In this document: positions 1-64,000 of the stretch, piece after piece
Position numbering within the stretch: position 1 is the stretch's first letter
Layout of the letters: each line of letters starts with the position of its first letter
Source of the DNA: an uncultured Myxococcales bacterium
GTDB taxonomy: Bacteria > Myxococcota_A > UBA9042 > DTJE01
Length of the DNA stretch: 64,000 nucleotides
NCBI GenBank assembly: GCA_903857665.1
Contig: CAIOFV010000159.1
Location: forward strand, 1,894 to 65,893
Direction: 5' to 3'
Translations under genes and position numbers: made by a program
The notes under the pieces: generated by a model
Seen by the model: the letters and a program-made list of their open reading frames with translations, nothing else
Databases searched by the model: none
What the model was told of the DNA's origin: nothing

Positions 1-1
1 A

Positions 2-181
2 ACGGGCACCTTCCAGGGCTTCACGGGCGTGGCCGGCACCGACCGCATCGACTGGATCCTGCACGATCCGGCGTGGCTGAAGGGCTTGAACGCGGGCACG
101 GTGACGACCCACGAGGGCGATCGCTGGCCCTCGGACCACTTCCCGGTCGCCGCCACGCTGCGCCTGGGCGCGGTGAAGTAG
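2..181 (+). CDS. 3' end of an endonuclease/exonuclease/phosphatase (EEP)-family protein (partial; start lies upstream of the window)
   Basis: Frame 2 reads ...THEGDRWPSDHFPVAATLRLGAVK* and ends at TAG 179-181. SDHFPV is the C-terminal catalytic-His motif of EEP enzymes. The C-terminus resembles the complete EEP gene at 28035-29060 (TSDHFQVVVGLEF). Confidence 0.5.
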   Translation, partial: TGTFQGFTGVAGTDRIDWILHDPAWLKGLNAGTVTTHEGDRWPSDHFPVAATLRLGAVK

Positions 182-360
182 CGAACGCCCCAAGGGCTTG
201 GGGCTGGCCACCCGTCTCGATGCGAGCGGGCGTGACGCGCCCGATCCCGGCAGCCCCGGCCCATTCCACCTGCGAAGCGACGCGCGCGTTGCGATCCCGA
301 TCGATCTGCGGCAGCAGTCCGGCGAGGCCCGCGCCGGGCCGGCAGAAGGGGGAATCCGCA

Positions 361-1953
361 ATGTCGAAGGGATCGGGAACGCTGGACGGATCGGCGGGCG
401 GCCTTGCCGTTCGGTGGCCTGGGCTGCTGGCTGCGGGCGTCCTGGTGCTGTGCGCCGCGGGCTGCTCCTCGTCCTCGACGGGCAGGGACGTGCCTGCGGA
501 CGCGCCGGACGTGGCGGACGCGGTGCCGGAGGCCGCCCCAGACGCCCCGGATGCCTCCGACGCCCCGGATGCCTCCGACGTCGCCGACGTCCCTGAAGCC
601 CCTGACACTCCTGACGTCCCGGACACTCCTGACGTCCCCCTGCCCTTCCACTGGGCCTCCGGTTGCGAGGGTTCCCGCACGTGGGACGCCTGGACCACCG
701 CACCGGACGCCCTTGCGGCCGACGCCCCTGCGACCACCGCACCGGACGCCCCTGCGACCGACGCCCCCGTTCCCGACGATGCCATTGCGACCGACGCACC
801 GGACGACACCCTTGCAGCCGACTCCCCCACGCCCACTGCGCCCTTCCTGCGCGGGCCTTTGGTGCAGATGGCCGACCGGGACGGGGCCACGCTGGTCTGG
901 CGGACGAACACTCCGCAGACCGACCCGGGCTGCGTCGATCTGTCCTGGGGCGGCTCCCCGTCCACCCAGCGCACCGTTTGCGGCACGGCCGACGCGAACG
1001 GCCAGTACCAGGTCCCGGTATCCGGCCTGCCCGTCGCGACGGAAATCACCTACACGGTCCGGGTCGGCGACACCCGGACGCAGCCGACGACCTTCCGAAC
1101 CCTGCCCGACCGGCCCGTCCCGATGAAGTTCGCGGTGTTCGCCGACGCCCACAGCAACGAGGAGAACCTGCGGAAGATGTCGGCTGTCGCGCTGGCGGAA
1201 GGCGTCGACTTCGCCATCGGTGTCGGCGACCTGTCCAACAGCGGCCTGGTCAGCGAGTTCGACACGACCTTCCGCGGGTTCCGGGACCTGGGCGCCCGGG
1301 TCAACATCTGGGCAGTCATCGGGAACCACGACGAAAAGAGCATCCAGGGCTACATGGACGCCTTCGTGCTGCCCGAGGGCAACACCGAGGACGACCCGTC
1401 GGCGGGCCTGGGCGAGGCGTGGTGGTCCCGGCGCATGGGCGACGTGTGGATCGGCGGCGGCTACATCCGGGACTTCTACCTTTCCGCTCCCGACAGCGAC
1501 TGGGGCGAGGTCGGCTGGTTCCTGGGCCAGTTCCAGACGGAGGAATTCAAGACCGCGAAGTGGAAGCTGTTCTTCATCCACGAACCGCCCTGGGTCGCCA
1601 GCGGGGGCGACGACTGCACGTACTACGGCGAACAGAGCCTGCGGTTCGCGCTGATGCCGATGCTGGCCGCCGCCGGCGTCCAGGCGTCGTTCCACGGCCA
1701 CATGCACGGCATCGAGTGGGGCGACGTGGACGGCGTGCGCAGTTACGTGGTCGGCGGGCTGTGCGGCTGCGGCATGGACTCCGACAAGTGCCCGGTCCCG
1801 GAGGGCCTCCCGCAGCCGTGGAACCGGAAATACGGCATCGCGAACCTCGCGATCGTGGAAACCGGTTGCGACCAGCTGACGGTCCGCTACCTGGACCTCG
1901 ACGGCAAGGACATCCCCACGGAAGTGATCCCGGTGACACCGGCCGGACCGTGA
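361..1953 (+). CDS. secreted purple-acid-phosphatase-like metallophosphoesterase (calcineurin-like), lipoprotein
   Basis: ATG at 361 lies 8 nt after GAAGGGGG. N-terminus MSKGSGTLDGSAGGLAVRWPGLLAAGVLVLCAAGCSSS is a signal peptide with lipobox LCAAGC. An acidic APDAPDASD linker follows, then a FN3-like PAP N-domain (GATLVWRT...YTVRVGD). Metallophosphoesterase motifs are present: GDLSNSG, GNHD, HGHMHG. The larger 73..1953 ORF start is a GC-driven upstream extension. Confidence 0.8.
   Translation: MSKGSGTLDGSAGGLAVRWPGLLAAGVLVLCAAGCSSSSTGRDVPADAPDVADAVPEAAPDAPDASDAPDASDVADVPEAPDTPDVPDTPDVPLPFHWASGCEGSRTWDAWTTAPDALAADAPATTAPDAPATDAPVPDDAIATDAPDDTLAADSPTPTAPFLRGPLVQMADRDGATLVWRTNTPQTDPGCVDLSWGGSPSTQRTVCGTADANGQYQVPVSGLPVATEITYTVRVGDTRTQPTTFRTLPDRPVPMKFAVFADAHSNEENLRKMSAVALAEGVDFAIGVGDLSNSGLVSEFDTTFRGFRDLGARVNIWAVIGNHDEKSIQGYMDAFVLPEGNTEDDPSAGLGEAWWSRRMGDVWIGGGYIRDFYLSAPDSDWGEVGWFLGQFQTEEFKTAKWKLFFIHEPPWVASGGDDCTYYGEQSLRFALMPMLAAAGVQASFHGHMHGIEWGDVDGVRSYVVGGLCGCGMDSDKCPVPEGLPQPWNRKYGIANLAIVETGCDQLTVRYLDLDGKDIPTEVIPVTPAGP
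535..790 (+). repeat. in-frame tandem DNA repeats encoding the acidic (A/V)PD(A/T)(P/S)D linker of the phosphatase
   Basis: Perfect 18-bp tandem duplication gacgccccggatgcctcc at 541-558 and 559-576. gacactcctgacgtcc repeats twice around 603-640. accgcaccggacgcccctgcgacc-like units repeat around 690-770. Confidence 0.5.
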
Positions 1954-2054
1954 CGAACGCACGCCACCGCGGAGGCATCGTGGCCGACCGGCAGCAGGGT
2001 TCCCGGGACAATCGGGGCTTCGGGCCGTGGTTCGCGCGGCCGGGCTGACGCGTC

Positions 2055-3483
2055 CTACGGGCACGCGCCAGGGAAGCAGATCTTCTGGGCCTGCCCGAAC
2101 ATCGTGCAGCACTTGTCGCCTTCGGGGCAGTCGCCGTCCAGCGAGCAGGGCTTGCCCATGCACTGGCCGGATGGCATGCAGGACTTCGACGACCCCATGT
2201 CGCAGCAGGTGTTGCCGCCCGAACAGTCCCCGTCGAGGGTGCAGGCCTTGCCGACCTCGCACTGGGCGGCGTCCTGGCAGGACGCGGCGCTGCCGGCCTT
2301 GATGCAGCAGATTCCCGCGCTGCAGTCGGCGTCGGTGAGGCACTGGCTGGGGCACTGGGCGGACGGGGCGCAGACGGTGCCGGTGCCGGGGACGATGCAG
2401 CACACGTCGCCGGCGGTGGTGCAGTCGGCGTGCTTCTGGCAGGGCGGCAGCTGGGGTCCCTGGACCGGGCAGGCGCCCGTCGGGACGCAGGTCAGCCCCG
2501 CCTGCAGCGCGCAGCATTCCCGCCCGGTCGGGCAGTCGGCGCTGGTGGCGCAGGTCTGCCAGGTGTCGCAGCCGCCGCTGCCCACGCACCGGAAGCCCAG
2601 CTCCGGCACCTCGCAGCACGTGTCGCCGTTCGCCTCGCCCTGGCTGTTCTTGCAGACGTCGGTCGGGGCCGTGCACGTCACGGAACCGGGGCACTGGGAC
2701 GAGGCCACGCAGACCAGCAGCCCGTCGCCGGAGTCGCAGCAGGCCTGGCCCAGCGGGCATTCCGTGGTCGAGTGGAAGCACTTCTGCGGGCACTGGCCGA
2801 TGTCCACGCAGACGACGCTCTTGTTCAGGTCGCAGCACTCCTGGGTGCTGGGGCAGTCGTCGCTGGTCAGGCAGTTCTTCGGGCACATCGCGTCGGCCAT
2901 GCAGGTCGGGGCCTTGGCCATGTCGCCGAACTTGCAACACACCTGGCCCGCGGTCTTGCAGTCCACATCCTCGGCGCAGCCGCCCTGGGCCCCGGGGCAG
3001 ATCGTGTCGGGCATGCACATCTTCGCGGCGCCATAGAAGTCGCAGCAGACGTTGCCGTTGCCCCCGCACTCCTCGTCCGTGGTGCAGTTCGTGAAGCCGC
3101 CGCCCGGGCACTGATCGCTGGTCGCGTAACAGGTGCCGCCGCCGAAGGCCGACGTGCAGCAGTGCATGTCCGTGCCGCAGTCGGTGTCCACGGCGCAGGA
3201 CGCCGGCGTCGTCGTTTCGGAGGACGGCGTGTCCCCGGGGGTCTCGTCGGTCGCCACCGGGAGGTCGGTCGCAGGGACGTCCTCGCCGCCGGACAGGTCG
3301 GGCCGCACCGCGTCGGGCGCGTCCTCGGACGTCGCCGTGTCGGGCCCGATGCCGTCGGGAGCCTCGTCGGACGGCGCGATCGCATCGGTCCCCGGATCGG
3401 TGCCCGCGGTTCCGCCGGACCCGCCGGAGCACGCCCACAGCAGCACGAACCCCAGCACCATTCCCCGCTTCAGGTGATTCATG
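2055..3483 (-). CDS. secreted cysteine-rich tandem-repeat lipoprotein
   Basis: Start ATG (MNHLKRG) at 3483 lies 5 nt after GGGAGG. Lipobox LLWACSGG. About 11 copies of a ~38-aa module C-x3-D/E-C-x3-6-CC-x6-10-C-x5-7-C. GC3 bias supports the frame. The ORF-track start at 3521 is an upstream extension. Confidence 0.7.
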
Positions 3484-3611
3484 ACGCCTCCCGGAATGCG
3501 ACGGCGGCCGGATCTGAACACGCCGGGCCACGGGGGTCAAGACGGGCCCGGAAGGCCTTACGGGCCGCCGCCCCTCGTCATCGGGAGGTCAATCGGGAAC
3601 ATCGCAGTCGA

Positions 3612-5846
3612 TCAGGGCACTCCCTGGTAGTGGAACAGCGAACCGCCATGACCCGCGAAGAAGACGTCGTTCGCGCCGAAGCCGATCATCGCGGCGCCGG
3701 TGCCCGTGGCCGCCGCGTCGGGAGTTGCGACCGCCTTGACCGATACCCCGTCCCAGTGCATCAGCAGCACGTGGCCATCGGAGGTCGCGCCGGAGAACCA
3801 GACGTCGTCGGCCGCGGCGCCCCAGATCGCGTTGACGGTCCCGTGGACGCCGGCCGGGAAGGGAACCGCTTCCCATTCCAGCGCGGGCAGGTGCAGCAGC
3901 ACGTCGTCGCCGCCGGCCCACAGGTTGGTCGGGGTCACGCCGAACACCGCGCGCAGCGCCCCCTTCGCGTTGGCGGTATCGAGCACCGACACGTCCTGGA
4001 AGTTGCCGTTGTCCATGTTGCCGACCAGGATCGTGAAGTAGTTCTTGCCGCCCTTTTCGTGGCTGTCGCCGACGGCCCACACCAGCCCGCCGGGGTTGCC
4101 CCACACCGCGTTCAGGTTCTGGTACTTCGTGAATCCGGCCGCCAACGGGTTCGCGACGTAGCTCCAGGCGACGGGGCTGCCCTGCCCGCGCCAGATGACG
4201 CCGTGCTGGCCGACCATCCAGACGTTGTGGTCGCTGTCGGCATGGACGCCGTACATCAGGGGCGACGAGATCCCCGTGACCGGGTCCGCGGGCAGGAAGG
4301 CGTGCGTCCAGGCGCTGCCGTCGAAGTGCACGGGCCCGCCGCTGGCCGCCAGCCAGACGTCGTTGGGACCCGTTCCGGACATCGCGCCAAAGCCGACCTT
4401 GTCCATCTGGGTCACCGGCGCCAGCGAGTTGCCGTTCCAGCGCAGGATGACGGAGTGGGCGCCGGTCGAGTCGGTTCCGCCGACCAGCACGTCGTCCGAC
4501 GCCAGGCCCCAGATCCCCGTGAAATCCAGCACCGCGTTCGCCACGTTGCGGGTCGTCCATGCACCCCCGTCGTAGTGGTCGATCGTGCCGCCGTCGCCGA
4601 ACGCCCACAGGTCGTCGCCCGCGGCCCCCCAGGCCGCGAGGAACTTCTTCTGGTACTGGGACGACACCACCGGGGCGGTGACCGGGGTCCAGGTGCCGCC
4701 CACGTCATGCGCCAGCGCAGGCATGGCTCCGAAGGCCCAGACGTCGTCCGGCTGCGAGCCCCAGACGCCCCACGCTTCGGAGAAGCTGTTCGAGGAAGAC
4801 CACGCCGGCGACCACTGCAGCCCGTCGAAATGCAGCACGAGCGCGTAGGGTATCGACCCGTCCAGCCAGGTGCCCGCCGACCACACGTCCGACGGCCCGG
4901 TGCCCCAGGCGCTGCGAAGGTCCACGCCCCCGGCCGACGCGGTCGGCGAAGGAAGGGTGCCCGCGTAGTCGCCCCCGGTCCACTGGGTGCCGTCGAAGCG
5001 CATCAGGGACGCCCCGCCGACGGCCCAGACGTCGGCCGGTCCCGACCCCCAGATCGCCGAAACCGCGTGGTCGAACGGGACCAGGGACCAGGCGCATCCG
5101 TCGTAGTGGAGGAGGAACCCCTGGCCGCCCGCCCAGATGTCGTCGGAGCCGCTGCCCCAGAGGGCGTCGATGTCGCGGATCCCGCTTTCCAGGCCGGGAT
5201 CGGGAGTGGCAACGGTCGTCCACGCGTGGCCGTCGAAGTGGGTCAGTCGGCCGGAAGGGTCGGTTCCGGCGAACCACAGATTGCTGGACGACGAACCCCA
5301 CAGGGCGCGGAAGGCGGGCGGACCCTGGACCGTCGAACCATCCTGGGCCACGTAGGATCCCAGGCCGCCGAACACCTCGTGCCAGGCCGCGCCGTCCCAG
5401 TGGAGGATCGCGTTGTCGCGGACGGCCCAGACGTCGTTGGAAGCGAATCCCTGCGCCGCCACGAACGCGGTCTGCGGCGCCAGCCTGCACCACCCCACGT
5501 CGTTGCAGTCGCCGGGCGCAGCGAGGTCCACGTAGGGCTCGGGCACCTGGCAGGCGGCGTCTGGGGCGACCTCGACCGCGTCGGTGGGGACGACGTCCAC
5601 GGATGCGTCGGGCGCGTCGTTGGTCGTCGCGTCGGTGGGCGTGACGTCGGTGGGCGTGACGTCCGTCGTGACATCAACGCGGGTATCGCCTTCCGCGACG
5701 TCTGGGCTCGTCGCGTCCGGCGCGTCACCGACCGCGTCGACCGCGAGGTCCGTCGGCGTCGTTGCCCCGGCGCTGCTCCCGCAGGCTTCCAGGAACGGGA
5801 CGACCATCAACGCGATCGCCAGGACTGGGAGGTGGCAACGATGCAT
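3612..5846 (-). CDS. beta-propeller lipoprotein with ~13 degenerate BNR/Ycf48-like repeats
   Basis: ATG at 5846 lies 8 nt after AAGGAG. MHRCHLPVLAIALMVVPFLEACGSS gives a lipobox. An acidic TPTDVTPTD linker follows. Repeating ~45-aa units carry hhH(W/Y/F)DGxxWxxV (ILHWDGAAWHEV, LTHFDGHAWTTV, LLHYDGCAWSLV ...) and WGSGxxDVWAVG. Confidence 0.7.
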   Translation of the reverse strand: MHRCHLPVLAIALMVVPFLEACGSSAGATTPTDLAVDAVGDAPDATSPDVAEGDTRVDVTTDVTPTDVTPTDATTNDAPDASVDVVPTDAVEVAPDAACQVPEPYVDLAAPGDCNDVGWCRLAPQTAFVAAQGFASNDVWAVRDNAILHWDGAAWHEVFGGLGSYVAQDGSTVQGPPAFRALWGSSSSNLWFAGTDPSGRLTHFDGHAWTTVATPDPGLESGIRDIDALWGSGSDDIWAGGQGFLLHYDGCAWSLVPFDHAVSAIWGSGPADVWAVGGASLMRFDGTQWTGGDYAGTLPSPTASAGGVDLRSAWGTGPSDVWSAGTWLDGSIPYALVLHFDGLQWSPAWSSSNSFSEAWGVWGSQPDDVWAFGAMPALAHDVGGTWTPVTAPVVSSQYQKKFLAAWGAAGDDLWAFGDGGTIDHYDGGAWTTRNVANAVLDFTGIWGLASDDVLVGGTDSTGAHSVILRWNGNSLAPVTQMDKVGFGAMSGTGPNDVWLAASGGPVHFDGSAWTHAFLPADPVTGISSPLMYGVHADSDHNVWMVGQHGVIWRGQGSPVAWSYVANPLAAGFTKYQNLNAVWGNPGGLVWAVGDSHEKGGKNYFTILVGNMDNGNFQDVSVLDTANAKGALRAVFGVTPTNLWAGGDDVLLHLPALEWEAVPFPAGVHGTVNAIWGAAADDVWFSGATSDGHVLLMHWDGVSVKAVATPDAAATGTGAAMIGFGANDVFFAGHGGSLFHYQGVP

Positions 5847-5895
5847 GGGGACACTCCTTGTTCGCGCGGAAGGCCGACGGGCGCACCCGCGCCGA

Positions 5896-8559
5896 TCAGC
5901 AGGGCGGCCAGTTGAGGGTCACGTAGGTGAGCTTGCACGTGGTCCCGTTGGGGTCGGTCGCGCAGAGCTGGACCTCCAGCTCGTCGCTGCTGCAGCTGCG
6001 CGTGAAGAACGTCAGCGGCGTCCAGGCCAGGTCGCGCACCGACCCGATCGTCTTGAACGTCCCGGTATCCCAGTAGCGGGCCTTCCAGACGTACGACACG
6101 CAGTCCGGGGTGCCGGCTGGGCAGTCCGCGAAGCCGCCGGGGCTGGTCACGGCGGCCTTCATCTTCAGGGACACCGTCGGGTCCGGGACGGCGAAGGGGT
6201 CCGCCGAGGTGCCCACCGGGGACGTGATCGAAACCGTTGGAGGCGCCTTGGGCGGAGCGTCCGCGACGGTGAAGCCGACGCTCGCCTCTGCGGTCGAACC
6301 GAAGTCGTCCGTTACGGTCAGGATCAGGCGATGCGTGCCGTTGGTCGTGAACTGGGTCTGGACCTCGCAGCCCGTCTGGCCGTTGATCGCGTCCCCGGGA
6401 TCGCTGCTCTTCCAGGCGAGCTTGCTGCACGGGACGCCCAGCGGCTGGTTCGGGTCGGTCCCGGTGCCCTGGACCACGTACGTGGTGTTCCGGTAGACGG
6501 TCTCGCCGTCCTGGGGCGCCACGATCGTCGCGACGGGCGGATCGTCGTCGACGGTGACCGACACGGCGGCCGTGGCCTTCTTGCCCATGCTGTCCGTCAC
6601 GGTCACGGTGATCGTCTGCGCGCCCAGCACGGTCAACGGCTGGTCCACGGCCTTGGAGGTCGAAAAGACGGTGACCGGGTCCGAGGAGTCGGTCCACTTC
6701 ACCGCGCAGCACCCGGGACCGTCCTCGGCGTCGGACATCTTCGCTTCGAAGTGGATGGTGCTGGCCAGGGCCCCGGCCTGGACGTGCGTCCCGTTCGCCG
6801 GGGACAGGATCTGGACCGTCGGGGCGGTGTTGGATGCGACCTGCTTCGGCAGGATCGCCACCGCGCCGTTCATCACTTCCTTCAGGTCGGTGAAGCCCAT
6901 GTAAGCGTAGCCGGCGTCACCCCAGCACTGGCCCCACGAGTTCTTGATGACCAGCCGCCGCCCGAACTCGGGACGATCCTGGACGAAATGGACCACGGCA
7001 CCGCTGGCCTGGACGGCATGGCTGCCCAGGTCGTGCTTTTCGGAAGCGACATCCGACGGATTCCACTGGCCGACCCATCCGCCCCCACCCAGATTGTCGG
7101 TGGAATTGAAGATGTTCCCGAAGCTGGCCACGATGTCGAAACCCATCGCGACGCTGTACCCCTGCGAAATGAACATCAGGGCGTAGTTCGCCGAGGCGTT
7201 GTCGGTGATGTCGAACAGAACGGCCATGCGGTCGACCGCGTACAGGCCCTTCGCCGAAGGGACGGGCGTCCAGTAGTACGCGGAGTGGTCGGACGCGTGG
7301 TACAGCACCTTCGCCTGGTGCGCGGTGTCGCCGCACGCCGGCCCCTGGTAGACGTCGCCGCCGTACCCGCAGGAGCGCTGGAACCAGGGCGGATCGCCGG
7401 CCGCGTATCCTGCGCAGGGCTTCTTGTCCGTGCACTCGATCCGCTCGTAGGCCTGGTTGTAGGCCCAGACGCCCTCCAGCGGCACCGCGAAGCCCGCGAG
7501 GATCATGTCGGCAACGATACTGGTCAGGGGGAGGCCGTCGTTGGCGTCGTCGGGGGACCAGAACAGCTTGGCCGTCGCGTACAGGCTCTGCTCCGACAGG
7601 TTCACCGCCTGCCCGTACCGCCTCAAGATGCTGTTTTCCATCGCGGCGACGATCCCGAAGGACACGCACGAGCCTCGAGCCCCCTGGGACTTGACGTCGG
7701 TGTCGTAGGACTTGCCCGGCCAGGTCGCCGCCATGTACAGCCCCTCGGGCTCGTGGGTGCAGCCGCTGCCGTAGTGGTCGCCCGCGTAGCCGCTGGAGGG
7801 TTCCGGTACGGCGCCTTCGAACTGCGAAGGATCGGTGATGACCGGGGCCCCGTCGCCGCTGTCGCCCAGGTCCTGCGACACGCCCTCCCAGCAGGTGGCG
7901 ACCTGCTTGTTCAAGGCCTCCAACGCAGCCAGGTCCATCGAACCGACCGTCGACGGGTCCGGGAGCCCGACCGCGCAGTCGTCGGGGATCAGCGGGAACA
8001 CCGTCGTGTAGATCGCGACCTGGTTGTCGATGGTGTGGAAGCGCCGGTAGGAGTCGACGATGTCGTGGATACGGGTCTGGCCGCCCTGGGTGACGACGGC
8101 CTGCTTCCCACCCTTCCCGTCGGCGACCAGGATCTGGTAGTTGCCGTCGGCCAGCACCGTCACGTCGGGGGAGGGAGGCGCCTCCAGGCGGGCCTGGAGC
8201 TCCGGCCGCTTCGCGTAGATTTCCTTCAGCGTCGCGGCATCCTCGACGGCCTGCTGCGCGCGGGCGGCATCGGCCAGGGCCTGGCGATCGGGGCCGAACG
8301 CCAGGAGGGTCCCGCTGGCCCGGAAGGCCTCCAGCTCCGAATCGGACACCTCGATGGCGCCCACGGGGGCCTGGGCCCAGGGCCCCTGGACCACGGCATC
8401 CGGCGGGGCGTCGGCCGCAGGGACATCCGGCGTGACATCCGCCAGGGGCACGTCCGGCGTTGCATCCGGAACCGCGTCCGGGGAACCGGCGGAGCCTGAC
8501 GCACAGCCGGCACATGCCAGGACGACCCAGAGCGCCGCGAAGGACCGGGTAGACCGCAT
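5896..8559 (-). CDS. secreted papain-like (C1 family) cysteine peptidase lipoprotein with C-terminal Ig/PKD-like domains
   Basis: ATG (MRSTRSFAALWVVLACAGCASGS) at 8559 lies 6 nt after AGGAG; lipobox LACAGC. Catalytic-Cys motif QGARGSCVSFG. His region SHAVQASGA. Signature KNSWGQCWGDAGYAYMGF (papain NSWGxxWGxxGY). Two or three ~90-aa beta-sandwich repeats in the C-terminal third. The 5896..8613 track ORF carries an 18-codon extension. Confidence 0.8.
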   Translation of the reverse strand: MRSTRSFAALWVVLACAGCASGSAGSPDAVPDATPDVPLADVTPDVPAADAPPDAVVQGPWAQAPVGAIEVSDSELEAFRASGTLLAFGPDRQALADAARAQQAVEDAATLKEIYAKRPELQARLEAPPSPDVTVLADGNYQILVADGKGGKQAVVTQGGQTRIHDIVDSYRRFHTIDNQVAIYTTVFPLIPDDCAVGLPDPSTVGSMDLAALEALNKQVATCWEGVSQDLGDSGDGAPVITDPSQFEGAVPEPSSGYAGDHYGSGCTHEPEGLYMAATWPGKSYDTDVKSQGARGSCVSFGIVAAMENSILRRYGQAVNLSEQSLYATAKLFWSPDDANDGLPLTSIVADMILAGFAVPLEGVWAYNQAYERIECTDKKPCAGYAAGDPPWFQRSCGYGGDVYQGPACGDTAHQAKVLYHASDHSAYYWTPVPSAKGLYAVDRMAVLFDITDNASANYALMFISQGYSVAMGFDIVASFGNIFNSTDNLGGGGWVGQWNPSDVASEKHDLGSHAVQASGAVVHFVQDRPEFGRRLVIKNSWGQCWGDAGYAYMGFTDLKEVMNGAVAILPKQVASNTAPTVQILSPANGTHVQAGALASTIHFEAKMSDAEDGPGCCAVKWTDSSDPVTVFSTSKAVDQPLTVLGAQTITVTVTDSMGKKATAAVSVTVDDDPPVATIVAPQDGETVYRNTTYVVQGTGTDPNQPLGVPCSKLAWKSSDPGDAINGQTGCEVQTQFTTNGTHRLILTVTDDFGSTAEASVGFTVADAPPKAPPTVSITSPVGTSADPFAVPDPTVSLKMKAAVTSPGGFADCPAGTPDCVSYVWKARYWDTGTFKTIGSVRDLAWTPLTFFTRSCSSDELEVQLCATDPNGTTCKLTYVTLNWPPC

Positions 8560-8825
8560 TGGAGGCTCCTGTGGACAAGATTTGTGGGCGGCTTCAGGGT
8601 ACGGCAGGGGCACCCGAAGTCAAATCCCGGGTGCCTGGCGGCGGGGGGTATGCGAGCGCTGCGGCGCAGTCTGGTCGGGCACTATGTGGCTGTTTGCGTG
8701 GACGCCCGGCACCTGCGATACACGCGGGGGTACCGGACGCGGATCCGCATGCGCGACCGCACAGGTCCGATAACAGGCTGTAGAATCGAGTTGCGGCCTG
8801 CGGACCCCTGCGGAGACCTGTCGTC

Positions 8826-9293
8826 ATGCCGGCCCCGGACCCGAACTCGGGCCTCTACGTGCTGCTCCTCGAGGTGGTCGCGCCGACCTCCGTTCGGGTC
8901 GGCGCGCTGGGGACGCTGGACTTCCCGGCCGGCACCTGCCTGTACGTGGGCAGCGCCCGGAGGAACCTGCGGCAGCGGGTGGAACGCCACCTGGCGGCCA
9001 CCAAGAAGGTTCGATGGCACGTGGACTACCTGACGACGCATCCGGGCGTCCGGGTCGTCGGGGCCGTGCTGGTGACCGGGTCGAAGGCGACCGAGTGCGG
9101 GCTGAACCGGAAGGTGGGAAGGGGCGTGGCGGGCGCCGTGCCCCTGCCGCGGTTCGGGGCATCCGACTGCCGGGCGAAGTGCCCGGCGCACCTGTGGTGG
9201 CGGGAGGAGGCGGTGTCGCTGGAGGAGGTCGCGGCGATGGTGGGCGGCACGACCCTTGGGCCGCCCATTGGCCCGGACCGGCCCCCGTGGTAG
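8826..9293 (+). CDS. GIY-YIG nuclease-family protein (DUF123-type), standalone
   Basis: 155 aa. N-terminal SGLYVLLLEV...LYVGSARRNLRQRVERHL matches the GIY-YIG/DUF123 pattern (G-hYhh ... YVGSA ... R..RH). Confidence 0.65.
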   Translation: MPAPDPNSGLYVLLLEVVAPTSVRVGALGTLDFPAGTCLYVGSARRNLRQRVERHLAATKKVRWHVDYLTTHPGVRVVGAVLVTGSKATECGLNRKVGRGVAGAVPLPRFGASDCRAKCPAHLWWREEAVSLEEVAAMVGGTTLGPPIGPDRPPW

Positions 9294-9328
9294 GTTTCCC
9301 CGGGATCGATGGCCCGGGGAGGGGAACC

Positions 9329-10696
9329 GTGGGGCTGCGGCAGGTGGTCGAGTTCTTCCGGACCGGCCCGGACCGCGCCCTGCGCAGCGACGACCCGGCC
9401 GTCATCGACCGCGAGTACAAACGTCGCCGCCGCAGCGTGTTCTGGTCGGTCACGCTGGGGTACGCGTTCTTCTACGTGGCCCGCATCAACTTTTCGGTCG
9501 TCAAGAAGCCACTGCTGGACGAGGGGATCCTGTCCGCGACCCAGATGGGCGTGATCGGGTCCACGATGCTGACGGTGTACGCGTTCGGGAAGCTGTCCAA
9601 CGGGTTCCTGTCGGACCGGGCGAACATCCGGCGCTTCATGTCCATCGCGTTGCTGTGCGCCGCTGTCATCAACCTGGCGCTGGGGTTCGTCACCTGGTTC
9701 TGGGCCTTCGCGATCCTGTGGGGACTGAACGGCTGGTTCCAGTCGGTCGGATCGGCGCCCAGCGTGGTGTCGCTGTCCCAATGGTTTTCGCCGCGCGAGC
9801 TGGGGACCCGGTACGGCCTGTGGTCGGTCAGCCACAGCATCGGGGAAGGCGCGACCTTCGCCATCACGGCAGCGCTCGTGTCCTGGCTGGGATGGCGATG
9901 GGGCTTCTGGGGCCCCGGCCTGCTGTGCGCCGGTGCGGCGCTGGCCCTGTACAAGACGCTGGCCGATCGACCCGCGACCTATGGCCTGCCGTCGGTGATG
10001 GACTACCGCGACGACCATCCGGCGCCCAGGCCCGAGGGCGAAACGCCCCGCGAGGCGGTGTCGGTGGGGCGCCTGCAGGTGGAGGTCCTGAAGAACCCGG
10101 CGATCTGGGTGCTGGGGCTGGCAGGGGCCACGATGTCCGCCGCCCGGTACGGGGTCAACAACTGGGGGATGCTGTACCTCCAGGAGGGAAAGGGCTACTC
10201 GATGACCGAGGCCGGGTCGATCCTGGCCGTGTACCCGATCGCCGCGCTGGCCGGCGCCGCGCTGTCCGGGTTCGTGTCGGACCGGCTGTTCGGGTCCCGC
10301 CGTAACATCCCCGCGCTGCTGATGGGCGTGATGGTCACGGCGACGCTGACGGCGCTGGCGCTGACGCCCGCGGGCGAGCCCTGGCTGGACTCGGCCATCC
10401 TGGCGGTGTTCGGCTTCAACATGGGCGGGCTGCTGACCTACCTGGGCGGGCTGATGGCGGTGGACCTGTCACCCAAGCGGGCCGCCGGGGCCGCGATGGG
10501 GATCATCGGCGTGTTCGCCTACCTGGGGGCGGCGATCCAGGACACCGTATCGGGGCTGCTGGTGGACCAGGGGCGGACCGTGACGGACGGCGTTTCTACC
10601 TATGATTTCGACCACATGCTGGCGTTCTGGATCGGCTGTTCGCTGGTGTCCATCCTGCTGACCCTGGGGGTCTGGAACGCCCGTCCCCGGGAATAG
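9329..10696 (+). CDS. MFS organophosphate:Pi antiporter (GlpT/UhpT/PgtP family) transporter
   Basis: YKRRRRSVFWSVTLGYAFFYVARINFSV is the OPA-family N-terminus (cf. GlpT ...GYAAYYLVRKNF). About 12 TM helices; length ~455 aa from GTG 9329, which is in frame and 4 nt after GGGGAGGGGAACC. No ATG exists in frame between the GIY-YIG stop and the conserved core, so the exact start is uncertain. Confidence 0.75.
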   Translation: MGLRQVVEFFRTGPDRALRSDDPAVIDREYKRRRRSVFWSVTLGYAFFYVARINFSVVKKPLLDEGILSATQMGVIGSTMLTVYAFGKLSNGFLSDRANIRRFMSIALLCAAVINLALGFVTWFWAFAILWGLNGWFQSVGSAPSVVSLSQWFSPRELGTRYGLWSVSHSIGEGATFAITAALVSWLGWRWGFWGPGLLCAGAALALYKTLADRPATYGLPSVMDYRDDHPAPRPEGETPREAVSVGRLQVEVLKNPAIWVLGLAGATMSAARYGVNNWGMLYLQEGKGYSMTEAGSILAVYPIAALAGAALSGFVSDRLFGSRRNIPALLMGVMVTATLTALALTPAGEPWLDSAILAVFGFNMGGLLTYLGGLMAVDLSPKRAAGAAMGIIGVFAYLGAAIQDTVSGLLVDQGRTVTDGVSTYDFDHMLAFWIGCSLVSILLTLGVWNARPRE

Positions 10697-10738
10697 GCTT
10701 TCGACTTCAAGACAGCCCATCTTCAGACCGACTTCTCC

Positions 10739-10767
10739 TTGACAGGAAAGGCCCGGCGGTGTACGTA
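10739..10767 (+). promoter_or_regulatory. putative sigma-70-type promoter for the LacI/iol genes (TTGACA - 17 bp - TACGTA)
   Basis: TTGACA at 10739-10744 and TACGTA at 10762-10767 with 17-bp spacing, about 70 bp upstream of the LacI ATG. Sequence inspection only. Confidence 0.3.
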
Positions 10768-10794
10768 AGCGTTTGCGCAGCGTAATCGTTTGCG
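10765..10794 (+). promoter_or_regulatory. two tandem LacI-family-operator-like half-palindromic sites (GTAAGCGTTTGCG / GTAATCGTTTGCG)
   Basis: Near-identical 13-mers at 10765-10777 and 10782-10794. Each resembles a LacI-type operator half (TGTAAGCG..). They overlap the putative -10 element. Confidence 0.3.
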
Positions 10795-10838
10795 GTGCGC
10801 GACGCCCCCGTTGTCGGTGGACGCCGGAGAGGAACGAC

Positions 10839-11909
10839 ATGGCAGCAACGCTGGTCGAAATCGCGCGCCTGGCCCGGGTTTCCGTGGCGACCGTGTCGAG
10901 GGCGCTGAACGGCCAACCCGGCGTCGGCCCCAAGATGCGCAAGCGGATCCAGGCCCTTGCGGCCCAGGTGGACTACACGCCCCACGCGAACGCCCGGGCG
11001 CTGGTCACCGGCCGCATCCCCTTCCTGGGCCTGGTGGTTCCAGACATCACGAACCCCTTCTTCCCGTCCCTGGCCCGGGGCGCCGAAGAGGCGGCCTTCG
11101 CCCGCGGATACAGCCTGCTGCTGCTGAACACCAACTGGAGCCCGACCCGGCTGCGCCAGGCGTTCGACCTGCTGACGTCGCGGCGCGTGGCGGGACTGAT
11201 GATATCGGTGCCCCTCGAAGGGCTGGGCGACGACCACCGCGAATGGGCCGGCCTGGCCCGCACGGTGGTGATGGCCGGGGTCCCCGCTCCGGCCGGCTCC
11301 GGGATCGGAACCGTGGACGTGGACGACCTGGAGGGCGGGCGACTGGTCGGGCGGCACCTGCTGGAGCGATCCTGGCGGCGGATCGGGTTCGTCGCCGGCT
11401 CGGCGGTGGATCGCTCGGCACGGGATCGACTGGCCGGCCTGCAGCAGGCCCTGGCCGAGGCGGGGCGGCCCGGGGCCCTGGGCGCGACCTCCGCCGGCGA
11501 GTGGTCCGAGGCCAGCGGGTACGAGCAGGCGCGTCGATTGCTGGCCCGTCGCAGCCGCCCGGACGCCATCTTCGCCGCCAACGACCTGCTGGCGCTGGGC
11601 GTGGCCCGCGCCTCGGCCGAGGCGGGACTGGCCCTGGGGACCGACCTGGGCCTGGTCGGGTATGACGACATCGACAGCGTGCGCTGGACCGCGGTGCCCA
11701 TCACCTCGGTCAGCCAGCCGGAGTTCGACGTGGGGCGCGAGGCCGCACGACGCCTGGTGGCGCTGGCCGAAGGCGCCGGCGCCGAACCGGATGTCCGCCT
11801 GGAGCCCCACCTGGTCATACGGGCCAGCAGCGGCGCTGCACGCGAGACTCGCGCTGCCACGGCGAACGGCGCCCTGGCCTCCCGGACTTCCACGGAGACG
11901 ATCGGATGA
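10839..11909 (+). CDS. LacI-family transcriptional regulator (likely iol operon repressor)
   Basis: ATG 10839 lies after GGAGAGGAA. N-terminal HTH MAATLVEIARLARVSVATVSRALNG is a LacI signature, followed by a periplasmic-binding-fold sugar-binding domain. The stop overlaps the next start (ATGA at 11906-11909). Confidence 0.85.
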   Translation: MAATLVEIARLARVSVATVSRALNGQPGVGPKMRKRIQALAAQVDYTPHANARALVTGRIPFLGLVVPDITNPFFPSLARGAEEAAFARGYSLLLLNTNWSPTRLRQAFDLLTSRRVAGLMISVPLEGLGDDHREWAGLARTVVMAGVPAPAGSGIGTVDVDDLEGGRLVGRHLLERSWRRIGFVAGSAVDRSARDRLAGLQQALAEAGRPGALGATSAGEWSEASGYEQARRLLARRSRPDAIFAANDLLALGVARASAEAGLALGTDLGLVGYDDIDSVRWTAVPITSVSQPEFDVGREAARRLVALAEGAGAEPDVRLEPHLVIRASSGAARETRAATANGALASRTSTETIG

Positions 11910-13387
11910 GCACACCCATCCTGAAGAACTACGTGAACAGCGCGTTCGTGGACGCGGGCTGCCGTGGGCTGCTGGACGTCGAGAACCCGTCGACCGGCGC
12001 CGTGATCGCGCAGGTCCCGCTGTCTACCGCCGAGGAAGTAGATCGGGTCGTCCGAACTGCAGCCGCAGCGTTCCCCGGCTGGGCAGCCACTCCCGTGGCC
12101 CGCCGGGTCAAGCCCCTGTTCGAGCTTGCGGAACGCATGCGCCGCGACGAGGAGGGGCTGTGCCGCGTGCTGGTCGAGGAGATGGGCAAGTCCCTGCCCG
12201 ACGCCCGCGCGGAAATGAAGCGGGCCATCGAGAACCTCGAGGTCGCCTGCGGAATGCCGATGCTGCAGCAGGGCGAGCGGCTGGTGGGGTGCTCCTTCGA
12301 GATGGATGGCGAGGTGCTGCGCATGCCCGTGGGCGTGTTCGGCATGATCGCCCCGTACAACTTCCCGGCGATGGTGCCGTTCTGGTTCCTGCCGTATGCC
12401 ATTGCCACCGGCAACACCTTCGTGGTGAAGGCCAGCGAGCAGGTCCCGAACACGATGCAGCGGATCTTCGAGCACCTGGACGCCGTGGGCCTGCCGCCCG
12501 GCGTGGTGTCACTGGTCCACGGGGACCGGGTCGCGGCCGAGGCGCTGGTCGAGCACCCCGACGTGGCGGGGATCTCGTTCGTGGGCTCCACGAAGGTCGC
12601 CCGGCAGGTGGCCGCCCGCTGCGCGGCGACGGGCAAGCGCTTCCAGGCCCTGGGCAGCGCCAAGAACCACCTGGTCGTGATGCCCGACGCCCGCATGGAC
12701 GAGGTGGTGCGCAACATGATCTCGTCGTGCTTCGGGTGCGCCGGGCAGCGGTGCATGGCGTCGTCGGCCATCGTGGCCGTAGGCGACGCGACCTATCGCG
12801 AAACGATCGACCGCTTCGTCGCCGCGTCCCGCGACGTCGTGGTCGCCGACCCGCTGGACCCGCGGTTCGCCGACGAGCAGATGCTGATGGGCCCGGTCAT
12901 CTCGGCGAGGCACAAGGACTACGTGCTGAACATGATCGACGTGGGCGTCCGCGAGGGCGCGACGCTGGCGCTGGACGGCCGAGGCCTGACGATCCCGGGG
13001 AGGGAGGGAGGCCACTTCATCGGCCCGACGGTGCTGACGGACGTGCGCCCCGGCATGGCGGTGCACCAGACGGAAATCTTCGGCCCGGTGGTGGTGATCC
13101 TGAAGGCCGATTCGTTCGAGGAGGCGGTCGGGATCCTCAACGACCATCCCTACGGGAACGGCGCGTCGCTGTATACCCAGAGCGGGTACTGGGCCCGCCG
13201 CTTCAAGATGGAGGCGCGCGCCGGGATGCTGGGCATCAACGTCGGGATCCCTGCGCCGGTCGCGTACCTGCCCTTCGGGGGCACCAAGGCGTCGGCGTTC
13301 ACGGACATCAAGGCGCAGGGCCGCGAGGTGGTGTCCTTCTTCACCGAGTCCCGGATCGTCACCGAACGCTTCTGGCCGGAGGCATGA
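11906..13387 (+). CDS. iolA: CoA-acylating methylmalonate-semialdehyde / malonate-semialdehyde dehydrogenase
   Basis: 493-aa aldehyde dehydrogenase with FVGSTKVARQV and catalytic CMASS-type motifs (GQRCMA). It has the MmsA/IolA length and is the first gene of an iol operon. Confidence 0.85.
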   Translation: MSTPILKNYVNSAFVDAGCRGLLDVENPSTGAVIAQVPLSTAEEVDRVVRTAAAAFPGWAATPVARRVKPLFELAERMRRDEEGLCRVLVEEMGKSLPDARAEMKRAIENLEVACGMPMLQQGERLVGCSFEMDGEVLRMPVGVFGMIAPYNFPAMVPFWFLPYAIATGNTFVVKASEQVPNTMQRIFEHLDAVGLPPGVVSLVHGDRVAAEALVEHPDVAGISFVGSTKVARQVAARCAATGKRFQALGSAKNHLVVMPDARMDEVVRNMISSCFGCAGQRCMASSAIVAVGDATYRETIDRFVAASRDVVVADPLDPRFADEQMLMGPVISARHKDYVLNMIDVGVREGATLALDGRGLTIPGREGGHFIGPTVLTDVRPGMAVHQTEIFGPVVVILKADSFEEAVGILNDHPYGNGASLYTQSGYWARRFKMEARAGMLGINVGIPAPVAYLPFGGTKASAFTDIKAQGREVVSFFTESRIVTERFWPEA

Positions 13388-14484
13388 CCATGGGCGAAAC
13401 GAACGGCGGGTACCTGGGCCCGCTGCACCAGACCGTCGCGACGACGGCCACCGACTTCTGGAACGACAGCTGCGCGTCGGACGAACTGGCCGACGCGATG
13501 GTGCACGGTGCGGTGGGCGCCACCACGAACCCGACCATCGTGCTGGAGGTGCTGCGGAAGGAACTGCCGCGGTGGCGGGACCGGATCCTCGCGATGGGCC
13601 GGGAGATGCCGACCGGGTCGGAGGTCGATGTCGCGTGGCGCCTCATCGAGGAGATGGCCGTCGCCGGCGCGCGGCAGTTGATGCCCGTGTTCGAACGCGA
13701 AGGCGGCCGGAAGGGGCGCCTGTCGATCCAGACCAACCCCGAGTGGTACCGGAACGCGCCGGCGCTGGTGGCGCAGGCCGAGCACTTCGCGGGCCTCGCC
13801 CCGAACATGCAGGTGAAGATCCCCGCGACCCGGGCCGGCATCGAGGCGATCGAGGAGGCCACGTTCCGGGGCGTCAACATCAACGCGACGGTCAGCTTCA
13901 CGGTGCCCCAGGCGCTGGCGGTGGGCGAGGCGGTCGAGCGGGGGCTGCGGCGGCGGGAGGCGGAGGGCCGCGAGGTCGCGTCGATGGCGCCGGTCTGCAC
14001 GCTGATGGTGGGCCGGCTGGACGACTGGCTGAAGGTCGTCGCGAAACGGGACGGGATCGTCTGCACGCCCGGCGACCTGGACTGGGCCGGGATCGCGTGC
14101 ATGAAGCGAGCGTATGGGATCTACCGGGAGCGGGGCCTGCGGACGCGCCTGCTGGCTGCGGCGTACCGCCACCATATGCACTGGTCGGAACTGATCGGCG
14201 GCGACGTGATCCTGACGATCCCGCACGCCTGGCAGCGCCTGTTCCACGCGTCGGACATCGAGTGCCGGCCGCGCTTCGACGACCCGGTGGACCCCGCGAT
14301 CCTGGAAGGGCTGTTGCGCCGCTTCCCCGATTTCCGGCGCGCCTACGCGCCCGACGGGCTGTCGGCGGACGAATTCGACGGGTTCGGCGCGACGGCGCGG
14401 ACGCTGCGGGCGTTCCTGGAATCGTACCACCAGTTGCTGGCGCTGGTCCGGGACGTGCTGCTGCCGAACCCGGACCTGGGGTGA
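13384..14484 (+). CDS. transaldolase-family protein (transaldolase / fructose-6-phosphate-aldolase superfamily)
   Basis: ATG overlaps the iolA stop (gcATGAccATG). TATDFWNDSCASDEL...GATTNPTIV and the Schiff-base Lys region QVKIPAT are present. 367 aa. Confidence 0.8.
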   Translation: MTMGETNGGYLGPLHQTVATTATDFWNDSCASDELADAMVHGAVGATTNPTIVLEVLRKELPRWRDRILAMGREMPTGSEVDVAWRLIEEMAVAGARQLMPVFEREGGRKGRLSIQTNPEWYRNAPALVAQAEHFAGLAPNMQVKIPATRAGIEAIEEATFRGVNINATVSFTVPQALAVGEAVERGLRRREAEGREVASMAPVCTLMVGRLDDWLKVVAKRDGIVCTPGDLDWAGIACMKRAYGIYRERGLRTRLLAAAYRHHMHWSELIGGDVILTIPHAWQRLFHASDIECRPRFDDPVDPAILEGLLRRFPDFRRAYAPDGLSADEFDGFGATARTLRAFLESYHQLLALVRDVLLPNPDLG

Positions 14485-14569
14485 CAGGCCTGGGGCAAGC
14501 GGTTCGCAAAGGAACGACAGGTTCGGAGCAGGCCCGGAGAACGAACGCAGGAAAGGAGCAAAAAGCGGA

Positions 14570-15403
14570 ATGGACGAGCACCCGCGACGCATCCGGCACC
14601 CGGAAGGATTCGCGCCCGGCGTGACCCCGATCACGCGCATCGGCGCGGCCCGAGACGACACCGGCATGGACTTCGACATGGTGGTGATGCGGCCGGGCGA
14701 GGTCATCGAGGAAACCTGCGCCCTGGAAACCGCGTGGCTGCTGCTGTCCGGGGAAGCGGCGCTGGCCTGGACGGCTTCCGGGCTTCCAGGAAGTGCGGCG
14801 ACGGTGCGGCGGGACTCGATCTTCGACGAGGATCCGATCGCGCTGCACCTGCCCGTGGGGACGCATGCCCGCGTCGAGGCCCGGTCGGACGTCGAGTGGG
14901 CCCGGTTCCGCACGGCAAACGACGCGGCCTTCCCGGCCACGCTGTTCACCCACGACAACCTGCTGGAGTCCGAGGACCGGGACAAGGGGCTGTGGGGGGA
15001 CGCGGCCTGGCGGATCGTCCGGACGATCTTCGACACGCGCAACCGGCCGACGGCCCGCCTGGTGCTGGGCGAGGTGATCAACTTCCCGGGGCGCTGGTCG
15101 TCCTATCCCCCCCACCACCACCCGCACCCGGAAATCTACCACTACCGGTTCACGGCCCCACAGGGCTATGGCCACGGCGAGCTGGGCGACGAGGTGCTGA
15201 AGGTCCGTGCCCACGACACGGTGCTGATCCTGGACGGCGACGACCACAGCCAGGTCGCCGCTCCCGGATACGGCATGTACTACATCTGGGCCATCCGGCA
15301 CCTCGACGGAAACCCCTACGTCGCCCCGGAATTCACGGCCGAGCACCGGTGGATGAAGGTCCCCGGCGCGACGATGCCCCGCATCGGCAGGAGGAACGGA
15401 TGA
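14570..15403 (+). CDS. iolB: 5-deoxy-glucuronate isomerase
   Basis: 277 aa, KduI/IolB cupin family. RBS AAAGGAG. Preceded by an 85-bp gap; the stop overlaps the iolD start. Confidence 0.8.
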   Translation: MDEHPRRIRHPEGFAPGVTPITRIGAARDDTGMDFDMVVMRPGEVIEETCALETAWLLLSGEAALAWTASGLPGSAATVRRDSIFDEDPIALHLPVGTHARVEARSDVEWARFRTANDAAFPATLFTHDNLLESEDRDKGLWGDAAWRIVRTIFDTRNRPTARLVLGEVINFPGRWSSYPPHHHPHPEIYHYRFTAPQGYGHGELGDEVLKVRAHDTVLILDGDDHSQVAAPGYGMYYIWAIRHLDGNPYVAPEFTAEHRWMKVPGATMPRIGRRNG

Positions 15404-17271
15404 CGACCCGCTTGACCATGGCACAGGCCCTGGTGCGGTTCCTGACGCAGCAGTACGTGGAACGGGACGGGGTCCAGCGCCGCTTCTTCGGCGGCTGCTT
15501 CGGCATCTTCGGCCACGGCAACGTCGCCGGGATCGGGCAGGCGCTGCAGGAGCACCCGGACTTCCCGTTCATCCCCGTCCGCAACGAGCAGGCGCAGGTG
15601 AACGCCGCGGCCGGGTACGCGAGGATGAACAACCGGCTGGGCGCGATGGCCTGCACGTCGTCGATCGGCCCGGGCGCCACGAACATGGTGACCGGGGCCG
15701 CGATGGCGACGATCAACCGCCTGCCGGTGCTGCTGCTGCCCGGCGACATCTTCGCACGGCGTAACGTGGCGCCGGTGCTGCAGCAGTTGGAATCCGAGTC
15801 CGGGCAGGACGTGTCGGTCAACGACTGCTTCCGCCCGGTGTCCCGGTACTGGGATCGGATCGGGCGCCCCGAACAATTGCTGACGGCCCTTCCGGAGGCG
15901 ATGCGGGTGCTGACGTCGCCGGCCCAGACCGGCGCAGTGACGCTGTGCCTGCCCCAGGACGTCCAGGCGGAGGCGCACGACTTCCCGACGGCCTGCTTCC
16001 AGAAGAGGGTCTGGCACATCGCGCGGGCCCGTCCCGACACGGCGGCGCTGGACAAGGCCGCGGCGTGGATCCGCAAGGCCCGGCGGCCGATGATCGTGGC
16101 CGGCGGGGGGGTCATCTATAGCGACGCGACGGATGCGTTGGCCCGGTTGTGCGCCGCGACCGGGATTCCCGTGGGCGAGTCCCAGGCGGGAAAAGGCGCC
16201 CTGTCGTTCGACCACCCGTCGAACCTCGGTGGCGTGGGAGCGACCGGGACCCTGGCGGCCAACCGGGTGGCCCTGGACGCGGACCTCGTCATCGGGATCG
16301 GGACGCGCTACTCCGATTTCACGACCGCGTCCAAGACCCAGTTCCAGGGCCCGGGCGTCCGGTTCATCAACCTGAACGTGGCGGAATTCGACGCATTCAA
16401 GCACGACGGGCTGGCGCTGGTGGGCGACGCCCGGGCGGCGCTGGAAGAACTGGCGACGCGGCTGGCGGGCTGGAAGGTCGATGACGCGTACGCGGCGCTC
16501 TGTGCGGACCTGCGCCGCGAATGGGACACCGAGGCCGCGCGGCTGGTGGCGCCGACCGGAGACGGGCGGATCGGGCAGGCCGAGGTCATCGGGATCATCA
16601 ACGACACGATCCGGCCCGACGGCGTCGTGATCAACGCCGCCGGCAGCGCGCCCGGAGACCTGCACAAGTTGTGGCGGGCACGCCATCCCAAGCAGTACCA
16701 CGTGGAATACGGCTACTCGACGATGGGCTACGAGATCCCTGCGGGGCTCGGCGTCAAACTGGCGGCGCCCGAGAGGGAGGTCGTCGCGCTGGTCGGCGAC
16801 GGGACCTTCCTGATGATGCCGTCCGAGCTGGTCACGGCGGCGCAGGAAGGCCTGCGGATGACCGTCGTGCTGGTGGACAACCACGGCTACGCCAGCATCG
16901 GCAGCCTGTCGGAGTCGCTGGGCAGCGGCGGGTTCGGCTGCCGGTACAGATACCGCGCGGGGGACGGGACCCTGTCGGGCGACGACCTGCGGCTGGACTT
17001 CGTGTCGATCGCGCGCGGGATGGGCGTTCACGCGGTGCGGGCCGAGGACGGCGAGGCGCTGCGGCGCGAGATGGTTGCGGCGCGCGATCGGGAAGGCACC
17101 ACGGTCATCGTGGTGGAGTGCGATCGGGACAAGCACGTCGGCGGCTACGACTCCTGGTGGGACGTCGCGGTCGCCGAGGTATCGACGATGGACGAGGTCC
17201 GGCGCGTCCGGGCCGGGTACGAGCAGGCGGTGCGCAAGGAACGAAACTTCTTCGGGGAGAAGCGAACATGA
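15400..17271 (+). CDS. iolD: 3D-(3,5/4)-trihydroxycyclohexane-1,2-dione hydrolase (TPP-dependent)
   Basis: ATG 15400 lies after GGAGGAACGG. 623 aa with an acetolactate-synthase-like TPP fold (GDGTFLM, GxxGxG). ATGA overlaps on both sides. Confidence 0.85.
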   Translation: MTTRLTMAQALVRFLTQQYVERDGVQRRFFGGCFGIFGHGNVAGIGQALQEHPDFPFIPVRNEQAQVNAAAGYARMNNRLGAMACTSSIGPGATNMVTGAAMATINRLPVLLLPGDIFARRNVAPVLQQLESESGQDVSVNDCFRPVSRYWDRIGRPEQLLTALPEAMRVLTSPAQTGAVTLCLPQDVQAEAHDFPTACFQKRVWHIARARPDTAALDKAAAWIRKARRPMIVAGGGVIYSDATDALARLCAATGIPVGESQAGKGALSFDHPSNLGGVGATGTLAANRVALDADLVIGIGTRYSDFTTASKTQFQGPGVRFINLNVAEFDAFKHDGLALVGDARAALEELATRLAGWKVDDAYAALCADLRREWDTEAARLVAPTGDGRIGQAEVIGIINDTIRPDGVVINAAGSAPGDLHKLWRARHPKQYHVEYGYSTMGYEIPAGLGVKLAAPEREVVALVGDGTFLMMPSELVTAAQEGLRMTVVLVDNHGYASIGSLSESLGSGGFGCRYRYRAGDGTLSGDDLRLDFVSIARGMGVHAVRAEDGEALRREMVAARDREGTTVIVVECDRDKHVGGYDSWWDVAVAEVSTMDEVRRVRAGYEQAVRKERNFFGEKRT

Positions 17272-18170
17272 GCCGGATCCGTGTCGCGAACGCGCCGTGT
17301 TCCTGGGGTGTGCTGGAATTCGATCTGGATGGGCAGGCAAGCGGCGGCGAGCGGGTGCTGTCCGAGATGGCCGCCACGGGATTCGTCGGGACCGAGCTGG
17401 GCGACTGGGGCTTCCTGCCCACCGAGCCTCCGGCGCTGAAGACGATGCTGGACCGCCACGGCCTGGGCATGGTCGGAGCGTTCGTGCCCGTCGCCCTGCG
17501 GGATCCGGCTGCCCACGAGCCGGGCGCGGAAGCCGCCGTGAAGGTGGCTCGCCTGCTGGCCGCCGTGGCCGAGGCGCCGTTCGTCGTGCTGGCCGACGAC
17601 AACGGCAAGGTCCCGGAACGGACCGCCAACGCCGGGCGGATCAAGCCGGCCCAGGGCCTGAGCGACGCCGAATGGACGGTGTTCGCGGCCGGCGCGAACC
17701 GGGTCGCGGCCGCAGTGCGCAAGGAAACCGGCCTGCGGACCGTGTTCCACCACCACTGCGCCGGGTTCGTCGAAACACCCGCCGAGGTGGCGACGTTGCT
17801 GGACCGGACCGACCCGGACCTGGTGGGACTGTGCCTGGACATGGGCCACTACGCATTCGGCGGCGGCAACCCGATGGAGGCGCTGGAACGCTACGGCGAC
17901 CGCATCCGGCACATCCACTTCAAGGACTGCGAGCCTACCGTGGCCGCGCGTTCGCGGGCCGAGAACTGGGACTACTTCACGTCGGTCGGAAAGGGCGTGT
18001 TCTGCGAACTGGGCCTGGGTTCGGTGCCGTTCCCGGCGATCCTGAAGACGCTGCAGCAGCGCGGGTTCGACGGCTGGGTCGTGGTCGAGCAGGACGTGCT
18101 GCCGGGCATGGGCACGCCGCTGGAAAGCGCCCGGCGGAACCGGGAGTACCTGGCGCGGATCGGCCTGTAG
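17268..18170 (+). CDS. iolE: inosose dehydratase (xylose-isomerase-like TIM barrel)
   Basis: ATG 17268 overlaps the iolD stop. 300-aa sugar-phosphate isomerase/epimerase fold, at the IolE position of the operon. Confidence 0.75.
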   Translation: MSRIRVANAPCSWGVLEFDLDGQASGGERVLSEMAATGFVGTELGDWGFLPTEPPALKTMLDRHGLGMVGAFVPVALRDPAAHEPGAEAAVKVARLLAAVAEAPFVVLADDNGKVPERTANAGRIKPAQGLSDAEWTVFAAGANRVAAAVRKETGLRTVFHHHCAGFVETPAEVATLLDRTDPDLVGLCLDMGHYAFGGGNPMEALERYGDRIRHIHFKDCEPTVAARSRAENWDYFTSVGKGVFCELGLGSVPFPAILKTLQQRGFDGWVVVEQDVLPGMGTPLESARRNREYLARIGL

Positions 18171-18245
18171 GACGCGGGCGACGGGCGCCGATCGACGGGG
18201 ATGAAGGATCGTCGCGGCACGGTGCCGCGACTGAAGGAGCAGCGA

Positions 18246-19277
18246 ATGAACATGGCGAACAAGTTCCGGGTCGGCGTAATCGGTGCGGGACGGATCGGCG
18301 TGGTGCATGCCCGGACGATGGCCCGGATCCCGGGCTTCGAGGTGCGGGCGGTGGCGGACCCCGTGGTTGCGGCGGCGGGTCGGCTTGCCGCGGAGCTGGG
18401 CATCCCGACGGCGACGTCGGACTACCGGGAGATCCTGGCGGACCCGGCGATCGACGCGGTGCTGGTCTGCAGCAGCACCGACACGCACGCGGACATCGTC
18501 ATCGCGGCCAGCGCGGCGGGCAAGCACATCTTCTGCGAAAAGCCGGTCGATCTGTCGCTGGAAAAGGTCGATCGGGCCCTGGCCGCCGTGAAGGCAGCCG
18601 GCGTCACCTTCCAGGTGGGGTTCAACCGCCGCTTCGACCCCGACTTCAAGCGGATCCACGACCTGCTGGCCGACGGTGCGCTGGGCACCCCGCACCTGCT
18701 GCGCATCGCCAGCCGGGACCCGAACCCGCCGTCGCCCGAGTACGCGGCCGTGTCCGGGGGCATGTTCCTGGACATGACGATCCACGACTTCGACATGGCC
18801 CGCTACCTGATGGGCTGCGAGGTCGAGGAGATCTACGTCGCGGCGGCCGTGCTGGTGGACCCGGCGATCGGCGCGGCGGGCGACGTCGATACGGCCCTGA
18901 TCACGCTGCGGTTCGAAAACGGGGCGCTGGGCACCATCGACAACTGCCGACGGGCGGTGTTCGGGTACGACCAGCGGGTCGAAGTGCTGGGTTCGAAGGG
19001 CATGGCGGCCAACCGCAACCACGGTCCGGACACCGTGGTCGTGTCCGGCGCGACCCACATCGAGGAATCCCTTCCGCTGAACTTCTTCATGGAGCGCTAC
19101 GTCCCGTCGTTCAAGGCCGAGATCCAGGCCTTCGCGGACGCCGTGTCGTCCAGCACGACGCCTCCGGTGGGCGGCGAGGACGGGCGGCAGGCGCTGCTAC
19201 TGGGTCTGGCGGCGAAGCGGTCCTGGAAGGAGCATCGCCCGGTGCGACTGGCCGAGGTGGACCCGCGGCGCGCGTGA
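18246..19277 (+). CDS. iolG: myo-inositol 2-dehydrogenase (Gfo/Idh/MocA family)
   Basis: ATG 18246 lies 6 nt after AAGGAG. Rossmann motif VGVIGAGRIG plus EKP motif (FCEKP). An earlier in-frame ATG at 18201 has no RBS. Confidence 0.85.
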   Translation: MNMANKFRVGVIGAGRIGVVHARTMARIPGFEVRAVADPVVAAAGRLAAELGIPTATSDYREILADPAIDAVLVCSSTDTHADIVIAASAAGKHIFCEKPVDLSLEKVDRALAAVKAAGVTFQVGFNRRFDPDFKRIHDLLADGALGTPHLLRIASRDPNPPSPEYAAVSGGMFLDMTIHDFDMARYLMGCEVEEIYVAAAVLVDPAIGAAGDVDTALITLRFENGALGTIDNCRRAVFGYDQRVEVLGSKGMAANRNHGPDTVVVSGATHIEESLPLNFFMERYVPSFKAEIQAFADAVSSSTTPPVGGEDGRQALLLGLAAKRSWKEHRPVRLAEVDPRRA

Positions 19278-19338
19278 CGCGACCCGGTCCGCCCCCGCCC
19301 GAGCACGGAGGCTGAACAAGAACACAGGACTCGAACCC

Positions 19339-20178
19339 ATGAAGATCACGTTCATCGGTCACCTGTGCCGGGACATCAACATCATCGACGGCGCTTCCCA
19401 CGCCATGTTCGGGGGGGGCGTCTTCCACAACGGCATGACCGCGAAAGGCCTCGGGGCGAGGCCCACGATCCTGACTCGCTGCGCCGATGCCGATGCCGTG
19501 CCCATGACCCGGGACCTGGTCGCGGCCGGGGTGGAGGTCCGCGTGCGGCCCTCCGTGGCCACGACGTCCATCGAGAACCTGTACCCCGACAGCCACCCGG
19601 ACCACCGCGTCTCAACGCTGCTGGCCCGGGGCGGGCCCTTCGAAACCACCGACGTGGACGCGATCCAGGCGGACGCGGTGCACGTGAACCCGCTGTGGTA
19701 CGGCGAGTTCCCGGTCGATCTGCTGCCGGCGCTGCGGGCCCGCGTGTCGCTGTTGGGTGCCGACGCGCAAGGGTTCCTGCGAACCGCCGACACCAACGGA
19801 CGGCTGGTCCTGAGGGACTGGGCGGACAAGGGTCGGTGGATGCCCCTCTTCGACGTGTTCAAGGCGGACATCACGGAAGCCGAGATCCTCACCGGCACCC
19901 GCGAGATCCAGCCGGCGGCCCGCGCCCTGTACGCGCTGGGGGCCCGGGAGATCGTGCTGACCCACGGGGAGGGTGTCTGCGTGTTCGACGGGGGCACGTT
20001 CTTCGACGAGCCCTTCGGGACCTATTCCCTGTCCGGTCGCACGGGCCGCGGGGACACCTGCTCGGCCGCGTATCTGGTCGGACGCTCGAGGATGGGGGTC
20101 GGGGATGCGGCAACGTTCGCCGCCAAGATCACGTCGCTGAAACTGCAGTACCCGGGACCGTTCCGCGGATTCGGCTGA
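19339..20178 (+). CDS. PfkB-family carbohydrate kinase (candidate 5-dehydro-2-deoxygluconokinase)
   Basis: 279-aa ribokinase-like fold with the C-terminal GAGD-type motif (GRGDTCSAAYL). It is shorter than typical IolC, so the symbol is withheld. Confidence 0.7.
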   Translation: MKITFIGHLCRDINIIDGASHAMFGGGVFHNGMTAKGLGARPTILTRCADADAVPMTRDLVAAGVEVRVRPSVATTSIENLYPDSHPDHRVSTLLARGGPFETTDVDAIQADAVHVNPLWYGEFPVDLLPALRARVSLLGADAQGFLRTADTNGRLVLRDWADKGRWMPLFDVFKADITEAEILTGTREIQPAARALYALGAREIVLTHGEGVCVFDGGTFFDEPFGTYSLSGRTGRGDTCSAAYLVGRSRMGVGDAATFAAKITSLKLQYPGPFRGFG

Positions 20179-20258
20179 CCCGCGCACCGGCATCGACTTG
20201 CCCCGTCCTCGATCTGGTGTCAACCTTGTCGCACGTCGGGTTCGCAACCGTCCCTCGA

Positions 20259-21044
20259 ATGAAGGTTCGAATGCAACATCAATGGAGTGGCAGGGGGATC
20301 CCGGGCGCCGGGTTCGTCGTGACGGCATTTCTGTTCGCTGCGTGCGGCGGCGGGCAGCAGCACGCGTCGCCGGGCAGCGTCCTGTGCGAACCCTGCACGG
20401 ATTCGTACCAGTGCGCAGCCGGCCTGAGGTGCATCGACTGGCAGTGCGTGGTCGATCGGGGCACGTCCTGCCCGGACCTGAACCCTCCGGACGTCCTCGA
20501 TACCGGCGCGGTGGCCAGGGATCCAGGCGTGGACCCGGGAAACGCCGGACCTCCCGACGTCCCCGAGCGCGACCTGGCGGCCTTCGAGCCCACCTGGACC
20601 GACCCGACGTCGGGCCTGATGTGGGAGAATCCCCCCAGTCCATACGCCCTGTTGTGGCAGCCCGCGATCGACTACTGCCAGGCCCTGGGCCTGGCGGGGT
20701 TCACCGACTGGCGCCTTCCGACCATCAGCGAGCTGCGCACCCTGATCCGGGGCTGCCCGATCGAGGAGACCGGGGGCGGTTGCGCGGTCACCGACCAGTG
20801 CGCGTCGTGGCCCGGCTGCTGGAGCCAGGACTGCCAGGCCTGCAATCCAGGCCAGGTGCCGGCCAACGGCGGGTTCTGGCCCGAAGAAATGGCGGGCGAT
20901 CCCGGGATGTACTGGTCGTCCACGAACCGCTCCGACGACACTACGCAGGCGTGGGCGGTCGCCTTCAACGGCAGCTACATCCTGGCCCCGACCAAGGAAT
21001 GGGGGCTCTGGGAGCGTCGCTGCCTTCGGACCGTGGGACCGTGA
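20259..21044 (+). CDS. DUF1566 (Lcl C-terminal domain) lipoprotein
   Basis: Signal peptide/lipobox FLFAACGGG. MWENPPS...GFTDWRLPTISEL...YWSSTN...AWAVAFNGSY are the DUF1566 signatures. An alternative start at 20271 (MQHQ) is equally possible. Confidence 0.7.
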   Translation: MKVRMQHQWSGRGIPGAGFVVTAFLFAACGGGQQHASPGSVLCEPCTDSYQCAAGLRCIDWQCVVDRGTSCPDLNPPDVLDTGAVARDPGVDPGNAGPPDVPERDLAAFEPTWTDPTSGLMWENPPSPYALLWQPAIDYCQALGLAGFTDWRLPTISELRTLIRGCPIEETGGGCAVTDQCASWPGCWSQDCQACNPGQVPANGGFWPEEMAGDPGMYWSSTNRSDDTTQAWAVAFNGSYILAPTKEWGLWERRCLRTVGP

Positions 21045-21045
21045 C

Positions 21046-22602
21046 CTACCGGTGCGCGGACCCGCGCCCCCCGACCACCACGACGTGGTTCGTGATCGCC
21101 AGCAACTCGCCGTCCGCGGCCCACAACTCGACCCGGTAGCGACCCGGGGACCGGACCGTCCATTCGTGGCGGCATTCGAGCCGACGGGGCGGCTCCCACT
21201 GCGCTTCCAGGCGGCCGTCGCGAACCAGGCAGGCCAGCGCGGGCGTCGCATGGGGCCTCGCCAGATCCACGCGAATGGCGGCGGTCCCGCGCGGGGGCAG
21301 CACGACCGTGTCCCCGACATCGCCTTCGCCAACGTCGGTCCGGATCGACAGTTCCAGCGCGGCCCCCCGGGTCAGGAAGACGCGGCCCGCCCGGACCGCG
21401 GCCAGGATCCCCGCCTCGCTGCGGTCGTCGGTCCGCACCGCCGTGACCGGGAACACGACGTCCGCCGTGTCCTCGTGGGCCACGCCGTGCCAGTCCCTGG
21501 CCGCGATCGCAACAGGCTGCAACCCCGCATCCCACAAGCGATCCCACAGTCCCAGCGTCTTGACGATTTCCGCCCGGCGCTGCGCCCAGGCGCCGTACCA
21601 GACCTCGACCAGGTCGAAGCGGTCATACGGCACGCTGCCTTCCCGGAAACGGCACCCCACGCATACCGGTGCGCCGAAGTTGTTCGGGTGAGCCAAACTG
21701 ACCAGAGCCCCTGCCGCCCGCGCCGCGTCGATGGCGTCCACCGTCCGGACCCGCCGGCCCCGGTCTTGCCACGGGTGGCAGCGGTCGATGCCGTACAGGC
21801 AGAAATGGCCGTGGAACGTGGTCAGTTCCTCGCCCCGGATGCGGGTGACCGGCCCGTCCCGGAACTCCGCATGGCCGGACGTGACGTTGTGGTCGGTCAG
21901 CGCCACGAAGTCCAGGCCCATCGCCGAAGCCCGGCGGCCCTGCTCGTCCACCGTGTAATGCCCATCCGAGTGCACGGTGTGGCTGTGCATTTCCCCGTAC
22001 AGCACGCCGGGCAGTCGGGCGCGCTCGACCCGACGGGGCCGGGGCGCCGCGAGCCCGGGGCTCTTCGGACGCGCCGAGCGGGCCTCGGTGGGAGGCACGT
22101 CGTAGGCATCGATCTCCAGCCACGCCTCGGCCTCGTCGGTGAACACCTCCCAGACCTCGACCGCGGCCGTCCAGCGGCCCGCATCCAGCGCGTGGGGCGC
22201 GAAGCCGGGGCTGGCGAAATCGGCGCCCATCCACGCCGGCGGCGGGTCCTCGCGAGTGCCCAGGTCCCAGCGTCCCACCGAGGCGCCTCCGGGCTCGATC
22301 ACCAGCACGTTGAACAGGTTGCGGACGAAGCGCACGGTGCGGTCCAGGTCCCGCGCTTGGAAGAGCCGTTCCTCCTCGCCGGGGACGTCGAAGGGGGTGC
22401 CCCGAAGGTAGTCCTGCGCGGCCGCTTGCACGGCGATACGGTTGCGTTCGCGGTCGCGACTGCCCAGCGGCGAATACCGGAACCGAACCGCGAGGGCGGT
22501 GGTGCCCGGGGGGATGTCGAAGTCCAGGGGTACCAGAGTTCCGGAGTCGCCGGGGTGGAACCGGCCGTGCCAGGAAAGGATCACGCTGCCGCCTTCGCCC
22601 AC
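21046..22602 (-). CDS. PHP-domain metal-dependent phosphoesterase (CehA/McbA-like)
   Basis: PHP motifs GEMHSHTVHSDGHYT, ALTDHN, SLAHPN. GTG start at 22602 lies 6 nt after GGAGGG and coincides with the onset of GC3 bias. The upstream 74 codons of the 22824 ORF are Arg/Pro-rich with poor GC3. Confidence 0.65.
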   Translation of the reverse strand: MGEGGSVILSWHGRFHPGDSGTLVPLDFDIPPGTTALAVRFRYSPLGSRDRERNRIAVQAAAQDYLRGTPFDVPGEEERLFQARDLDRTVRFVRNLFNVLVIEPGGASVGRWDLGTREDPPPAWMGADFASPGFAPHALDAGRWTAAVEVWEVFTDEAEAWLEIDAYDVPPTEARSARPKSPGLAAPRPRRVERARLPGVLYGEMHSHTVHSDGHYTVDEQGRRASAMGLDFVALTDHNVTSGHAEFRDGPVTRIRGEELTTFHGHFCLYGIDRCHPWQDRGRRVRTVDAIDAARAAGALVSLAHPNNFGAPVCVGCRFREGSVPYDRFDLVEVWYGAWAQRRAEIVKTLGLWDRLWDAGLQPVAIAARDWHGVAHEDTADVVFPVTAVRTDDRSEAGILAAVRAGRVFLTRGAALELSIRTDVGEGDVGDTVVLPPRGTAAIRVDLARPHATPALACLVRDGRLEAQWEPPRRLECRHEWTVRSPGRYRVELWAADGELLAITNHVVVVGGRGSAHR

Positions 22603-22708
22603 GCCTTCCCTCCGCGCGTCAGCAGGCACGTCCAGATGCGCGCCAACCGGATTCAGCGCCCACGCCGATGCCGGCGGGCTTCGGCGCGGAACGCCCGCCC
22701 CCCCCGCC

Positions 22709-25700
22709 TCACCGGCAGATGCACGGCATCCGTTCGGCCGGGTAGCCCGGCGGGTAGTTGCAGGCCCAGGCCGGCGCCGGGCCGGCGATGGGCGTGATGC
22801 GGCAGCCCTTCGCGTCCACGCCATCGACGTCCAGGAACACCGGGTTCGTCACGGCGAACGGGAACTGCGGGTAGTACACGGGCACCCGCGGCGACACGAT
22901 GTAGGCCGGCAGCGCCAGCGGCAGCGAGCCGAGCATGCTGCTGAACAGGTCGCCCAGGTATACCGGCGGCAATTCCGACGACCCGTAGACCGGGTTCATG
23001 GCCTTGCCCTTCACGCCCATCGCGAAGACCACGAACCAGGAATCCTGGCCCGGCGAAACGTCCACCGTCGCGTCCAGCGCGACCACGCCGTGGCTGGGGA
23101 CCGCGATGCGGAACTTCGGGTCGGCGGCGTCCACGTCCCATACGTACTCCAGCACGCCGTTGCGGAGCACCTCGACACGGCTCACGTCGAACCAGGACGG
23201 CTTCTGCACGCGGACCCGCAGTGGCACCGACGTCCGGCCGTCCAGCACTGCGGTCTCGCCGGGTCCCTTGCCATCGACGCTCACATCGACGAACGGCCCC
23301 CAGGTCGCGAAGGAATTGCCCCGGCGGTAGGCATGGATCAGGTCGTGTGCGTCGATGGCCGCCGGGTCGTCGGTGGGCACGCGGACGTAGTTCCGCAGGC
23401 AGCCGATTTCGTAATTGGCGATCCCGTGGACGTCGCTGCCACCCACGCCGGGCTTGAAGATGCCGTAGTCCAGCATCCGAAGCCAGTCTTCCGTCATGCC
23501 CTTCACCGAATCGCACGGCATGCCCGGAGGCAGCGAACAGTAGGCATCCAGGCAGTCGTACCCGGCATCGCAGTCGCCGACGGTCGCGCACGGCTTCTTG
23601 CACAGGTTCAGGCCGGGGCTGCACTTCTTCCCGTCCTTGCAGTCCGCGTCGGCGGCGCAACTGGAGGGCATCGAGCAGCTCGCCGTCGGCACGAAGGAAT
23701 GCAGGGCTTCCTGCTCGGCCGGCGTCCGGGTCAGCATCTCCCGCAGGATCTCGCGGCTGGGGGGGGCCATCCGGGCCAGCAGCTTTTCGCGGGGCAGTTC
23801 CTGCACCGAAGCCAGGACCTTCCGCTCCAACACGTTGTAGCGCTCGACCTCGTCGTAGGTGGGCATGCGCGTGATGTCCAGGCGCTTCGAGTTCAGCACC
23901 TCGACGAGGTCGTATTCCTGGGCGAAGTTGGCAGGAACCAGCAGGGGCGTCGACTTCTGGATGCTGCCCGGGTTCAGGGTCAGGTCGAAGGGGCTCTGGC
24001 TGTAGACGTCGTAGTAGCTGGACATGCCGCCGCGCGGGTGCGGGATCGTGACCAGCGTGTCGTCCGCCCCGAACAGCCCCCTCGACCGCATCCAGGCGAA
24101 GATCTCGCGCGGGGTCTTGCCGGTCCAGTTCAGCGCGCCGCCGGCGGACTGGTCGGCGGCCCATTTCAGGGGCCAGCCGATCAGGTGCGAGATGTCGAGG
24201 GTCGTCACCTCTTCGCCGGGCAGCGTCAGCACCCGGTTCTCGAGGTGCATCTGGCGCGCCAGGGGCACCGGGTTGGTGATGAAGTCGTGGTCGGTGATGG
24301 CCATGACATCCAGCCCGTCGGCGACGGCGGTAGTGAGGCGATCGCCCAGCTTCGTCGCAGCGTCCGAGGATCCGGCGGTGTGGACGTGCTGGTCCACGGA
24401 CGCCCAGCCCCGGGTGTCCACGACGCGGGGCACGTACGCCCCAATGTATTCGGTCCGGCCCGGCGACAGGACCACTTCGCGACTGTCGATTTCGCTCTCG
24501 AAGCCGTGGCTGAAGACGACGTCGTACCGTCCCGGCGGCAGGATGATTTCGCCTGTGCCGTCCGCGGACATCGCCATCGCGGCCTTGCGGTCGCTCATGT
24601 AGCCGTCCCCCAGTTCCTCCCGGGGCTCGCCGGCCATCAGCCGGGAGGCGCAGGCGCAGTGCCCGTCGGTGCAGGTCTCGTCGGCGTCACACTCCCCGTC
24701 CGACGCGCACGTCGGCGGGCGGCACTGGAACTCGGCGTCGCACGGCTGACCCTCGGGGCAGTCCGCGGAGGTGTGGCATTCGGGGAAGCAGTGGCCCACC
24801 GTGACGCGCACCCCGACGGGCCGCCCCGCCTCGTCCAGCGCGCGGTAGGTCAGGCGGCCCGCCTCGGGCAGCGACAGCGCAACCCGCGTGGTCCGCCCCT
24901 CGGAAACAACCACGCGCGCCGGCGCAGACAACGGTCCCTTGCCGATTCGCGCCACCAGCCAGTAGGCCCCGGGGATCAGGGACCCGTTGAACCGGCCTTC
25001 CGGGCGGGACTCGGCTGCCGCGTCGGTGCGGAACTGGGTGGCCATCAGGCTCCGGCCATCGGGATTGCCCGGTTCCCGGGTGCACTCGCGGGCGGCCGCC
25101 ACGAGGTCCTCGTAGGTCGGGAAACTGCCGCAGACCGCGGGCACCTGGATGCAGTTCGCGGGGTCGCAGGGATCGGCGATGGCGTAGACGTCGGCCCGGG
25201 TGACCGGGTGGGCGGTCTTGCCGTCCATCACCAGTCCGGACAACTCGCCCGTCTTCGTCCCGCGCAGCTCGTGGATGGCGCGGCTGGCCGACGCGATGTC
25301 CCCCTCGCCAACGGACAGGTACCGGGTGAACTGCACGAACGGCACGTCGTCGCAGGTCGCGTCGTCGGAGGAGTCCTGCAGGCAGTTCAGCCCGTGCGTC
25401 ACGGACCCCGTCAGCGACTCGGTCGCGAACGGGAACAGCACCGCGCCTTCCTTCGAGAAGTAGCCGTAGCTGACCCCGTCGCCGGTGCCGCACAGGAAGT
25501 CGAAGGACAGCGGCGACTTGAGGGCGTTGCGTCCCCGCAGGAAGCCCAGGCGGTACTGCGCGTCGATTTCGAACCCGATCCCGGGGGCGAACGACATCAG
25601 GCTGGACCCGAACAGAGCCATGTCGCCCGCCACGTACCCCGGCTTTCGGTCCAGCGGGACGTCCTCGCCGGCCAGCGCGTTCAGGAGGCCTCCGGACAGG

Positions 25701-26539
25701 ACGTCCAGCAGATCGGTGCCGGGCGCCAGGGCGTTCATCTGGACCGCGCGCGCCAGGCACAGCCCGGACGGCGGGTCGCAGATCGCCGCGCCCGCGCACT
25801 GGCCCGCGGCGTCGCACCGGGGCAGGCAGCCGCCGTAGAAGGCGTCACAGGCAGAACCGTCCGGGCAGGGATGCCGGTCGCACCAGCCGGTGCAGGCGGG
25901 GTCCAGGGCGCAGTCGTCGTCGTCGCAATCGACGGCCCCGTCGCCGTCGTCGTCGGCCTGGTCGGTGCAGTTCGTTTCGGAAACGGCCTTGAAGGTGGTC
26001 GTCATGCGGATGTACGACGCGTCCTTCGGCAGTTCGTAGTCGGTCCGCAGCACGACGTGCGTGACGACGCCCAGCATGTTGGCCTGGTCCATCAGGTTCA
26101 GCAGGGACAGCACCCGGTCGCCGCGCCCGGTCACGCGCACGACCGCCGTGGACCCGTCCGGCGCGGTGAACGCCTCGACCTGCCCCTGTTCGGGATGGGG
26201 GACCTGCAGGTTCGCGAACGGCAGCAGCAGGTAGAACTGGTCCAGGCCGTGACCGGCCCGGTACTGCTCCCAGGGCCGCACCAGGTCCGCATCGACCAGC
26301 GCGCCGCCCCAGAGGGCCGGGCTGGCAGCGTGGCCCGCGTCCAGGATCACGGCGCGAATATGCGAATTCTGCAGCACCCAGTCGCCGACGTCGCCGTACT
26401 GCTTGATGCCGCCGGGCAGTTCGGACCGGGACTCGATGCGCCGAGCCGTCGAGGGCGGATTGACGTCGGCGCACCCGGAAGCCAGGAACCCGGCGATCGC
26501 CAGCAGTAGCACCCTCGGAACCCAGGCAGACGCACGCAT
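22709..26539 (-). CDS. giant (1277 aa) PHP-domain lipoprotein with Cys-rich and MopE-like inserts
   Basis: ATG at 26539 (MRASAWVPRVLLLAIAGFLASGCAD; lipobox) overlaps the upstream porin stop (cTGATGc). PHP motifs VDQHVHTAGSSD, AITDHDF, GGSDVHG. Cys-rich modules CTDQADDDGDGAVDCDDDDC and CAADADCKDGKKC. The 1740-aa track ORF extends upstream through the porin gene in another frame and is an artefact. Confidence 0.75.
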   Translation of the reverse strand: MRASAWVPRVLLLAIAGFLASGCADVNPPSTARRIESRSELPGGIKQYGDVGDWVLQNSHIRAVILDAGHAASPALWGGALVDADLVRPWEQYRAGHGLDQFYLLLPFANLQVPHPEQGQVEAFTAPDGSTAVVRVTGRGDRVLSLLNLMDQANMLGVVTHVVLRTDYELPKDASYIRMTTTFKAVSETNCTDQADDDGDGAVDCDDDDCALDPACTGWCDRHPCPDGSACDAFYGGCLPRCDAAGQCAGAAICDPPSGLCLARAVQMNALAPGTDLLDVLSGGLLNALAGEDVPLDRKPGYVAGDMALFGSSLMSFAPGIGFEIDAQYRLGFLRGRNALKSPLSFDFLCGTGDGVSYGYFSKEGAVLFPFATESLTGSVTHGLNCLQDSSDDATCDDVPFVQFTRYLSVGEGDIASASRAIHELRGTKTGELSGLVMDGKTAHPVTRADVYAIADPCDPANCIQVPAVCGSFPTYEDLVAAARECTREPGNPDGRSLMATQFRTDAAAESRPEGRFNGSLIPGAYWLVARIGKGPLSAPARVVVSEGRTTRVALSLPEAGRLTYRALDEAGRPVGVRVTVGHCFPECHTSADCPEGQPCDAEFQCRPPTCASDGECDADETCTDGHCACASRLMAGEPREELGDGYMSDRKAAMAMSADGTGEIILPPGRYDVVFSHGFESEIDSREVVLSPGRTEYIGAYVPRVVDTRGWASVDQHVHTAGSSDAATKLGDRLTTAVADGLDVMAITDHDFITNPVPLARQMHLENRVLTLPGEEVTTLDISHLIGWPLKWAADQSAGGALNWTGKTPREIFAWMRSRGLFGADDTLVTIPHPRGGMSSYYDVYSQSPFDLTLNPGSIQKSTPLLVPANFAQEYDLVEVLNSKRLDITRMPTYDEVERYNVLERKVLASVQELPREKLLARMAPPSREILREMLTRTPAEQEALHSFVPTASCSMPSSCAADADCKDGKKCSPGLNLCKKPCATVGDCDAGYDCLDAYCSLPPGMPCDSVKGMTEDWLRMLDYGIFKPGVGGSDVHGIANYEIGCLRNYVRVPTDDPAAIDAHDLIHAYRRGNSFATWGPFVDVSVDGKGPGETAVLDGRTSVPLRVRVQKPSWFDVSRVEVLRNGVLEYVWDVDAADPKFRIAVPSHGVVALDATVDVSPGQDSWFVVFAMGVKGKAMNPVYGSSELPPVYLGDLFSSMLGSLPLALPAYIVSPRVPVYYPQFPFAVTNPVFLDVDGVDAKGCRITPIAGPAPAWACNYPPGYPAERMPCICR

Positions 26540-27864
26540 CACAGGTTCACCTGGAACTGGAGGAAGAGCACGTCGTTCTTCAGTTCGGGGACCTTCCGTT
26601 CGCCCCGATGCTGGTAGTTCAGCTGCGCCTTCAGGTAGCCGTCCAGCAGGTACACGTTGATGCCGCCGGTGGCCAGCCACATGTCGCCCGCGTCGGACAC
26701 GTGGCGGTGGTCGTCGTACCACTCGTAGCGGGCCGCCAGTTCCAGCAGGCGCGGCACGACGAAGTAGCCGGCCTGGGCATAGAAGGCCAGGCGGTCCGTC
26801 GTGGACGGCAGCGACGTCGGCGCCACCGGCGCGTTCATCGGTTCGCGGCGATCCCAGATCACCTCGCCCATCAGGCTCAGTCCGCGCCACTTCAGGGCCA
26901 CGTCGGCGCTGGCCGCGTGGGTCCGGATCGACGCGTCCTCGCTGTAGTAGTAGTCGCCGCCGACCGCGAACCGGATCGGGGACTGCTCGTAGTCGGATTC
27001 GCCCGGGGCCATGCGGCCCAGCGGCGCGACCTGAAGGCGCGCGGCGTACAGGAACCCGCGATCCAGCGGCCCCAGGCCGTAGCGCCCCGGCTGGCCGTTG
27101 TAGATGCCCGTCGCGTACTCGAGGATGCCGCCCGCCAGGGTCCCCAGCGCCGCGAAGCCCAGCTGGGAGCCCGGCACGATGCGCTGGATCGACATCGGGC
27201 GCTCGATCATCTGCAGGCGCGACGAGGACGTGTAGGCGCCGCGCGAGAAGGGCAACGGGGCCGTGCCGAGCGCCAGGTTCAGGAAGCTGAACGGCTTGTA
27301 CAGCAGCGTGGCCGTGGACAGCGTGGTCCCGCCGGACTCCTGGTCCTTCACGTCGATGACCAGGCTGATGCCCAACTGGTCCCGGTACGAACCATAGAAG
27401 CCGACGCGGGCGCGCCGCAGCCGGAACCCCTCGGCGCTGGCCGGGTCGCCGTTGTCCACCAGCGCGTCCTTCTGGACGTAAGTCGCCACCTGGGCCTGGA
27501 CCAGCAGGTTCACCGCGAGGGAGGTCCGGTTGTCCCAGTCCAGACGGAACGCCTCGTGCCCCTTGTTCGGGTGCTCGTAGATTTCGCGGACTGCGTCTGA
27601 TTCGGGCTTCGGGGAAGCGGCCGGCGACGGCGCGGCGGCGGCCAATTGCGCAGGCTGCGCGACGGGGGCAGACTGTGCGACCGGGGCGGGAAGCGCGACC
27701 GGGGCGGGAAGCGCTGCGGCGGTCGCGGGCGACTCGGGCGCCGCCCGGGCCGGAGTCGGGATCGCGGACGGCGTGGCCTCGGCGGAAGGCGGAGGCACCT
27801 GGGCCAGCGCCCCGCCGGCGTACAGCAGGATGAGCCCCGCGATGAATGGCCGTGTCCCGAGCAT
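26539..27864 (-). CDS. outer-membrane beta-barrel porin, phosphate-selective porin O/P-like
   Basis: ATG at 27864 lies 5 nt after GGGGAGG. Signal peptide MLGTRPFIAGLILLYAGGALA-QV. Ala/Pro-rich linker. Amphipathic beta-strands including FRLRRARVGFYGSY and a C-terminal aromatic-rich strand (LFLQFQVNL). Family assignment is by motif resemblance only. Confidence 0.55.
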   Translation of the reverse strand: MLGTRPFIAGLILLYAGGALAQVPPPSAEATPSAIPTPARAAPESPATAAALPAPVALPAPVAQSAPVAQPAQLAAAAPSPAASPKPESDAVREIYEHPNKGHEAFRLDWDNRTSLAVNLLVQAQVATYVQKDALVDNGDPASAEGFRLRRARVGFYGSYRDQLGISLVIDVKDQESGGTTLSTATLLYKPFSFLNLALGTAPLPFSRGAYTSSSRLQMIERPMSIQRIVPGSQLGFAALGTLAGGILEYATGIYNGQPGRYGLGPLDRGFLYAARLQVAPLGRMAPGESDYEQSPIRFAVGGDYYYSEDASIRTHAASADVALKWRGLSLMGEVIWDRREPMNAPVAPTSLPSTTDRLAFYAQAGYFVVPRLLELAARYEWYDDHRHVSDAGDMWLATGGINVYLLDGYLKAQLNYQHRGERKVPELKNDVLFLQFQVNL

Positions 27865-28034
27865 GATGCCTCCCCGCCCTTGCGGCCGCTTTGCCGCCGC
27901 GATGATAGCCGATCGAAATGGGCGATTCCACGATTTCCGAAAACGTTTGCTAAACGATTTCACCGCCTGGGATGGGCTTGATCGGGTGGCGGGCATCTGC
28001 CACCATCACCCGGTCTGGCGAAGGTGCCGAAGCG

Positions 28035-29060
28035 ATGACCATCCGCGGGGCCGGGCTGATGCGAACGATGCTGTTCGTGGCCTTTTCGGGAACCCTGTCG
28101 TTGGCAGCGTGCGGGACTTCGACCGGTGCGCTGGACGCGGCCCCGGACCTCCACCAGGACGTGGCGCCCGACGCGATCGCCGACCCGGACGTCGCCTCCG
28201 ACGCACTCCCGGACGTCGCGCCCGATGCCGCTCCCGACACGTTCGCGGACCCGGACGTCGTGACGGGCCCGATGCAGCTGGTCGTGATGACCTTCAACCT
28301 CCGCAACACCTGGGGGCAGGACGGCGTCAACATCTGGGACAACCGCCTTCCGCTGGCCCTGAAGGTGATCCACGACGCCGCGCCGGACGTCCTGGGGACG
28401 CAGGAGGCGATCTTCAACCAGGTCGACGACCTCGCGGCGGGCATGCCGGGCTACGACCACGTGGGCCGGATCCGCACGGAAAGCCCGCTGGACGAGGCCA
28501 ATACGATCTTCTATCGGGCCGACCGGTTCGAGCACATCGCAGACGATTCGTTCCAGTTGAGCGACACGCCGGACGAGATCGGTTCGATGTTCTCCGCCAA
28601 CCAGAACTGCGCCCGGATCGTCACGTGGGTCCACCTGCGGGAGCAGTCCAGCGGCCGCGAGTTCGTCGCCTTCAACACCCACTTCGACACCGAATCCGTC
28701 GATGACATCCAGGTGCGCAGCGCGGCGCTGACGATCACCCAGATGGCGACGATCCGGGCGGGGCTGCCCGCCTTCCTGTCCGGCGACTTCAATTCCACGC
28801 CGGGCTCGGATCCCTGGAAGGTGCTGACGGGCGAAAAAACCTGGAACGGCGTGACCGGCGACCTGATCGATCCCTGGGCCGAGCTGCACTTGCTGGAGCA
28901 GGGTACATCCAGCGGGTTCACCGACACGGCGACACGGCGGATCGACAACGTCTTCCACGTCCCCGGCGTGCGGGCGACCCGCGGGACCGTGATCCAGTAC
29001 CACGAGGGCGACGTCTTCACGTCGGACCACTTCCAGGTGGTGGTCGGCCTGGAATTCTGA
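28035..29060 (+). CDS. endonuclease/exonuclease/phosphatase (EEP)-family lipoprotein
   Basis: MTIRGAGLMRTMLFVAFSGTLSLAACG gives a lipobox, followed by an acidic PD-rich linker. EEP motifs NTWGQDG, GTQEA, FNTHFD, GDFNS, TSDHFQV. Confidence 0.75.
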   Translation: MTIRGAGLMRTMLFVAFSGTLSLAACGTSTGALDAAPDLHQDVAPDAIADPDVASDALPDVAPDAAPDTFADPDVVTGPMQLVVMTFNLRNTWGQDGVNIWDNRLPLALKVIHDAAPDVLGTQEAIFNQVDDLAAGMPGYDHVGRIRTESPLDEANTIFYRADRFEHIADDSFQLSDTPDEIGSMFSANQNCARIVTWVHLREQSSGREFVAFNTHFDTESVDDIQVRSAALTITQMATIRAGLPAFLSGDFNSTPGSDPWKVLTGEKTWNGVTGDLIDPWAELHLLEQGTSSGFTDTATRRIDNVFHVPGVRATRGTVIQYHEGDVFTSDHFQVVVGLEF

Positions 29061-29076
29061 TCGGGGAGGCGGCTTC

Positions 29077-30921
29077 ATGGATGCGACCGGCTGGATCGTC
29101 ATCGGCGTCTACCTGCTGGGAATCCTGGGCCTGGGCCTGTGGACGTCCCGGCGCCGGAAGACCCGGTCCATGGACGGCTTCTTCACCGCCGGCCGCAGCC
29201 TCCCCTGGTGGCTGGCGGGCACCGCGATGCTGGCCACCAGCTTTTCCAGCGACACACCGCTGCACACGACCCGGATGATCCGCGAGCACGGCCTGTCCGG
29301 CGCCTGGTTCTACTGGGGCGGCATCCTGGGCGGCGGGGTCATCGCGTTCTTCTTCGCCCGCCTGTGGCGCAAGTCGTCCGTCGTGACGGACGCGGAGCTG
29401 ATCGAGCAACGCTACAGCGGCAAGCCGGCGGCGGTGCTTCGCGGTGCCACCGCGCTGTTCCGCGGCACGGTGCTGGAGTTGATCACGCTGTCGTGGGTCA
29501 CGCTGGGGATGACCAAGATCGTGCGCACCCTGATCGAGCTGCCCGACGCGATCGAGATCGCGGGGATCGCGGTGCCGGCCGACGCGCTGGTGGTGGCCGC
29601 GCTGATCGTCGTCGGGCTGGCGTACAGCGTCACGTCCGGGCTGCTGGCCGTGGTGTTCACCGAGATGGTCGAGTTCACCGTCGCGATGCTGGGCGCCATC
29701 CTGCTGGCCGGCGTCGCGTTGTACAAGGTGGGCGGGGCCAGCGGGCTGCGCGAAAAGCTGGATGCACTGGCGGCGTCGGGGGCCAACGAGCACCTGGCCA
29801 CGGGGTCCTCGGCGCTCGACTTCTTCCCGTCCATGGCCGGCGAGACCTTTTCGGCGCTGACGGTGGGCGTGTACCTGGGCGTGATGTGGTGGTCGTCGCC
29901 GTACGTCGATGGCAGCGGCCAGCGGGCCCAGCGCTTCCTGTCCTGCAAGAACGAGGGGCACGCGCTGATCGCCGGCATCTGGAACATGGCCGTGCAGTGG
30001 ATCATCCGATCATGGCCCTGGTACATCGCGGCGCTGGTGTCGATGGTGCTGTACCCGACGCTGGCTGACGGCGAAACCGCGTACCCGAGGATGGTGGTGG
30101 ACCTGCTGCCCAGCATCCCCCGGGCGATCATGGTGGCATCGTTCTTCGCCGCGTTCATGGCCACCTTCACGGGCCTGCTGAACCTGTGCGCGTCGTACCT
30201 GTCCAACGACGTGTACCGGCGGTTCCTGGTGAAGAAGGGAAGCGAACGGCACTACCTGGCCGCCTCCCGGGGCCTGACCATCGGGGTGGCCGTCGTCGCG
30301 GGCTCGCTGGCCCTGGTGCTGCCGTCGGTGCTGGGCGCCTTCCGCTTCAAGATGGAGCTGATGTCGGGGCTGGGCCTGGTCGCGGTGCTGCGCTGGTTCT
30401 GGTGGCGCGTCAACGCGACGACCGAGTTGGCGGCGCTGGTCACGTCGGTGGCCGTCGCCCTGACGGCGCGGTTCATCCCGGGCCTGGAAGCCGACACGGC
30501 GGACGCCTCGGCGTTGCGGCTTCTGACGGTGGTGGCGGTCACCGCGCTGGTGACGATCGTCACGGCGCTGGCCACCCCGCCGGAACCGCGGGAGAAACTG
30601 GTGGCGTTCTTCGAGCGGGTGCGGCCGCCCCGGGCGCTCTGGGGGCCGATCGCGGCGCTGGCCCGCCCCGGCGACCGCAGCACGATCACGCTGGGCACCT
30701 GGGGGCAGTTCGGGCTGGCCGTGGCGTTCGTGTTCTGCGCCATGTTCGGCCTGGGCAAGGTCATCCTGGGCGAACCGCTGCTGGGAGTGGGGCTGCTGGC
30801 GGTTTCGGCGGCCTGCTTCTACGTCCTGTGGCGCTGGGTCATCCAGGGCGCGCTGGGCGACAATACCGTGAACGCGCCTCCCGCCGACACGGCCGCGCAG
30901 GATGCGACGAGCGCCGGCTGA
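29077..30921 (+). CDS. sodium:solute symporter family (SSF) transporter
   Basis: ATG lies 7 nt after GGGGAGG. 614 aa with ~13-14 TM. The N-terminal region (GRSLPWWLAGTAMLATSFSSDT) is SSF-like. Confidence 0.75.
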   Translation: MDATGWIVIGVYLLGILGLGLWTSRRRKTRSMDGFFTAGRSLPWWLAGTAMLATSFSSDTPLHTTRMIREHGLSGAWFYWGGILGGGVIAFFFARLWRKSSVVTDAELIEQRYSGKPAAVLRGATALFRGTVLELITLSWVTLGMTKIVRTLIELPDAIEIAGIAVPADALVVAALIVVGLAYSVTSGLLAVVFTEMVEFTVAMLGAILLAGVALYKVGGASGLREKLDALAASGANEHLATGSSALDFFPSMAGETFSALTVGVYLGVMWWSSPYVDGSGQRAQRFLSCKNEGHALIAGIWNMAVQWIIRSWPWYIAALVSMVLYPTLADGETAYPRMVVDLLPSIPRAIMVASFFAAFMATFTGLLNLCASYLSNDVYRRFLVKKGSERHYLAASRGLTIGVAVVAGSLALVLPSVLGAFRFKMELMSGLGLVAVLRWFWWRVNATTELAALVTSVAVALTARFIPGLEADTADASALRLLTVVAVTALVTIVTALATPPEPREKLVAFFERVRPPRALWGPIAALARPGDRSTITLGTWGQFGLAVAFVFCAMFGLGKVILGEPLLGVGLLAVSAACFYVLWRWVIQGALGDNTVNAPPADTAAQDATSAG

Positions 30922-30963
30922 GACGCTCCGGTTCCGGCGACCCTTCTTGCAGCGAGGCCCCGC

Positions 30964-33960
30964 ATGGAACGGTATCCCGAGTACACGCGCGAACGCCTTC
31001 GGCAACTGGGCGCGACGCTGCAGTCGCTGGTGTACCCCGAACGGATCCGGTGCGACGAGATCCTCGCCACCGGCCCGACCGGGCGCATCCCGTTCGCGCG
31101 TGCGCAGTCCCTGGAGGGCTTCGCACCCGCACGCTTCGGCGAGGTGCTGGGGCCGGCGTGGGCCACCTGGTGGTTCCGCGTCCATGCCCGCGTGCCGGAA
31201 GCCTGGGACGGCCATCGCGTGGACCTGCTGTGGGAATCGGGCAGCGAAGCGACCCTCTGGATCGACGGCCGCAGCGTGCAGGGCCTCAATCCCCCCCCCA
31301 TCAACGCCCCGCTGTGCGGCCGCCCGGATGCCCCGCTGCGGCCCTGTGCCCGGGGCGGCGAGGACCTGTCCTTCCAGGTGGAAATGGCGTGCAACCAGGT
31401 GTTCGGCGAGCAGGACCTGCTGTACGGCCCGCAGCGGTTCGCGCTGGTCCAGTGCGACATCGCCCGCTTCGACCCGGAGGCCTGGGCGCTGGCCGGCGAC
31501 TTCCTGGTGCTGGTTGGGCTGGAAGCCGAGCACGCACGCGGGCTGGACCCGACCTGGGCCGGCGAATTGCTGTCCGGCCTGAACCGGTTCGCGAACCTCT
31601 ACAACGCGGAGGATCGCGCGACCTGGGGTCCGGCGCGCGCGGTGCTGGCCGGGTTGCTGGCGCACACGAACGGCGCCGGTTCGTCGATCCACCAGTTGAG
31701 CGCGTGCGGCCACGCGCACATGGACACCGCGTGGGTCTGGCCGATGGCCGAAACGAAGCGCAAGTGCGTCCGCACGTTCAGCAATGCGCTGCGGCTGATG
31801 GACGACTACCCGGAGTACCGCTTCGCCTGCTCGCAGGCGCAGCAGTACGCGTGGATCAAGGACGGCGACCCCGACCTGTACGAGCGCATCCGCGCGCAGG
31901 TCGCCGAGGGGCGCTTCATCCCGGTCGGGGGCATGTGGGTCGAGCCCGACTGCAACCTGATTTCGGGCGAGTCGCTGGTGCGGCAATTGCTGTTCGGGCA
32001 GCGCTTCTTCCAGCGCGAGTTCGGCATCACCTGCCGCGAGGGCTGGCTGCCCGACATCTTCGGGTACAACGGCCAGATGCCCCAACTGCTGTCGCTGGCC
32101 GGGATGGACCGGTTCGTGACGCAGAAGCTGTCGTGGAACCGGTTCAACCAGCCGCTGCACCACACCTTCGTCTGGGAGGGCATCGACGGGTCCGAGCTGC
32201 TGACGCACTTCCCGCCGGCCAACACCTACGGCGCCACCGCGACGGTCGAGGAGCTGCGCTTCAACGTGACCAACTTCAAGGACCACGACCGGTCGCGCGA
32301 AAGCCTGATGCTGTTCGGGCTGGGCGACGGGGGCGGAGGACCGACCCGGCGCATGCTGGAAAACCTGCGGCGCGTGCGCGACCTGCAGGGGCTGCCGCGC
32401 ACCGAAATCCGCTCGATCGACGCGTTCTTCGATCGCCTGGAGGCGGACTACCAGGACCGCACCCGCGTGGTCGGCGAGCTGTACCTGGAGTACCACCGCG
32501 GCACCTACACGTCCCAGGCGTTCATCAAGCGCGGCAACCGGGCCGGCGAGTTCCTGCTGCACGACATCGAACTGCTGGGTGCGGCCGCGCACCGGCTGGC
32601 CGGGGCGGCGTACCCGCATGCGGGGCTCGACAGCCTGTGGCAGCGCCTGCTGACGCTGCAGTTCCACGACATCCTGCCCGGCTCGTCATCGACGGAGGTC
32701 TACGACGACGCCCGCCGGGACCTTGCGATCATCGCCACGGAAGGCGCGTCCCTGCGCGAAGCCGCGATCGCCGCGCTGCCCCGCGGAGGCCCCGCCGGTC
32801 CGAGCGTGATCAACACGACCTCGTTCGCGCACGCCGCGGTGGTCGAAGGCGGCGACGGCGCTCTGGCGTGGGCCCAGGCGCCGGCCTGCGGGATCGGTCG
32901 CCTGGCAACCGCACCGGACGCGGTCGCGATGACCGTGCAGCCCGGGCGCATCGTGCTGGAAAACGCGCACCTGCGCGCCGAATTGGACGAGGACGGAGGG
33001 CTGGTCAGCCTGGTCGATCGCCCGACGGGGCGCGAGGCGCTGGCGGGCCCGGGCAACCGGCTGGTGCTGCACCCCGACCAGCCGACCCAGTACGACGCCT
33101 GGGAACTGGACCCCATCCACCTGGAGGTCGAACACAATTGCCCGCCCGCCGAGTCCTGCGAGCCCTTCGGACAAGGCTCCCTGAGGGCCGGCGTCCGCTA
33201 TCGCCGCGCGATCGGCGCACACAGCCGCATGGTCCAGACGGTTCGCCTGGACGCGGGGGCGCGCCGGCTGGAGTTCGTCACGGAAATCGACTGGCACGAG
33301 GACCACCAGGTGCTGAAGGTCGCCTTCCCGCTGGCGGTCCGGGCGATGCACGCGACCTACGAAATGCAGTTCGGCGCCGTCGAACGGCCCACGCACTTCA
33401 ACACGACCTTCGACCTGGCGCGCTTCGAGGTGCCGGGCCACCGGTGGGCCGACCTGTCCGAGCACGGCTTCGGCGTCGCGCTGCTGTCGGACAGCAAGTA
33501 CGGGTACTCCTGCCACCGGAACGTGCTGCGGATGACGCTGCTGCGAGCGCCGACCTTCCCGGACCCGACGGCCGACCGGGGCCCGCACCGGTTCGCGTAT
33601 GCGCTGATGCCGCACGCGGGCGGCTGGCAGGACGCGGGCGTGGTGGCGGAGGGGTTCCGGTTCAACGTGCCGCTGCGCATCAGCGACGCGAACCTGCAGC
33701 CGGGCAGCCTGTTCACGGTGGCCGACTGGAACCTGGTGATCGACACCGTGAAGAAGGCCGAGGACGACGACGGCCTGATCGTGCGCCTGTACGAGGCGCA
33801 CGGGGCGCGTGGCCGCGGCCGGCTGGTGCCCGGCATCCCGTTCACCACTGCGACGTTGGTCGACCTGCTGGAGCGCGATCTGGGTCCCGCCCTGGTGGTG
33901 GACGGGCGGATCGACATCGACTACCGCCCGTTCCAGGTGATCAGCGTGAAGCTGGTGTGA
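30964..33960 (+). CDS. glycoside hydrolase family 38 alpha-mannosidase (cytoplasmic)
   Basis: 998 aa. GH38 N-domain motifs HAHMDTAWVW, GGMWVEPDCNL, DIFGY and a central/C-terminal beta-sandwich. No signal peptide. Confidence 0.85.
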   Translation: MERYPEYTRERLRQLGATLQSLVYPERIRCDEILATGPTGRIPFARAQSLEGFAPARFGEVLGPAWATWWFRVHARVPEAWDGHRVDLLWESGSEATLWIDGRSVQGLNPPPINAPLCGRPDAPLRPCARGGEDLSFQVEMACNQVFGEQDLLYGPQRFALVQCDIARFDPEAWALAGDFLVLVGLEAEHARGLDPTWAGELLSGLNRFANLYNAEDRATWGPARAVLAGLLAHTNGAGSSIHQLSACGHAHMDTAWVWPMAETKRKCVRTFSNALRLMDDYPEYRFACSQAQQYAWIKDGDPDLYERIRAQVAEGRFIPVGGMWVEPDCNLISGESLVRQLLFGQRFFQREFGITCREGWLPDIFGYNGQMPQLLSLAGMDRFVTQKLSWNRFNQPLHHTFVWEGIDGSELLTHFPPANTYGATATVEELRFNVTNFKDHDRSRESLMLFGLGDGGGGPTRRMLENLRRVRDLQGLPRTEIRSIDAFFDRLEADYQDRTRVVGELYLEYHRGTYTSQAFIKRGNRAGEFLLHDIELLGAAAHRLAGAAYPHAGLDSLWQRLLTLQFHDILPGSSSTEVYDDARRDLAIIATEGASLREAAIAALPRGGPAGPSVINTTSFAHAAVVEGGDGALAWAQAPACGIGRLATAPDAVAMTVQPGRIVLENAHLRAELDEDGGLVSLVDRPTGREALAGPGNRLVLHPDQPTQYDAWELDPIHLEVEHNCPPAESCEPFGQGSLRAGVRYRRAIGAHSRMVQTVRLDAGARRLEFVTEIDWHEDHQVLKVAFPLAVRAMHATYEMQFGAVERPTHFNTTFDLARFEVPGHRWADLSEHGFGVALLSDSKYGYSCHRNVLRMTLLRAPTFPDPTADRGPHRFAYALMPHAGGWQDAGVVAEGFRFNVPLRISDANLQPGSLFTVADWNLVIDTVKKAEDDDGLIVRLYEAHGARGRGRLVPGIPFTTATLVDLLERDLGPALVVDGRIDIDYRPFQVISVKLV

Positions 33961-33990
33961 CGCCCCAGCCGATGCCGTTCAGCGCCGGGC

Positions 33991-36216
33991 CTATCGGACT
34001 CCCGCCTGCAGCGCCCCCAGGTCCGGCGGCACGTGCGCGGTGGCGAGTGCGGCGGCCCACTTCACGTCCAGGTTGCCGAGGTCCAGCCCCGAGCCGTCGC
34101 GGACGAAGATCGGGATCTTCTGCATCGGCACATCGACCGTCACCACCGTCGGGCCGGTCACCGACTGGCCCGTCCAGGCGTCGCGCCACGTCCCTTCCGG
34201 CACGTGCACGTCGCGGGTGGTGGTACCGGGCTGCCACACGGGCGCGACCAGCAGGTCCGGCCCGTACAGGTACTGGTCCCAGAGGTCGCGGTATTCGGCG
34301 TGGCCCGGGAACGCGAAGGCCATCGGGCGGACCAGCATCGTGCCGTCCTGGTGGGACTTCACGGCCTGTGCGTACGAGTAGTCCCGCAGCGAATCGTGGA
34401 GGTTCGCATACAGGATCCACGCGGCGATCAGAGGCTCGTCGTAGGGCGTCCAGTCATCGACGCTGCCGTCGGGCAGGCGCGCCCAGAACCCCGTGTCGGA
34501 GGTCGGCCCTACCTCCATCAAGGGCGAAAACGCCGAAAACGCCAGCCACCGCATGCAGACCTCCCGCGGCGCCTGGTAGCCCAGGTACCCGCAGGTGTCC
34601 GAGCCCCAGAACGGGAAGTGCATCGCGGCTGCCCGCTGCATCCCGATGATCGCCGAGCGGAGGCCCCACTCGGACGCGTCGGTGTCCCCGGCCCAGATCA
34701 TCGCGTGCTGCTGGCTGCCCACCCAGGCCGCCCGGAAGAAGGCGATGGCGTCGTCGATGCCGGCCCGCTGGAACGCCCCGTGCACCGCGGCCGCGTACCG
34801 GCGCGGGCTGCCGTTGTGGCCTTCGCGGAACGACGTCCCGTCGTGGTAGGTGCCCGTCACGACGATCCCGTCGGGCTCCTTTTCTTCGCCTCGGTCGCAC
34901 TTGAACCCCGCCACGCCTTCCTTCAGCCGGGCGCCCAGCGCGTCCTGCCACCAGGCCACGGCGTCCGGATTCGTCAGGTCCAGCAGGTCCGCGCCGTCCT
35001 GCGACCCGGGCATCTCGCCGGTCGTCACGTAACCCTTCGCCTCGGCCTCCGGGCGCATCGTCGGCCCCACGGCCCAGTCGACGATCCACAGCAGCAACTT
35101 CGTGCCCCGCGTCCCCAGCCACGCCAGCATCTGCTGCGCATGTGGCACGCGCGTTTCGTCCCACTGGAGGTCGTCGTACCCGAAGGAGCCGGGCCCCCAG
35201 GGCCGGTCGATCCAGTACGCGGCGCACGGGATCCCGAACGCCCCCATCATCAGCACGTCCTCGACCAGGCTGGTGTTGTAGGGCGTCCGGTTCGTCGTGC
35301 CGTCGTAGAAAGTCGAACTGTTGTAGTTCACGTCGCGCCAGCGCCATGGGCCGAACGCCCACTTCGGCGGCAGGATCGTCGTGCCCACGGCGCGGGCGTA
35401 ACGCGCGGTCACGTCCATCGGCGAGGGCCCGGGCAGGATCCGGAGGACCAGCGCCGGCCCCTCGTATCGCAGATCGACCGCGTGCGGATCGGCCTTGCCG
35501 AAGTCGTACCCCCCGGGCCAATCGCTTTCGATCCAGGCGCCCCACCCTGCCGACGACACGAAGAACGGCGAATAGGCGGCCAGCGACGGCTGGACGAACA
35601 GGTCGAAGGCCAGGCCCCTCAGGTCCAGGCCCTGGGTCAGCCCGACCGCCCACGAGCCCGACTGGTCCCCGGGGACGACGCGCTCCATCGCGCCGTAGAA
35701 CGCCTCGTCGGCCGACACCGCGAAGTCCGCGCCCAGGCGTTCCGTCGCGGTCCTGCCATCCACGCGGAAGGTGACGCGCACCGCGCCTTCGGCAGCGGGT
35801 TCGATCCGCACCGTGGCGGCGCGCTGGTCGGAGGTCGACAGGGACAGCGTCGTGGCGTCGCCGTCGGTCGCGGCCACGGCCGGGCCGACGAGGTCGGTCC
35901 GGGTGCCGGTGGAGGTGTCGAACAGGTAGAACGCGGGCTTCCCGGAGCCTCCGGCCAGCGAGGCCACGGGCGTCTCGCCCCAGGTCAGGCGCACCGCCAC
36001 GGCCTCGCGGTCGATGGTCCAGCCGAGGGCGGTCGGCGCAGTCACGTCTGCCGAGACGTCCCTCTGCACGTCCGCAGGCACGTCGCCGCCATCGCCATCG
36101 GGAACGTCCGCGAACGCATCGCCCGGCCCCGGGCCCGCAGGCGCCCCGGCACCCCGTCCGCACGCCGCAACCAGGGCCAGCACCAGCAATCGGGCGATCC
36201 GGAACCGCGCGGCCAT
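33991..36216 (-). CDS. glycoside hydrolase family 31 lipoprotein (alpha-glucosidase/xylosidase-like)
   Basis: ATG 36216 (MAARFRIARLLVLALVAACGRG; lipobox) lies after a G-rich RBS. GH31 catalytic region WIDRPWG..., KCDRGE, WAGDTDASEWGL. The upstream 31 codons of the track ORF are rejected. Confidence 0.8.
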   Translation of the reverse strand: MAARFRIARLLVLALVAACGRGAGAPAGPGPGDAFADVPDGDGGDVPADVQRDVSADVTAPTALGWTIDREAVAVRLTWGETPVASLAGGSGKPAFYLFDTSTGTRTDLVGPAVAATDGDATTLSLSTSDQRAATVRIEPAAEGAVRVTFRVDGRTATERLGADFAVSADEAFYGAMERVVPGDQSGSWAVGLTQGLDLRGLAFDLFVQPSLAAYSPFFVSSAGWGAWIESDWPGGYDFGKADPHAVDLRYEGPALVLRILPGPSPMDVTARYARAVGTTILPPKWAFGPWRWRDVNYNSSTFYDGTTNRTPYNTSLVEDVLMMGAFGIPCAAYWIDRPWGPGSFGYDDLQWDETRVPHAQQMLAWLGTRGTKLLLWIVDWAVGPTMRPEAEAKGYVTTGEMPGSQDGADLLDLTNPDAVAWWQDALGARLKEGVAGFKCDRGEEKEPDGIVVTGTYHDGTSFREGHNGSPRRYAAAVHGAFQRAGIDDAIAFFRAAWVGSQQHAMIWAGDTDASEWGLRSAIIGMQRAAAMHFPFWGSDTCGYLGYQAPREVCMRWLAFSAFSPLMEVGPTSDTGFWARLPDGSVDDWTPYDEPLIAAWILYANLHDSLRDYSYAQAVKSHQDGTMLVRPMAFAFPGHAEYRDLWDQYLYGPDLLVAPVWQPGTTTRDVHVPEGTWRDAWTGQSVTGPTVVTVDVPMQKIPIFVRDGSGLDLGNLDVKWAAALATAHVPPDLGALQAGVR

Positions 36217-36328
36217 TCCAACCCCCCGGCACGAAAGGCCGCCATGCGCGGCCCGGGGCGATCCTAGGCCAGGTGACAACGAACCGGAAGCCGGGCCTTC
36301 GGGCGGCAAGACGCGGGCATCGACAGGT

Positions 36329-37456
36329 TCAGCGCCCCGCCACGGACCTCGTGCGAAGCCCCTCCATGTACCCGCGGCCCTTTTCCATCAACGCCACGAA
36401 TCCCTCTTCGTCGCCTTCGGCAACGCGGCCGACGACGTCCTCGATCGCCTGGCGCAGCGCGTCGAGCGGCGCACGACCGTGGGCGTTCAGCGCCTGGATT
36501 TCGAAGTACAGGCGTGGATTTTCGCTGGCCACCCGCGATGCCACGTCCAACTGGGCGTCGAAGGTGGTGCTGGAAATGCGATCCAGCAACGCGGCCGGAA
36601 GGTCGCTGCGGGCCAGCGCCGTGAAGAAGGCGATGTTCAGCGCGTGGGACATGCCGAGCACGAATCCCATCAACCGATCGTGATCGTCCAGGCTCATGTC
36701 CACCAGGTCCGCCATCGTCGGGGCGAAGAGGGCCTTGGCCTCGGCGGTGGCCGCCGGCGCGCCCACGTCCACGAAGACCACGTGGCGCCCGGACAACAGC
36801 GCCACGTCCGGACCGAACATCGGATGGACCGAGGTAGCCCGGACGCCCGCGGCCACCAGCGCCTGGAAGGCGTCCCGCAGGGGGCTTTTCAGGGAACCCA
36901 CGTCGAAGACCAGGCCCCGGGGACGGGAATCCGCCAGTTCCGCGAGGATGACTCCGGTCGCGGCCAGCGGCGCCGCCACCACGATGACATCGCGGTCCGA
37001 CTCCAGGCCATGCCAGTCCGCCACGTGGTCCACCCACTCGCGGGGGTCGGCCGGGCCCGCCGGGTCGGCCGAAATCACCCGGAAGCCCTGGGACCGAAGG
37101 AAGCGCCCGAACCAGCGCCCCATGCGCCCCTCGCCGCCGATGACCAGGGCGGTCCGGCCCGCGCCGGAACCCTGCGCCATCACGCGGTCCTGCTCCTGCA
37201 CCTGCAGCGACGCCCGGACCAGCGACTGCAGCAGGTTCACGGCCAGGTCGGGAGGCACTCCGGCTCGAAGGGCCGCCTTCCGGGCCCGGGCCATCACCTC
37301 GCCCTCGCGCCCCGAGTCCCGATCGGGGCGGCCCCCGGCCCGCTTCATGCGGCCGATTTCGGCCACCAGTTCCATGCGCCGGGCCACCAGCGATACCATG
37401 TCGTCGTCCAGCGCATCCAGGCGGGCGCGCAGTTCCCCTAGATCGTTGTCCGGCAT
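36329..37456 (-). CDS. tyrA: bifunctional chorismate mutase / prephenate dehydrogenase
   Basis: ATG 37456 lies 4 nt after GGAGG. N-terminal AroQ chorismate-mutase helix LGELRARLDALDDDMVSLVARRMELVAEIGRMK, then a prephenate-dehydrogenase Rossmann fold (ALVIGGEGRMG). The track ORF carries a 140-codon upstream artefact. Confidence 0.85.
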   Translation of the reverse strand: MPDNDLGELRARLDALDDDMVSLVARRMELVAEIGRMKRAGGRPDRDSGREGEVMARARKAALRAGVPPDLAVNLLQSLVRASLQVQEQDRVMAQGSGAGRTALVIGGEGRMGRWFGRFLRSQGFRVISADPAGPADPREWVDHVADWHGLESDRDVIVVAAPLAATGVILAELADSRPRGLVFDVGSLKSPLRDAFQALVAAGVRATSVHPMFGPDVALLSGRHVVFVDVGAPAATAEAKALFAPTMADLVDMSLDDHDRLMGFVLGMSHALNIAFFTALARSDLPAALLDRISSTTFDAQLDVASRVASENPRLYFEIQALNAHGRAPLDALRQAIEDVVGRVAEGDEEGFVALMEKGRGYMEGLRTRSVAGR

Positions 37457-37616
37457 GGTTCCTCCGCGGGACCTCGGTCCGTTCAAGTATGACAGGGTGC
37501 GACCAAGCCCCATGCGCTTCGCGAGGGCGCCTGATCCCCCCTGCATTCTCGGACCATTATACTCATCCAATGGCGCGGTGCGTGACATGGGGTTTCGGGA
37601 CCCGCCGGAGAACGGG

Positions 37617-38684
37617 ATGGACAGGAATCCGCTCTGTGACGTCAATGTCGTTTCAAAGACCCTGCTGCCCACCCCGAAAGAGGTCGAGGCACGCCGGCCC
37701 CTGACGCCCGAGGCGTTGGCGACGGTGTCCCGCGGGCGTCGGACGGTGGTGGACATCCTGGAGCACCAGGATCCGCGGTGGTTCGCGGTGGTGGGACCGT
37801 GCTCCATCCACGACCTGGCGGCGGCCCGGGAGTATGCCGGGCGGCTGCGGGCGCTGGCCGACGAGGTGGCGGACACACTGTTCCTGGTGATGCGGGTCTA
37901 CTTCGAAAAGCCGAGGACCTCGATCGGGTGGAAGGGGTTCGTCAACGATCCCTACCTGGACGACTCGTTCCGCATCGCCGAGGGGCTGGTGATGGCCCGG
38001 GGACTGCTGCTGGACCTGGCGACGCTGGGCCTGCCCGTCGCCACCGAGGCGCTGGATCCCATCACGCCCCAGTACCTCGGCGACCTGGTGTCCGTGTCGG
38101 CCATCGGTGCGCGCACCACCGAATCCCAGCCCCACCGCGAAATGGCCAGCGGCCTGTCCACGCCGGTGGGCTTCAAGAACGCCACCGACGGCAGCCTGGA
38201 ATCGGCGGTGAACGCGATGCAGTCCGCGTCGCGGCCCCACTCGTTCCTGGGCATCGACCAGCGCGGGCAATGCGCCGTCTTCCGGACCCGCGGCAACCGG
38301 CACGGCTACCTGATCCTGAGGGGCGGCGACCGGCCGAACCACGACGCGGCCACGGTGGCCCGGGTCGAGGGAATCCTGGCGGACGCCGGCATGCCCGCCC
38401 GCCTCGTGGTGGACTGCAGCCACGGTAATTCGGGGAAGGATTGCGAGCGGCAGCCCGCGGTGCTCGACGACTGCGTGCAACAGCGCCTTGCCGGAAACCG
38501 ATCGATCGTGGGCGTGATGCTGGAAAGCCACCTGCATGGTGGCAACCAGCCCCTGGGCCCGGACCCGTCGATGCTGCAGTACGGCGTGTCCATCACCGAC
38601 GCCTGCCTGGATTGGGACACGACCGCCCGGGTGCTGCGGGACACGCGGGATCGCCTGCGGCCCACCGTGGAGGCAACTCGATGA
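37617..38684 (+). CDS. aroG: class I (AroF/G/H-type) 3-deoxy-7-phosphoheptulonate (DAHP) synthase
   Basis: VVGPCSIHD, KPRTS, GxKN motifs. ATG 37617 lies 7 nt after GGAGAA. An alternative ATG at 37587 adds 10 aa. Confidence 0.85.
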   Translation: MDRNPLCDVNVVSKTLLPTPKEVEARRPLTPEALATVSRGRRTVVDILEHQDPRWFAVVGPCSIHDLAAAREYAGRLRALADEVADTLFLVMRVYFEKPRTSIGWKGFVNDPYLDDSFRIAEGLVMARGLLLDLATLGLPVATEALDPITPQYLGDLVSVSAIGARTTESQPHREMASGLSTPVGFKNATDGSLESAVNAMQSASRPHSFLGIDQRGQCAVFRTRGNRHGYLILRGGDRPNHDAATVARVEGILADAGMPARLVVDCSHGNSGKDCERQPAVLDDCVQQRLAGNRSIVGVMLESHLHGGNQPLGPDPSMLQYGVSITDACLDWDTTARVLRDTRDRLRPTVEATR

Positions 38685-39721
38685 ACGCCCCGCCGGACTG
38701 GGACACCCTGGGGTTCGCCTTCCTGGCGACGGACTGGATGTACCGTGCCGAGGCCGACACGGACCGCGATCCGCCGTGGGAGGCCGGCCGCTTCGTGCCG
38801 TTCGGGAACCTGTCGCTGTCGCCCGCGGCGGCGGTGCTGTCCTACGGGTGCGGATGCTTCGAGGGGCTGAAGGCCCGGCGGGGCGTGGACGGCCGGGTGC
38901 GACTGTTCCGGCCCGACGCCCATGGCGCCCGCTTCGCACGGTCCGCCGAGCGGCTGGCGCTGCCGCCCTTCGCGGTGGCGCGCTTCGTCGAGATGGCTGC
39001 CGGGCTGGCCTGGCGCAATGGCCGCTTCGTGCCTCCGGCCGGCAAGGGGACCCTGTACCTGCGCCCGATGATGCACGGCACCGAGGCCCTGCTGGGCGCC
39101 CGGCGGTCCCGGTACGCCGGCCTCACCGCCTACGCATCGCCGGTCGGGGACGTCTTCGGCCGCGACCAGGGGCTGCGCTTGAAGGTGATGGGAACCGCCC
39201 GGGCGGCGACGGGGGGCACGGGCGGCGCCAAGGCCATGGGAAACTACGCGGGCGTGCTGCTGCATAAGGAAGCCGCAGTCCGCGAAGGCTTCGACGACCT
39301 GCTGTTCCTGGACGGCTCGGGACGGGCGCAACTGGGCGAGGCTTCCGGCGCGAACCTGTTCTGCGTGCTGGACGACGGCACGCTGGCGACCCCGCCGCTG
39401 GACGACACGATCCTCGCGGGCGTCACCCGGGATTCCGCGGTGCGCGTGGCCGAGGAGGTGCTGGGCCTTCGCGTGGAACAGCGGCCTCTGTCGCTGGTCG
39501 AGGTGCGGGCACGGGCGCGGGAGGCCTTCTGCACCGGGACGGGCTGGTCCGTGCGGCCCGTGGCGATGCTGGGCGGCGACGGCTGGGAGTGCCGGCTGGG
39601 TCCCCCGGACGTCGCGACCCGGATGGGGGACGTGCTGGAGGGCATCCGGTCGGGCGCCCACCCGGATCCGTTCGGCTGGACCGTGGACGTGGCCGACAGG
39701 GCGGAACTCGAGGAGGCCTGA
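38681..39721 (+). CDS. class IV (BCAT/D-aa fold) PLP-dependent aminotransferase
   Basis: ATG overlaps the aroG stop (ATGA). 346 aa. BCAT-like motifs (GTLYLRP, the Lys region AKAMGNYA, EASGANLF). Lies between aroG and pheA. Confidence 0.8.
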   Translation: MNAPPDWDTLGFAFLATDWMYRAEADTDRDPPWEAGRFVPFGNLSLSPAAAVLSYGCGCFEGLKARRGVDGRVRLFRPDAHGARFARSAERLALPPFAVARFVEMAAGLAWRNGRFVPPAGKGTLYLRPMMHGTEALLGARRSRYAGLTAYASPVGDVFGRDQGLRLKVMGTARAATGGTGGAKAMGNYAGVLLHKEAAVREGFDDLLFLDGSGRAQLGEASGANLFCVLDDGTLATPPLDDTILAGVTRDSAVRVAEEVLGLRVEQRPLSLVEVRARAREAFCTGTGWSVRPVAMLGGDGWECRLGPPDVATRMGDVLEGIRSGAHPDPFGWTVDVADRAELEEA

Positions 39722-40983
39722 TGAAGGAACTGGACACGTTGCGGCGCCGCGTGGGCATCGTCGATCGGCACATCGTCGAAGGCCTGGCCCGACGGCAGCA
39801 CCTGGTGACGCGCATCGTGGCCATCAAGATCGCCGCGGGCCTGGACCTGCGGGACCGGCCTCAGGAGGGCGCCGTGCTGGCCGAAGTGATCCGCCTGGGG
39901 CGCGAGCACGGGCTGGACGCGGGCTACCTGACGCGCCTGTACCACCCGATCATCGACCACGCGCTGGACATCCAGCGGGAACTGCTGCTGCGCGGGGACG
40001 CGGACGGGTCGGCCAGCAGGCGTGCCGTGCGGGTGGCGTACCAGGGCACCGAGGGCGCCTACAGCCACCTGGCGGCCCGGAAGCATTTCGCACCGGTGCT
40101 GTCGCGGGTCGTGTTCGCGGGGCTGCGCACCTTCCCGGAGGTCACCGACGCCGTCGAGTCCGGCGAGGCCGACTACGGGGTGCTTCCCATCGAGAACACC
40201 ACGGCGGGGAGCATCAACGAGGTCTACGACCTGCTGCGGCGCGCCAACGTGTCGATCGTGGCGGAGGCCGTCCAGGAAGTGGACCACTGCCTGCTGGCGC
40301 TGGAGGACGTGCCCCTGGCGAGCCTCCGGCGCGTGTACTCGCATCCCCAGGCCCTGGCCCAGTGCAGCGAGTTCCTGGCGACGCTGGCCGAGTGCCGCGT
40401 CGAAAGCTACGCCGACACCGCGATGGCGGTCGAAAAGGTGCGCGACGACGGCGATCCCGCGCAGGCGGCCATCGCCAGCGAGGCGGCGGCCGAGCACTTC
40501 GGCTTGCGGGTGCTGCGGCGCGGCCTGGCGAACCAGCCCGAAAACTTCACGCGGTTCGTGGTGGTGGCCCGGGAGCCCCGCACGGTGGATCCCCGGACCC
40601 CCTGCAAGACGTCCCTGCTGCTGGCGACCGACCACCGCGAAGGCGCGCTGGCGCGGTGCCTGGACCTGCTGGCCACCCACCACCTGAACCTGACCAAGCT
40701 GGAAAGCCGCCCCGTGCCCCGGACGCCCTGGGAGTACCACTTCTACATCGACGTCGAGGGGAACGTGGCGGACCCGGACACCCGCGATGCGCTGGAGGCC
40801 CTGCGGGACCAGACCCGCTTCCTGAAGGTGCTGGGCTGCTACCCGGCGCTGGCCGGCCTGTCGGCGCCGCAGAAGGCAGGCCCGGGCAAGGTGGAACGGC
40901 ATTCCCCGGCATGCTCCAGGGCGTTGAAGGCCACGGCCCGCAAGAAGCCGGCCGCCCGTCAGGGCGCCAGGAAGAGCCGGTAG
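39721..40983 (+). CDS. pheA: bifunctional chorismate mutase / prephenate dehydratase (P-protein)
   Basis: Start is coupled to the aminotransferase stop (TGATG). AroQ helix, then PDT domain (VAYQGTEGAYSH, TRF), then a C-terminal ACT domain (ESRP). Confidence 0.9.
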   Translation: MKELDTLRRRVGIVDRHIVEGLARRQHLVTRIVAIKIAAGLDLRDRPQEGAVLAEVIRLGREHGLDAGYLTRLYHPIIDHALDIQRELLLRGDADGSASRRAVRVAYQGTEGAYSHLAARKHFAPVLSRVVFAGLRTFPEVTDAVESGEADYGVLPIENTTAGSINEVYDLLRRANVSIVAEAVQEVDHCLLALEDVPLASLRRVYSHPQALAQCSEFLATLAECRVESYADTAMAVEKVRDDGDPAQAAIASEAAAEHFGLRVLRRGLANQPENFTRFVVVAREPRTVDPRTPCKTSLLLATDHREGALARCLDLLATHHLNLTKLESRPVPRTPWEYHFYIDVEGNVADPDTRDALEALRDQTRFLKVLGCYPALAGLSAPQKAGPGKVERHSPACSRALKATARKKPAARQGARKSR

Positions 40984-42476
40984 GCGGGGTTGTCGGTCTC
41001 CTCGGCCCAGGCGAAGTGCAGCGCTTCCAGGTGCGCCCGGAAGGCCGCGTCGTCGTCGGGCGGGACCTGGATCCCCACCAGCACTCGTCCGTGATCGGCG
41101 CCGTGGTTCCGGTAGTGGAACAACGAAATGTTCCACGCGGACCCGACCGACGTCAGGAAGCCCAGCAGCGCGCCCGGCCGCTCGGGAAACTCGAACCGGA
41201 AGAGGCGCTCGTTTTCGAGGCCGGCCACCCTGCCGCCCACCATGTGCCGCACGTGCAGCTTGGCCATCTCGTCGCCGCTCATGTCCACCACGGGCAGGCC
41301 CGCGGCCTGAAGGCTGTCCACCACCCGGACTTTTTCGTCCCGCCCGCCGGACAGGGCGAGGCCCACGAACACCCGGGCGCGCGCCGGGTCGCCGTACCGG
41401 TAGTTGAACTCGGTCACGAAGTGCGATCCGATCACGTTGCAGAAGGCCAGGAAGGACCCGGGCTTTTCCGGGATCTCGACGGCCAGCAGGGCCTCGCGTT
41501 CGGCGCCCAGGTCGGCGCGCTCGGCCACGTGGCGCAGACGGTCGAAGTTCATGTTGGCGCCGCTGACCAGCGTCACGACGGTCAGGCCGGCCACGGGGTT
41601 CGCGGCGGCCCAGCGCTTCAGGCCGGCCACCGCCAGCGCGCCCGCGGGCTCGGCGATGGACCGGGTGTCCTCGAAGATGTCCTGCACCGCGGCGCAGATC
41701 TCGTCGTTGGACACCAGCACGATCTCGTCCACGCACTGCCGGGCCAGCCGAAAGGTTTCGTCCCCGACCCGGCGCACCGCCACGCCGTCCGCGAACAGGC
41801 CGACCCGCGGCAGCGTCACCGGCTCGCCGGCCGCCAGCGCGGCGTGCATCGTGGGCGCGTCCTCGGGCTCGACGCCGATGACGCGGATTTCCGGGTGCAG
41901 GGCCTTCAGGCAGGTGCCGACCCCGGCGATCAGGCCGCCGCCGCCGATGGGCACGAACACCGCGTCGAAGCCCTCGGGACGCTGGCGCAGCAGTTCCAGC
42001 GCGATCGTGCCCTGGCCCGCGATGACCTCCGGATCGTCGAAGGGGTGCACGAAGATCATCCCGTCACGGTCCGCCAGTTCCAGCGCCCGCTGGCAGGCCG
42101 CATCGTAGTCGTCCCCGTGCAACACCACTTCGCCGCCCAGGTCCCGCACGGCGTCCACCTTGATCGAGGGCGTGGTCAGCGGCATCACGATGACGGCCCG
42201 CAGGCCGCGGCGCCGGGCGGCCAGCGCGACCCCCTGGGCGTGGTTGCCGGCGGACGCGCAGATCACGCCGCGCGACGCCTGGTCCGCCGGGATGTGCGCG
42301 ATCCGGTTGGCGGCCCCCCGGATCTTGAACGAGAACACCGGCTGCAGGTCCTCGCGCTTCAGCAGCACCTCGGCGCCCAGTCGGCGCGACAGGCGCGGCG
42401 CGCGCTCGAGCGGGGACTCGATCGCGACGTCGTGGACCCGGGCCTTCAGGATGCGTTGCAGGTATCCGTTCGGCAC
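40959..42476 (-). CDS. ilvA: biosynthetic threonine dehydratase (threonine ammonia-lyase)
   Basis: PLP-Lys motif SFKIRGA, GNHAQGVA, and two C-terminal ACT-like regulatory domains. GTG 42476 is chosen because GC3 bias starts there and GGACGAGG lies 7 nt upstream. An alternative ATG at 42566 would add 30 low-GC3 codons. The 3' end overlaps the pheA 3' end by 25 nt. Confidence 0.8.
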   Translation of the reverse strand: MPNGYLQRILKARVHDVAIESPLERAPRLSRRLGAEVLLKREDLQPVFSFKIRGAANRIAHIPADQASRGVICASAGNHAQGVALAARRRGLRAVIVMPLTTPSIKVDAVRDLGGEVVLHGDDYDAACQRALELADRDGMIFVHPFDDPEVIAGQGTIALELLRQRPEGFDAVFVPIGGGGLIAGVGTCLKALHPEIRVIGVEPEDAPTMHAALAAGEPVTLPRVGLFADGVAVRRVGDETFRLARQCVDEIVLVSNDEICAAVQDIFEDTRSIAEPAGALAVAGLKRWAAANPVAGLTVVTLVSGANMNFDRLRHVAERADLGAEREALLAVEIPEKPGSFLAFCNVIGSHFVTEFNYRYGDPARARVFVGLALSGGRDEKVRVVDSLQAAGLPVVDMSGDEMAKLHVRHMVGGRVAGLENERLFRFEFPERPGALLGFLTSVGSAWNISLFHYRNHGADHGRVLVGIQVPPDDDAAFRAHLEALHFAWAEETDNPAYRLFLAP

Positions 42477-42618
42477 GGGGGACCTCGTCCGGGATCCTTG
42501 CAGTGTACAGGCCCACGCGGCGTTGCGCTCTCTTAGCGCTGGAAATCCATGGGGTTCCGGCGACATGGAGCGGTGTTGCCGGCGCGGGGCGATCGCGTTC
42601 CGGGAAACCCGGGGGCGT

Positions 42619-44358
42619 TCACGATCCCGGGATGGGGGGCACGGGCTGGCACCGGGTCCCATCGCAGTATCCGCAGCAATCGTTGCCGCCGGACGCGCCC
42701 GCGTGCCCGTCCGCCCAGCAGCAGGTCGCCGGCGCGCCGGCGCTGCGCACCACGCAGGCGGCGGTGCTGTCGCAGCAGTCGCCTGCGGACATGCAGAAAT
42801 TCTGGTTCGGGATGCAGGGCTTCGCGCAGAACCCCTTGTCGCACAGCCCCTGGCAGCATGCGTTGTTGCCCTGGCAGGGCGCGCCGATCCCGCCGCACCC
42901 CGTGCAGGTGCCGTTCACGCAGGCCGCGCCGTCGCCGCAGCACTGGAAGCTGTCCCAGCACCCGGACCCGGCGGGGCCGCAGTCGTCGATGCAGACCCCA
43001 CCCAGGCACCTCGACGACTCGCAGCAGTCGCCGTCCGACGAGCATCGGGGCGCCCACCGGTTCCGGGCGCCGTAGCCCGAGCAGGCCCGCTGGCAGACAC
43101 CCCGGTCGCACCGGCCCGAGTCGCCGTACCACCCGCGCGTGCACTCCAGGTCCGCCTTGCACTCGAACTGGGCCACGTCGGGGCGCTCCGACAGGCATTT
43201 CCCGGCGACGCAGAGGTGCCAGGCGCAGCAGTCCGCGTCGGCCTGGCAATCGGTCGGGCAGTCCGCCGCGCACGCGCCGGCCACGCACCGGCCCATGCAG
43301 CACTCCTCGGCGCGCGTGCACGGGCTGCCGACGCCCTGGCAACCGCACGTCCCCCCGCTGCACGGCGGCGAGCAGCATTCGGCGTCCGAGCCACACGCCA
43401 GGCCGCGGCCCGTGCAGGCGTGTCCCGCGCATTTCCCGAGTTCGCAGTGCCCCTCGCAGCAGTCCAGGTCCCGGGCGCAGTCCTCGGCGGTCACCATGCA
43501 GGCCCCGCACGCCCCGCCAACGCACGGCCCGATCCACGGGCAGCACTGGTCGTCGGTCGTGCAGTCGGGAGGCACCAGCGTGGCGCCGTTCCAGACCAGG
43601 TCCTCACATCCCGGCGCGTGCCCGCCCAGCCAGTTGTCGGGCCACGTGCAGGTGTACTGGCAGACGGTTCGGCCGGCCAGCCCGCAGCACGGGTGGTCGG
43701 CGTCGCAGGAAGCGTCCCCTCCCAGCACGCACGTCCCGCCGCAGTGGCCGTCCACGCAGGGGCCCTCGAACGCGCAGCAGTCCGAATCGACCTGGCAGGC
43801 GCCGCTGGCGTGGGCGCAGGCGCAGACGCCGTCCACGCACCCGCCGGAAAGCCAACCACAGGGCCGCGATGCCGAGCACGTGTCTCCCGGGCGGCCCACG
43901 TCCGGTGCGCAGATCCCCCCGAAGCAGACGGTGCCGTCGCAGCACCGCTTTCCGGACGCGCAGGCGGCGCCGGCCGGCGCGCAGTCAGCGAGGTCGGCAG
44001 GGAGGTCGACCGGGGCGGGGTCGGCGACGGGATCGCCGGCAGGATCGAACGGCGGATCGCGAACCGGGTCCATCACCGGGATGTCGGGGTAGTCGCACGA
44101 GTCCCCGGCCGTGCAGTTCCACCGGCCCGCGATGCAGCGGCAGATCTCGACGCGGATGGGTTCGCCCATGCAGGTCCCAAGCGAGTCGCACACGGCCCCT
44201 TCGCTGCAGGTCGCCGGGAGCGGGACGACGCACCGGGCGACGTCGCTTCCGTCCGCACCCGGATCGGTTCCCGCATCGACGACATCCGATACGTCGCGGG
44301 ATCCTGAGGCGCAGGCGATCAGGGCCAGGAGGGGCACGAGGGAAAGCGCGCTGCGCAT
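42619..44358 (-). CDS. secreted cysteine-rich repeat lipoprotein (C-x3-D-CC-x3-C-x3-C modules)
   Basis: ATG 44358 (MRSALSLVPLLALIACASGS; lipobox) lies 7 nt after GGAGAA. At least 10 modules such as CQVDSDCCAFEGPCVDGHCGGTC and CARDLDCCEGHCELGKCAGHAC. The antisense 657-aa and 317-aa track ORFs are rejected. Confidence 0.7.
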   Translation of the reverse strand: MRSALSLVPLLALIACASGSRDVSDVVDAGTDPGADGSDVARCVVPLPATCSEGAVCDSLGTCMGEPIRVEICRCIAGRWNCTAGDSCDYPDIPVMDPVRDPPFDPAGDPVADPAPVDLPADLADCAPAGAACASGKRCCDGTVCFGGICAPDVGRPGDTCSASRPCGWLSGGCVDGVCACAHASGACQVDSDCCAFEGPCVDGHCGGTCVLGGDASCDADHPCCGLAGRTVCQYTCTWPDNWLGGHAPGCEDLVWNGATLVPPDCTTDDQCCPWIGPCVGGACGACMVTAEDCARDLDCCEGHCELGKCAGHACTGRGLACGSDAECCSPPCSGGTCGCQGVGSPCTRAEECCMGRCVAGACAADCPTDCQADADCCAWHLCVAGKCLSERPDVAQFECKADLECTRGWYGDSGRCDRGVCQRACSGYGARNRWAPRCSSDGDCCESSRCLGGVCIDDCGPAGSGCWDSFQCCGDGAACVNGTCTGCGGIGAPCQGNNACCQGLCDKGFCAKPCIPNQNFCMSAGDCCDSTAACVVRSAGAPATCCWADGHAGASGGNDCCGYCDGTRCQPVPPIPGS

Positions 44359-44433
44359 CGTGGTTCTCCGGCTGGGGCGTCCATCGTACGGAAATGAGGG
44401 GGGCAATCGCAACCGGGACGATGGACGAAAACG

Positions 44434-45846
44434 TCACTGCATCAGGAAATCCCACTCGACCGTCGCGGCCAAACCGGCGGCCTGGGGGCAGTTCGCCCCG
44501 CCGCGGGTGTACGAGCCCTTGATGTCCTTCGGGTCGGCAATCGGGATGAAGTTCTGGTCGACCGTGTTCGGCATGCAGCCGGTCAGCCAGGTGAGGATCG
44601 CGGCGGTCTTCGTCGGAGTGCCGTTGATGTCGCAGGTGAGGTCCCACTGGATCCCCAGGCCCCAGAGCACCGACAGGGGCACCTTCTTCAGGTTGAGGGA
44701 CGTGTTCTTGACCGCCTGGGACGGGCTGTCCGCGGTGCAGGGAAACCCGGAGTACGTGATGGCGTCCGAGATCTTGATCGACCCGGTGACGTCGAACAGG
44801 GTCATGTCGATCCCGTCATCGAGCTGGCCATTCAACAGCTTGCCGGGGGTGACCGTCAGGTTGCCGCTGGCCGTGTAGGCGAACAACCCGGTGGCGGTGA
44901 CCGTGACCTTGCCCTGGTACGTCCCGGGCGTGCCGACCGACAGGTTGGACGCAACGAACGTGTCGCCGCGCCTGCCCTTCGCCCCCAGCCAGACCCCGGC
45001 CAGCACCACCGACGGGTTGGGCTGGGTGCCGGGCGCCGTGTAGGTCCCGGTCAGGGAGGAGGTGCTCCCCTGGATCGTGCCGACGGTGCCGTTGCCGCCC
45101 GTGACGCCGTTCACCGACCAGTCGCGCACGGGATCCAGCGGGGCCAGGCCGGCATCGCAGTTGTAGACCAGCCCGGCCAGTTGCCCGTCGGCGGTTTCCT
45201 CCTGCACGCAGTAGGCGATTTCCAGCGACTGGGTCGAACCCAGGGGGACCGTTGCGACCAGGGGCCGCAACTGGACCCCCTCGATGATGGAGGTTTCGCA
45301 GAAGTGCGTGGTGGTGGCGCTGACCGTCTTGCCGGTGGCGTCCCGCACCTGGTCCGCCAGCCAGTTCCAGTGACCCGACGCGTCCTCCCGCAACACCACG
45401 CCAAGGCCCTCGACGCCGGTGCGCGAGACGCCTGCCTCGGGCACCGCGTAGGTCAGCGTGACCGGCTGGGCGAACGTCACGCCCGACGGCTCCAGTTGGT
45501 AGCCAATGCCGATGGTGCCGGGGACCAGCGTGCCGACCGGCTGGATCGAGAAGGTCGTCGCATCGCCGACCGCGTTGGCAGGCACCGTCACGGTCAGGCG
45601 CCCGTCGGCCGACGCCAGCGTGCCGCCGGCGGCGTCGATGCTGGCCGTCACGGCGTCCCCAAGAGGCTGGCCAGCCAGCGTGACCGCCACGGTCGGACCC
45701 TGCGCGGGGGTGTCCGTCCCGCCGTTGTCCAGGCCCGGACCGACGCCGGGATCCCAGCCGGACAAATCGGAGCCGCCGCTGCTCGACCCCGCGCACGCGG
45801 CCAGCAGCACGATCGCCAGCACGCCCGTCCATCGCATCGTCGTCAT
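44434..45846 (-). CDS. hypothetical lipoprotein (beta-rich, Thr/Gly-rich)
   Basis: ATG at 45846 lies after GGAGGAAA. MTTMRWTGVLAIVLLAACAGSS gives a lipobox. No recognisable catalytic motifs. GC3 bias is strong. Confidence 0.6.
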   Translation of the reverse strand: MTTMRWTGVLAIVLLAACAGSSSGGSDLSGWDPGVGPGLDNGGTDTPAQGPTVAVTLAGQPLGDAVTASIDAAGGTLASADGRLTVTVPANAVGDATTFSIQPVGTLVPGTIGIGYQLEPSGVTFAQPVTLTYAVPEAGVSRTGVEGLGVVLREDASGHWNWLADQVRDATGKTVSATTTHFCETSIIEGVQLRPLVATVPLGSTQSLEIAYCVQEETADGQLAGLVYNCDAGLAPLDPVRDWSVNGVTGGNGTVGTIQGSTSSLTGTYTAPGTQPNPSVVLAGVWLGAKGRRGDTFVASNLSVGTPGTYQGKVTVTATGLFAYTASGNLTVTPGKLLNGQLDDGIDMTLFDVTGSIKISDAITYSGFPCTADSPSQAVKNTSLNLKKVPLSVLWGLGIQWDLTCDINGTPTKTAAILTWLTGCMPNTVDQNFIPIADPKDIKGSYTRGGANCPQAAGLAATVEWDFLMQ

Positions 45847-46059
45847 CGCGGTTTCCTCCATCGGGGTCCATCCCGGGTATAGCGGGGGCCGCCGAAGGCG
45901 TCAAGGAAAGCCGTCCGCGCCCGGCGGTCCCGGGGATGGAGGCCCGCTCGAAACAAATCCCGGCACGCCTCGATAACCGGTCCATGCGCCGGGTTCGAAA
46001 CACCACCGGCGCACCCGGCGGAACGGAGGTCCGGGAGGTCCCGGACCAGGGGGGCGGAC

Positions 46060-49000
46060 ATGACACGGGGCACGCGGTGCGGGTTCGTGGGGGCGGCGCT
46101 GGTCGCGGCGTGGATCGGGGCCGGATGCGTGAAGGTCATCGGGGGCGAGGGCGACGGGCGCGACGTCGGCACGGGGGACGCCACGCTCGATGGCGGCCGC
46201 CAGGACGCCAACGGCCCGGAAGTGCTGGTGTTCGACTGGGGACCGCGGGACGGGCTGGGCGAGGGAATCGCCGCAGACGCGATCCCGGATCCGATCGCGG
46301 ACGGCCTGATCGACGCCCACCCGGACGGCGCGACGCTCGACACCGGATGGCCCGGCGACTGGGAGTGCCCGGGAGGGCCCGGCTGCCCGTGCGAACGCAA
46401 CGAGGAGTGCATCGCCGGGTTCTGCGTGGAGGCCGGCGATCGGTACCGGTGCACCCGCAACTGCCAGACCGAGGACGCGTGCCCGAGGGGCTGGAGGTGC
46501 GGGATGGTCGGGGTCGCGGGCGGTGTGGACGTTCTGTATGTGTGCGTCGATCCGTTCGCCAGGCTCTGCCAGCCGTGCGAGCAGGACTCGGACTGCGTGC
46601 CCGGCATCGGTGCGGGCGACCGGCGGCACGCGTGCATCCCCCAGGGGCGGGAGGGCAGTTTCTGCGGCGTCGAATGCACGTCGGATTCGGACTGCCCCGA
46701 CGACTTCAAGTGCGCCCAGGCGCCCGGGGTCGTGCCGGCCACGCGCCAGTGCCTGCCTCTGAGCGCAAAGTGCGAGTGCACGCCGAAGTTCCGCATCCAG
46801 GGGAACCGGACGCGCTGCTCGGTGACCAACGCGTACGGCACCTGCCGGGCCGAGCGCACCTGCGACCAGGCGTGCCCGGCGGCGAAGCCCGAACCCGAAA
46901 CGTGCAACGGCATGGACGACAACTGCAACGGCACCATCGACGAGGGCACCGACGGCCTGCCCTGCAAGCTGGTCAACGTGTACGGGACCTGCACGGGGGC
47001 GAGCCGCTGCGTAGGAGGCCACGCGTTGTGCGAGGGCACGCCGGCCAGCCAGGAACTGTGCAACGGCATCGACGACGACTGCGACGGCCAGACCGACGAG
47101 CGGGACGCCATCGGCTGCAAGGTCTGGTACCGCGACACCGATGGCGACGGTTTCGGCGCGACCGGCAGCGGCCAGTGCAACTGCCGCGCGACCCCGCCAT
47201 ATGTCGCCACGCAGGAGGGGGACTGTGACGACGCGCGGGCCGCGGTGCACCCCGGGGCAATCGAAACCTGCAACGGCCTGGACGACGACTGCGACGGCCA
47301 GACCGATGAGGACACGCTAGCCGAATGCTTCCCGACCGTATGCGACCCGGCGCGCGGCGGCTGCAAGACGTGGTGCGACGGCCAGCAGGACTGCCAGTCC
47401 GGGACCGAGTGCGTGAACTTCGCGTGCCGCACGATCCCCGGCGTCCCGTGCAAGCGCGACGACCAGTGCGCGGGCGGGTTCTGCACCGATGGCGTGTGCT
47501 GCAGCGCCCGTTGCAACGGCGTGTGCGAGTCCTGCGCCCTGCCCGGCCGGGTCGGCCAGTGCACGCCGATCCCGCCGCTCCAGGACCCGGACGACGAATG
47601 CACGGCGCAGGCGACATCGACCTGCGGGGCCACCGGCTTCTGCTCGGGCAACCGGTCGTGCGCGCTGCACCCCGCCGGCACGCCGTGCGCCGCGCCTTCC
47701 TGCATCGACGGCGCCACGCTGGCCCGGGCCGACCTGTGCGACGGGGCCGGATCGTGCCGTGACGGCGGCATGACGACGTGCGCCCCGGCCACCTGCGACG
47801 CCGCCGCGGGCGCCTGCCGTCAGTCGTGCGTGCTGGATCCGGACTGCCTGGCGGGATACCTGTGCGTCGCCGGGCGATGCGCCCGCGACATGGGTCGGTC
47901 GTGCGTCGCGGATGGCGAGTGCGCCAGCGGCCTGTGCACCGACGGCGTGTGCTGCCGCACCCGCTGCGGCGGTACGTGCGAGGCCTGCAACCTGCCGGGC
48001 CGCGCCGGCTTCTGCGACCCGGTGCCCGACGGGCTGGACCCGGACGATGAATGCCCCCAGGAATCCGCGTCGGGCTGCCGGTACACGGGCGCCTGCTCGG
48101 GCGCACGGACCTGCCGCCTGCACCCCGCGGGCACGGTCTGCATCGACGCCTCCTGCGCTTCGGCGTCCACGTCGAACGTGCCGGACACCTGCAACGGCGC
48201 CGGCCTTTGCGTGGACAACGGGACGCGAAGTTGCCTGCCCTTCGCCTGCAACCCCGCCACCGGCCGCTGCGGCACGTCCTGCGCGGTCGCGGCGGACTGC
48301 GCGGCGGGCTACGTGTGCCAGCCGTCCACCGGCCAGTGCCTGAAGTCCGAGGGCCAGGCGTGCAGCACCAGCGCCGAATGCCAGGGCGGCACCTGCTGCA
48401 GCGGGTTCTGCCGGGACCTGCAGACCGACCGCAACCACTGCGGGTCCTGCGGGACCGTGTGCCGCAACGAGCACGGCGCGACGTCCTGCGTGGCAGGGGT
48501 CTGCCGGCCCACCTGCGACACGGGCTGGGGCGACTGCGACGCCAGCCGCAGCGACGGGTGCGAAACGTCACTGCGGACCGTCACCGACTGCGGCAAGTGC
48601 AAGGCGGCCTGCGTCCGCACCGGCGGGGTGCCGACCTGCGAGACGGGCACCTGCGGGCTGGCGCAGTGCGACACGGGCTTCGCCAGTTGCGACGCCAACG
48701 ACGCGAACGGCTGCGAACTGGACCTGGCCCGGACCCCGAACACCTGCGCCACCGCCGAGTGGATCGGCTCCAACTGCGGGGACACGGCCAGCGGCGTGCT
48801 GTGCCCGACGGCCTCCTGGCGATCCTTCGCGGTGCGGTCCGGCCGGTCGGGCCACTGGTTCCGGGCGCGGGTGGAGGAGTGCTCGGACTGCTGCGCGGAC
48901 GTGGCCACGCGGATCACGCTGACGGTCCCGACGGGCGTGGACTACGACCTGTATGTGTACAGCGCCTGCGGGAGCCTCGTCGCGTCGTCCACCGGGGGTC

Positions 49001-49149
49001 CCGGCGCGACCGAACAGGTCACCGTGCGACGCTCGGACGACTGCCTCAGCGGGGACACGGGCTTCGACTACGAGGTGGAAGTGCGGTTCAATGGCGGCTC
49101 ATCCTGCGAACCGTGGATCCTGGGCTTCGACGGCACCACGGCTTCGTGA
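46060..49149 (+). CDS. large secreted Cys-rich lipoprotein with MopE-like putative metal-binding motifs
   Basis: 1029 aa. LVAAWIGAGC lipobox. Three CNG(M/I/L)DD(N/D)C(N/D)G(T/Q)(I/T)DE motifs. Three copies of a ~45-aa module G(F/L)CTDGVCCxxRCxGxCE(S/A)CxLPGRxGxC...DPDDEC. A C-terminal beta-rich domain. Confidence 0.75.
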   Translation: MTRGTRCGFVGAALVAAWIGAGCVKVIGGEGDGRDVGTGDATLDGGRQDANGPEVLVFDWGPRDGLGEGIAADAIPDPIADGLIDAHPDGATLDTGWPGDWECPGGPGCPCERNEECIAGFCVEAGDRYRCTRNCQTEDACPRGWRCGMVGVAGGVDVLYVCVDPFARLCQPCEQDSDCVPGIGAGDRRHACIPQGREGSFCGVECTSDSDCPDDFKCAQAPGVVPATRQCLPLSAKCECTPKFRIQGNRTRCSVTNAYGTCRAERTCDQACPAAKPEPETCNGMDDNCNGTIDEGTDGLPCKLVNVYGTCTGASRCVGGHALCEGTPASQELCNGIDDDCDGQTDERDAIGCKVWYRDTDGDGFGATGSGQCNCRATPPYVATQEGDCDDARAAVHPGAIETCNGLDDDCDGQTDEDTLAECFPTVCDPARGGCKTWCDGQQDCQSGTECVNFACRTIPGVPCKRDDQCAGGFCTDGVCCSARCNGVCESCALPGRVGQCTPIPPLQDPDDECTAQATSTCGATGFCSGNRSCALHPAGTPCAAPSCIDGATLARADLCDGAGSCRDGGMTTCAPATCDAAAGACRQSCVLDPDCLAGYLCVAGRCARDMGRSCVADGECASGLCTDGVCCRTRCGGTCEACNLPGRAGFCDPVPDGLDPDDECPQESASGCRYTGACSGARTCRLHPAGTVCIDASCASASTSNVPDTCNGAGLCVDNGTRSCLPFACNPATGRCGTSCAVAADCAAGYVCQPSTGQCLKSEGQACSTSAECQGGTCCSGFCRDLQTDRNHCGSCGTVCRNEHGATSCVAGVCRPTCDTGWGDCDASRSDGCETSLRTVTDCGKCKAACVRTGGVPTCETGTCGLAQCDTGFASCDANDANGCELDLARTPNTCATAEWIGSNCGDTASGVLCPTASWRSFAVRSGRSGHWFRARVEECSDCCADVATRITLTVPTGVDYDLYVYSACGSLVASSTGGPGATEQVTVRRSDDCLSGDTGFDYEVEVRFNGGSSCEPWILGFDGTTAS

Positions 49150-49197
49150 CGGGTCGGCGAGGGACGAGCCTCCTTCCGGGCCTGCCCGCCGCGAACC

Positions 49198-50961
49198 TCA
49201 CGCCCCGGCGAACGGCCGATCCCCCGTTGCAGGCACGGACGCCGCGACACCCGCCGCCTTGTCCGGCCAGTGCAACTGGAACCCCACGCCCGTGATGATC
49301 GAGGCGTCCAGCACATCGACCTTCCCGTCTTCCGGCAGCACGATGTGGGCGCCGGGCGCCGCGTCCAGGATGTCGCGCTGGATGTCGATGCCGGGGGCGA
49401 CCTGGTACAGTTCGACGCCGCGCTCGGTCAGTCGGAAGTTGCCGACGTTGGTGCAGTAGAAGACGTGCTGGCCCTTCTTCAACGCCTCGTGGGCGCTGAA
49501 GGTGATCTCCTCGACATGCTCGACGAACTTCGGGATGCCGGGCTTCTGGATCACCAGCTTGCCATCGACCAGCGCCATCTGCGCCCGGGCCATCCACTGC
49601 CCGATGAAGATGATGTTGCGCGCGTACGTGACCAGGTTGATGAAGCCGCCCGGGCCGACGTACTCCTTCACCTTGGACGACTTCTTGGACACGTTGACGT
49701 TGCCGGCGGCGTCGGCCTGCAGCAGGCCCAGGATCGTCACGTCCAGGTGCTCCTCGATGTAGTGGAACATCTGGGCCGACGTGATCAGTTTTTCGGGGTT
49801 GATGGCCATCCCGAAGAAGAACCCCGGGGCCGGCGTTCCGCCGATGACGCCCGTTTCGATCATGAACGTGATGTCCGGGCCCAGGCCGCCCTCGGTGGCC
49901 AGCCGGCCGACCTCCTGGGGCAGGCCGTAGCCGATGACCGTGCGCACGCCGGGATGGCCCGCCGCCGCGAACACCGCAGCAGCCTGGCGAGCCAGCGCGT
50001 GGTCGACGGGACCGCGCACCGGGTCCAGCTTGATGACCTTGTTGAACACGGCCAGCCGCTCCATCGTCGGCTTGATCGGGGCGCTCTGGCCCAGCGTGAA
50101 CTCCTTCAGGCACGTGCGCTGGGGGATCATCAGGGTCTGCTCGTTCCGCGGGTTCACGACGATCGCGTCCACCTGGTCGGCACGCAGGAAGATGGCCGCG
50201 TCGTCGCGCGGGATGACGCCGGTCACGGAAATGATCACCACGCCGCCGTTGGCGCGAGCCGCAAGCGCGCCTTCGAGGACCTCGGTGTAGATCGCCGATT
50301 CCTTCATGTAGACGTTGCCATCGGGGTCGGCATAGGTCGCCATCAGCGCTGTCGCGGTGATCTTCGGGATCCGGTAGCGCAGCTTGTCGCCTTCCACCTC
50401 GACCAACTGGGGCCCCTTGCCCGGCTCCACCTGCGTGCCCGCGCCTACACGCGGGTCCATGAACGTCCCGACACCCACGTCGGTGAGGACCGAGTCCTCG
50501 CCCCGCCCCTGGGCCTCGATCAGGTGCGTGATGGTGCCCTGCGGCAGCACCGACAACTGGACTTCGCCCCGATCGGCCATGGCCAGCACGGCCGTGACCG
50601 TTTCGTGGTGTCCGCTGATGAACCATTTCATCAGGCCCTTCTTGCAGCACTCCTCGACGCTGCCGGGGGCCTTCCCGCGGGCGCCCGCGCCGCCGGCGCT
50701 GATCCACGTGACGTTCGCCGGGTGGCCGGTGCGCTGGAACGAGTCGCGCACCAGGTGGTAGCACGTCGATGGACGCATGCTGGCGGTCATGCCGCAGCCC
50801 ACGATCACGGCCTCGTCGGGGATCAGCGACGCGGCCTCGCGGCCCGTCATGAACTTCTTGCTGTTGACGTTGGAGGGCTTGTAGTCGAGGTCGATCTTGC
50901 CCTTGTTGATGACCCACGTCACGACCTGCTTCATCACCGACAGTTTCATCCAAAGGCCCAT
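49198..50961 (-). CDS. family-I acyl-CoA:carboxylate CoA-transferase (fused alpha/beta; propionate-CoA-transferase/YdiF-like)
   Basis: 587 aa. ATG 50961 lies 6 nt after GGAGGA. The N-terminal extension has strong GC3, so it is coding. SAGGAG...TDVGVGTFMDPR matches the Pct/YdiF architecture. Catalytic Glu region near GGFINL. Confidence 0.7.
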   Translation of the reverse strand: MGLWMKLSVMKQVVTWVINKGKIDLDYKPSNVNSKKFMTGREAASLIPDEAVIVGCGMTASMRPSTCYHLVRDSFQRTGHPANVTWISAGGAGARGKAPGSVEECCKKGLMKWFISGHHETVTAVLAMADRGEVQLSVLPQGTITHLIEAQGRGEDSVLTDVGVGTFMDPRVGAGTQVEPGKGPQLVEVEGDKLRYRIPKITATALMATYADPDGNVYMKESAIYTEVLEGALAARANGGVVIISVTGVIPRDDAAIFLRADQVDAIVVNPRNEQTLMIPQRTCLKEFTLGQSAPIKPTMERLAVFNKVIKLDPVRGPVDHALARQAAAVFAAAGHPGVRTVIGYGLPQEVGRLATEGGLGPDITFMIETGVIGGTPAPGFFFGMAINPEKLITSAQMFHYIEEHLDVTILGLLQADAAGNVNVSKKSSKVKEYVGPGGFINLVTYARNIIFIGQWMARAQMALVDGKLVIQKPGIPKFVEHVEEITFSAHEALKKGQHVFYCTNVGNFRLTERGVELYQVAPGIDIQRDILDAAPGAHIVLPEDGKVDVLDASIITGVGFQLHWPDKAAGVAASVPATGDRPFAGA

Positions 50962-51300
50962 CTTGTCCTCCGAGTGCGTCTTCGACAGGGTTCCGATCGC
51001 GGCGGCATTGTCCTACAGAACGGGTCCATGAAGAAAGCGGGATTCTGCACGGGCGGAAGTCACGGTCCGCCGCTCGCTCCGGACGAAGACGGCCAGGCAC
51101 ACGAGGCCACCCGGCACGAACGCGACGCCCGCGGTCCCCGGCGGCATCGACAGGCCGCCCCTCAGCGACGCCGGTCCCGCGGCATGGATGACGGCCCGTC
51201 CCGTCAGGGAATCCCCTACCCGCCTTCCGGTAGCATCCCCAATGCGCAGCGACTCGCGAAATGACACGATGCGCCATGCTTCGCCAGGGTCGGAGGATCC

Positions 51301-52650
51301 GTGATCCCGCAGGGAAGCCCCCCATTCGCCGACGTCGTGCTCTTCGACAAGGCCGCCGATCCTTCGCCACGAAGCCTCCTGGAGGCCGGCAGCCCGGAGG
51401 ACAGCGAAGCCCGCTACTCTGCGCTGGCCGAGACGCTCGAGCGGCGGGTGGCCGACCGCACCGCCGAACTGGAATTCCGGGCGACGCAGTTGCAGACCCT
51501 GGCCGCCGAGCTGACCAAGGCCGAACAACGCGAACGGGCCCGCCTGGCGAAGGAGCTTCACGACCACCTCCAGCAACTGCTCGTGGCGGCCAAGTTGAGG
51601 GTCGGGCTGCTTCCACGGATGACGGTCGATCCCGATCTGCCTACGGCCGCGCGGGAGATCGAAAGGCTGCTGGCGGAATCGATCCAGGCGGTCCGGGCGT
51701 TGACGGCCGACCTCAGCCCGCTGGTGCTCCATGACCGGGGCCTGGTCGCCGCGCTGGAATGGCTGGCCCGCTGGATGCGGGAAAAGCACCGGTTCGAAAT
51801 CGAGCTGGACCTGGACGAAGGCGCCGAGCCGGCCGACGACGCCGTTCGCATCCTGCTGTTTGCATCGGTTCGCGAACTGCTGCTGAACGCGGTGAAGCAT
51901 TCGGGCTTGGACCGGGCGCGGGTGACGCTGCATCGGGACGAACGGAACCAGGTCCGGCTGGTGGTCGAGGACCGCGGGGCGGGATTCGACCTGTCTTCGC
52001 TGCGCTCCGACGAACGGCTCACCGGGGGCTACGGCCTGTTCAGCATCCGCGAGCGACTGGACAACCTGGGCGGACGGATGAGCGTGGACAGCGCCCCCGG
52101 GCGCGGCGCCCGTATCACGCTGGTCGCACCGGTGTCCCTCCGGACGCAGGCGCCCGCCGACGGGAGCGCCACTGACCCGGCAACGACGACGCCACTTGCC
52201 GAACCGCGGAAGGACGCCCGGATCCGCCTGTTGCTGGCGGACGACCACGAGGCCCTCCGGCAGGGACTGGCCAGCCTGCTGGCCCTGGAGCCGGACTTCG
52301 ACGTGGCCGGCCAGGCGTCCGACGGGCGGGAAGCGGTGCAACTGGCGGCCAGCCTGCATCCCGACGTCGTGATCATGGATGTGACCATGCCGGTCATGGA
52401 CGGCGTCGAAGCCACGCGACGCATCACCCGTGATCTTCCGGGCGTACGAGTCATCGGCCTGTCCCTTCACGAGACCCTGGACATGGCCCGGGCCATGAAG
52501 GAGGCCGGAGCCACGGCCTACCTCAGCAAGGGCGGGTCCGCCGACCTCCTGATCGCGGCCATCCGGAACCCGGGCGATGCCGCGCAGACGGAACCGGGAG
52601 GTCGTCTTCCGACGGCCGTCGGCACGATCCAGAAGCCGCTGGCGTCCTGA
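51301..52650 (+). CDS. cytoplasmic hybrid histidine kinase (HisKA_3 + HATPase_c) fused to a receiver domain, no sensor or output domain
   Basis: GTG 51301 lies 4 nt after GGAGGA. H-box ELHDHLQQLL (NarX/DesK type). N-box LLLNAVKHS. DRGAGF. GGYGLFSIRERL. Then REC (IRLLLADDHE...DVVIMDVTMPVMDG...K). No TM helices. Confidence 0.75.
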   Translation: MIPQGSPPFADVVLFDKAADPSPRSLLEAGSPEDSEARYSALAETLERRVADRTAELEFRATQLQTLAAELTKAEQRERARLAKELHDHLQQLLVAAKLRVGLLPRMTVDPDLPTAAREIERLLAESIQAVRALTADLSPLVLHDRGLVAALEWLARWMREKHRFEIELDLDEGAEPADDAVRILLFASVRELLLNAVKHSGLDRARVTLHRDERNQVRLVVEDRGAGFDLSSLRSDERLTGGYGLFSIRERLDNLGGRMSVDSAPGRGARITLVAPVSLRTQAPADGSATDPATTTPLAEPRKDARIRLLLADDHEALRQGLASLLALEPDFDVAGQASDGREAVQLAASLHPDVVIMDVTMPVMDGVEATRRITRDLPGVRVIGLSLHETLDMARAMKEAGATAYLSKGGSADLLIAAIRNPGDAAQTEPGGRLPTAVGTIQKPLAS

Positions 52651-52731
52651 CCCCGCCCGCAATTCTGCCGGCCACAAGTTTCACGCCTGACATATGATCC
52701 GTTTGGAACATCAACGCGGAGGAGCGCAACC

Positions 52732-53073
52732 ATGGCCTCGATCCGAAGGAAGGAACAGGCGACGGCGCTGGCGTCCATCTTGTCGAACCCGTTGAGGCTC
52801 GCGATCGTGGACCGGCTCCGAGGTGGTCCGTCGATCGTGGGCGTTCTGGTCGATGACGTCGGCGAAAGCCAGGCCACGGTGTCCAAGCAGCTCGGCATCT
52901 TGAGGGACGCGGGCCTTCTGCAATGCCGGCCCGAGGGCCGCTGCCGCGAGTACGCGCTTGCCGATCCTCCGCTGGTCGATGCGGTGATGGAGGCCCTGTT
53001 CGCCCTGGCGGCGCAGGCGGCAGCCACGGGAGCGAAGTGCCGGTCGCGGCGCGCGGCCCGGGCCGCGGGGTAG
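52732..53073 (+). CDS. ArsR/SmtB-family winged-helix transcriptional regulator
   Basis: ATG lies after GGAGGAG. LASILSNPLRLAIVDRL...SQATVSKQLGILRDAGLL is the ArsR HTH. Cys pair CRPEGRC near the C-terminus; no ELCVCD metal site. Confidence 0.75.
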   Translation: MASIRRKEQATALASILSNPLRLAIVDRLRGGPSIVGVLVDDVGESQATVSKQLGILRDAGLLQCRPEGRCREYALADPPLVDAVMEALFALAAQAAATGAKCRSRRAARAAG

Positions 53074-53106
53074 CACGAGCCCTTCGAACACGCGAGGACA
53101 CGGACG

Positions 53107-53541
53107 ATGGACCGGGCATCGCGATTCTGCCGCCGGACCTTCCTGGGGGACGCCTGGCGCACCGTCGCATGGGGCGCCGCCGGGGTGGTCACGCTGGGGC
53201 TCGCGGGCATGCTTCGCCACGTGGTCGGACGGACGATCGACATTCCCCTCCCCGCGGACCTGCTGGAACGCGCGGGCCGCCAGGACGGGGTGCAGGTGGA
53301 CGGGATCTTCGTGCGGTGGAGCGGGGATACGCCGACGGCCTTCAGCCTGCGGTGCACGCACCTGGGCTGCCGGACCCGCCCCGACCCGGCGTCGGGCGGG
53401 TTCGCGTGCCCCTGCCATGGCAGTCGGTTCGACCGCGAGGGGGCGGTGATCCGGGGCCCGGCGGAAGCCCCCCTGGCCCGGGTGCCCGTGCGGCTCGAGG
53501 GGGCGCGGTGGATCGCCACGGTGGAGGCGGACCATGGGTGA
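53107..53541 (+). CDS. Tat-exported Rieske [2Fe-2S] protein
   Basis: Twin-arginine motif CRRTFLG plus a hydrophobic stretch. Rieske boxes CTHLGC and CPCHGS. Confidence 0.8.
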   Translation: MDRASRFCRRTFLGDAWRTVAWGAAGVVTLGLAGMLRHVVGRTIDIPLPADLLERAGRQDGVQVDGIFVRWSGDTPTAFSLRCTHLGCRTRPDPASGGFACPCHGSRFDREGAVIRGPAEAPLARVPVRLEGARWIATVEADHG

Positions 53542-54379
53542 ACGGCCTGCGGACGGCCATCGCTTCGGGGCGCTGTCGCTGGGGTTCCTGGCCGTCACGG
53601 TCCTGTCGGGCGTGGCCCTTGTGCCCATGTATCGGCCGGAGGACGCCCTGGCGTCCGTCGAGGCCATCCACGGCGCCATTCCAGGCGCGTGGCTGATCCG
53701 GGCGGTACACGCCTTCGCGGCGCTGGGATTCCTGCTGTCCACGGTCATCCACCTGGCGCAGGTAGTCGTGCGGGGCGACGTCGGGCGGGTGCCGGCCGGC
53801 ATCTGGTGGCGCAGCACGCTGCTGCTGCCGATCGCCGTCGCGGGCATGCTGACCGGCTTCCTGCTGCGCGGGGATGCGGAGGCGATCGCTGCGATGGCGG
53901 TGGGACGGGGCGTGCTGGGGTCGGTACCCTGGATCGGCGAGGGCCTCGCGACGCTGCTGCTGGGTCCGCCGGGGGCCGGGTTGGGCCCGGTGGCGCTTCA
54001 CCATGCGGGCACGCTGACGGTGCTGCCGTGGCTGCTGTCGTTCGAGCACGGTCGCCGCGCGTGGCCGGACCTCCGGTCGTTGGTGACGGCCCTGCTGGCT
54101 TCGATCGCGATCGCCGGCATCGTGCCCGTGGCGCCCGGGCCCGCCGAAGGGGCCGCCGGCCGCCTGCTGGGGCCGTGGTACCTGCTGGGCCTTCAGGGAA
54201 TGCTGCTGGACCTGCCCGTCGTCACCGCGTGGATCGTCCCCGCGGCCGCCGTGCTGGGCGTCGGGATGCTGGCGCACGTCCGGGGGCGGGCGCGGACCGC
54301 TGTGATGGCAGGCCTGGGGGGCGTCGCGGTGGCGTGGGTCGGCTGGACCGTGCGACTGCTGGTCGCGGGGGCGGGATGA
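53534..54379 (+). CDS. cytochrome b/b6-like membrane protein (short, ~7 TM)
   Basis: ATG overlaps the Rieske gene 3' end. His pairs in TM B (AVHAFAAL...VIHLAQ) and TM D (ALHHAG...) as in the cyt b N-terminal domain. Only 281 aa. Confidence 0.65.
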   Translation: MGERPADGHRFGALSLGFLAVTVLSGVALVPMYRPEDALASVEAIHGAIPGAWLIRAVHAFAALGFLLSTVIHLAQVVVRGDVGRVPAGIWWRSTLLLPIAVAGMLTGFLLRGDAEAIAAMAVGRGVLGSVPWIGEGLATLLLGPPGAGLGPVALHHAGTLTVLPWLLSFEHGRRAWPDLRSLVTALLASIAIAGIVPVAPGPAEGAAGRLLGPWYLLGLQGMLLDLPVVTAWIVPAAAVLGVGMLAHVRGRARTAVMAGLGGVAVAWVGWTVRLLVAGAG

Positions 54380-56241
54380 CGCGGTTCCCACGCACGCTGG
54401 CGGTGCTGATCGTCGCGGCCGCCGTGGGCCTCGGGACGGCCTTCGTCAGGGAGGCCCGGCGCGACGACGCCACCGGTCGCGGCCCGGACCGCGCGGGAGG
54501 GCGGACCGAGCGGTGCCTGACCTGCCATGACCGCCCCGACGAAAGCCCCGGCGGGGCCCACGCGGCCGAGGCGATCGGCTGCGAGGCGTGCCACCTGGGA
54601 AACCCCTGGGCCTTCGACAGGGAACGGGCCCACGCCGGGCTCGAACGGGAACCCGGCGCGCTGGACACCGTGGGACGCACCTGCGGCCGCGAGGGGTGCC
54701 ACGCCCGGGAGGCGGGTCGGGTCGCGACCTCGCTGATGGCCACGGGGCGCGGGTTGATCGCGGTGGATCGGTGGGTGCTGGGCGAAACACCCGGACCCGA
54801 CGGAACGGAGGGCTTCGCCGCGCTGCTGGCCACTCCCCGACCTACGCCGGCGCAGGATCACCTGCGGCGCAATTGCGCGGGATGCCACCTGCGGACCCGG
54901 GGGGACAACCGCGACGACGCGGTCCGGGGGATCGGATCGGGATGCGGCTCGTGCCACGCCACGCGCAAGGCCGCGCTGACGATGCGCGCCCACGTGCCGG
55001 TGGATGCGAAGGTGCCCGACGATCGCTGCCTGGGCTGCCACAGCCGCAGCGGCCGGATCAGCCTGTCGTACGCCGGGCTGGCGGAAACAAAGCCGGACCA
55101 GCCTGCGCTCGAGGGGAACGTCCGGTTGTTCGACGGACGACCTGCGACGCGGGCGGCGACAGACGTCCATCACGAAAAGGGCCTGGGTTGCACGGACTGC
55201 CACCTGCACACGGACGTGATGGGCGACGGGAACGCGCATGCCCACCAGGAGCAGCAGGTCGCGATCACCTGCGAGGCCTGCCACGGGCCCGTCCAGGAGC
55301 AGGACGAGCGGCCCTGGGCGACGGTCGATGACCCGATCACCCGGGACCTGCTGCGAATGCGGACGACGGAACGGACGCCCCTGGAACCGGCCCGCCTGGG
55401 ACGCCGGGGAGTCCCTGTGTGGAACGCGCGACCGATGGCCGCGCTGCCGGTCGAGGCGCGCCCCGCAGCCGGCGCGGACGGCCGGTCGGCGCCTTGGACA
55501 CTGCAAGGCAAGACCGACGGCCGGGAACACCCGGTGCGGCAGACCCCGGCCGACCCCGATCATCGCCTGGCCGGACACCGCCGCCTGTCCTGCCAGTCCT
55601 GCCACTCGGCCTGGGCTCCCTCCTGCACGACCTGCCACACCCGCTACGCTCCCGAAGGCCGCCAGTGGGACTTCGGTCGGGGCGCCGTTGCAGGCGGGGA
55701 ATGGGTCGAGGAGTCGGAGCGGTTCGGCTGGGGAGCGTCCGCCCTCGCCGTTCAGGGCGACCGGATCGTGCCGGCGATCCCGGGCATGGTGCTGACGGCC
55801 GACCTGGGCGCGTCCGAAGGCGCGCACGTTTCGCGACGCCTGTACGCGGCAATCGACCCGCACACGACCCGGAAGGAGTCGCGGTCGTGCGCGTCCTGCC
55901 ACGCCTCGTCGATCGCGCTGGGCCTGGGCACGGGGACGCTGGACCTGGGCATCGACGGGCCGCGCTTCGTGCCGGCCGAGCCGCGGTCCGACCAGCCCGC
56001 CGACGCCCGCGACGGGTGGGTGTCGCTGTTCCCGGAGGCGCCGGCCCCGGGCACCCGGACGGACGTCCGTTCCCTGGACGCCCCCGAGCAGCGCCGCACG
56101 CTGCGCGTGGCCCCGTGCCTGCCCTGCCACGCGAAATCGGCGGACGCGATCTACCGGGATTTCGATCGGTCGGTGAAGACGCTTCTGGACGGGGGAAGCC
56201 GGTGCACGTTCGAGGCCCCGCGATGGATCGGAGTTCGGTAG
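54376..56241 (+). CDS. multihaem c-type cytochrome (11 CxxCH + 1 CxxxxCH)
   Basis: ATG 54376 overlaps the cyt b stop (ATGA). N-terminal signal/anchor MTRFPRTLAVLIVAAAVGLGTAF. Haem motifs CLTCH, CEACH, CGREGCH, CAGCH, CGSCH, CLGCH, CTDCH, CEACH, CQSCH, CTTCH, CASCH, CLPCH. Confidence 0.85.
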   Translation: MTRFPRTLAVLIVAAAVGLGTAFVREARRDDATGRGPDRAGGRTERCLTCHDRPDESPGGAHAAEAIGCEACHLGNPWAFDRERAHAGLEREPGALDTVGRTCGREGCHAREAGRVATSLMATGRGLIAVDRWVLGETPGPDGTEGFAALLATPRPTPAQDHLRRNCAGCHLRTRGDNRDDAVRGIGSGCGSCHATRKAALTMRAHVPVDAKVPDDRCLGCHSRSGRISLSYAGLAETKPDQPALEGNVRLFDGRPATRAATDVHHEKGLGCTDCHLHTDVMGDGNAHAHQEQQVAITCEACHGPVQEQDERPWATVDDPITRDLLRMRTTERTPLEPARLGRRGVPVWNARPMAALPVEARPAAGADGRSAPWTLQGKTDGREHPVRQTPADPDHRLAGHRRLSCQSCHSAWAPSCTTCHTRYAPEGRQWDFGRGAVAGGEWVEESERFGWGASALAVQGDRIVPAIPGMVLTADLGASEGAHVSRRLYAAIDPHTTRKESRSCASCHASSIALGLGTGTLDLGIDGPRFVPAEPRSDQPADARDGWVSLFPEAPAPGTRTDVRSLDAPEQRRTLRVAPCLPCHAKSADAIYRDFDRSVKTLLDGGSRCTFEAPRWIGVR

Positions 56242-56249
56242 GGGAATCG

Positions 56250-57437
56250 CTAGCAGCCGCCGCCCTTCTTGGCGGGGGCGGGGGCGTCGTCGCGAACCGG
56301 CGCCACGACCGGGCGAACGGCGGGGGGCGGAGCCTGGACCTTCGCGCCGCTGAAGTATGCGACCAGGGCCGACCGCAGGCGCCAGTCGGCCAGCACCGCA
56401 GGGGATGCGTCCGCCGGCGCCGCGGCCACCGACAGGATGCCGGACTCGAACGCGGGGAAGCCGCCGGCCAGCACCGCGACGTCGCCCTTGAACCGGCGCG
56501 CGCCCTCGGGCGGGACCATGTCGCCCGCGCCGACCAGCACCAGCGTGCGCGACGACGGCAGGGACGCCAGGAACGCGCCGTCGGTGTCGTCCGCGGGCCG
56601 GCACAGCGAGCCCGGGATCCGCTTCACCGCGCACTCGGCCGCCGGGCGCAGGTCCGCGACCTGCACGGCGCCCGGGCGTTCGATCAGCGCCTTCGCCAGC
56701 GTCACCGCGTCCCACGAGGCCACGGTCCGTTCCGGAACCACCGGGACGGGCGCCGCGGGCAGCGCCATCGTCGCCAGGCCCAGCACTGCCGCCACGCCGA
56801 AACCCGCGAACACCTTGTTGCGCGTCGGGGCCGACGCCGCCGGCGGTTCCTCGCCGCGGCTCTTGCCCAGGGTGCGCTCGACCCACTCGGCGAACAGGAA
56901 CGCCCCCACCGCCATCGCGGCGACGCCCGCGGCGATCACCGACTGCGGCACGCCCAGTTGGTCCGGCAGCCGCACGACGCCCATCGCGCCGCTGGTGTAG
57001 AAATCCGCCACCAGCGGGTACGCCAGGCCGAAGACCAGCGAGCCCGCAATCACACCGACAATCGTCATCAGGCCATCCCACTTGCCCGACGCCATGGACA
57101 CCCAGGACGTCCCGGGGCAGTAGCCCGACACGATGAAGCCGACGCCCAGCAGCAGCCCGCCGAAGATCTGCGGCCCCAGGAACGTTTCGGGCACCGTCAG
57201 CTGCGACATGTCCAGCAGGCCCACGCCCGACAGCACCGTCATGCCCAGCAGGGCCGTCACGATGGCCGAAAACATCACCTTCAGCACGCGCATGTCGGAC
57301 CCGTAGAACTGCGCGGCCAGGATCGGGGCCTGCCCGAAGCCCGAGCCCTCCAGCGTGAAGCCGAAGGCGATCCCGATCACCGTGCCCAGCACCAGGCTCG
57401 CCTCGTGACCGAAGTGCACCGAGAGGGGGAACATCAT
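56250..57437 (-). CDS. YeeE/YedE-family (DUF395) half-transporter fused to a C-terminal rhodanese-like sulfurtransferase domain
   Basis: ATG 57437 lies 9 nt after GGAGG and overlaps the upstream stop (ATGATG). GYCPGTS motif of the second YeeE repeat. The C-terminal ~150 aa (VQVADLRPAAECAVKRIPGSLCRPADD...) is rhodanese-like with a candidate active Cys. Confidence 0.7.
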   Translation of the reverse strand: MMFPLSVHFGHEASLVLGTVIGIAFGFTLEGSGFGQAPILAAQFYGSDMRVLKVMFSAIVTALLGMTVLSGVGLLDMSQLTVPETFLGPQIFGGLLLGVGFIVSGYCPGTSWVSMASGKWDGLMTIVGVIAGSLVFGLAYPLVADFYTSGAMGVVRLPDQLGVPQSVIAAGVAAMAVGAFLFAEWVERTLGKSRGEEPPAASAPTRNKVFAGFGVAAVLGLATMALPAAPVPVVPERTVASWDAVTLAKALIERPGAVQVADLRPAAECAVKRIPGSLCRPADDTDGAFLASLPSSRTLVLVGAGDMVPPEGARRFKGDVAVLAGGFPAFESGILSVAAAPADASPAVLADWRLRSALVAYFSGAKVQAPPPAVRPVVAPVRDDAPAPAKKGGGC

Positions 57438-57952
57438 CGCCACTGCCTCCGCACGAGGGGCGCGAACAGGTAGCCGCCGGCGAACACGCACATCATGAAC
57501 ACCCACGAACCCAGCGACAGCGCCGAGCCGCCCGTCAGCGCCTGGCCCGACGTGCAGCCGCGGCCGAACCGCGCCGCCACGCCCATCAGCAATCCGCCGA
57601 CGAACGCCAGGGCCAGCCGCGTCCACGGGGACACCGGCCGCTTGCCCATCGAGATGCCGCGGCGCATGCGCCCGGCCGAGTACGCGCCGAGGGCGCCGCC
57701 CAGCACGACACCCAGCACCTCGAACACCAGCCAGTCGTCCAGCACGTTCTTGCCGGGGCCGACGTACTCGGCGAAGTACGCGTTGGACTCGACGGCCTGC
57801 GGCGCGATCATGTCCGCGGCGCCGATCCCCAGGCGGTTCGCCGCGCCCGACGCGCCCAGACCGTTGCCCACGACCAGGAACGACCCCAGCAGCACCAGGC
57901 CGAGGACGACCCCGGCCACGTAGGGGTTCCAGAGCGGACGGGGAGACTGCAT
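57434..57952 (-). CDS. YeeE/YedE-family (DUF395) half-transporter (first repeat)
   Basis: ATG 57952 lies 7 nt after GGAGGTG. Conserved GRGCTSG motif. 172 aa, ~4 TM. Confidence 0.75.
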   Translation of the reverse strand: MQSPRPLWNPYVAGVVLGLVLLGSFLVVGNGLGASGAANRLGIGAADMIAPQAVESNAYFAEYVGPGKNVLDDWLVFEVLGVVLGGALGAYSAGRMRRGISMGKRPVSPWTRLALAFVGGLLMGVAARFGRGCTSGQALTGGSALSLGSWVFMMCVFAGGYLFAPLVRRQWR

Positions 57953-57962
57953 CACGCACCTC

Positions 57963-58937
57963 CTACGGGAATTCCCGGAAACTGGACGCCTGTCCCGACA
58001 GCATCAGCACGACCCGCAACGACAGCCCGCCGATCAGCACCAGCACCGGGGTCAGCATCGCCAGCGGCAGGCGCCGCCGGATCTCGACGGCCTCCAGGGC
58101 CAGCGGCACGCCCAGGCCCGTCACCACCACCAGCGACCAGAACGGCGCGGCCCACGGTCCCGAGGTCAGGTGCCAGAACGCGTGCTGCGACGTCCGGTCC
58201 CCGGTGGCGAACCCGACCAGCAGCACCCCGATCAGCACCAGCTCCGCGACGATCGCCCCGACGTCCCAGCGCACCACCGCGTGGCGCTCGTGCTCGTCCA
58301 GCCCCAGCAGCAGCAGCAGCGCCGCGCCGGTGGACATCCCCGACGTCAGGAACAGCGGGCCCAGGATCGCCGAGTTCCACTGCGGCCGCGCCGCCATGGC
58401 ACCCAGCAGGATGCCGGTGTAGATGCCCAGCCCGGCGCCCACCACCACGCCCGCCCACAGCAGCGGCCGCCGCAGGGCATCCGCACGCCCCAGCAGGCAC
58501 ATCAAGAGCGAGGTGAGGCGAACCCGACCCGCCGACGCGAGCAGCCGCGCCCTCTCACCCTCGGTCAGCCCGCCCAGGCCCAGCAGGATCGCCACCGGGT
58601 ACACCAGCAGCAGGATCCACGACCCCCACGACATCGGCGAGGTCGCCTCGAAGGCCAGGTAGAACCGGTACACGTGCAGCTTGAACGACAGGTCCAGGAA
58701 CAGCGCGCACATGCCCAGCGACAGCAGCGCGGCCGATAGCCACGGCGCCAGCCGCAGCGCCATCGACCGCGCCTTCGCGCCCGACAGCAGTTCCATCAGC
58801 GCCGGCAGGATCAGCACGCCGGCCGCCAGCCCGCCCAGGAACAGGTACACGGGGATTTCCCAGCCCCAGACCTGCAGCGACGGGTCGATCAGGGCGTTGT
58901 GCCGTCCGTGGACGACCTCCAGCATCGCGTCGTTCAT
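57963..58937 (-). CDS. psrC: NrfD/PsrC-family membrane anchor of a molybdopterin oxidoreductase
   Basis: 324 aa, 8-9 TM. N-terminus LEVVHGRHNALIDPSLQVWGWEIPVYLFLGGLAAG is typical of PsrC/NrfD. G7 tract as RBS. Confidence 0.8.
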   Translation of the reverse strand: MNDAMLEVVHGRHNALIDPSLQVWGWEIPVYLFLGGLAAGVLILPALMELLSGAKARSMALRLAPWLSAALLSLGMCALFLDLSFKLHVYRFYLAFEATSPMSWGSWILLLVYPVAILLGLGGLTEGERARLLASAGRVRLTSLLMCLLGRADALRRPLLWAGVVVGAGLGIYTGILLGAMAARPQWNSAILGPLFLTSGMSTGAALLLLLGLDEHERHAVVRWDVGAIVAELVLIGVLLVGFATGDRTSQHAFWHLTSGPWAAPFWSLVVVTGLGVPLALEAVEIRRRLPLAMLTPVLVLIGGLSLRVVLMLSGQASSFREFP

Positions 58938-58947
58938 CGCCCCCCCA

Positions 58948-59577
58948 TCACGTCAGGAAGAACACGTTCGGCTCGCACCCGGTTTCGGGATGCAGCACCT
59001 TCGACTTCCGCCCGCGCAGCAGCCGCGACACCTCCGACTCGGGGTCGTTCAGGTTGCCGAAGTGCAGGCAGAACGTCGGGCAGACCTCCACGCACGCGGG
59101 CTGCTTGCCGGCCTGGACCCGGTGCAGGCAGAACGTGCACTTGTCCACGTACCCGTCCGGGTGCGGGTAGCGCGAATCGTACGGGCAAGACGCGATGCAG
59201 GCCTTGCAGCCCGTGCACTTGTCGTGCGTGACCAGCACCGCGCCGCCGTCCTCGACGTGGCTGGCGCCGGTGGGGCACGCCGCGACGCACGGAGGCTTGG
59301 CGCAGTGGTTGCAGCGTTCGGACCGGTTTTCCGCCGACAGGTGCGGGAACCAGCCGCGGACCTCCTCGACCAGCCAGTCCCGGGAGTACCCGTCGGGCAC
59401 CGCGTTTTCGCCCTTGCAGGCCAGCACGCAGGCCTTGCAGGCGACGCACAGCCGGGTGTCCACGACCATCGCGTACCGTTTCTCCCTCCCGAGCGCGGAG
59501 GCGTAGGCGACGGGTTTGAGCAGGAAACTCTCGCCGGAGCGGGAGCCGCCTCGGGACGGTTCAATCTGTCCACTCAT
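58948..59577 (-). CDS. psrB: 4Fe-4S ferredoxin-type electron-transfer subunit (PsrB/DmsB-like)
   Basis: Four Cys clusters (CVACKAC, CNHCAKPPCVAAC, CTGCKACIASCP, CTFC). The ATG at 59577 overlaps the psrA stop, but a ~33-aa N-terminal extension before KRYAMVVD makes the exact start uncertain. Confidence 0.8.
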   Translation of the reverse strand: MSGQIEPSRGGSRSGESFLLKPVAYASALGREKRYAMVVDTRLCVACKACVLACKGENAVPDGYSRDWLVEEVRGWFPHLSAENRSERCNHCAKPPCVAACPTGASHVEDGGAVLVTHDKCTGCKACIASCPYDSRYPHPDGYVDKCTFCLHRVQAGKQPACVEVCPTFCLHFGNLNDPESEVSRLLRGRKSKVLHPETGCEPNVFFLT

Positions 59578-61781
59578 GCCCTCTCCACCCGCACGAAGTT
59601 CACGCTCATGCCGGTCCCCCCCATGATCGGGTCGGTCTTGATGCGCGTCACCAGGCGCGAATCGTCGGCACCACGGTTCCGTGCGTACCGCAGCCCCTTC
59701 GCGTCATGCCCGAAGCCGTGGACCATGAACACGCAGTCGGTCCGGATGCGCTGGGTCGCCTTCAGCCGGATCGGCTGGGACCGCACTCCGTCCTGGTTTA
59801 CCGCGACGACCGTCTCGCCATCCTTCAGGCCCAACTCCGCCGCCATCTGCGCGTTCAGCCACAGTTCGTTCTGGTTGAAGACCTCGGACAGGAACCGGTT
59901 GTTGGTGGTCCGCCCGAACGTGTGGGTCGGCGCGCGGCCGAACAGCAGCCGGAAGTGCCCCGTCGGCGGCTCCTCGGGCGGCGTGAACTGCGGGATCGGG
60001 TCGAACCCCGCATCCTTCAGCCTCTGCGAAAACAGTTCGATCTTCCCGGACGGCGTCGCGAACTTCGGCACCAGGCCGTCCTCGATCGTGGTGGGTCGGG
60101 GCTTCCCGATCACCACGCCGGTGGTCCGCAGCACGTCGCAGTCGTACCCCGCCGCGTGCACCCGCTGCATCGCGTATTCCATGCTGTCCTTCCACGGGAA
60201 GTAGTCGGACAGGCCCAGGCGCAGCGCGATTTCGCGGGCGATCCACCATCCGGGCTTGCTGTCGTACATCGGGGGAACCACTTCCTGCCGCACCGCCGCG
60301 AACGGCACCTTCCAGGGCGGGTTGTCGATGTCGTCGCACCGCTCCAGGTACGTCGCCTCGGGCAGCACGACGTCGGCCCAGCCCACGATTTCCGCGGGCA
60401 GCACGTCCACCACCGCGATGAAGTCCAGCGCCTGGATCGCCTCCTTGGTCCGTTCCGGCTGCGGCAGCGCCATCAGCAGGTTCGTGCCGTAGACCAGCCA
60501 CCCCTTGATGTCGTAGGAGGCCGTGCCCGGGATCGACGCCATGCACAGGCCGCTGGCCAGCACCTCGTCCGCCAGCGGGTACCCCTGGTCCTTCGGCCGG
60601 TCCGGCGGCGCCTTCGGGTGGCCCTGGTAGGCGGTGTACGGGTACGCCGGCAGCGCCATCTGCGACGGCACGAAGATCCCGCCGCGGCGCGCGTAGGAAC
60701 CCAGCAGCGCGTTGAGGATCGCGACCGCCCGGCTGCGCTGGGTGTCGTCGCCGTACCAGACCACGTGGCGCCCCGGGTGCACCAGCGACGCGGGCCGCCC
60801 GCCCGCCATCACCCGCGCCGTCTCCACGATCGTTTCCGGCGCGATGGTCGTCTGCGTGTACGCCCACTCGGGCGTCTTGTCCCGGACGTGCTCCTTCAAT
60901 TGGTCGAAACCGATGGCGTACTGGTCGATGTAGTCCTTGTCGTACAGCCCCTCGGCGATGATCACGTGCATCCACGCCAGCAGCAGCGCCAGGTCGGTGC
61001 CCGGCTTGATGGGCAGCCAGTATTTCGCCTTGCCCGCAGCGGTCGAGAAGCGCGGGTCCACCACGATCAGCGTCGCGCCGCGGTCGATGGCGGTGGCGAA
61101 CTCCTGCACCTGGGTGTTGTGCATGTTCTCGCCCAGGTGCGACCCGATCAGCGTGATCACGCGCGAGTTTTCCAGGTCCAGCACCTCCGGCGAACCCAGC
61201 GTCGAGCCGTACGTCAACTGGAAGCCGACCTCCCGGGGCCCGCGGCACTGGGCGTACGAGGGCGCCGCGATGTTCTTGGACCCGTAGGCCTTCAGCAGGT
61301 GCTTGAACCACGAGCCGCCGTACCCGTGCGAATACAGGGCCAGCGACTCGGGGCCGTACCGGTCCTTCAGGTTCAGCAGGCGCTGCGCGGTGAAGTCCAG
61401 CGCCTCCTCCCACGACACCTCCTCGAACACCTGCTCGCCGCGCTTCTCGCGACGCAGCATCGGGCGCTTGAGGCGATCCGGGTCGTACAGCAGGCCGGTG
61501 CCGCCGGTGCCGCGCGGGCACAGCCGGCCGCGGGACAGCGGGTGCGCGGGGTTGCCGGTGATCTTGGTCACGCGGCCGTCCTTCACGTGGGCCAGCACGC
61601 CGCACTTCCAGAAGCACAGTTCGCAGAACGTCGGCACCACGCGGTCGCCGTCGGTGCCCGGGTTCGCGACCGGGTCGTCGTCCAGGCCCCACCACCGCGT
61701 GGTGAGCCCCGACCCGACTGCCGCGGCGCCCGCCGTCGCGGCCCCGATCTTGATGAACTGCCTGCGCGTCACGCCGGACAT
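59574..61781 (-). CDS. psrA: Tat-exported molybdopterin (bis-MGD) oxidoreductase catalytic subunit, polysulfide/thiosulfate/tetrathionate-reductase (PsrA/PhsA)-like
   Basis: ATG 61781 lies 6 nt after AAGGAGG. Tat motif TRRQFIKIGAATAGAAAVGSG. N-terminal FeS motif CELCFWKCG...C. MopB superfamily. The 868-aa track ORF includes upstream non-coding codons. Confidence 0.85.
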   Translation of the reverse strand: MSGVTRRQFIKIGAATAGAAAVGSGLTTRWWGLDDDPVANPGTDGDRVVPTFCELCFWKCGVLAHVKDGRVTKITGNPAHPLSRGRLCPRGTGGTGLLYDPDRLKRPMLRREKRGEQVFEEVSWEEALDFTAQRLLNLKDRYGPESLALYSHGYGGSWFKHLLKAYGSKNIAAPSYAQCRGPREVGFQLTYGSTLGSPEVLDLENSRVITLIGSHLGENMHNTQVQEFATAIDRGATLIVVDPRFSTAAGKAKYWLPIKPGTDLALLLAWMHVIIAEGLYDKDYIDQYAIGFDQLKEHVRDKTPEWAYTQTTIAPETIVETARVMAGGRPASLVHPGRHVVWYGDDTQRSRAVAILNALLGSYARRGGIFVPSQMALPAYPYTAYQGHPKAPPDRPKDQGYPLADEVLASGLCMASIPGTASYDIKGWLVYGTNLLMALPQPERTKEAIQALDFIAVVDVLPAEIVGWADVVLPEATYLERCDDIDNPPWKVPFAAVRQEVVPPMYDSKPGWWIAREIALRLGLSDYFPWKDSMEYAMQRVHAAGYDCDVLRTTGVVIGKPRPTTIEDGLVPKFATPSGKIELFSQRLKDAGFDPIPQFTPPEEPPTGHFRLLFGRAPTHTFGRTTNNRFLSEVFNQNELWLNAQMAAELGLKDGETVVAVNQDGVRSQPIRLKATQRIRTDCVFMVHGFGHDAKGLRYARNRGADDSRLVTRIKTDPIMGGTGMSVNFVRVERA

Positions 61782-61798
61782 GAACGCCTCCTTGCCGG

Positions 61799-62122
61799 TC
61801 AGGCCCCCGTGACGAGGGCACAGGTCGATATGCAGTGCAGCAACTGCGTCGTCTGGGGCACCGCCAGCGAGTAGAACCGGAACCCCTGGGCGCGCCGCAC
61901 CGACACCAGGCCGTTCATCCGCAGGATCCCCAACTGCTGGGACAGCGCCGCCTGGGGCAGGTCCAGTTCCCGACCCAGGTCCCCGACCGACCGCTCGCCG
62001 TGGCAGCACAGGTGGGCGACGATCCTCAGCCTGGCGGGATGGCCCAGCGCCTTCAGCAGCCCGGCCGCCTTCTCCACCTTGCGTTCGTCGATCATCACGT
62101 GCCTGATCTTCGCGATGTCCAT
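61799..62122 (-). CDS. ArsR-family regulator with Cys pairs (BigR/SqrR-like candidate sulfane-sulfur sensor)
   Basis: ATG 62122 is directly preceded by a G9 tract. HTH LLKALGHPARLRIVAHLCCHGERSVGDLGRELDLPQAALSQQLGILRMNGLV. Cys pairs at HLCCHG and C-terminal HCISTC. It is the first gene of the psr/yeeE operon. Confidence 0.7.
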   Translation of the reverse strand: MDIAKIRHVMIDERKVEKAAGLLKALGHPARLRIVAHLCCHGERSVGDLGRELDLPQAALSQQLGILRMNGLVSVRRAQGFRFYSLAVPQTTQLLHCISTCALVTGA

Positions 62123-62165
62123 TGCCCCCCCCCGAACCGGCCGTTCCCGGCCGTCGGGTTGGACC

Positions 62166-62177
62166 ATATCCAGATAT
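62166..62177 (+). promoter_or_regulatory. AT-rich inverted repeat ATATCcaGATAT in the arsR/tauE divergent intergenic region (candidate operator)
   Basis: The only AT-rich palindrome in a GC-rich 130-bp divergent promoter region. HlyU/BigR-type ArsR regulators bind AT-rich palindromes. Confidence 0.3.
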
Positions 62178-62253
62178 CATGCTTTCTGCAAGTCTATTTC
62201 GAGGGCCAAAAATGGCTGGATCCCTCGCGCCCCTTTCCGCCTAGAATCCACCC

Positions 62254-63090
62254 ATGAGCCCGCTGGATTTCACGCTGGTCACGTTCGGCGTCGCGATGGT
62301 CGCCGGCTTCTTCGGGTCGCTGCTGGGCCTGGGCGGCGGGATGATCGTGACGCCGGTCCTGACCCTGGCCCTTGGGGTCGATATCCGCTACGCCATCGGC
62401 GCGTCGCTGGTGTCGGTGATCGCCACGTCCAGCGGCGCGGCGGCCGCGTATGTCCGCGAGCACAAGACCAACATGCGCGTGGCCATGTTCCTGGAGGTCG
62501 GCACGACGCTGGGGGCGATCAGCGGCGCCTGGCTTTCCACCCGCATCGACGCTCAATGGCTGTACCTGATCTTCGGCCTGGCGCTGGCGGGATCGGCCAT
62601 CGCGATGTTCCGCAAACGCCACGCCGCGGGCGGACCGGTCCCCGCGGATCCGACGGCCGACCGCCTGCGCCTGCACGGCGAATTCTACGACGAGTCGCTG
62701 CACCGCACGGTGGCCTACCGCGTGTCCGGCAGCCGGCCCGCGCTGGGACTGATGTACGTGGCGGGCGTGCTGAGCGGCCTGCTGGGCATCGGGTCGGGCG
62801 CGCTGAAGGTCCCCGCGATGGACCTCGCGATGCGTCTGCCGCTGAAGGTGTCGTCCGCGACCAGCAACTTCATGATCGGCGTCACCGCGGCGGCCAGCGC
62901 CTGCGTGTATTTCATGCGCGGCGACATCGTCCCGTTCATCGCGGGCCCGGTGGCCGCCGGTGTGCTGGTGGGCGCCACGATGGGCTCGCGCGTGATGGGG
63001 CGGCTGGACAACCGGCTGCTGCGCACCGTGTTCGTGATCGTGCTGATGATCGTTTCGGCGCAGATGATCCTGAAGGGGGCCCGGGGATGA
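62254..63090 (+). CDS. tauE: TSUP-family sulfite/organosulfonate exporter (TauE/SafE, DUF81)
   Basis: 278 aa, 8 TM with two GxxGxGGG-type repeats (SLLGLGGGMIV; GLLGIGSGAL). Confidence 0.8.
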   Translation: MSPLDFTLVTFGVAMVAGFFGSLLGLGGGMIVTPVLTLALGVDIRYAIGASLVSVIATSSGAAAAYVREHKTNMRVAMFLEVGTTLGAISGAWLSTRIDAQWLYLIFGLALAGSAIAMFRKRHAAGGPVPADPTADRLRLHGEFYDESLHRTVAYRVSGSRPALGLMYVAGVLSGLLGIGSGALKVPAMDLAMRLPLKVSSATSNFMIGVTAAASACVYFMRGDIVPFIAGPVAAGVLVGATMGSRVMGRLDNRLLRTVFVIVLMIVSAQMILKGARG

Positions 63091-63536
63091 GCGACGACCT
63101 TCAGACACTCCGCGTGGACGCGCCGGTCATCGACGCCCCGGTCATCGATCCCCGGGTGCGACGCCTGGAACTCGTGGTCAGCTGGGTGCTGCGCCTGGGC
63201 GTGGCGGCCAGCCTGACCCTCGTGGTCGCCGGCATGCTGATGACGTTCGCCCAGGCGCCCGCTCCCGGGTCGCCGGGTTCGGAGGCCGTCAACGCGAACG
63301 GCACGATCCTGACGCCCCCGCCCTCCCTGTCGAACCTGCCTCGCGACCTCGTCGCCGCCAGCGGGCCCGCCTGGGTGGCCCTGGGACTCATCATCCTGAT
63401 CCTGACGCCCGTGATGCGCGTGGCGGTTTCGGCGGTCGGGTTCGCGTTCCAGAAGGATCGCGTGTTCGTCGGGATCACCCTGGCCGTGCTGGCCGTGCTG
63501 ATCGCGTCGTTCCTGATGGGCCTGGCGGGCGGCTGA
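63087..63536 (+). CDS. DUF1634-like small membrane protein
   Basis: ATGA overlap with the tauE stop. 149 aa, 3 TM. Strong GC3 bias. Confidence 0.55.
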   Translation: MSDDLQTLRVDAPVIDAPVIDPRVRRLELVVSWVLRLGVAASLTLVVAGMLMTFAQAPAPGSPGSEAVNANGTILTPPPSLSNLPRDLVAASGPAWVALGLIILILTPVMRVAVSAVGFAFQKDRVFVGITLAVLAVLIASFLMGLAGG

Positions 63537-63579
63537 GGGTCGGATCGAGGCTGCAGGCGTCGATGGAAATCCCGTCCCG

Positions 63580-64000
63580 TCAGTGCGTGCGGCACACCAA
63601 CCCGGTGAACTCCGTAGGAACGTGCAGGTTCGTCAGGGTCCACAGGGCCGTACCTGTCCGCACGTCGAAGACCGTGATGCGCTTCTCGGGCCACCAGGCG
63701 CTGACGACCAGCAGATCGTCGTCGGTGACGGACAGACCCTGCACCCACGTGTCGTAGTCCTGCAGGTGGATCAGGGCGCCCTCGGTCCCATCGGGCATCC
63801 CGTACTGCTGGATCGTGTCGGTCGAATGCCAGGCCGCGAACACGGTGTCGCCCCGGACGTTCACCCGGGACGCGTTCACCGCGAAGTCCAGGGGCAGCGC
63901 GTTGCCGGCCACCGCGTCCTCGAAGCTGGCGTAGGCGCGCACGTGGAACCCACTGTCCTGAACCAGTACCACGAGGCCGCCGTTCCAGGACGCCACGCCG
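63580..64000 (-). CDS. hypothetical protein, C-terminal part (gene continues beyond window end)
   Basis: ORF is open to the window edge. GC3 bias. WxxV/FDxxTGxxW-like beta-propeller-type motifs. No start is visible. Confidence 0.4.
   Translation of the reverse strand, partial: GVASWNGGLVVLVQDSGFHVRAYASFEDAVAGNALPLDFAVNASRVNVRGDTVFAAWHSTDTIQQYGMPDGTEGALIHLQDYDTWVQGLSVTDDDLLVVSAWWPEKRITVFDVRTGTALWTLTNLHVPTEFTGLVCRTH

What the first reader, a model, noticed from the sequence alone, without database searches (positions are those of the whole stretch)
51301..56241. Unclassified respiratory module: HK-REC fusion -> ArsR -> Tat-Rieske -> short cytochrome b -> ~12-haem cytochrome c
Five co-directional genes with short gaps or ATGA overlaps. 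Rieske plus cytochrome b is the core of bc1/b6f complexes, but here the c-type partner is a ~620-aa dodecahaem protein rather than cytochrome c1 or f. The b subunit is only 281 aa, and no subunit-IV/petD-like gene is present. A sensor-less histidine-kinase/receiver fusion and an ArsR regulator sit immediately upstream. Rieske/cyt b/multihaem-c complexes are known only from a few lineages (anammox planctomycetes, Geobacter Cbc-type). This arrangement with its own HK and ArsR does not match a described complex that I can name.
Basis: partly seen in the sequence, partly recalled or inferred. Interest (0 to 1): 0.8.

Follow-up and report, generated by a model that had tools for sequence, protein, structure and literature searches.

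The report
Rieske/cytochrome b complex with 12-haem subunit
This is a real but non-canonical quinol-oxidising respiratory complex (Rieske protein, compact 7-helix cytochrome b, 12-haem cytochrome c) related to the uncharacterised Geobacter Cbc6/Ext module, and in dozens of uncultured species it sits in or next to an operon for a polysulfide/thiosulfate reductase and sulfur transporters, which points to a role in sulfur-compound respiration.

Summary
All five genes exist as described. They have Shine-Dalgarno sites and ATGA-type overlaps, and the cytochrome c has 11 CXXCH plus one CX4CH motif. The core is a Rieske/cytochrome b complex.

- **Cytochrome b.** The "short" 281-aa protein is complete. 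It has seven helices, four invariant haem histidines and an invariant GPWY Qo motif. That explains why no petD gene is present.
- **12-haem protein.** It is a distant full-length homologue of Geobacter ExtM, and the cytochrome b is nearest ExtP and b6. The module is therefore a relative of Cbc6/Ext, not an unclassifiable system.
- **Fusions.** In many Acidobacteriaceae, Burkholderiaceae and Nannocystaceae MAGs, cytochrome b and the 12-haem protein form one polypeptide. This argues for a single complex.
- **Regulators.** The histidine kinase-receiver gene is missing in the nearest relative found. Only the ArsR gene is conserved among the close relatives examined.
In 28 of 43 species loci with enough flank, PsrA-PsrB-PsrC-YeeE follow the haem gene co-directionally. 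In this window the same genes lie convergently at 56250-62167, next to a TauE gene.

The 12-haem protein's only structural match is octahaem tetrathionate reductase. It also carries an invariant lone cysteine. Function and direction of electron flow remain inferred. I found no description of this arrangement in the searchable literature.

The parts
51301..52650 (+). Hybrid histidine kinase (HisKA_3 + HATPase_c + NarL-type receiver, no sensor or output domain). It is adjacent to the module but not a conserved part of it.
   Evidence: Pfam domains. GGAGGA lies 4 nt before the GTG start. The gene is absent from the syntenic contig of the 79%-identical relative, where an MFS gene and a 175-aa gene lie there instead.
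52732..53073 (+). ArsR/SmtB-family regulator (ArsR1), conserved directly upstream of the Rieske gene in the closest relatives examined.
   Evidence: Pfam HTH_20/HTH_5 and NCBIfam HTH_metalloreg at 62.7 bits, above the cut-off of 55. A 113-aa gene sits in the same place in the contigs.
53107..53541 (+). Tat-exported, N-terminally anchored minimal Rieske [2Fe-2S] protein.
   Evidence: Pfam Rieske. CRRTFL, CTHLGC and CPCHGS are read directly from the sequence. The best solved relatives are small b6f-type and anammox Rieske domains. Its stop overlaps the cytochrome b start.
53534..54379 (+). Compact unsplit 7-helix cytochrome b, equivalent to b6 plus subunit IV. It has two b-haem sites and a GPWY Qo motif, and no cysteine for haem ci.
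   Evidence: H59, H73, H156, H157, H172 and G213-P214-W215 are invariant in 38 homologues. AF2 model: pLDDT 86.7, helices A-G plus cd and ef helices. The whole length superposes on bc1 cytochrome b at TM 0.70-0.73. The best sequence match in the PDB is cytochrome b6, 7e-17.
54376..56241 (+). 12-haem c-type cytochrome (ExtM-like) with an N-terminal membrane helix, a beta-rich domain at about residues 414-533, and an invariant lone Cys610.
56250..57437 (-). YeeE/YedE-family membrane protein (N-half of the Sulf_transp profile) with a C-terminal rhodanese-like domain. Convergent with the haem gene, 8 bp between the stop codons.
   Evidence: Translation. Pfam Sulf_transp 1.3e-15 and a weak Rhodanese hit. 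Orthologues follow PsrC-YeeE in 29 loci.
57434..57955 (-). Small YeeE/YedE-family protein (C-half of the Sulf_transp profile).
   Evidence: Pfam Sulf_transp 3e-21. NCBIfam YedE/FdhT and TsuA hits are both weak. The position is conserved.
57963..58937 (-). NrfD/PsrC-type quinone-interacting membrane subunit.
   Evidence: Pfam NrfD 1.1e-38.
58948..59577 (-). PsrB-type four-cluster ferredoxin subunit.
   Evidence: Pfam Fer4_11. NCBIfam NrfC/DsrO/TtrB-like hits. ATGA overlap with PsrA.
59574..61781 (-). Tat-exported molybdopterin catalytic subunit, PsrA/PhsA type.
   Evidence: 9e-229 and 765 bits over the full length to Thermus thermophilus PsrA 2vpw. In the printed alignment a cysteine matches the cysteine of the SLCTAPRE segment of 2vpw, which from memory is the Mo ligand. 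NCBIfam PhsA 1e-142.
61799..62167 (-). Second ArsR-family regulator (ArsR2), BigR-like, heading the psr-yeeE operon.
   Evidence: NCBIfam HTH_metalloreg 74 bits and BigR 62.5 bits, the latter below its cut-off. An ArsR2 homologue lies between the haem gene and PsrA in L012 and in the same place in the relative.
62245..63090 (+). TauE/SafE-family (sulfite exporter family) membrane protein, divergent from ArsR2.
   Evidence: Pfam TauE 6.4e-54.

Best explanation
Genes 53107-56241 encode one inner-membrane complex of the Rieske/cytochrome b superfamily.

Proposed mechanism:
- Menaquinol is oxidised at a Qo-type site. The site is formed by the cd helices and the GPWY-bearing ef helix of a compact 7-helix cytochrome b, together with the Tat-exported Rieske cluster.
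- One electron goes through the Rieske centre into a membrane-tethered 12-haem cytochrome (ExtM-like) on the periplasmic side.
- The other electron goes into the two b haems, as in a Q cycle, which would make the step electrogenic.

The complex is a compact relative of the Geobacter Cbc6/Ext module. It is controlled locally by an ArsR-type repressor. It works in the same physiological process as the adjacent PsrABC-type polysulfide/thiosulfate reductase, split YeeE/rhodanese-like transporter and TauE, that is, respiration of inorganic sulfur (or another chalcogen) compound.

Shown: gene structure, cofactor-binding motifs, fold, homology, fusions and synteny. Inferred: quinol oxidation, the Q cycle, the direction of electron flow, the identity of the substrate, and the regulatory role of ArsR1.
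For: - Rieske boxes, the Tat motif and translational coupling to cytochrome b.
- In 38 cytochrome b homologues, four haem-ligand histidines are invariant with b6-type spacing (x13 and x14), as is the GPW core of the GPWY motif; Tyr216 varies to Ser or Pro in a few. GPWF and APWY are listed among natural Qo-motif variants in PMC4122944.
- The AF2 model shows 7 TM helices at pLDDT 86.7. It superposes on whole bc1 cytochrome b.
- The haem protein is homologous to ExtM over its full length, and the cytochrome b is nearest ExtP and b6. The Ext/Cbc6 cluster contains a 12-haem ExtM, a Rieske ExtO and a cytochrome b ExtP.
- Natural cytochrome b-12-haem fusions have no extra helix between helix G and the first CXXCH. 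They make up 30 of the top 150 family representatives. The periplasmic end of helix G fits the topology of such a fusion.
- Synteny: 28 of 43 species loci with at least 5 kb on both sides have PsrA-PsrB-PsrC-YeeE directly after the haem gene on the same strand. Typical gaps are 4-130 bp. Three further arrangements keep them adjacent.
- The window and its closest relatives have the same genes convergent.
- PsrA is roughly half identical to Thermus PsrA (my estimate from the printed alignment).
- ArsR2 is BigR-like, and TauE lies next to it.
Against: - No member of this family has been studied experimentally. All 80 genome hits are MAGs.
- PsrABC has its own quinone-reactive subunit, so it does not obviously need a second quinol oxidase.
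- 13 of 43 loci with enough flank, mostly Holophagales and Betaproteobacteria, have the module without Psr nearby.
- In this window the two gene sets are separate convergent operons.
- The Qo motif lacks the acidic residue of PEWY/PDWY. No APWY/GPWF-type complex has been characterised.
- The Qi site was not assessed.
- Haem ligation and the redox potentials are unknown.
Confidence: 0.62

Rival explanations
1. The 12-haem subunit is itself a terminal enzyme, not just a wire. Quinol electrons arriving through the Rieske centre would reduce a high-potential sulfur or selenium oxyanion at a special haem. The most attractive case is tetrathionate to thiosulfate. The neighbouring Phs/Psr enzyme, YeeE and TauE would then handle the thiosulfate and sulfite.
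For: - There are weak profile hits to NrfA nitrite reductases at residues 261-332.
- Across 47 sequences including the fusions, the conserved candidate axial ligands are 7-8 His, 3 Met and one lone Cys610 for 12 haems. From my own knowledge, His/Cys haems are typical of sulfur-converting cytochromes such as TsdA, SoxA and DsrJ.
- The neighbours all fit thiosulfate/sulfite chemistry.
- Rieske/cytochrome b genes next to catalytic octahaem enzymes have been described for Caldithrix.
- The Geobacter relatives lie in a cluster implicated in selenite and tellurite reduction.
Against: - The model was built without haems, and Foldseek found no PDB match.
- No residue-level alignment to 1sp3 was available, so no active site could be mapped.
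- K379, a candidate lysine ligand, is only 62% conserved.
- The cysteine could have another role.
- Twelve haems are many more than an enzyme needs.
Confidence: 0.2
2. The two gene sets form a sulfur-oxidising chain. The Psr-like enzyme would run as a sulfide, polysulfide or thiosulfate dehydrogenase that reduces the quinone pool. The Rieske/cytochrome b/12-haem complex would re-oxidise the quinol and pass the electrons to an oxidase, nitrate-type reductase or other periplasmic acceptor.
For: - A donor-side enzyme and an acceptor-side complex in one operon would make a complete chain.
- Many carriers are Acidobacteriaceae/Terracidiphilus and Burkholderiaceae MAGs, lineages which from my own knowledge are mostly aerobic.
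- Cable-bacteria models use a truncated Rieske/cytochrome b to drain quinol electrons derived from sulfur oxidation.
Against: - PsrA is closest to a reductase-type enzyme.
- No oxidase or acceptor gene is conserved beside the module.
- The direction of a molybdoenzyme cannot be read from its sequence (stated in PMC13047784).
Confidence: 0.2
3. It is the inner-membrane entry point of an extracellular electron-transfer route, as proposed for Geobacter Cbc6/Ext. The sulfur genes would be neighbours by coincidence or by shared regulation only.
For: - Homology to ExtM and ExtP.
- Cbc complexes are predicted quinol:periplasmic-cytochrome oxidoreductases for extracellular electron transfer.
- 13 of 43 loci lack Psr nearby.
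Against: - No porin-cytochrome genes, no ExtI-like porin and no ExtKL/N/S homologues are near the module in the window or in the related loci.
- The Psr-YeeE association recurs across several phyla with gaps as short as 4 bp. That is not expected by chance.
Confidence: 0.08
4. It is an ordinary bc1 or b6f complex with mis-called or missing genes, or an arsenite-oxidase-type Rieske protein paired with ArsR.
For: The Rieske protein also hits AioB (5e-11) and PetC models. An ArsR gene lies upstream.
Against: - Scores are far below every curated cut-off: b6 58.5 against 325, PetC 58.7 against 250, QcrB 27.7 against 500, AioB 29.5 against 95.65.
- There is no c1, f or petD gene.
- The Rieske gene overlaps the cytochrome b gene.
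- The nearby molybdoenzyme is PsrA-type, not Aio or Arr: 765 bits to PsrA against 158 to ArrA.
Confidence: 0.02

Closest known systems
Geobacter sulfurreducens Cbc6 / ExtMNOPQS (GSU2930-2935) within the extHIJKLMNOPQS cluster
   Same: Both combine a small Rieske protein (ExtO, 14 kDa), a b6-like cytochrome b (ExtP) and a 12-haem, roughly 68-kDa cytochrome c (ExtM). ExtM is homologous over its full length (PMC5877670, PMC2825233). A rhodanese-like gene lies in both clusters. The function of both is unknown (PMC13591261).
   Different: - Here cytochrome b is unsplit (281 aa, 7 helices). Geobacter has ExtP (23 kDa) plus a separate 16.8-kDa membrane protein, ExtQ.
- There is no 10-haem ExtN, ExtS, ExtKL selenoprotein, ExtI porin or ExtJ.
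- Gene order is O-P-M rather than M-N-O-P-Q.
- Scores are far below the NCBIfam equivalog cut-offs (202 against 800; 62 against 290).
- The association with PsrABC-YeeE is not part of the Geobacter cluster as described in the papers read.
Cytochrome b6f and the 'green clade' Rieske/cytb complexes (groups A1/A2 of Baymann et al. 2012, PMC3509893)
   Same: Seven transmembrane helices in total. H-x14-H spacing on helix D. The best solved-structure sequence match is cytochrome b6. The Rieske domain is small and b6f-like. The host phyla listed for groups A1/A2 (Acidobacteria, delta-proteobacteria, Gemmatimonadetes) overlap those found here.
   Different: The cytochrome b is unsplit. It has no cysteine for haem ci; there are no cysteines in it at all. 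There is no cytochrome f and there are no small Pet subunits. The Qo motif is GPWY, not PEWY. The c subunit has 12 haems.
Anammox and Caldithrix Rieske/cytochrome b gene clusters associated with multihaem or HAO-like octahaem proteins
   Same: A Rieske/cytochrome b core is combined with multihaem c-type proteins instead of c1. Catalytic use of the haem partner has been proposed (PMC12954380, PMC5317091). The Rieske domain resembles the Kuenenia Rieske proteins 9rk3 and 9rk4.
   Different: The haem proteins are of different families (HAO/epsilon-Hao type against ExtM-like). The context is nitrogen metabolism rather than sulfur genes. No cytochrome b-haem protein fusion is mentioned in the passages read.
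Geobacter CbcL (fusion of a b-type membrane domain and a 9-haem cytochrome c)
   Same: It is the same design idea as the fused versions found in L043, L060 and L070: a dihaem membrane cytochrome b covalently joined to a periplasmic multihaem domain. CbcL's nine c-type haems are noted in PMC13591261.
   Different: From my own knowledge, CbcL's membrane domain is of the HydC/FdnI type, has no Rieske partner and has no Qo site. Here the membrane domain is a bc1/b6f-type cytochrome b.
Thermus thermophilus polysulfide reductase PsrABC (2vpw-2vpz). Applies to the neighbouring operon, not to the five genes of the finding.
   Same: The PsrA of the window aligns over its full length at 9e-229, including the cysteine of the SLCTAPRE segment. 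It has a Tat signal, a four-cluster PsrB and an NrfD-family membrane subunit.
   Different: The PsrC here gives no sequence match to any PDB chain, including the Thermus PsrC. Here the operon also carries split YeeE/rhodanese-like genes and is linked to a Rieske/cytochrome b module.
Shewanella octahaem tetrathionate reductase (OTR, 1sp3)
   Different: OTR has eight haems, not twelve. There is no detectable sequence similarity. OTR is soluble and not attached to a Rieske/cytochrome b core. No active-site equivalence was tested.

Membership tests
Rieske/cytochrome b complex superfamily | Rieske protein with CxH...CxxH cluster boxes plus the two disulfide cysteines, exported by Tat with an N-terminal anchor | tested here: met
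   CTHLGC and CPCHGS boxes and the CRRTFL motif in the translation. Pfam Rieske 8.3e-11. PDB matches to bc-type Rieske domains.
Rieske/cytochrome b complex superfamily | Cytochrome b with two His pairs on helices B and D for haems bL and bH | tested here: met
   H59/H73 (x13) and H157/H172 (x14) are invariant in 38 homologues. Helices B and D are modelled at high confidence. Haem binding itself was not tested.
Rieske/cytochrome b complex superfamily | Qo-site motif (PEWY or a natural variant) on the ef helix of the C-terminal part | tested here: met
   The GPWY motif lies at the ef helix (helix at residues 214-218 in the model); G213, P214 and W215 are invariant and Tyr216 varies in a few sequences. 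The variant class APWY/GPWF/PPWF is described in PMC4122944. The acidic second residue is absent.
Rieske/cytochrome b complex superfamily | Rieske and cytochrome b genes adjacent and co-transcribed | tested here: met
   8-bp overlap. The same order occurs in nearly all 80 loci. Co-transcription itself was not tested.
Canonical cytochrome bc1 | Eight-helix cytochrome b and a monohaem cytochrome c1 | tested here: not met
   Seven helices. There is no c1 gene, and the c subunit has 12 haems. NCBIfam QcrB scores 27.7 against a cut-off of 500.
Cytochrome b6f | Split b6 + subunit IV, a cysteine for haem ci, and cytochrome f | tested here: not met
   It is a single 281-aa polypeptide with no cysteine (sequence). 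There is no petA or petD. The b6 model scores 58.5 against a cut-off of 325. Only the x14 His spacing and the helix count agree.
Geobacter Cbc6/Ext (NCBIfam ExtM, ExtP equivalogs) | Scores above the curated equivalog cut-offs for ExtM and ExtP | tested here: not met
   ExtM 202 bits against 800. ExtP 62 bits against 290. The proteins are homologous but not equivalent.
Geobacter Cbc6/Ext (NCBIfam ExtM, ExtP equivalogs) | Accompanying ExtN (10-haem), ExtQ, ExtS and the ExtHIJKL genes | tested here: not met
   No further cytochrome or porin gene is adjacent. The ExtN and ExtO models hit only a segment of the 12-haem protein. The C-terminal half of cytochrome b matches no family model.
Geobacter Cbc6/Ext (NCBIfam ExtM, ExtP equivalogs) | 12-haem cytochrome of about 600 aa combined with a small Rieske protein and a b6-like cytochrome b | tested here: met
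   The family description is in PMC5877670.
PsrABC/PhsABC polysulfide/thiosulfate reductase (neighbouring operon) | Tat-exported bis-MGD subunit with a Cys Mo ligand, a four-cluster FeS subunit and an NrfD-type membrane subunit | tested here: met
   Substrate specificity cannot be read from sequence (PMC13047784).
Octahaem tetrathionate reductase family | Eight haems with a lysine-ligated active-site haem | not testable with these tools
Arsenite oxidase small subunit (AioB) | Rieske protein paired with an AioA molybdoenzyme | tested here: not met
   AioB model 29.5 bits against a cut-off of 95.65. The partner gene is cytochrome b. The nearby molybdoenzyme is PsrA-type.

The most novel reading that the evidence does not exclude
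A widespread, uncultured-lineage family of 'hard-wired' chalcogen reductases. In this reading a Q-cycle Rieske/cytochrome b core is bound, and in many species covalently fused, to an ExtM-type 12-haem protein. Its OTR-like domain and invariant cysteine would form a catalytic haem that reduces tetrathionate or a related S/Se oxyanion.

The co-operonic Phs/Psr enzyme, YeeE and TauE would process the thiosulfate and sulfite produced. The proton-motive force gained at the high-potential step would pay for the endergonic thiosulfate or polysulfide reduction.

This would also assign a function to the long-unexplained Geobacter Cbc6/Ext core.
Probability: 0.15. Interest if true: 0.85.

Novelty: new variant of a known kind. 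Interest (0 to 1): 0.6.

Why it matters
Rieske/cytochrome b complexes are the main energy-conserving quinol oxidases of respiration and photosynthesis. Versions that use multihaem partners have been known from genomes for about 15 years (Geobacter Cbc6/Ext, anammox), but their function is still unassigned.

This locus belongs to a large, compact family that is entirely uncultured among the hits found. The family offers three new handles on the problem:
- Natural cytochrome b-12-haem fusions argue that the two proteins form one complex.
- A recurrent operon link to a polysulfide/thiosulfate reductase and sulfur transporters gives a testable physiological context.
- A conserved cysteine and an OTR-like fold suggest that the haem subunit could be catalytic.

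The family is common in MAGs from lake water, groundwater, peat and wastewater. It could therefore be an overlooked component of cryptic sulfur cycling.

Tried and rejected
- **Frameshift fusion of the haem gene:** rejected. Full-length orthologues keep all motifs.
- **c1, f or petD gene nearby:** none found.
- **C-terminal half of cytochrome b against Pfam and NCBIfam at E<=10:** no hit. Its identity rests on the model and the motif.
- **Sequence and Foldseek searches of the haem protein against the PDB:** nothing significant.
- **afdb50 fold library:** unavailable.
- **PsrC against the PDB:** no hit.
- **Promoter, terminator, palindrome and sigma-54 scans of the intergenic regions:** nothing. 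A sigma-54 match count below the shuffle mean shows no signal.
- **DoxX downstream of the module, as a possible thiosulfate:quinone link:** present in only two Holophagales loci, so dropped.
- **Literature searches for this exact cluster:** no paper found. The library covers only open-access papers, and ten Brink et al. 2013 (BBA) on multiple Rieske/cytb complexes could not be read.
- **Geobacter Ext protein sequences:** The comparison therefore rests on NCBIfam profiles.
- **Formal phylogeny:** not built, for lack of reference sequences.

Full report

Yes. The window has about 70% G+C. It carries five co-directional ORFs at the coordinates given.

- 51301-52650: a 449-aa protein with HisKA_3, HATPase_c and a receiver domain. 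It has no sensor or output domain.
- 52732-53073: a 113-aa ArsR/SmtB regulator.
- 53107-53541: a 144-aa Rieske protein.
- 53534-54379: a 281-aa cytochrome b.
- 54376-56241: a 621-aa c-type cytochrome.

These assignments come from Pfam and NCBIfam. The cytochrome c has 11 CXXCH motifs and one CX4CH motif. The junctions are an 81-bp gap, a 33-bp gap, an 8-bp overlap and an ATGA overlap. GGAGG-like ribosome-binding sites precede four of the five starts; before the cytochrome c start the sequence is only G-rich.

The Rieske protein carries a CRRTFL twin-arginine motif. It also has the CTHLGC and CPCHGS boxes, including the disulfide cysteines typical of bc-type Rieske proteins.

No cytochrome c1, cytochrome f or petD gene lies beside the cluster. 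A CoA-transferase gene lies upstream on the other strand, and YeeE genes lie downstream on the other strand.

**2. The 'short' cytochrome b is a complete, compact cytochrome b**

A database search found more than 150 homologues of 270-300 aa that cover the full length. In an alignment of 38 of them, the following are invariant:

- H59 and H73 (x13 spacing).
- H156, H157 and H172 (x14 spacing, as in b6).
- The GPW core of the motif G213-P214-W215-Y216, followed by L217, G219 and Q221. Tyr216 itself varies to Ser or Pro in a few sequences.

The AlphaFold model has pLDDT 86.7 and pTM 0.85. It shows seven transmembrane helices (A-G), two cd helices, and a short ef helix at the GPWY motif. Foldseek superposes its whole length on bc1 cytochrome b chains at TM 0.70-0.73 over about 280-310 columns.

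By sequence, the nearest solved proteins are cytochromes b6, at 7e-17 over residues 11-169. The C-terminal 108 residues match no Pfam or NCBIfam model.

The protein has no cysteine, so haem ci of the b6f type is excluded. Kao and Hunte list APWY, PPWF and GPWF among the natural Qo-motif variants. They note that none of the proline-second variants has been characterised (PMC4122944). Baymann et al. describe seven-helix cytochromes b as a trait of the 'green clade' and of additional groups A1/A2. Those groups include Acidobacteria, delta-proteobacteria and Gemmatimonadetes (PMC3509893).

**3. The 12-haem protein and its link to Geobacter**

NCBIfam aligns residues 41-594 of the haem protein with positions 16-585 of the 599-position ExtM model (E 1e-59). 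The score of 202 bits is far below the equivalog cut-off of 800. The cytochrome b hits ExtP best (62 bits, cut-off 290), followed by b6.

ExtM (12 haems, 68 kDa), ExtO (Rieske, 14 kDa), ExtP (cytochrome b, 23 kDa) and ExtQ (16.8-kDa membrane protein) belong to the Geobacter extHIJKLMNOPQS cluster. That cluster is also called Cbc6/CbcMNOPQR. It was recognised in 2010 as an unusual bc-type complex. According to a 2026 review its physiological role is still unknown (PMC2825233, PMC5877670, PMC13591261).

The module in the window is thus a stripped-down, rearranged relative. It has one unsplit cytochrome b and one cytochrome c, with gene order Rieske, b, c.

All twelve haem motifs, including the CX4CH motif, are invariant in 36 close homologues and in 47 more diverse ones. 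The family has 368 clusters at 50% identity with E<=1e-30. The gene is therefore not a frameshift artefact.

**4. Natural fusions**

In many Acidobacteriaceae/Terracidiphilus, Burkholderiaceae/Rubrivivax and Nannocystaceae MAGs, one reading frame of about 880-980 codons encodes both proteins. The seven-helix cytochrome b, GPWY motif included, runs directly into the 12-haem domain. No extra hydrophobic helix lies between helix G and the first CXXCH.

Independent gene calls agree. Thirty of the 150 best family representatives are 850-960 aa long, with the haem-domain match starting near residue 300-340. One of these, P0252, aligns at 34% identity with residues 8-224 of the window's cytochrome b.

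A seven-helix cytochrome b ends on the periplasmic side, so the fusion is topologically sound. In the split form found in the window, the haem protein has its own N-terminal helix at residues 5-33. I take these fusions as strong evidence that the b and c proteins form one complex.

**5. What surrounds it**

A scan of one genome per species returned 80 loci, all from MAGs. I searched them with the window's proteins and counted arrangements.

- Among 43 loci with at least 5 kb on both sides, 28 have PsrA-PsrB-PsrC-YeeE directly after the haem gene on the same strand. Gaps are mostly 4-130 bp.
- One locus has these genes upstream, and one has them convergent.
- Thirteen have none nearby. These are mainly Holophagales and Betaproteobacteria.

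In the window the same genes lie convergently, 8 bp from the haem gene's stop:

- Split YeeE genes at 56250-57437 (with a rhodanese-like domain) and 57434-57955.
- PsrC at 57963-58937.
- PsrB at 58948-59577.
- PsrA at 59574-61781.
- A BigR-like ArsR (ArsR2) at 61799-62167.
- A divergent TauE-family gene at 62245-63090.

These assignments rest. PsrA aligns over its full length with Thermus thermophilus PsrA at 9e-229. The alignment includes the cysteine of the SLCTAPRE segment of 2vpw, which from memory is the molybdenum ligand.

Two Myxococcales relatives show the same convergent layout. In Acidobacteriota the operon is typically preceded by a sigma-54 activator gene. It is often extended by a large YeeE-rhodanese gene and a FadL/Toluene_X-like outer-membrane protein gene.

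**6. The regulators**

The nearest relative for which context was recovered has 79% identity in the haem protein. It keeps the flanking MopE-repeat and CoA-transferase genes and the ArsR gene. In place of the kinase it has an MFS transporter gene and a 175-aa gene.

The kinase-receiver gene is therefore a lineage-specific neighbour. ArsR1 is the local regulator conserved in the relatives examined. No promoter, terminator, palindrome or sigma-54 site was detected in the intergenic regions.

**7. How it most likely works**

Shown by the data:
- The cofactor-binding motifs.
- The predicted fold.
- The homology to ExtM, ExtP and b6.
- The b-c fusions.
- The synteny with Psr and YeeE.

Inferred from established knowledge of Rieske/cytochrome b complexes:
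- Menaquinol is oxidised at the Qo-type pocket.
- One electron passes to the mobile Rieske cluster and on into the 12-haem chain on the periplasmic side.
- The other electron passes to haems bL and bH and to a quinone at the opposite face. This would make the step electrogenic.

The partner process is most likely respiration of inorganic sulfur compounds, because the complex is so often co-operonic with PsrABC, YeeE and rhodanese. The exact substrate cannot be named, and neither can the direction of flow. PsrABC has its own quinone-reactive subunit. The combination therefore implies one of two things:
- Two acceptor branches of one pathway.
- A donor enzyme plus an acceptor-side complex.

**8. 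A lead on the haem subunit**

Across 47 sequences, the conserved residues that could serve as distal haem ligands are:
- Seven invariant histidines, plus one at 89% conservation.
- Three invariant methionines.
- One lone cysteine, C610, about 25 residues after the last haem motif. It is aligned in 44 of 47 sequences, and the unaligned C-terminal tails of the other three (L012, L017, L037) also contain a cysteine.

That makes twelve candidates for twelve haems. From my own knowledge, His/Cys ligation is a hallmark of sulfur-converting cytochromes (TsdA, SoxA, DsrJ). Campylobacter reduces tetrathionate with electrons that pass through its Rieske/cytochrome b complex.

This suggests, but does not show, a tetrathionate-type reductase hard-wired to a Q-cycle core. 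The neighbouring enzymes would then handle the thiosulfate and sulfite produced. I give this refinement about 0.15-0.2.

**9. Comparison and novelty**

The module works like a Rieske/cytochrome b complex and passes the superfamily's sequence-level tests. It fails the defining tests for bc1, for b6f and for NCBI's ExtM/ExtP equivalogs (see the membership table). It is best filed as a new variant of the Cbc6/Ext kind.

No paper in the searchable library describes the combination of an unsplit GPWY cytochrome b and an ExtM-like dodecahaem, the b-c fusions, or the link to PsrABC-YeeE. Subscription-only work, notably ten Brink et al. 2013, could not be checked.

All carriers found are MAGs. The exact proteins of the window occur in assemblies of oxygen-stratified freshwater lakes, and none carries a functional name.

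**10. Verdict**

The regulators are not a defining part of it.

The added value lies in the seven-helix explanation, the fusions, the breadth of the family and the sulfur-operon link. Interest 0.6.

Noticed in passing
L043:9953-12748, L060:9896-12835, L070:9872-12502; proteins P0251-P0332: In Acidobacteriaceae, Burkholderiaceae and Nannocystaceae MAGs the 7-helix cytochrome b and the 12-haem cytochrome c are one polypeptide of about 880-980 aa. In L070 the third haem motif is CXXCH instead of CX4CH.
   Followed up: yes
window 56203-56205 (Cys610 of the haem protein, 54376-56241): A lone cysteine about 25 residues after the last CXXCH is conserved across the sequences examined, including the distant fused ones (aligned in 44 of 47; the other three have a cysteine in their unaligned C-terminal tails). 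Three invariant methionines (M121, M282, M471) also suggest mixed His/Met and possibly His/Cys haem ligation.
   Followed up: partly
window 62245-63090 (+) and 61799-62167 (-): A TauE/SafE (sulfite-exporter family) gene is transcribed divergently from a BigR-like ArsR regulator, which carries cysteines in 'HLCCHGE' and a C-terminal 'LHCISTC'. This extends the sulfur theme beyond the psr operon.
   Followed up: partly
window 56250-57437 (-); L043:17051-18415: The rhodanese-like domain fused to the large YeeE protein has Val at the position where, in my by-eye alignment, the Terracidiphilus orthologue has the loop cysteine (LVGAGDM against LCSNDST). The window's domain may therefore be catalytically inactive.
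   Followed up: partly
L019:19028-20317 and 17 other loci; also L002:18314-19564: In Acidobacteriota operons a FadL/Toluene_X-like outer-membrane channel gene follows the YeeE genes. This could mean uptake of a hydrophobic substrate such as elemental sulfur. No equivalent lies beside the module in the window.
   Followed up: no
L002:8224-9621, L085:7391-8782 and about 48 loci: A sigma-54-dependent activator gene usually lies directly upstream of the Rieske gene outside the Myxococcales. In L003 the gene caller even merged the two into one 601-aa product.
   Followed up: partly
window 46060-49149 (+): A 1029-aa cysteine-rich secreted protein with MopE-type 'CNGxDDDCDGxxDE' metal-binding repeats. 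A 1032-aa MopE-domain protein occupies the same position beside the CoA-transferase gene in the 79% relative.
   Followed up: no
window 51301-52650 against the contig: The kinase-receiver gene occupies the position where the closest relative has an MFS transporter gene and a 175-aa gene. This points to a recent local gene replacement between the CoA-transferase gene and ArsR1.
   Followed up: partly
window 28993-36384: A glycan-utilisation stretch unrelated to the finding: a sodium:solute symporter, a GH38 alpha-mannosidase and a GH31 glycosidase.
   Followed up: no

Follow-up and report, generated by a model that had tools for sequence, protein, structure and literature searches.

The window examined here, a stretch of 64,000 nucleotides, holds six minus-strand genes encoding an ArsR/SmtB-family regulator, the three subunits of a Psr-type molybdoenzyme and two YeeE/YedE-type membrane proteins, the second of which is fused to a rhodanese-like domain. 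On the plus strand, tauE and a DUF1634 gene are found divergent from arsR (Table 1). The successive junctions from arsR to the fusion gene are a 17-nt gap, a 4-nt overlap, two 10-nt gaps and another 4-nt overlap, and because of this tight spacing the six genes are considered one operon. An AAGGAGG ribosome-binding site precedes psrA. Spacing, open reading frames and Pfam matches agree with the original prediction of a six-gene operon divergent from tauE-DUF1634, positions included. Inspection of the open reading frames, together with conservation, indicates that all eight genes are intact and conserved at these positions. The possibility that the YeeE genes are pseudogenes, raised with the original prediction, is not borne out: the genes are intact, and the channel cysteines, like the cofactor cysteines of PsrA and PsrB, are invariant in 59-79 related loci.

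Table 1. Coordinates of the genes and protein regions of the locus within the window
Feature	Position	Strand	Basis and remarks
ArsR/SmtB-family regulator, 107 aa	61799..62122	-	HTH_5 E = 3e-9 (Pfam); alternative start 62167
psrA, Tat-exported Mo-bisPGD catalytic subunit, 735 aa	59574..61781	-	Pfam, 2VPW_A
psrB, four-cluster [4Fe-4S] electron-transfer subunit	58948..59577	-	Fer4_11 1e-23 (Pfam)
psrC, NrfD-type haem-less quinol-binding membrane anchor	57963..58937	-	NrfD 1e-38 (Pfam)
yedE-half, YeeE C-half, PmpA-like, 172 aa	57434..57952	-	Sulf_transp (Pfam)
yeeE-half::rhodanese-like fusion, 395 aa	56250..57437	-	Sulf_transp (Pfam)
Fusion, membrane part: YeeE N-half (PmpB-like), H7-like helix and one extra TM	56760..57437	-	
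Fusion, rhodanese-like domain, predicted periplasmic, without catalytic cysteine	56349..56720	-	
Fusion, Ala/Pro-rich flexible linker ending KKGGGC-COOH, proposed sulfur-carrier arm	56253..56348	-	
Fusion, TAG stop	56250-56252	-	Sequence read directly
tauE, TauE/SafE-family anion exporter, divergent from arsR	62254..63090	+	TauE 6e-54 (Pfam)
DUF1634 membrane protein, overlaps tauE stop codon	63087..63536	+	DUF1634 1e-24 (Pfam)
ArsR2, second ArsR-family regulator, heads cytochrome cluster	52732..53073	+	HTH_20, HTH_5 (Pfam); HTH_metalloreg 62.7 bits (NCBIfam)
Rieske [2Fe-2S] protein, twin-arginine leader	53107..53541	+	Rieske 8e-11 (Pfam); CxH...CxxH motif
Cytochrome b (b6/ExtP-like)	53534..54379	+	Cytochrome_B 3e-13 (Pfam); ExtP 62 bits, best match (NCBIfam)
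Membrane-anchored ExtM-like cytochrome c	54376..56241	+	12 haem motifs: 11 CxxCH and 1 Cx4CH

Judged by its sequence, the catalytic subunit is a Tat-exported Mo-bisPGD enzyme of the Psr/Phs type. Pfam recognizes Molybdopterin (9e-44), Molybdop_Fe4S4 (3e-15), Molydop_binding (2e-11) and TAT_signal (4e-5) regions, and the protein aligns over its full length with Thermus thermophilus PsrA (2VPW_A; 764.6 bits, ~51% identity), keeping the residues aligned to C173, H145 and R332. In the related loci, neither the FS0 cysteines nor the Mo-ligand cysteine varies. Among NCBIfam models, PhsA scores 478 bits (under its cut-off of 694), ArrA 160 and TtrA 50, and an ArrA structure gives only 158 bits; ArrA and TtrA were ruled out by these low scores versus the PsrA match. 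Of the polysulfide, thiosulfate or tetrathionate reductase originally proposed, the exported Psr/Phs-type enzyme stands and the tetrathionate type falls away, while the grouping with ArrA that had been named as the counter-case is not borne out by the scores. PsrB matches 2VPW_B with 213 bits, and its sixteen cluster cysteines show no variation across 66-68 loci. PsrC, with 8-9 predicted hydrophobic segments, matches 2VPW_C weakly (20 bits, E = 0.0026).

The two YeeE/YedE genes (Sulf_transp E = 3e-21 and 1e-15) are, as far as alignment and motifs tell, the C-half and the N-half of one PmpA/PmpB-like YeeE channel with both transport-essential cysteines kept, as the earlier idea of a split transporter had it. 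The C-half has four TM helices (N-in/C-in), covers positions 177-309 of the Sulf_transp profile and aligns to residues 239-327 of S. thermophila YeeE. Its C134, part of a GCTSGQ motif that is invariant at this cysteine in 78 of 78 loci, falls on C293. In the N-half, Cys107 lies in a GYCPGT motif and is the equivalent of YeeE C91. The split arrangement, with one essential cysteine per half, agrees with the account of PmpA/PmpB (PMC11582611). YeeE itself starts outside, and its helix H7 brings the chain back to the cytoplasm (PMC7449682). The loop after the H7-equivalent of the fusion is the richest in Lys and Arg (4.4 on average), and a sixth hydrophobic helix (residues 203-225, pLDDT of at least 90 in the AlphaFold2 model) follows. 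The return through H7, the K/R-rich loop and one more TM helix place the C-terminal domain outside; by homology and the positive-inside rule, it is predicted to be periplasmic, near PsrA.

This C-terminal domain has the rhodanese fold and not that of TusA. The fold is retained, but the catalytic rhodanese cysteine is absent in 119 of 120 close homologues, nearly every member of the family having Gly, Ala or Ser in its place. A canonical sulfurtransferase role, as implied by the sulfurtransferase domain of the original prediction, was therefore rejected. The conserved thiol, which did not figure in the original prediction, is the Gly-flanked cysteine at the C-terminus, kept in 99% of the 120 homologues at the end of a linker with a median of 26 residues and 45% Ala+Pro; AlphaFold2 models the tail as disordered (pLDDT <50). 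Wider relatives end in GC, GCG or GCGG; among divergent representatives, the ending is G-C followed by 0-3 residues in 100 of 114. By analogy, such a flexible tail looks like a built-in sulfur-carrier arm: the C-terminal GGCGG cysteine of SoxY is an established periplasmic sulfur carrier (PMC6067878). A secreted rhodanese protein encoded in the Desulfurivibrio psr operon is a precedent for a periplasmic rhodanese serving Psr (PMC12142623).

The five-gene module psrABC-yedE-fusion is present in 366 species genomes, and its closest matches bear lake-derived isolate names. In total, 80 related loci from Myxococcota, Acidobacteriota, Planctomycetota and Eisenbacteria, all uncultured MAGs, were inspected. 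The fusion gene adjoins psrA in 56 of the 57 loci with enough flank, and the transporter genes lie between psrB and psrC in 13 loci. This is a widespread pairing, in which the Psr-type reductase is always encoded with a two-piece YeeE channel. Full-text literature searches returned no description of psrABC combined with a tailed split YeeE. The genes around this core vary: 21 of 57 loci carry arsR on the upstream side of psrA, a sigma-54 two-component system takes its place in Acidobacteriota versions, and 31 Acidobacteriota loci have a gene for a FadL-type outer-membrane channel after the module. Among the related loci compared, tauE-DUF1634 is syntenic with the module in the closest relative (L001) only. 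TauE-DUF1634 and the ArsR regulator are accessory and outside the conserved core, and TauE loses the place in the system that it was first given.

A convergent ArsR2-Rieske-cytochrome b-12-haem cluster at 52732-56241 was also observed, outside the region covered by the original prediction. The best NCBIfam matches of the Rieske protein are the Rieske subunits of b6f and bc1 complexes, and the multihaem cytochrome matches ExtM over residues 41-594 of 621 with 202 bits (cut-off 800). Homologues of ExtH, ExtI, ExtN, ExtQ and ExtS were not identified here. Of 60 related loci, 20 have homologues of the cluster adjoining the module, on the same strand in L043, L057, L058, L061 and L062.

For the locus as a whole, respiratory sulfur or polysulfide reduction by PsrABC with its own tethered sulfur-carrier arm and YeeE-type channel is given about an even chance, sulfur compounds being the presumed substrate and reduction the presumed direction. 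PsrABC would be a periplasm-facing, menaquinol-linked molybdoenzyme of the polysulfide/thiosulfate type that works with its own substrate-handling device. This device would be a heterodimeric channel of the PmpA-like C-half and the PmpB-like N-half, the latter continuing through two more membrane helices into the periplasmic rhodanese-like domain, the 26-30-residue Ala/Pro linker and the terminal Lys-Lys-Gly-Gly-Gly-Cys. The terminal thiolate may attack polysulfide or elemental sulfur and hold the sulfane sulfur covalently, like the SoxY GGCGG arm and Wolinella Sud. Through a hypothetical contact, the arm would offer the bound sulfur to the molybdenum site of PsrA, where quinol electrons delivered via PsrC and PsrB would reduce it to sulfide. 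The arm could also extend to the periplasmic mouth of the channel, whose C293- and C91-equivalent cysteines would pass sulfur species inward, and the rhodanese-like domain would be a docking or anion-binding module rather than a catalyst. Where present, the ExtO/P/M-like Rieske/cytochrome b/12-haem complex may be an extra quinol-oxidising branch of the same sulfur respiration; a second quinol oxidase sits awkwardly with this explanation, as PsrC is already a quinol site. Sulfur is favoured as substrate because the ExtM/O/P-like neighbour has a Geobacter counterpart beside the polysulfide reductase MccSep, which S0 respiration requires, and because of the FadL-type gene after the Acidobacteriota modules.

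Within the Psr/Phs/Srr clade, substrate specificity is not readable from sequence (PMC13047784), and other substrates and directions were considered. Polysulfide reduction driven by menaquinol is endergonic (PMC8076601), which favours the reverse reaction, so PsrABC might run in reverse. The enzyme would then oxidise sulfide, or sulfide plus sulfite, and reduce menaquinone, or serve as the entry to sulfur disproportionation. From the arm, sulfane sulfur or thiosulfate would enter the channel, to be oxidised or assimilated in the cytoplasm, and re-oxidation of the quinol would fall to the Rieske/cytochrome b/12-haem complex. Published models of disproportionation and sulfur oxidation couple a periplasmic Psr with YeeE/YedE sulfur import (PMC12142623; PMC13047784; PMC11582611), and a bc-type quinol oxidase with a quinone-reducing enzyme in one operon, as in the five same-strand loci, forms a complete chain. 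This is nevertheless unlikely: a cytoplasmic acceptor (TusA/YeeD, DsrE, sHdr or Dsr) was not found in the window or in two annotated related loci, the nearest characterised relatives (Thermus, Wolinella, Shewanella, Salmonella) have been described as reductases, the Ext homologues of Geobacter belong to a reductive sulfur-respiration cluster, and only about a third of the loci have the Ext-like genes. Rather improbable, too, is a selenium module, with PsrABC as a respiratory or detoxifying SrrABC-like selenite reductase, the rhodanese-like domain and terminal cysteine binding Se and the YedE-type channel moving Se species. Bacillus selenitireducens SrrA groups within the Psr/Phs clade, and the rhodanese-domain proteins of its operon have served as a marker for selenite reducers (PMC8528874; PMC12481199); selenium transport is predicted or shown for YedE relatives (PMC9312934; PMC11582611). 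YedE/FdhT is also the best NCBIfam match of the YedE-half, and the neighbouring cytochromes match the 'selenite/tellurite reduction operon' models ExtM and ExtP. However, the scores are far under the cut-offs (37.6 versus 350 for YedE/FdhT and 202 versus 800 for ExtM), the Geobacter ext cluster has since been linked to elemental-sulfur respiration, MccSep being less efficient with selenite, the TorD-like SrrD gene is absent from the operon, and the rhodanese-like domain has no cysteine that would bind Se. Sulfur far exceeds selenium in lake waters, which counts against a selenium role for a module found this widely and with lake-derived closest matches.

Two further readings concern the transporter. 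Very unlikely is a cytoplasmic C-terminal domain in the role of YeeD/TusA, in which the terminal cysteine takes thiosulfate or sulfane sulfur inside and the link with Psr is metabolic only. YeeE does need the cytoplasmic Cys-bearing partner YeeD, natural and engineered YeeE-YeeD fusions exist (PDB 8j4c; PMC11582611; PMC13047784), the operon has no separate yeeD/tusA gene, and the segment right after the sixth helix has ~2 K+R. Against this, the H7-equivalent has already brought the chain inside and the sixth helix takes it across the membrane again, the rhodanese-like domain is acidic (net charge -4.6), and the fold is not that of TusA. Largely refuted by synteny, and highly improbable, is the BigR-type H2S/sulfite detoxification island (ArsR, YeeE and TauE) with a respiratory reductase added, a parallel drawn in the original prediction. 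BigR is the best NCBIfam model of the regulator (63 bits) apart from the generic ArsR/SmtB model HTH_metalloreg (74.6 bits), in other bacteria PmpAB/YedE1E2 pairs are found together with PDO, rhodanese and TauE (PMC10812762), and tauE is divergent from arsR. But the score is under the BigR cut-off of 155, and the N-terminal cysteines C39 and C40 are not conserved in the related loci, which disfavours BigR-type sensing since such a sensor needs one there; the conserved pair is C97 and C101 of a C-terminal CxxxC (22 of 22 loci). No blh/PDO or DUF442 gene was found in the operon or the surrounding window genes, and the transporter pair is tied to psrABC rather than to tauE, which is syntenic in a single relative, with Acidobacteriota versions not using ArsR.

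Among known systems, the channel is closest in layout to PmpA/PmpB (YedE1/YedE2), which also have adjacent genes with the C-half first, four core TM helices each and one conserved cysteine each, equivalent to YeeE C293 and C91. The N-half subunit here has 395 residues versus about 130, adding the H7-like helix, a further TM helix, the rhodanese-like domain and the Cys-terminated tail, and its genomic partner is psrABC instead of PDO, BigR or PigP-regulated genes. With the SoxY arm of the SoxYZ carrier, the tail shares a flexible peptide whose extreme C-terminus carries a Gly-flanked cysteine, a likeness that is probably convergent. The periplasmic location is established for SoxY and predicted here; the SoxY/SoxZ fold is absent, the arm is attached to a membrane-anchored rhodanese-like domain via a much longer Ala/Pro linker, and its partner would be a molybdoenzyme reductase in place of SoxAX, SoxB or SoxCD. 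Wolinella succinogenes Sud and other psr-encoded periplasmic rhodaneses (Desulfurivibrio RS06465) are soluble or lipoproteins with the canonical active-site cysteine, whereas the domain here lacks it and is fused to a transporter subunit. The Geobacter sulfurreducens ext cluster (ExtM/O/P beside MccSep/ExtKL) likewise has, beside a periplasmic polysulfide reductase, a Rieske protein and a cytochrome b together with a multihaem cytochrome c of ~600 aa (ExtM), to which the one here aligns at full length; the terminal reductase is a molybdoenzyme here and a pentahaem selenoprotein there, and the scores are far under the equivalog cut-offs. The Thermus thermophilus complex (PDB 2VPW-2VPZ) has the same Tat-exported Mo-bisPGD/[4Fe-4S] PsrA, four-cluster PsrB and haem-less NrfD-type PsrC, the PsrC here being very divergent. 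The present complex is invariably co-encoded with a split YeeE channel that bears a tailed, predicted periplasmic domain.

The six-gene minus-strand operon of the original prediction, which runs from arsR to the gene for the YeeE-type::rhodanese-like fusion, is compact, with spacers of 17, -4, 10, 10 and -4 nt, and lies next to the divergent genes tauE and DUF1634 in a window with a G+C content of about 70%. Pfam and NCBIfam recover all the domains that had been named, and the observation itself is therefore confirmed. Pseudogenes, which the prediction had listed as a contrary outcome, are ruled out, since no reading frame is interrupted and the functional residues do not vary. The remaining window ORFs that were scanned with Pfam are housekeeping and carbohydrate genes. 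Between 18171 and 42914, these include a GFO/IDH/MocA oxidoreductase, two large ORFs with PHP-domain matches (21046-27949), an SSF transporter with GH38 and GH31 glycosidases, DAHP synthase, chorismate mutase/prephenate dehydratase and threonine dehydratase. Among the approximately 30 window ORFs scanned with Pfam, a set in which the part upstream of about 18 kb is incompletely represented, there is no sox, sqr, pdo or dsr gene, nor any further gene of sulfur metabolism. Near the window edge, a 138-aa ORF on the minus strand (63580-63996) has a coding-like GC3 of 0.92 and no Pfam match.

Features of the psr operon and its neighbors in the window; the six genes from arsR to the fusion gene were delimited by ORF listing, start-codon inspection and translation
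Feature	Position	Strand	Remark
arsR	61799-62122	-	
psrA	59574-61781	-	
psrB	58948-59577	-	
psrC	57963-58937	-	
YedE-type gene (yedE-half), 172 aa	57434-57952	-	
YeeE-type::rhodanese-like fusion, 395 aa	56250-57437	-	
tauE	62254-63090		divergent from operon
DUF1634 gene	63087-63536		divergent from operon
Second ArsR	52732-53073	+	convergent with psr operon
Tat-type Rieske protein	53107-53541	+	
Cytochrome b	53534-54379	+	
Membrane-anchored cytochrome c (11 CxxCH and one Cx4CH)	54376-56241	+	

Based on its sequence, the operon is assigned to the PsrABC/PhsABC-type complex iron-sulfur molybdoenzymes, with a substrate that is not readable from sequence within the Psr/Phs/Srr clade, whose substrates are not separable in this way (PMC13047784). 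The sequence features of this type are present: a Tat leader, a [4Fe-4S] motif, Mo-bisPGD domains, a ferredoxin subunit and a haem-less NrfD-type anchor. PsrA has a twin-arginine leader (TRRQFIK) and the Pfam domains TAT_signal, Molybdop_Fe4S4, Molybdopterin and Molydop_binding. It aligns over its full length to Thermus thermophilus PsrA (2VPW_A) with 764.6 bits and about 51% identity (phmmer alignment); the structure ranked next reaches 212 bits, and that of ArrA (6CZ7) 158 bits. The best NCBIfam model is PhsA (NF012032 equivalog) with 477.8 bits, below its cut-off of 694 bits and short of the equivalog level for a Salmonella-type PhsA. The ArrA and TtrA models give 160 bits (cut-off 1600) and 50 bits (cut-off 1750), respectively. 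These NCBIfam HMM and PDB scores, which stand in for a phylogeny with reference sequences such as PsrA of W. succinogenes, PhsA of Salmonella and SrrA of B. selenitireducens, rule out ArrA, TtrA or a selenate reductase as the catalytic subunit, and the second contrary outcome listed in the prediction, an affiliation with ArrA or selenate reductases, was likewise not found. From the claim of a Tat-exported polysulfide/thiosulfate/tetrathionate-type molybdenum reductase, the Psr/Phs type is retained and tetrathionate is dropped.

The cofactor-binding residues are also conserved. The FS0 cysteines of PsrA (C53, C56, C60 and C88), the Mo-ligand cysteine and all 16 cluster cysteines of PsrB are invariant, as assessed in 59-68 related loci from other genomes. 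The Mo ligand C173 of T. thermophilus PsrA and the neighboring H145 and R332 are aligned to identical residues in the window PsrA (phmmer), and C179, the residue aligned to the Mo-ligand cysteine, is invariant in 60/60 loci. PsrB matches the four-cluster ferredoxin subunit 2VPW_B with 213 bits, and PsrC belongs to the NrfD family (Pfam, 1e-38), with a faint match of 20 bits to Thermus PsrC.

The split YeeE/YedE transporter was also recovered through Sulf_transp matches and its cysteines. Aligned with the YeeE of Spirochaeta thermophila, which has been crystallised, the 172-aa yedE-half covers residues 239-327, with its invariant Cys134 on YeeE Cys293, and the N-terminal 190 residues of the fusion match the N-half of the Sulf_transp profile (Pfam). 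In the membrane part of the fusion, the only invariant cysteine is C107, located in a GYCPGT loop, and no equivalent of the loop-A cysteine (YeeE C22) is present. Following the PmpB assignment (PMC11582611), C107 corresponds to YeeE C91, and both transport-essential YeeE cysteines, C91 and C293, have equivalents at the sequence level in C107 and C134. A full-length YeeE/TsuA, which is one chain of approximately 330-350 aa that has three conserved cysteines and nine TM helices, is rejected, as the window protein is split into 172 and 395 aa; the TsuA models reach 26-37 bits against cut-offs of 400-645 (NCBIfam).

In YeeE, the N-terminus is outside, and helix H7 returns the chain to the inside before the C-half (PMC7449682). 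The fusion consists of the N-half and an H7-like fifth helix, followed by the most basic loop in the family (mean 4.4 K+R, against 0.1-0.2 K+R for the N-tail and the TM2-TM3 loop), after which a sixth helix, confidently modeled at residues 203-225, crosses the membrane again. Therefore, the rhodanese-like domain and its tail are predicted to be periplasmic, on the same side as PsrA.

The C-terminal domain of the fusion has the rhodanese alpha/beta fold. The sulfurtransferase domain that had been proposed is present as a fold, but its active-site loop in the window is VLVGAGD, with a glycine where the catalytic cysteine is expected. A cysteine anywhere in this loop occurs in 1/120 close homologues, and among 111 representatives with at most 50% mutual identity, the catalytic position is Ser, Gly, Ala or Asp, with Cys in three. 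Canonical sulfurtransferase activity is ruled out by the lack of the catalytic cysteine. Another cysteine is conserved instead: the last helix is followed by a disordered linker (pLDDT <50) with a median of 26 residues and 45% Ala+Pro, then by [KR][KR]-G-G-G-C and the stop codon, and this terminal cysteine (C395 in the window) is kept in 99% of the close homologues (n = 120). Lipoyl swinging domains are classically tethered by flexible linkers rich in Ala and Pro. The wider fusion family comprises 465 representatives at E <= 1e-30. Gly-Cys plus 0-3 residues ends 100 of the 114 full-length members examined for their ending, including GC (52), GCG (23), GCS (8) and GCGG (5). A few of the distant members (P0159, P0203 and P0204) have a canonical rhodanese loop, for example VLYCRTQRR, together with a GGC tail, which suggests an ancestor with an active rhodanese, from which most lineages would later have lost the catalytic cysteine and kept the tail cysteine. 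Other distant members (P0256 and P0259), of 660-690 aa, have a long extra C-terminal region without the GGC ending.

A pattern scan with one genome per GTDB species detected 366 stretches that encode a relative of the fusion protein. The best 80 of these 366 were inspected and are all from MAGs, assigned to Myxococcota/"Deltaproteobacteria", Acidobacteriota (Holophagales and Thermoanaerobaculia), Planctomycetota and Eisenbacteria. The nearest relative is a lake Myxococcales MAG, with 84% identity for the fusion and 94% for PsrA. In tblastn searches with the window proteins, psrA was adjacent to the fusion gene in 56/57 loci whose upstream sequence exceeds 4.6 kb. In 57 loci, the genes are ordered psrA-psrB-psrC-yedE-fusion, and in 13 loci psrA-psrB-yedE-fusion-psrC, an order that embeds the transporter pair in the psr operon. 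The latter (L051, L063, L065, L067, L068, L069, L072-L074 and L077-L080) belong to a subgroup of Myxococcota, with an Anaeromyxobacteraceae MAG among them. Two loci (L026, 2336-4049, and L076, 1576-3152) have a second, divergent pair of yedE-half and fusion, with 33-34% identity, upstream of the same psr operon. The second fusion copy of L026 is without the rhodanese cysteine and ends in KKVQGGC, and the ORF preceding this pair (1647-2321) resembles a membrane b-type cytochrome by sequence. In 31 Acidobacteriota loci, the fusion gene is followed on the same strand by a gene for a FadL/Toluene_X outer-membrane channel (e.g., L007, L008, L021, L023 and L081, 11280-12533), through which hydrophobic sulfur may be taken up. 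Distant FadL-type copies, with 25-28% identity, occur in four Myxococcota loci (L065, L069, L074 and L079), and the window has no copy. The source annotations of the fusion-family proteins are "YeeE/YedE family protein", "rhodanese-related sulfurtransferase" or "hypothetical protein".

Outside the coordinates first considered, a convergent cluster encoding a second ArsR protein, a Rieske protein, cytochrome b and a multihaem cytochrome c ends 8 nt from the psr operon. In NCBIfam, this cluster is matched best by ExtP and ExtM of the Geobacter ext cluster, models that are named for selenite/tellurite reduction. The ExtM match is aligned over nearly the full length with 202 bits (cut-off 800), and ExtP reaches 62 bits (cut-off 290). 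The cluster is a distant relative with the same architecture as Geobacter ExtM/ExtO/ExtP (Cbc5-type), but the equivalog level is not reached. In Geobacter, extM is directly preceded by the coding region of ExtKL, which is MccSep, a periplasmic polysulfide reductase required for the respiration of elemental sulfur (PMC13510729). Homologues of the cytochrome set adjoin the psr-yedE module in 20/60 loci with enough flank, in varying orientation; several Acidobacteriota loci carry them immediately ahead of psrA and on its strand. The fact that MccSep and PsrABC, two unrelated polysulfide reductases, share this kind of bc-type neighbor favors a sulfur-respiration context. A hybrid histidine kinase/response regulator (HisKA_3, HATPase_c and Response_reg; 51265-52650, plus strand) directly upstream of this cluster is a possible additional regulator of the region.

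The best reading of the module, for which the arguments for and against are judged to be about evenly balanced, is periplasmic reduction of polysulfide, sulfur or thiosulfate by PsrABC with a tethered Cys arm feeding both PsrA and the channel; it draws on sequence, predicted structure and synteny. The terminal cysteine would capture sulfane sulfur and present it to PsrA as well as to the mouth of the PmpAB-like channel, where the two channel cysteines would relay sulfur species inward, and the Cys-less rhodanese-like domain would act as a docking or anion-binding module. A cytoplasmic YeeD-like role of the tail, against which the topology argues, is very unlikely. Oxidative or disproportionation flow through the module is unlikely, even though polysulfide reduction driven by menaquinol is endergonic (PMC8076601) and published models pair Psr with YeeE import (PMC12142623, PMC13047784). 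Selenium handling is also rather improbable. The association of SrrA with rhodaneses (PMC8528874, PMC12481199), links between YedE and selenium (PMC9312934) and the names of the Ext models point towards it, and the sub-threshold HMM scores, the lack of SrrD and the reassignment of the Geobacter cluster to sulfur point away from it. An SrrABCDEF-type operon, with the TorD-like SrrD and the stand-alone rhodaneses SrrE and SrrF, is set apart by operon content, as none of the six genes encodes a chaperone or a free rhodanese, and the one rhodanese-like domain is Cys-less and fused to a transporter.

The detoxification island under BigR-type control, which was the parallel drawn originally, is highly improbable. 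The window ArsR scores 63 bits against the BigR model (NCBIfam cut-off 155), the operon has no persulfide dioxygenase gene, and synteny also argues against a BigR-type regulon. BigR and SqrR have a conserved cysteine pair, which links the N-terminal helical part of the protein with a position close to the C-terminus by one cysteine each. The adjacent C39/C40 of the window ArsR are not conserved, with N-terminal cysteines kept in 4-8 of 22 loci, and a C-terminal CxxxC is invariant in 22/22; speculatively, ArsR may sense sulfur species via this pair. The arsR gene itself is found in 21/57 loci. TauE had been included as a part of the system, but TauE-DUF1634 accompanies the module only in L001, the closest relative, and is rejected as part of the core. 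In the Holophagales loci, a sigma-54 two-component system takes the place of ArsR, so regulation differs between phyla. The sigma-54-dependent response regulator, often with a sensor kinase, is found near the module in L081 (2801-5321) and 25 other loci, and in Holophagales it is positioned directly upstream of psrA, where Myxococcota carry ArsR. A search of the intergenic regions for inverted repeats yielded no convincing candidate; by eye, a perfect 5-2-5 palindrome (ATATC-CA-GATAT, 62167-62178) was noted in the relatively AT-rich arsR-tauE spacer as a candidate operator.

The route by which insoluble or unstable sulfur species reach the active sites of polysulfide reductases and the crossing of the inner membrane by sulfur are poorly resolved, and the sulfur transfer components are still listed as an open point in the 2026 MccSep paper (PMC13510729). 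The module, which is conserved across hundreds of genomes of environmental origin (lakes, sediments, groundwater and bioreactors), is a concrete, testable candidate in which an enzyme and a channel are joined by a putative carrier arm that has one conserved thiol. A broader and more doubtful proposal is that a SoxY-convergent, membrane-tethered swinging arm, made up of the Cys-less rhodanese-like domain, the Ala/Pro linker and the Gly-Gly-Cys end, physically couples the periplasmic molybdoenzyme to the YeeE-type channel, with sulfur passed covalently from uptake through reduction at PsrA to import. On this view, uncultured members of Myxococcota, Acidobacteriota and related phyla would have a dedicated entry module for S0 respiration or disproportionation, and the relay would be a sulfur path across the inner membrane that had not been recognised before. 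Should the arm indeed carry sulfur, the SoxY principle would have been invented a second time, independently. In that case, many "YeeE/YedE family" and "rhodanese-related sulfurtransferase" annotations would be reassigned, and the module would serve to mark sulfur respiration in genomes of Myxococcota and Acidobacteriota, whose sulfur metabolism is known mainly through MAGs.

A full-text literature search found no description of a psrABC-YeeE-half-rhodanese-GGC module. The components belong to known families; their fixed combination, with an extended N-half, a lost rhodanese cysteine and a conserved Gly-Gly-Cys end, was described in none of the papers retrieved. As in PmpAB/YedE1E2, the channel is encoded by two adjacent genes for a C-half and an N-half with one conserved cysteine each; unlike these proteins, each of which consists solely of four TM helices in approximately 130 aa, the window N-half has six predicted helices and approximately 170 extra residues. 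The tail resembles that of SoxY in that a Gly-flanked cysteine ends a flexible C-terminal peptide, which here is predicted to be disordered and periplasmic. Unlike in SoxY, the domain that bears this tail has a rhodanese fold, and the operon has no SoxY or SoxZ Pfam match.

Follow-up and report, generated by a model that had tools for sequence, protein, structure and literature searches.

What signal does a small regulator of the ArsR family detect when it heads an operon for a respiratory Psr/Phs-type reductase and YeeE-type sulfur transporters? The question is raised by a locus in the window, a 64-kb stretch of DNA from an uncultured Myxococcales bacterium. To our knowledge, every characterised ArsR-family persulfide sensor (SqrR, BigR, HlyU, SoxR, sHdrR, PigS and YgaV) uses one common cysteine pair. 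The geometry of this pair has been used to explain the selectivity of these proteins. An earlier note on the same DNA had assigned the regulator of the window to this group on the strength of two cysteine motifs. We find that its conserved thiols are placed differently on the same scaffold, and consider below what they may sense and how the operon may be controlled.

The regulator, its operon and its relatives

The gene coordinates are collected in Table 1. The regulator can be read as 107 amino acids or, from an ATG at 62167, as a 122-residue open reading frame. The longer reading was rejected. Close homologues with the same motifs are 106-111 residues long and mostly 107, gene callers predicted the same regulator gene on five other contigs, and at the related locus L001 an in-frame TGA stands immediately 5′ of the regulator ATG. 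On these grounds the ATG at 62122 is taken as the true start. The rejected ATG falls within the operator and the −10 box described below.

The protein is a member of the ArsR/SmtB superfamily. It matches the Pfam families HTH_5 (36.6 bits, cut-off 22) and HTH_20 (35.4 bits, cut-off 27) and the generic ArsR/SmtB model of NCBIfam, NF033788 (74.6 bits, cut-off 55). An AlphaFold model (pLDDT 94.9) has the core topology of the superfamily, α0-α1-α2-α3-α4-β1-β2-α5, with an N-terminal α0, helices at residues 13-26, 29-41, 46-53, 57-69 and 91-105, and strands at 73-78 and 81-86. Foldseek assigns a probability of 1.00 to matches with HlyU, BigR, SqrR and CzrA, and the solved proteins closest to it, 37-42% identical, are HlyU, BigR (E 5e-15) and SqrR (E 5e-13). 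The α3 segment at the position of the arsenic-binding ELCVCD reads GERSVGDL, the modelled α3 helix (46-53) holds no cysteine, and the classical α3 and α5 metal ligands were absent from the sequence and the alignment. The earlier note was thus right to describe an ArsR-family protein that lacks the arsenic site and stands first in a psr/yeeE operon, and the kinship with SqrR and BigR that it proposed is upheld by the nearest solved relatives, which are the persulfide sensors BigR, SqrR and HlyU.

Downstream of the regulator, psrA has an AAGGAGG ribosome-binding site and begins 17 nt past the end of the regulator gene, and a terminator scan of 61700-62400 found none between the two genes. The best NCBIfam match of PsrA is PhsA (478 bits); its assignment as the arsenate reductase ArrA was rejected (160 bits). 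For the last protein of the operon, the rhodanese-like call derives from a weak PF00581 match in the homologue at L090 and from a reading of the sequence, the window protein itself giving no Pfam match for this domain. On the opposite side, 131 bp separate the regulator ATG from that of the divergent tauE gene, which probably has its own promoter, with a TAGAAT box at 62242-62247, 6 nt 5′ of the ATG. Divergent tauE is also found in L001, L092 and one ENA contig and is missing in L002; in L001 an insertion lies between tauE and the operator.

Table 1. Features of the regulator locus, in coordinates of the 64-kb window (position 1 is its first nucleotide).
Feature	Position	Strand	Remarks
YeeE fusion gene, rhodanese-like C-terminal domain	56250-57437	minus	operon end
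Half-size YeeE/YedE gene	57434-57955	minus	operon member
psrC/NrfD	57963-58937	minus	operon member
psrB	58948-59577	minus	operon member
Operon behind psrA, whole	56250..59577	minus	Pfam Fer4_11, NrfD and Sulf_transp, listed jointly for psrB to operon end
psrA/phsA-like molybdopterin oxidoreductase gene	59574..61781	minus	Tat signal; Pfam Molybdopterin, Fe4S4, Molydop_binding, TAT_signal
ArsR-family regulator gene	61799..62122	minus	107 aa + stop; start ATG 62120-62122 (MDIAK...)
HCISTC, C-x3-C of α5	HCISTC residues 96-101; C-x3-C 61820..61834	minus	model helix 91-105; codons Cys97 61832-61834, Cys101 61820-61822
HLCCHG	residues 37-42	minus	Cys39-Cys40 codons TGC TGC at 62003-62008
G9 tract (C9 on forward strand)	62125..62133	minus	2 nt before ATG; Shine-Dalgarno-like
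Predicted two-tier hairpin, 5′ end of regulator mRNA	62131..62158	minus	CCCGA CGGCCG GGAA CGGCCG GU UCGGG
Putative promoter of regulator-psr operon	62163..62191	minus	block conservation
Putative operator, 6-2-6 dyad	62165..62178		GATATC-TG-GATATG on regulator strand; core ATATC-NN-GATAT 62166-62177
TauE/SafE-family (TSUP) permease gene	62254..63090	plus	Pfam TauE, E 6e-54; divergent from regulator

By sequence, the regulator is a member of a large unnamed ArsR clade that carries a C-x3-C signature in α5. With a threshold of E <= 1e-15, the profile of the clade picks out at least 2,164 clusters of proteins at 90% identity. The metagenome-assembled genomes that yielded the members examined bear the labels Myxococcales/Myxococcota, Gammaproteobacteria, Enterobacterales, Gemmatimonadales and Spirochaetia. 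At 13 of the 17 loci examined, a clade member heads a psrAB-yeeE or dsrE2-tusA operon. Ten of these have the arrangement psrA-psrB-(nrfD)-yeeE-yeeE, and the psr-yeeE gene order of the window recurs behind the regulator in L001, L002, L007, L009, L086, L087, L089, L090 and L091; the other three have dsrE2-tusA-dsrM-like-dsrK-like. At a fourteenth locus the regulator faces tusA and rhodanese genes. No recognised sulfur genes were found near the C-x3-C regulators of L005, L006 and L008, where the ORF calls in the high-GC L005 and L008 are unreliable. At L087 a divergent gene for an ArsP_1/HMA permease stands beside the regulator.

Our literature search found no description of a C-x3-C ArsR protein or of an ArsR regulator of psr/yeeE, and no described regulator for polysulfide or thiosulfate respiration and the YeeE and DsrE2-TusA modules that accompany it. 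The hgcAB-linked ArsR2 of the literature has a different cysteine pattern.

Conserved thiols and candidate signals

Both motifs pointed out by the earlier note, HLCCHG and HCISTC, are present, although their placement on the fold had been misread. The first was put in helix 3, where the arsenic site lies, but belongs to the end of α2 in ArsR nomenclature, and in the model Cys39 and Cys40 occupy the last turn of the helix formed by residues 29-41. The second had been described as C-x4-C at the C-terminus and is C-x3-C (i, i+4) within α5. Cys97 and Cys101 are invariant among 12 close sequences and 50 representatives of 38-83% identity, and all 115 of the best profile matches of the clade contain C-x3-C. 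Cys39 occurs in 111 of these 115 matches but in only about 45% of the representatives chosen at 50% identity, and among the close relatives P0004, P0005 and P0007 lack it. Few clade members have Cys40, which is lineage-specific, so the adjacent pair once suggested for sensing is not conserved as a pair. About 17 of the representatives aligned have an extra cysteine directly after Cys101. Soft metals, As(III) or Sb(III) would likewise fit a site made of three cysteines.

This distribution leads us to propose Cys97 and Cys101 of α5, the invariant signature of the clade, as the sensing dithiol. They would lie one helical turn apart, and distances among Cys39, Cys97 and Cys101 are estimates from helix geometry only. 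A repressor without an effector, in which the cysteines are structural and control comes from the abundance of the regulator or from other factors, would have precedents in NolR and similar proteins, which share a cluster with the persulfide sensors and have no known inducer site (PMC10054925). However, the invariance of the two cysteines extends over thousands of sequences, and because invariant cysteines in a cytoplasmic protein of 107 residues are hard to explain without a function, we regard this reading as very improbable.

Canonical ArsR persulfide sensors form polysulfide bridges between two cysteines and thereby release DNA, and they adjoin genes for sulfurtransferases and sulfur transporters (PMC10054925; 10.1101/2020.03.22.001966; PMC10451225). 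The same gene association is seen in the window, with psrABC, two YeeE-type genes, a rhodanese-like domain and TauE. The cysteine arrangement is another matter. In HMMER and MAFFT alignments the α2 cysteine (BigR C42, SqrR C41) corresponds to Ala36, alanine also being the clade consensus there, and the α5 cysteine (BigR C108, SqrR C107) corresponds to Leu103, or to Ala102 in the pairwise alignment with SqrR. The identity with the sensing cysteines of BigR and SqrR, on which the earlier note had staked its reading, does not hold, because those cysteines align with Ala36 and Leu103. Relative to them, the α2 cysteine of the regulator comes three residues later and the α5 cysteines two and six residues earlier.

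Profile comparisons likewise separate the proteins. The regulator scores 63 bits against NF040642, the NCBI equivalog for BigR, with a cut-off of 155. None of the NCBIfam equivalogs BigR, TsoR, PagR, CmtR and Rv2640c was reached, and even the best of 50 clade members, with E-values of 8e-19 for BigR and 5e-16 for TsoR, fall well short of an equivalog match; a literature search on TsoR returned nothing relevant. In a neighbour-joining tree the C-x3-C clade stands apart from the group of SqrR, BigR and HlyU.

The regulator might still be a regular sensor of the BigR/SqrR type, with Cys39 or Cys40 joined to Cys97 or Cys101 in an intraprotomer tetrasulfide like that of SqrR C41 and C107. BigR and SqrR are its closest solved relatives, Cys39 is present in nearly all core clade members, and since α2 and α5 run antiparallel, the compensating shifts of +3 and −2/−6 could keep the thiols facing one another. 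Besides the residues at the canonical positions, the equivalog score and the tree, this reading has to contend with the operator, as no SqrR-type ATTC-N8-GAAT sequence was found at <=1 mismatch near 61.7-62.4 kb. It must also accommodate proteins that have retained C-x3-C and the psr operon but no α2 cysteine, namely P0004, P0005, P0007 and about half of the representatives chosen at 50% identity. We consider it unlikely.

A sensor of metals or metalloids, for example As(III), Sb(III), Cd or Pb, would instead use Cys97, Cys101 and Cys39 as an S2/S3 site, much as the atypical ArsR proteins do with three α5 cysteines. The three conserved thiols fit such a site, and the variable source of the third (Cys39, or the cysteine that follows Cys101) recalls the As(III) sites that have arisen independently in ArsR proteins (PMC10054925, cluster 5). 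The permease beside the regulator at L087 points the same way, as does the induction of a Psr-like operon by As(III) in Pseudodesulfovibrio mercurii (10.1101/2022.10.17.512643). The gene neighbourhoods argue otherwise: the Pfam-annotated or inspected flanks of clade loci contain no ars genes, with no arsB/acr3, arsC, arsM or metal-efflux gene co-oriented with the regulator, and sulfur genes accompany it at the fourteen loci described above. With PsrA far closer to PhsA than to ArrA and the classical α3 and α5 ligands missing, a metal sensor seems to us quite unlikely.

The thiols could also serve a general redox or peroxide switch that controls an anaerobic respiratory operon through a plain Cys97-Cys101 disulfide formed under oxidising conditions or a vicinal Cys39-Cys40 disulfide. 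The latter has a model in RexT of Nostoc, an H2O2-sensing ArsR protein with a vicinal Cys40-Cys41 disulfide whose pair lies in α3 and contacts the wing (PMC8960804), and Psr is an anaerobic respiratory enzyme. However, the adjacent pair of the regulator ends α2, approximately five residues earlier than that of RexT, and includes the rarely conserved Cys40. RexT is a weak match (E 1.2e-4), and the neighbouring genes concern sulfur trafficking rather than thioredoxin or NADH oxidoreductase. A switch of this kind is improbable.

Putative operator, promoter and leader of the regulator gene

The AT-rich palindrome recorded by the earlier note in a shared promoter (ATATCcaGATAT at 62166-62177, inside the divergent gap) is real and conserved, and it is best read as a putative 6-2-6 operator within the promoter of the regulator itself. 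No second sequence in the 64 kb comes as close to the 6-2-6 pattern, from which the palindrome departs by one mismatch; the sole other match at <=2 mismatches overlaps it, and 0.23 matches are expected by chance. The core is identical in L085, L092, L093 and L001, reads ATATC-CG-GATAT in L094 and is present in two copies in L002, and the dyad also occurs at the distant loci L086, L088, L003 and L087. Across the loci that carry it, the dyad lies at −15 to −67 from the start codon, and in L088 and L086 half-sites are arranged in tandem with an 8-bp period. For the 17 regulator loci together, there are 10 matches in 2.8 kb of upstream sequence versus 3 in 174 kb elsewhere, an enrichment of about 180-fold, with the dyad present at <=1 mismatch in only 8 of the 17.

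The putative promoter consists of a −35-like TTGCAG (62186-62191), a 17-nt spacer and a −10-like TATGGT (62163-62168), and the operator takes up the whole spacer and extends into the −10 box. The hexamers are weak, matching 7 of 12 consensus positions, but the block ACTTGCAGAAAGCATGATATCTGGATAT has been conserved between diverged flanks. A sigma-70 and terminator scan of 61700-62400 returned nothing at threshold, so the promoter is assigned by conservation. Transcription of the regulator is predicted to begin at about 62156 on the minus strand, and that of tauE at 62254 on the plus strand, in which case tauE would be leaderless. Sharing of this promoter with tauE is not supported, because the dyad belongs to the promoter of the regulator and is separated from the −10-like box of tauE by about 70 bp.

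Next to the start codon is the run of nine C residues that the earlier note had reported and suspected of varying in length. Its presence is confirmed; its variability is not, since the run is invariant in five assemblies, and runs of this length are not enriched. The window and L081-L084, independent assemblies of one lineage with identical protein, all five have G9. In three assemblies of a sister lineage (L085, L092 and L093) GGAGGGGGG stands in its place. The tract is G6 (G6TG) in L001 and G5 in L094 and is lacking in L002. A slipped-strand switch that alters the spacing between ribosome-binding site and start codon would account for a 9-nt homopolymer 2 nt before the start. However, the differences between lineages are substitutions rather than slippage, although the comparison is one of consensus assemblies in which minor length variants may be hidden. 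G or C runs of at least nine number 2 in the 64 kb versus 3.1 +/- 1.8 in first-order Markov simulations, and psrC has a similar G7-NN-ATG layout (G7 at 58940-58946). We judge phase variation extremely improbable.

As far as its sequence and predicted fold go, the G9 tract serves as a Shine-Dalgarno element rather than as a phase switch, with some of its bases paired in a 5′-UTR hairpin. The 5′ guanines of the tract are predicted to pair with an upstream C run. Folding energies are −21.4 kcal/mol (z −2.6) for 41 nt and −29.3 kcal/mol (z −3.7) for 49 nt; these z-scores are modest and come from single-sequence folds, as indels degraded a four-sequence consensus alignment. L085, L001 and L094 are predicted to fold alike, with different stem sequences that include one compensatory pair, and no hairpin is predicted in L002. 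Overall, support for the hairpin is modest. An Rfam scan of 61500-62600 yielded no family at E <= 1, which indicates that no known riboswitch or leader lies near the regulator.

Proposed mechanism and comparison with known systems

Taken with the operator, the thiol positions favour a thiol-based, sulfane-sulfur-responsive autorepressor of the psr/yeeE operon whose sensing site has been relocated. We give this reading a probability of roughly 0.55. The family and fold, the places of the cysteines and how far they are conserved, the synteny, the conserved operator and the invariant G tract are results of the analysis; that the protein represses, what its effector is and how the cysteines react are inferred. 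The regulator would act as a homodimeric winged-helix repressor, encoded by the first gene of reg-psrA-psrB-psrC-yeeE-yeeE/rhodanese. In its reduced form it would bind the 6-2-6 dyad GATATC-NN-GATAT(C/G), and because the dyad occupies the spacer and −10 box of its own promoter, binding would shut off the regulator, reductase and transporter genes together. The signal would most likely be sulfane sulfur, as polysulfide or persulfides, detected by Cys97 and Cys101 of α5, which a third thiol, Cys39 of α2, would join in many members. Linkage of these thiols by a tri- or tetrasulfide (or a disulfide) would lower the affinity for DNA and derepress the operon. The G9 tract would provide the ribosome-binding site, with part of it serving as the 3′ strand of the hairpin.

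A broader proposal, held tentatively and at somewhat less than even odds, is that the α5 C-x3-C clade forms a distinct and widespread class of sulfane-sulfur sensors, with an intrahelical i/i+4 dithiol, polysulfide capture assisted by Cys39, and a role as the dedicated switch for both sulfur modules. If so, the ArsR scaffold would have a geometry of sensing that is new to it. The clade would control psrAB(C)/split yeeE/rhodanese and dsrE2-tusA-dsrMK-like modules, which are conserved and poorly understood. A sister clade with moved thiols would be a natural test of the geometry-based model of selectivity for persulfide sensors. It would also offer a genetic handle on how polysulfide or thiosulfate respiration is switched on in environmental bacteria, and likewise on the associated YeeE and DsrE2-TusA sulfur-trafficking modules. 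The ATATC-NN-GATAT operator and the 107-residue repressor together make a compact candidate polysulfide biosensor.

Several known systems invite comparison. With RexT, the regulator has in common the ArsR fold, two adjacent cysteines and the lack of a metal site. It differs in the position and conservation of the pair, in its weak similarity and in gene context, and the α3 cysteines by the wing that mark the RexT type (SSN cluster 6) are not found in it. Acidithiobacillus ferrooxidans provides a second parallel, an atypical ArsR that responds to As(III) (SSN cluster 5) and whose pattern is CC-x5-C, all in α5; in AfArsR the As(III) site is at Cys95, Cys96 and Cys102. Sensing cysteines in α5 and a signature of three thiols are shared features. 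However, the regulator combines C-x3-C with an α2 cysteine and has only two cysteines in α5, whereas those of cluster 5 all lie in α5 (PMC10054925), and the three α5 cysteines and neighbouring ars genes typical of that cluster are absent from the window's regulator and its surroundings.

The putative operator recalls the classical 12-2-12 operators of SmtB and CzrA with their 6-2-6 core, being an imperfect dyad with a 2-bp centre that overlaps the promoter of its own gene; read from the sequences, a 12-2-12 extension matches 7-8 of 12 positions. Its half-site is GATATC rather than of the TGAACA type, and in L088 and L086 the half-sites are in tandem.

The closest likeness is to SSN cluster 4, which comprises SqrR of Rhodobacter capsulatus, BigR of Xylella and Acinetobacter, HlyU and SoxR/sHdrR. 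Fold and nearest solved relatives agree, as do the form of a small autoregulated repressor (autoregulation here being deduced from the operator) and the conserved SQQL recognition helix. Sensing by thiols is likely for the regulator too, and the YeeE-type and TauE-type sulfur transporters and rhodanese-like domain that adjoin the regulator have counterparts in BigR/SqrR regulons. The regulator departs from cluster 4 in having Ala36 and Leu103 in place of the cysteine pair (α2 C41/42, α5 C107/108), with Cys39, Cys97 and Cys101 as its conserved thiols, and from SqrR in an ATATC-N2-GATAT operator instead of ATTC-N8-GAAT (10.64898/2026.05.15.721447). Its predicted target is also distinct, a respiratory Psr/Phs-type reductase with a split YeeE in place of the SQR/PDO detoxification genes controlled by cluster 4.

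The regulator gene and its thiols

The reading frame of the regulator can be extended to a 122-aa ORF from 62167, a coding sequence that we rejected. Close homologues with the same cysteine motifs are 106-111 aa long, mostly 107 aa, with starts equivalent to ATG 62122; gene callers picked this identical start on five independent metagenome contigs; and in L001, a related Myxococcales locus, an in-frame TGA lies directly 5′ of the equivalent ATG. The limits in the table therefore follow from homologue lengths and starts, gene calls and the L001 stop codon.

Both cysteine motifs named in the earlier note, HLCCHG and HCISTC, can be read directly in the sequence, and the arsenic site ELCVCD is absent as it stated, the equivalent position reading GERSVGDL. 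Two details of that description had to be corrected: C-I-S-T-C is a C-x3-C rather than a C-x4-C pair, and the CC pair, assigned there to helix 3, stands at the end of helix 29-41, the alpha2 of an AlphaFold model (pLDDT 94.9). In this model, which predicts an ArsR fold, alpha3, the arsenic-site helix, spans residues 46-53. The protein passes Pfam HTH_5, Pfam HTH_20 and the generic NCBIfam ArsR/SmtB model. Its nearest solved structures by sequence are BigR 3pqj (E 5e-15), SqrR 6o8l (5e-13), Rv0081 and HlyU, and by fold HlyU, BigR and SqrR (37-42% identity) plus M. smegmatis SmtB, so the proposed ‘BigR/SqrR-like’ neighbourhood is real.

Features of the regulator, its operon and its surroundings, in window coordinates
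Feature	Position	Strand	Detail
Regulator CDS	61799-62122	minus	start ATG 62122 (MDIAK...), ORF end 61799
HLCCHG (residues 37-42)	62003-62008 (TGC TGC)	minus	direct reading
HCISTC (residues 96-101)	Cys97 61832-61834; Cys101 61820-61822	minus	direct reading
Nine-C run	62125-62133		G9 on coding strand
Predicted two-tier hairpin	62131-62158	minus	5′ end of regulator mRNA
-10-like box	62163-62168	regulator strand	TATGGT
Dyad core	62166-62177		ATATCcaGATAT, within 14-bp match CATATCCAGATATC at 62165-62178
-35-like box	62186-62191	regulator strand	TTGCAG
tauE -10 box	62242-62247		TAGAAT; box and start within 62242-62256
psrC start	58938-58946	minus	G7-CG-ATG, G7 at 58940-58946
YeeE/YedE gene pair	56250-57955		173-aa and 395-aa proteins
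Multihaem ORF	about 54400-56241	plus	convergent with operon end
Other 9-nt G/C homopolymer	31291-31299		the only other one in the window

Cys97 and Cys101 are invariant in the 12 closest homologues, among which the CC pair varies (HLHCQG, HLYVGG, GLSRLG, QLNRHG and others instead). Searching 1.84 billion representative proteins with a profile yielded 2,562 matches at E <= 1e-10. C-[LIVM]-x-x-C occupies the same alpha5 positions in most of the best 150, and a Cys at position 39 is also present in about 45%. When 50 representatives (38-83% identity) are aligned, only six columns are invariant, and two of these are Cys97 and Cys101. A second profile search, of a 5.8-billion-protein set, returned at least 2,164 clusters at E <= 1e-15, with C-x3-C in 115/115 newly listed best matches and the alpha2 motif L-C-x-G-E, equivalent to Cys39, in 111 of the 115. 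Cys40 is a rare, lineage-specific extra residue. Across these alignments the clade is marked by its own invariant alpha5 dithiol and a frequent third thiol on alpha2.

None of the 50 members approaches a named NCBIfam equivalog (best BigR E-value 8e-19). A neighbour-joining tree of 86 columns, built without bootstrap, places the C-x3-C sequences that it includes in one cluster, with the regulator of locus L031 as sole exception and SqrR, BigR, HlyU and Rv0081 outside. As a separate observation, the first 57 residues of the homologue P0010 (ENA contig, 1,235 bp) are those of the window regulator, HLCCHGERSVG included; the remainder, without C-x3-C, resembles the Rv0081-like proteins P0015 and P0016, so that P0010 has arisen either by natural recombination or through chimeric assembly.

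Sulfur operons headed by the regulator

The regulator heads the psr/yeeE operon, as previously noted: psrA (RBS AAGGAGG) starts 17 nt after its stop codon, and a scan found no terminator between them. psrA encodes a Tat-exported molybdopterin subunit, which matches PhsA best (478 bits vs 160 bits for ArrA). This subunit is followed by a four-cluster ferredoxin, NrfD and a half-size YeeE/YedE protein, and the last gene encodes a YeeE fused to a rhodanese-like C-terminal domain, the latter assigned from a weak Pfam match in the L090 homologue and from reading of the sequence.

YeeE/YedE is split between two genes in all psr-type loci examined, the 173-aa protein corresponding to the C-terminal and the 395-aa protein to the N-terminal half of the Pfam model; the rhodanese-like domain of the latter apparently lacks the catalytic Cys loop. 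The ORF convergent with the operon end has about 11 CxxCH haem-binding motifs in its later part, from about MTRFPRTLAVLIV, and is probably a large multihaem cytochrome c beside the cluster.

The order regulator-psrA-psrB-yeeE also occurs in the Myxococcales MAGs L001 and L002 (regulators 83% and 77% identical), in Gammaproteobacteria MAG L007 and in Myxococcota MAG L009. With a GC content of about 70% and a PsrA 94% identical to that of L001, the window is itself probably of Myxococcota origin. Seven further clade members, sampled on the one criterion of long contigs, all head a sulfur operon, which is psrA-psrB-yeeE-yeeE with nrfD in five (L086, L087, L089, L090, L091) and dsrE2-tusA-dsrM-like-dsrK-like in two (L088 and a JGI contig). 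L003 has a dsrE2-type operon, the L031 regulator faces tusA, rhodanese and tusA genes, and three of the 17 loci (L005, L006, L008) are without an assigned operon type. In this survey of 17 loci out of thousands, the regulator is the first gene of sulfur operons across phyla. The three thiols could alternatively form an S3 metalloid site; no ars genes were found in the Pfam-annotated or inspected flanks of clade loci, and L087 carries a divergent ArsP_1/HMA permease.

Locus L091 holds three ArsR-like genes within one sulfur cluster (1566-5855). Two of these (108 aa, 97 aa) stand in tandem before psrA, after a multihaem cytochrome gene, and one heads a separate yeeE pair.

Putative operator, promoter and 5′ leader

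The palindrome reported for a shared promoter is present and conserved, but a shared promoter is not supported. Read on the regulator strand, ACTTGCAGAAAGCATGATATCTGGATAT[G/C]GTCC forms a block without differences between the window, L085, L092 and L093 (a lineage with a 96% identical regulator) and L001, in contrast to its diverging flanks; the corresponding block of L094, whose protein is 79% identical, is TTGCAGGAAACCATATATCCGGATATACA, and L002 has the dyad in two copies. Since divergent tauE has a separate conserved TAGAAT, 6 nt before its ATG and about 70 bp from the dyad, L001 has roughly 90 nt inserted between box and dyad, and divergent tauE is missing from L002, we assign the putative operator to the regulator-psr promoter. 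The core ATATC-NN-GATAT (<=1 mismatch) has 10 matches in 2.8 kb upstream of 17 clade regulators, spread over eight loci that include the distant L086, L088, L003 and L087 and lying mostly at -43 to -67 (-15 in L003), against three matches in 174 kb elsewhere in the same loci. In the 64-kb window the dyad is the only close match, the sole other one, with two mismatches, overlapping it.

The dyad fills the 17-nt spacer between the -35-like and -10-like boxes and overlaps the latter. With 7 of 12 consensus positions matched, both boxes are weak, and they received no call in a promoter scan, so the candidate regulator promoter rests on conservation. Extended to 12-2-12, the dyad GATATC-NN-GATAT[C/G], a 6-2-6 arrangement, matches 7-8 of 12 positions of the classical ArsR/SmtB operator geometry.

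The tauE -10 box is near-consensus and kept in L001, L085 and L092, and the tauE start has no Shine-Dalgarno sequence, which suggests a leaderless mRNA from a promoter independent of the operator. In L001 alone, operator and tauE are separated by a nearly perfect inverted repeat (about 5810-5905, roughly 90 nt), which is composed of duplicated GGAAAATGGGGACAGACACC and resembles a small mobile or REP-like element.

The nine-C run is present as described. The suspected length heterogeneity was not seen, G9 preceding the ATG in 5/5 assemblies of the lineage, although consensus assemblies may hide minor read-level variants; these are the window and L081-L084, four independent metagenome contigs with identical protein (L082 has a SNP elsewhere). 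The corresponding sequence is GGAGGGGGG in L085, L092 and L093, GGGGGGTGA in L001 and GGGGGTGCCC in L094, and L002 has no G run. Differences between lineages are substitutions that keep a purine-rich Shine-Dalgarno element, not length changes, and G/C runs >=9 are not above expectation in the window (2 observed vs 3.1 +/- 1.8 expected), so a contingency locus was rejected. The other such run lies inside long overlapping ORFs, so its location is probably coding sequence and not the start of a gene. The psrC start resembles the G9-CA-ATG of the regulator, and the psr operon seems to favour Shine-Dalgarno elements made of G runs.

In the predicted hairpin, the first Gs of G9 and a C run upstream of them form the base, and the last 5-6 Gs remain unpaired. 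Its folding energy is -21.4 to -29.3 kcal/mol (z -2.6 to -3.7). L085, L001 and L094 are predicted to fold likewise from altered stem sequences; L002 lacks both the hairpin and the G run. Support is modest, two relatives giving z of only -0.2 and -0.6. From its sequence the G tract appears to be an RBS-plus-stem element, in which the hairpin could stabilize the mRNA or tune translation.

Proposed mechanism and comparison with known ArsR sensors

We propose that the reduced regulator dimer would repress by occupying the dyad. Modification by sulfane sulfur would join Cys97 and Cys101, and perhaps Cys39, in an intramolecular polysulfide or disulfide link, and this link would lower DNA affinity and induce polysulfide/thiosulfate reduction and YeeE-mediated sulfur transport. 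The C-alpha atoms of an i/i+4 pair on a helix are about 6 Å apart, so the alpha5 pair could behave like the SqrR pair. In SqrR the S-gamma atoms are 7.0 Å apart, and selectivity has been ascribed to a strained disulfide vs a relaxed tetrasulfide (10.1101/2020.03.22.001966). Less likely rivals, besides the S3 metalloid site, are an alpha2-alpha5 bridge as in SqrR, a general redox switch and an effector-less repressor.

Persulfide sensors are defined by an alpha2 Cys and an alpha5-end Cys bridged by sulfur (PMC10054925; 10.1101/2020.03.22.001966; PMC10451225). The earlier note equated the regulator's cysteines with this pair, but HMMER and MAFFT alignments put Ala36 at the position of the canonical alpha2 Cys and Leu103 (Ala102 when aligned pairwise with SqrR) at that of the alpha5 Cys. 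Relative to 36 and 103, the conserved thiols lie at +3 on alpha2 (39) and at -2 and -6 on alpha5 (101, 97). Because alpha2 and alpha5 are antiparallel in the fold, these shifts would fit a thiol pocket that has moved along the alpha2/alpha5 groove by about a helical turn. With the NCBI BigR equivalog the regulator reaches 63 bits, below the cut-off of 155, and its dyad is not the SqrR operator ATTC-N8-GAAT (10.64898/2026.05.15.721447). Thus, although related to BigR and SqrR and proposed to work alike, it differs in four defining features (both Cys positions, equivalog score and operator) and should not be classed as either.

A literature search for a C-x3-C ArsR or an ArsR regulator of psr/yeeE found no account of the clade, and no member was recognized, judging by names rather than sequence comparison, among the characterised ArsRs of PMC10054925. 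Nor is the regulator RexT-like, because the RexT Cys pair sits in alpha3 (PMC8960804) and the CC pair here ends alpha2, nor does it belong with the AfArsR-type arsenic sensors. A regulator with its operator is an ordinary arrangement; what is worth following is the thiol signature, relocated throughout the clade, and how tightly it is linked to psr-yeeE and dsrE2-tusA modules.
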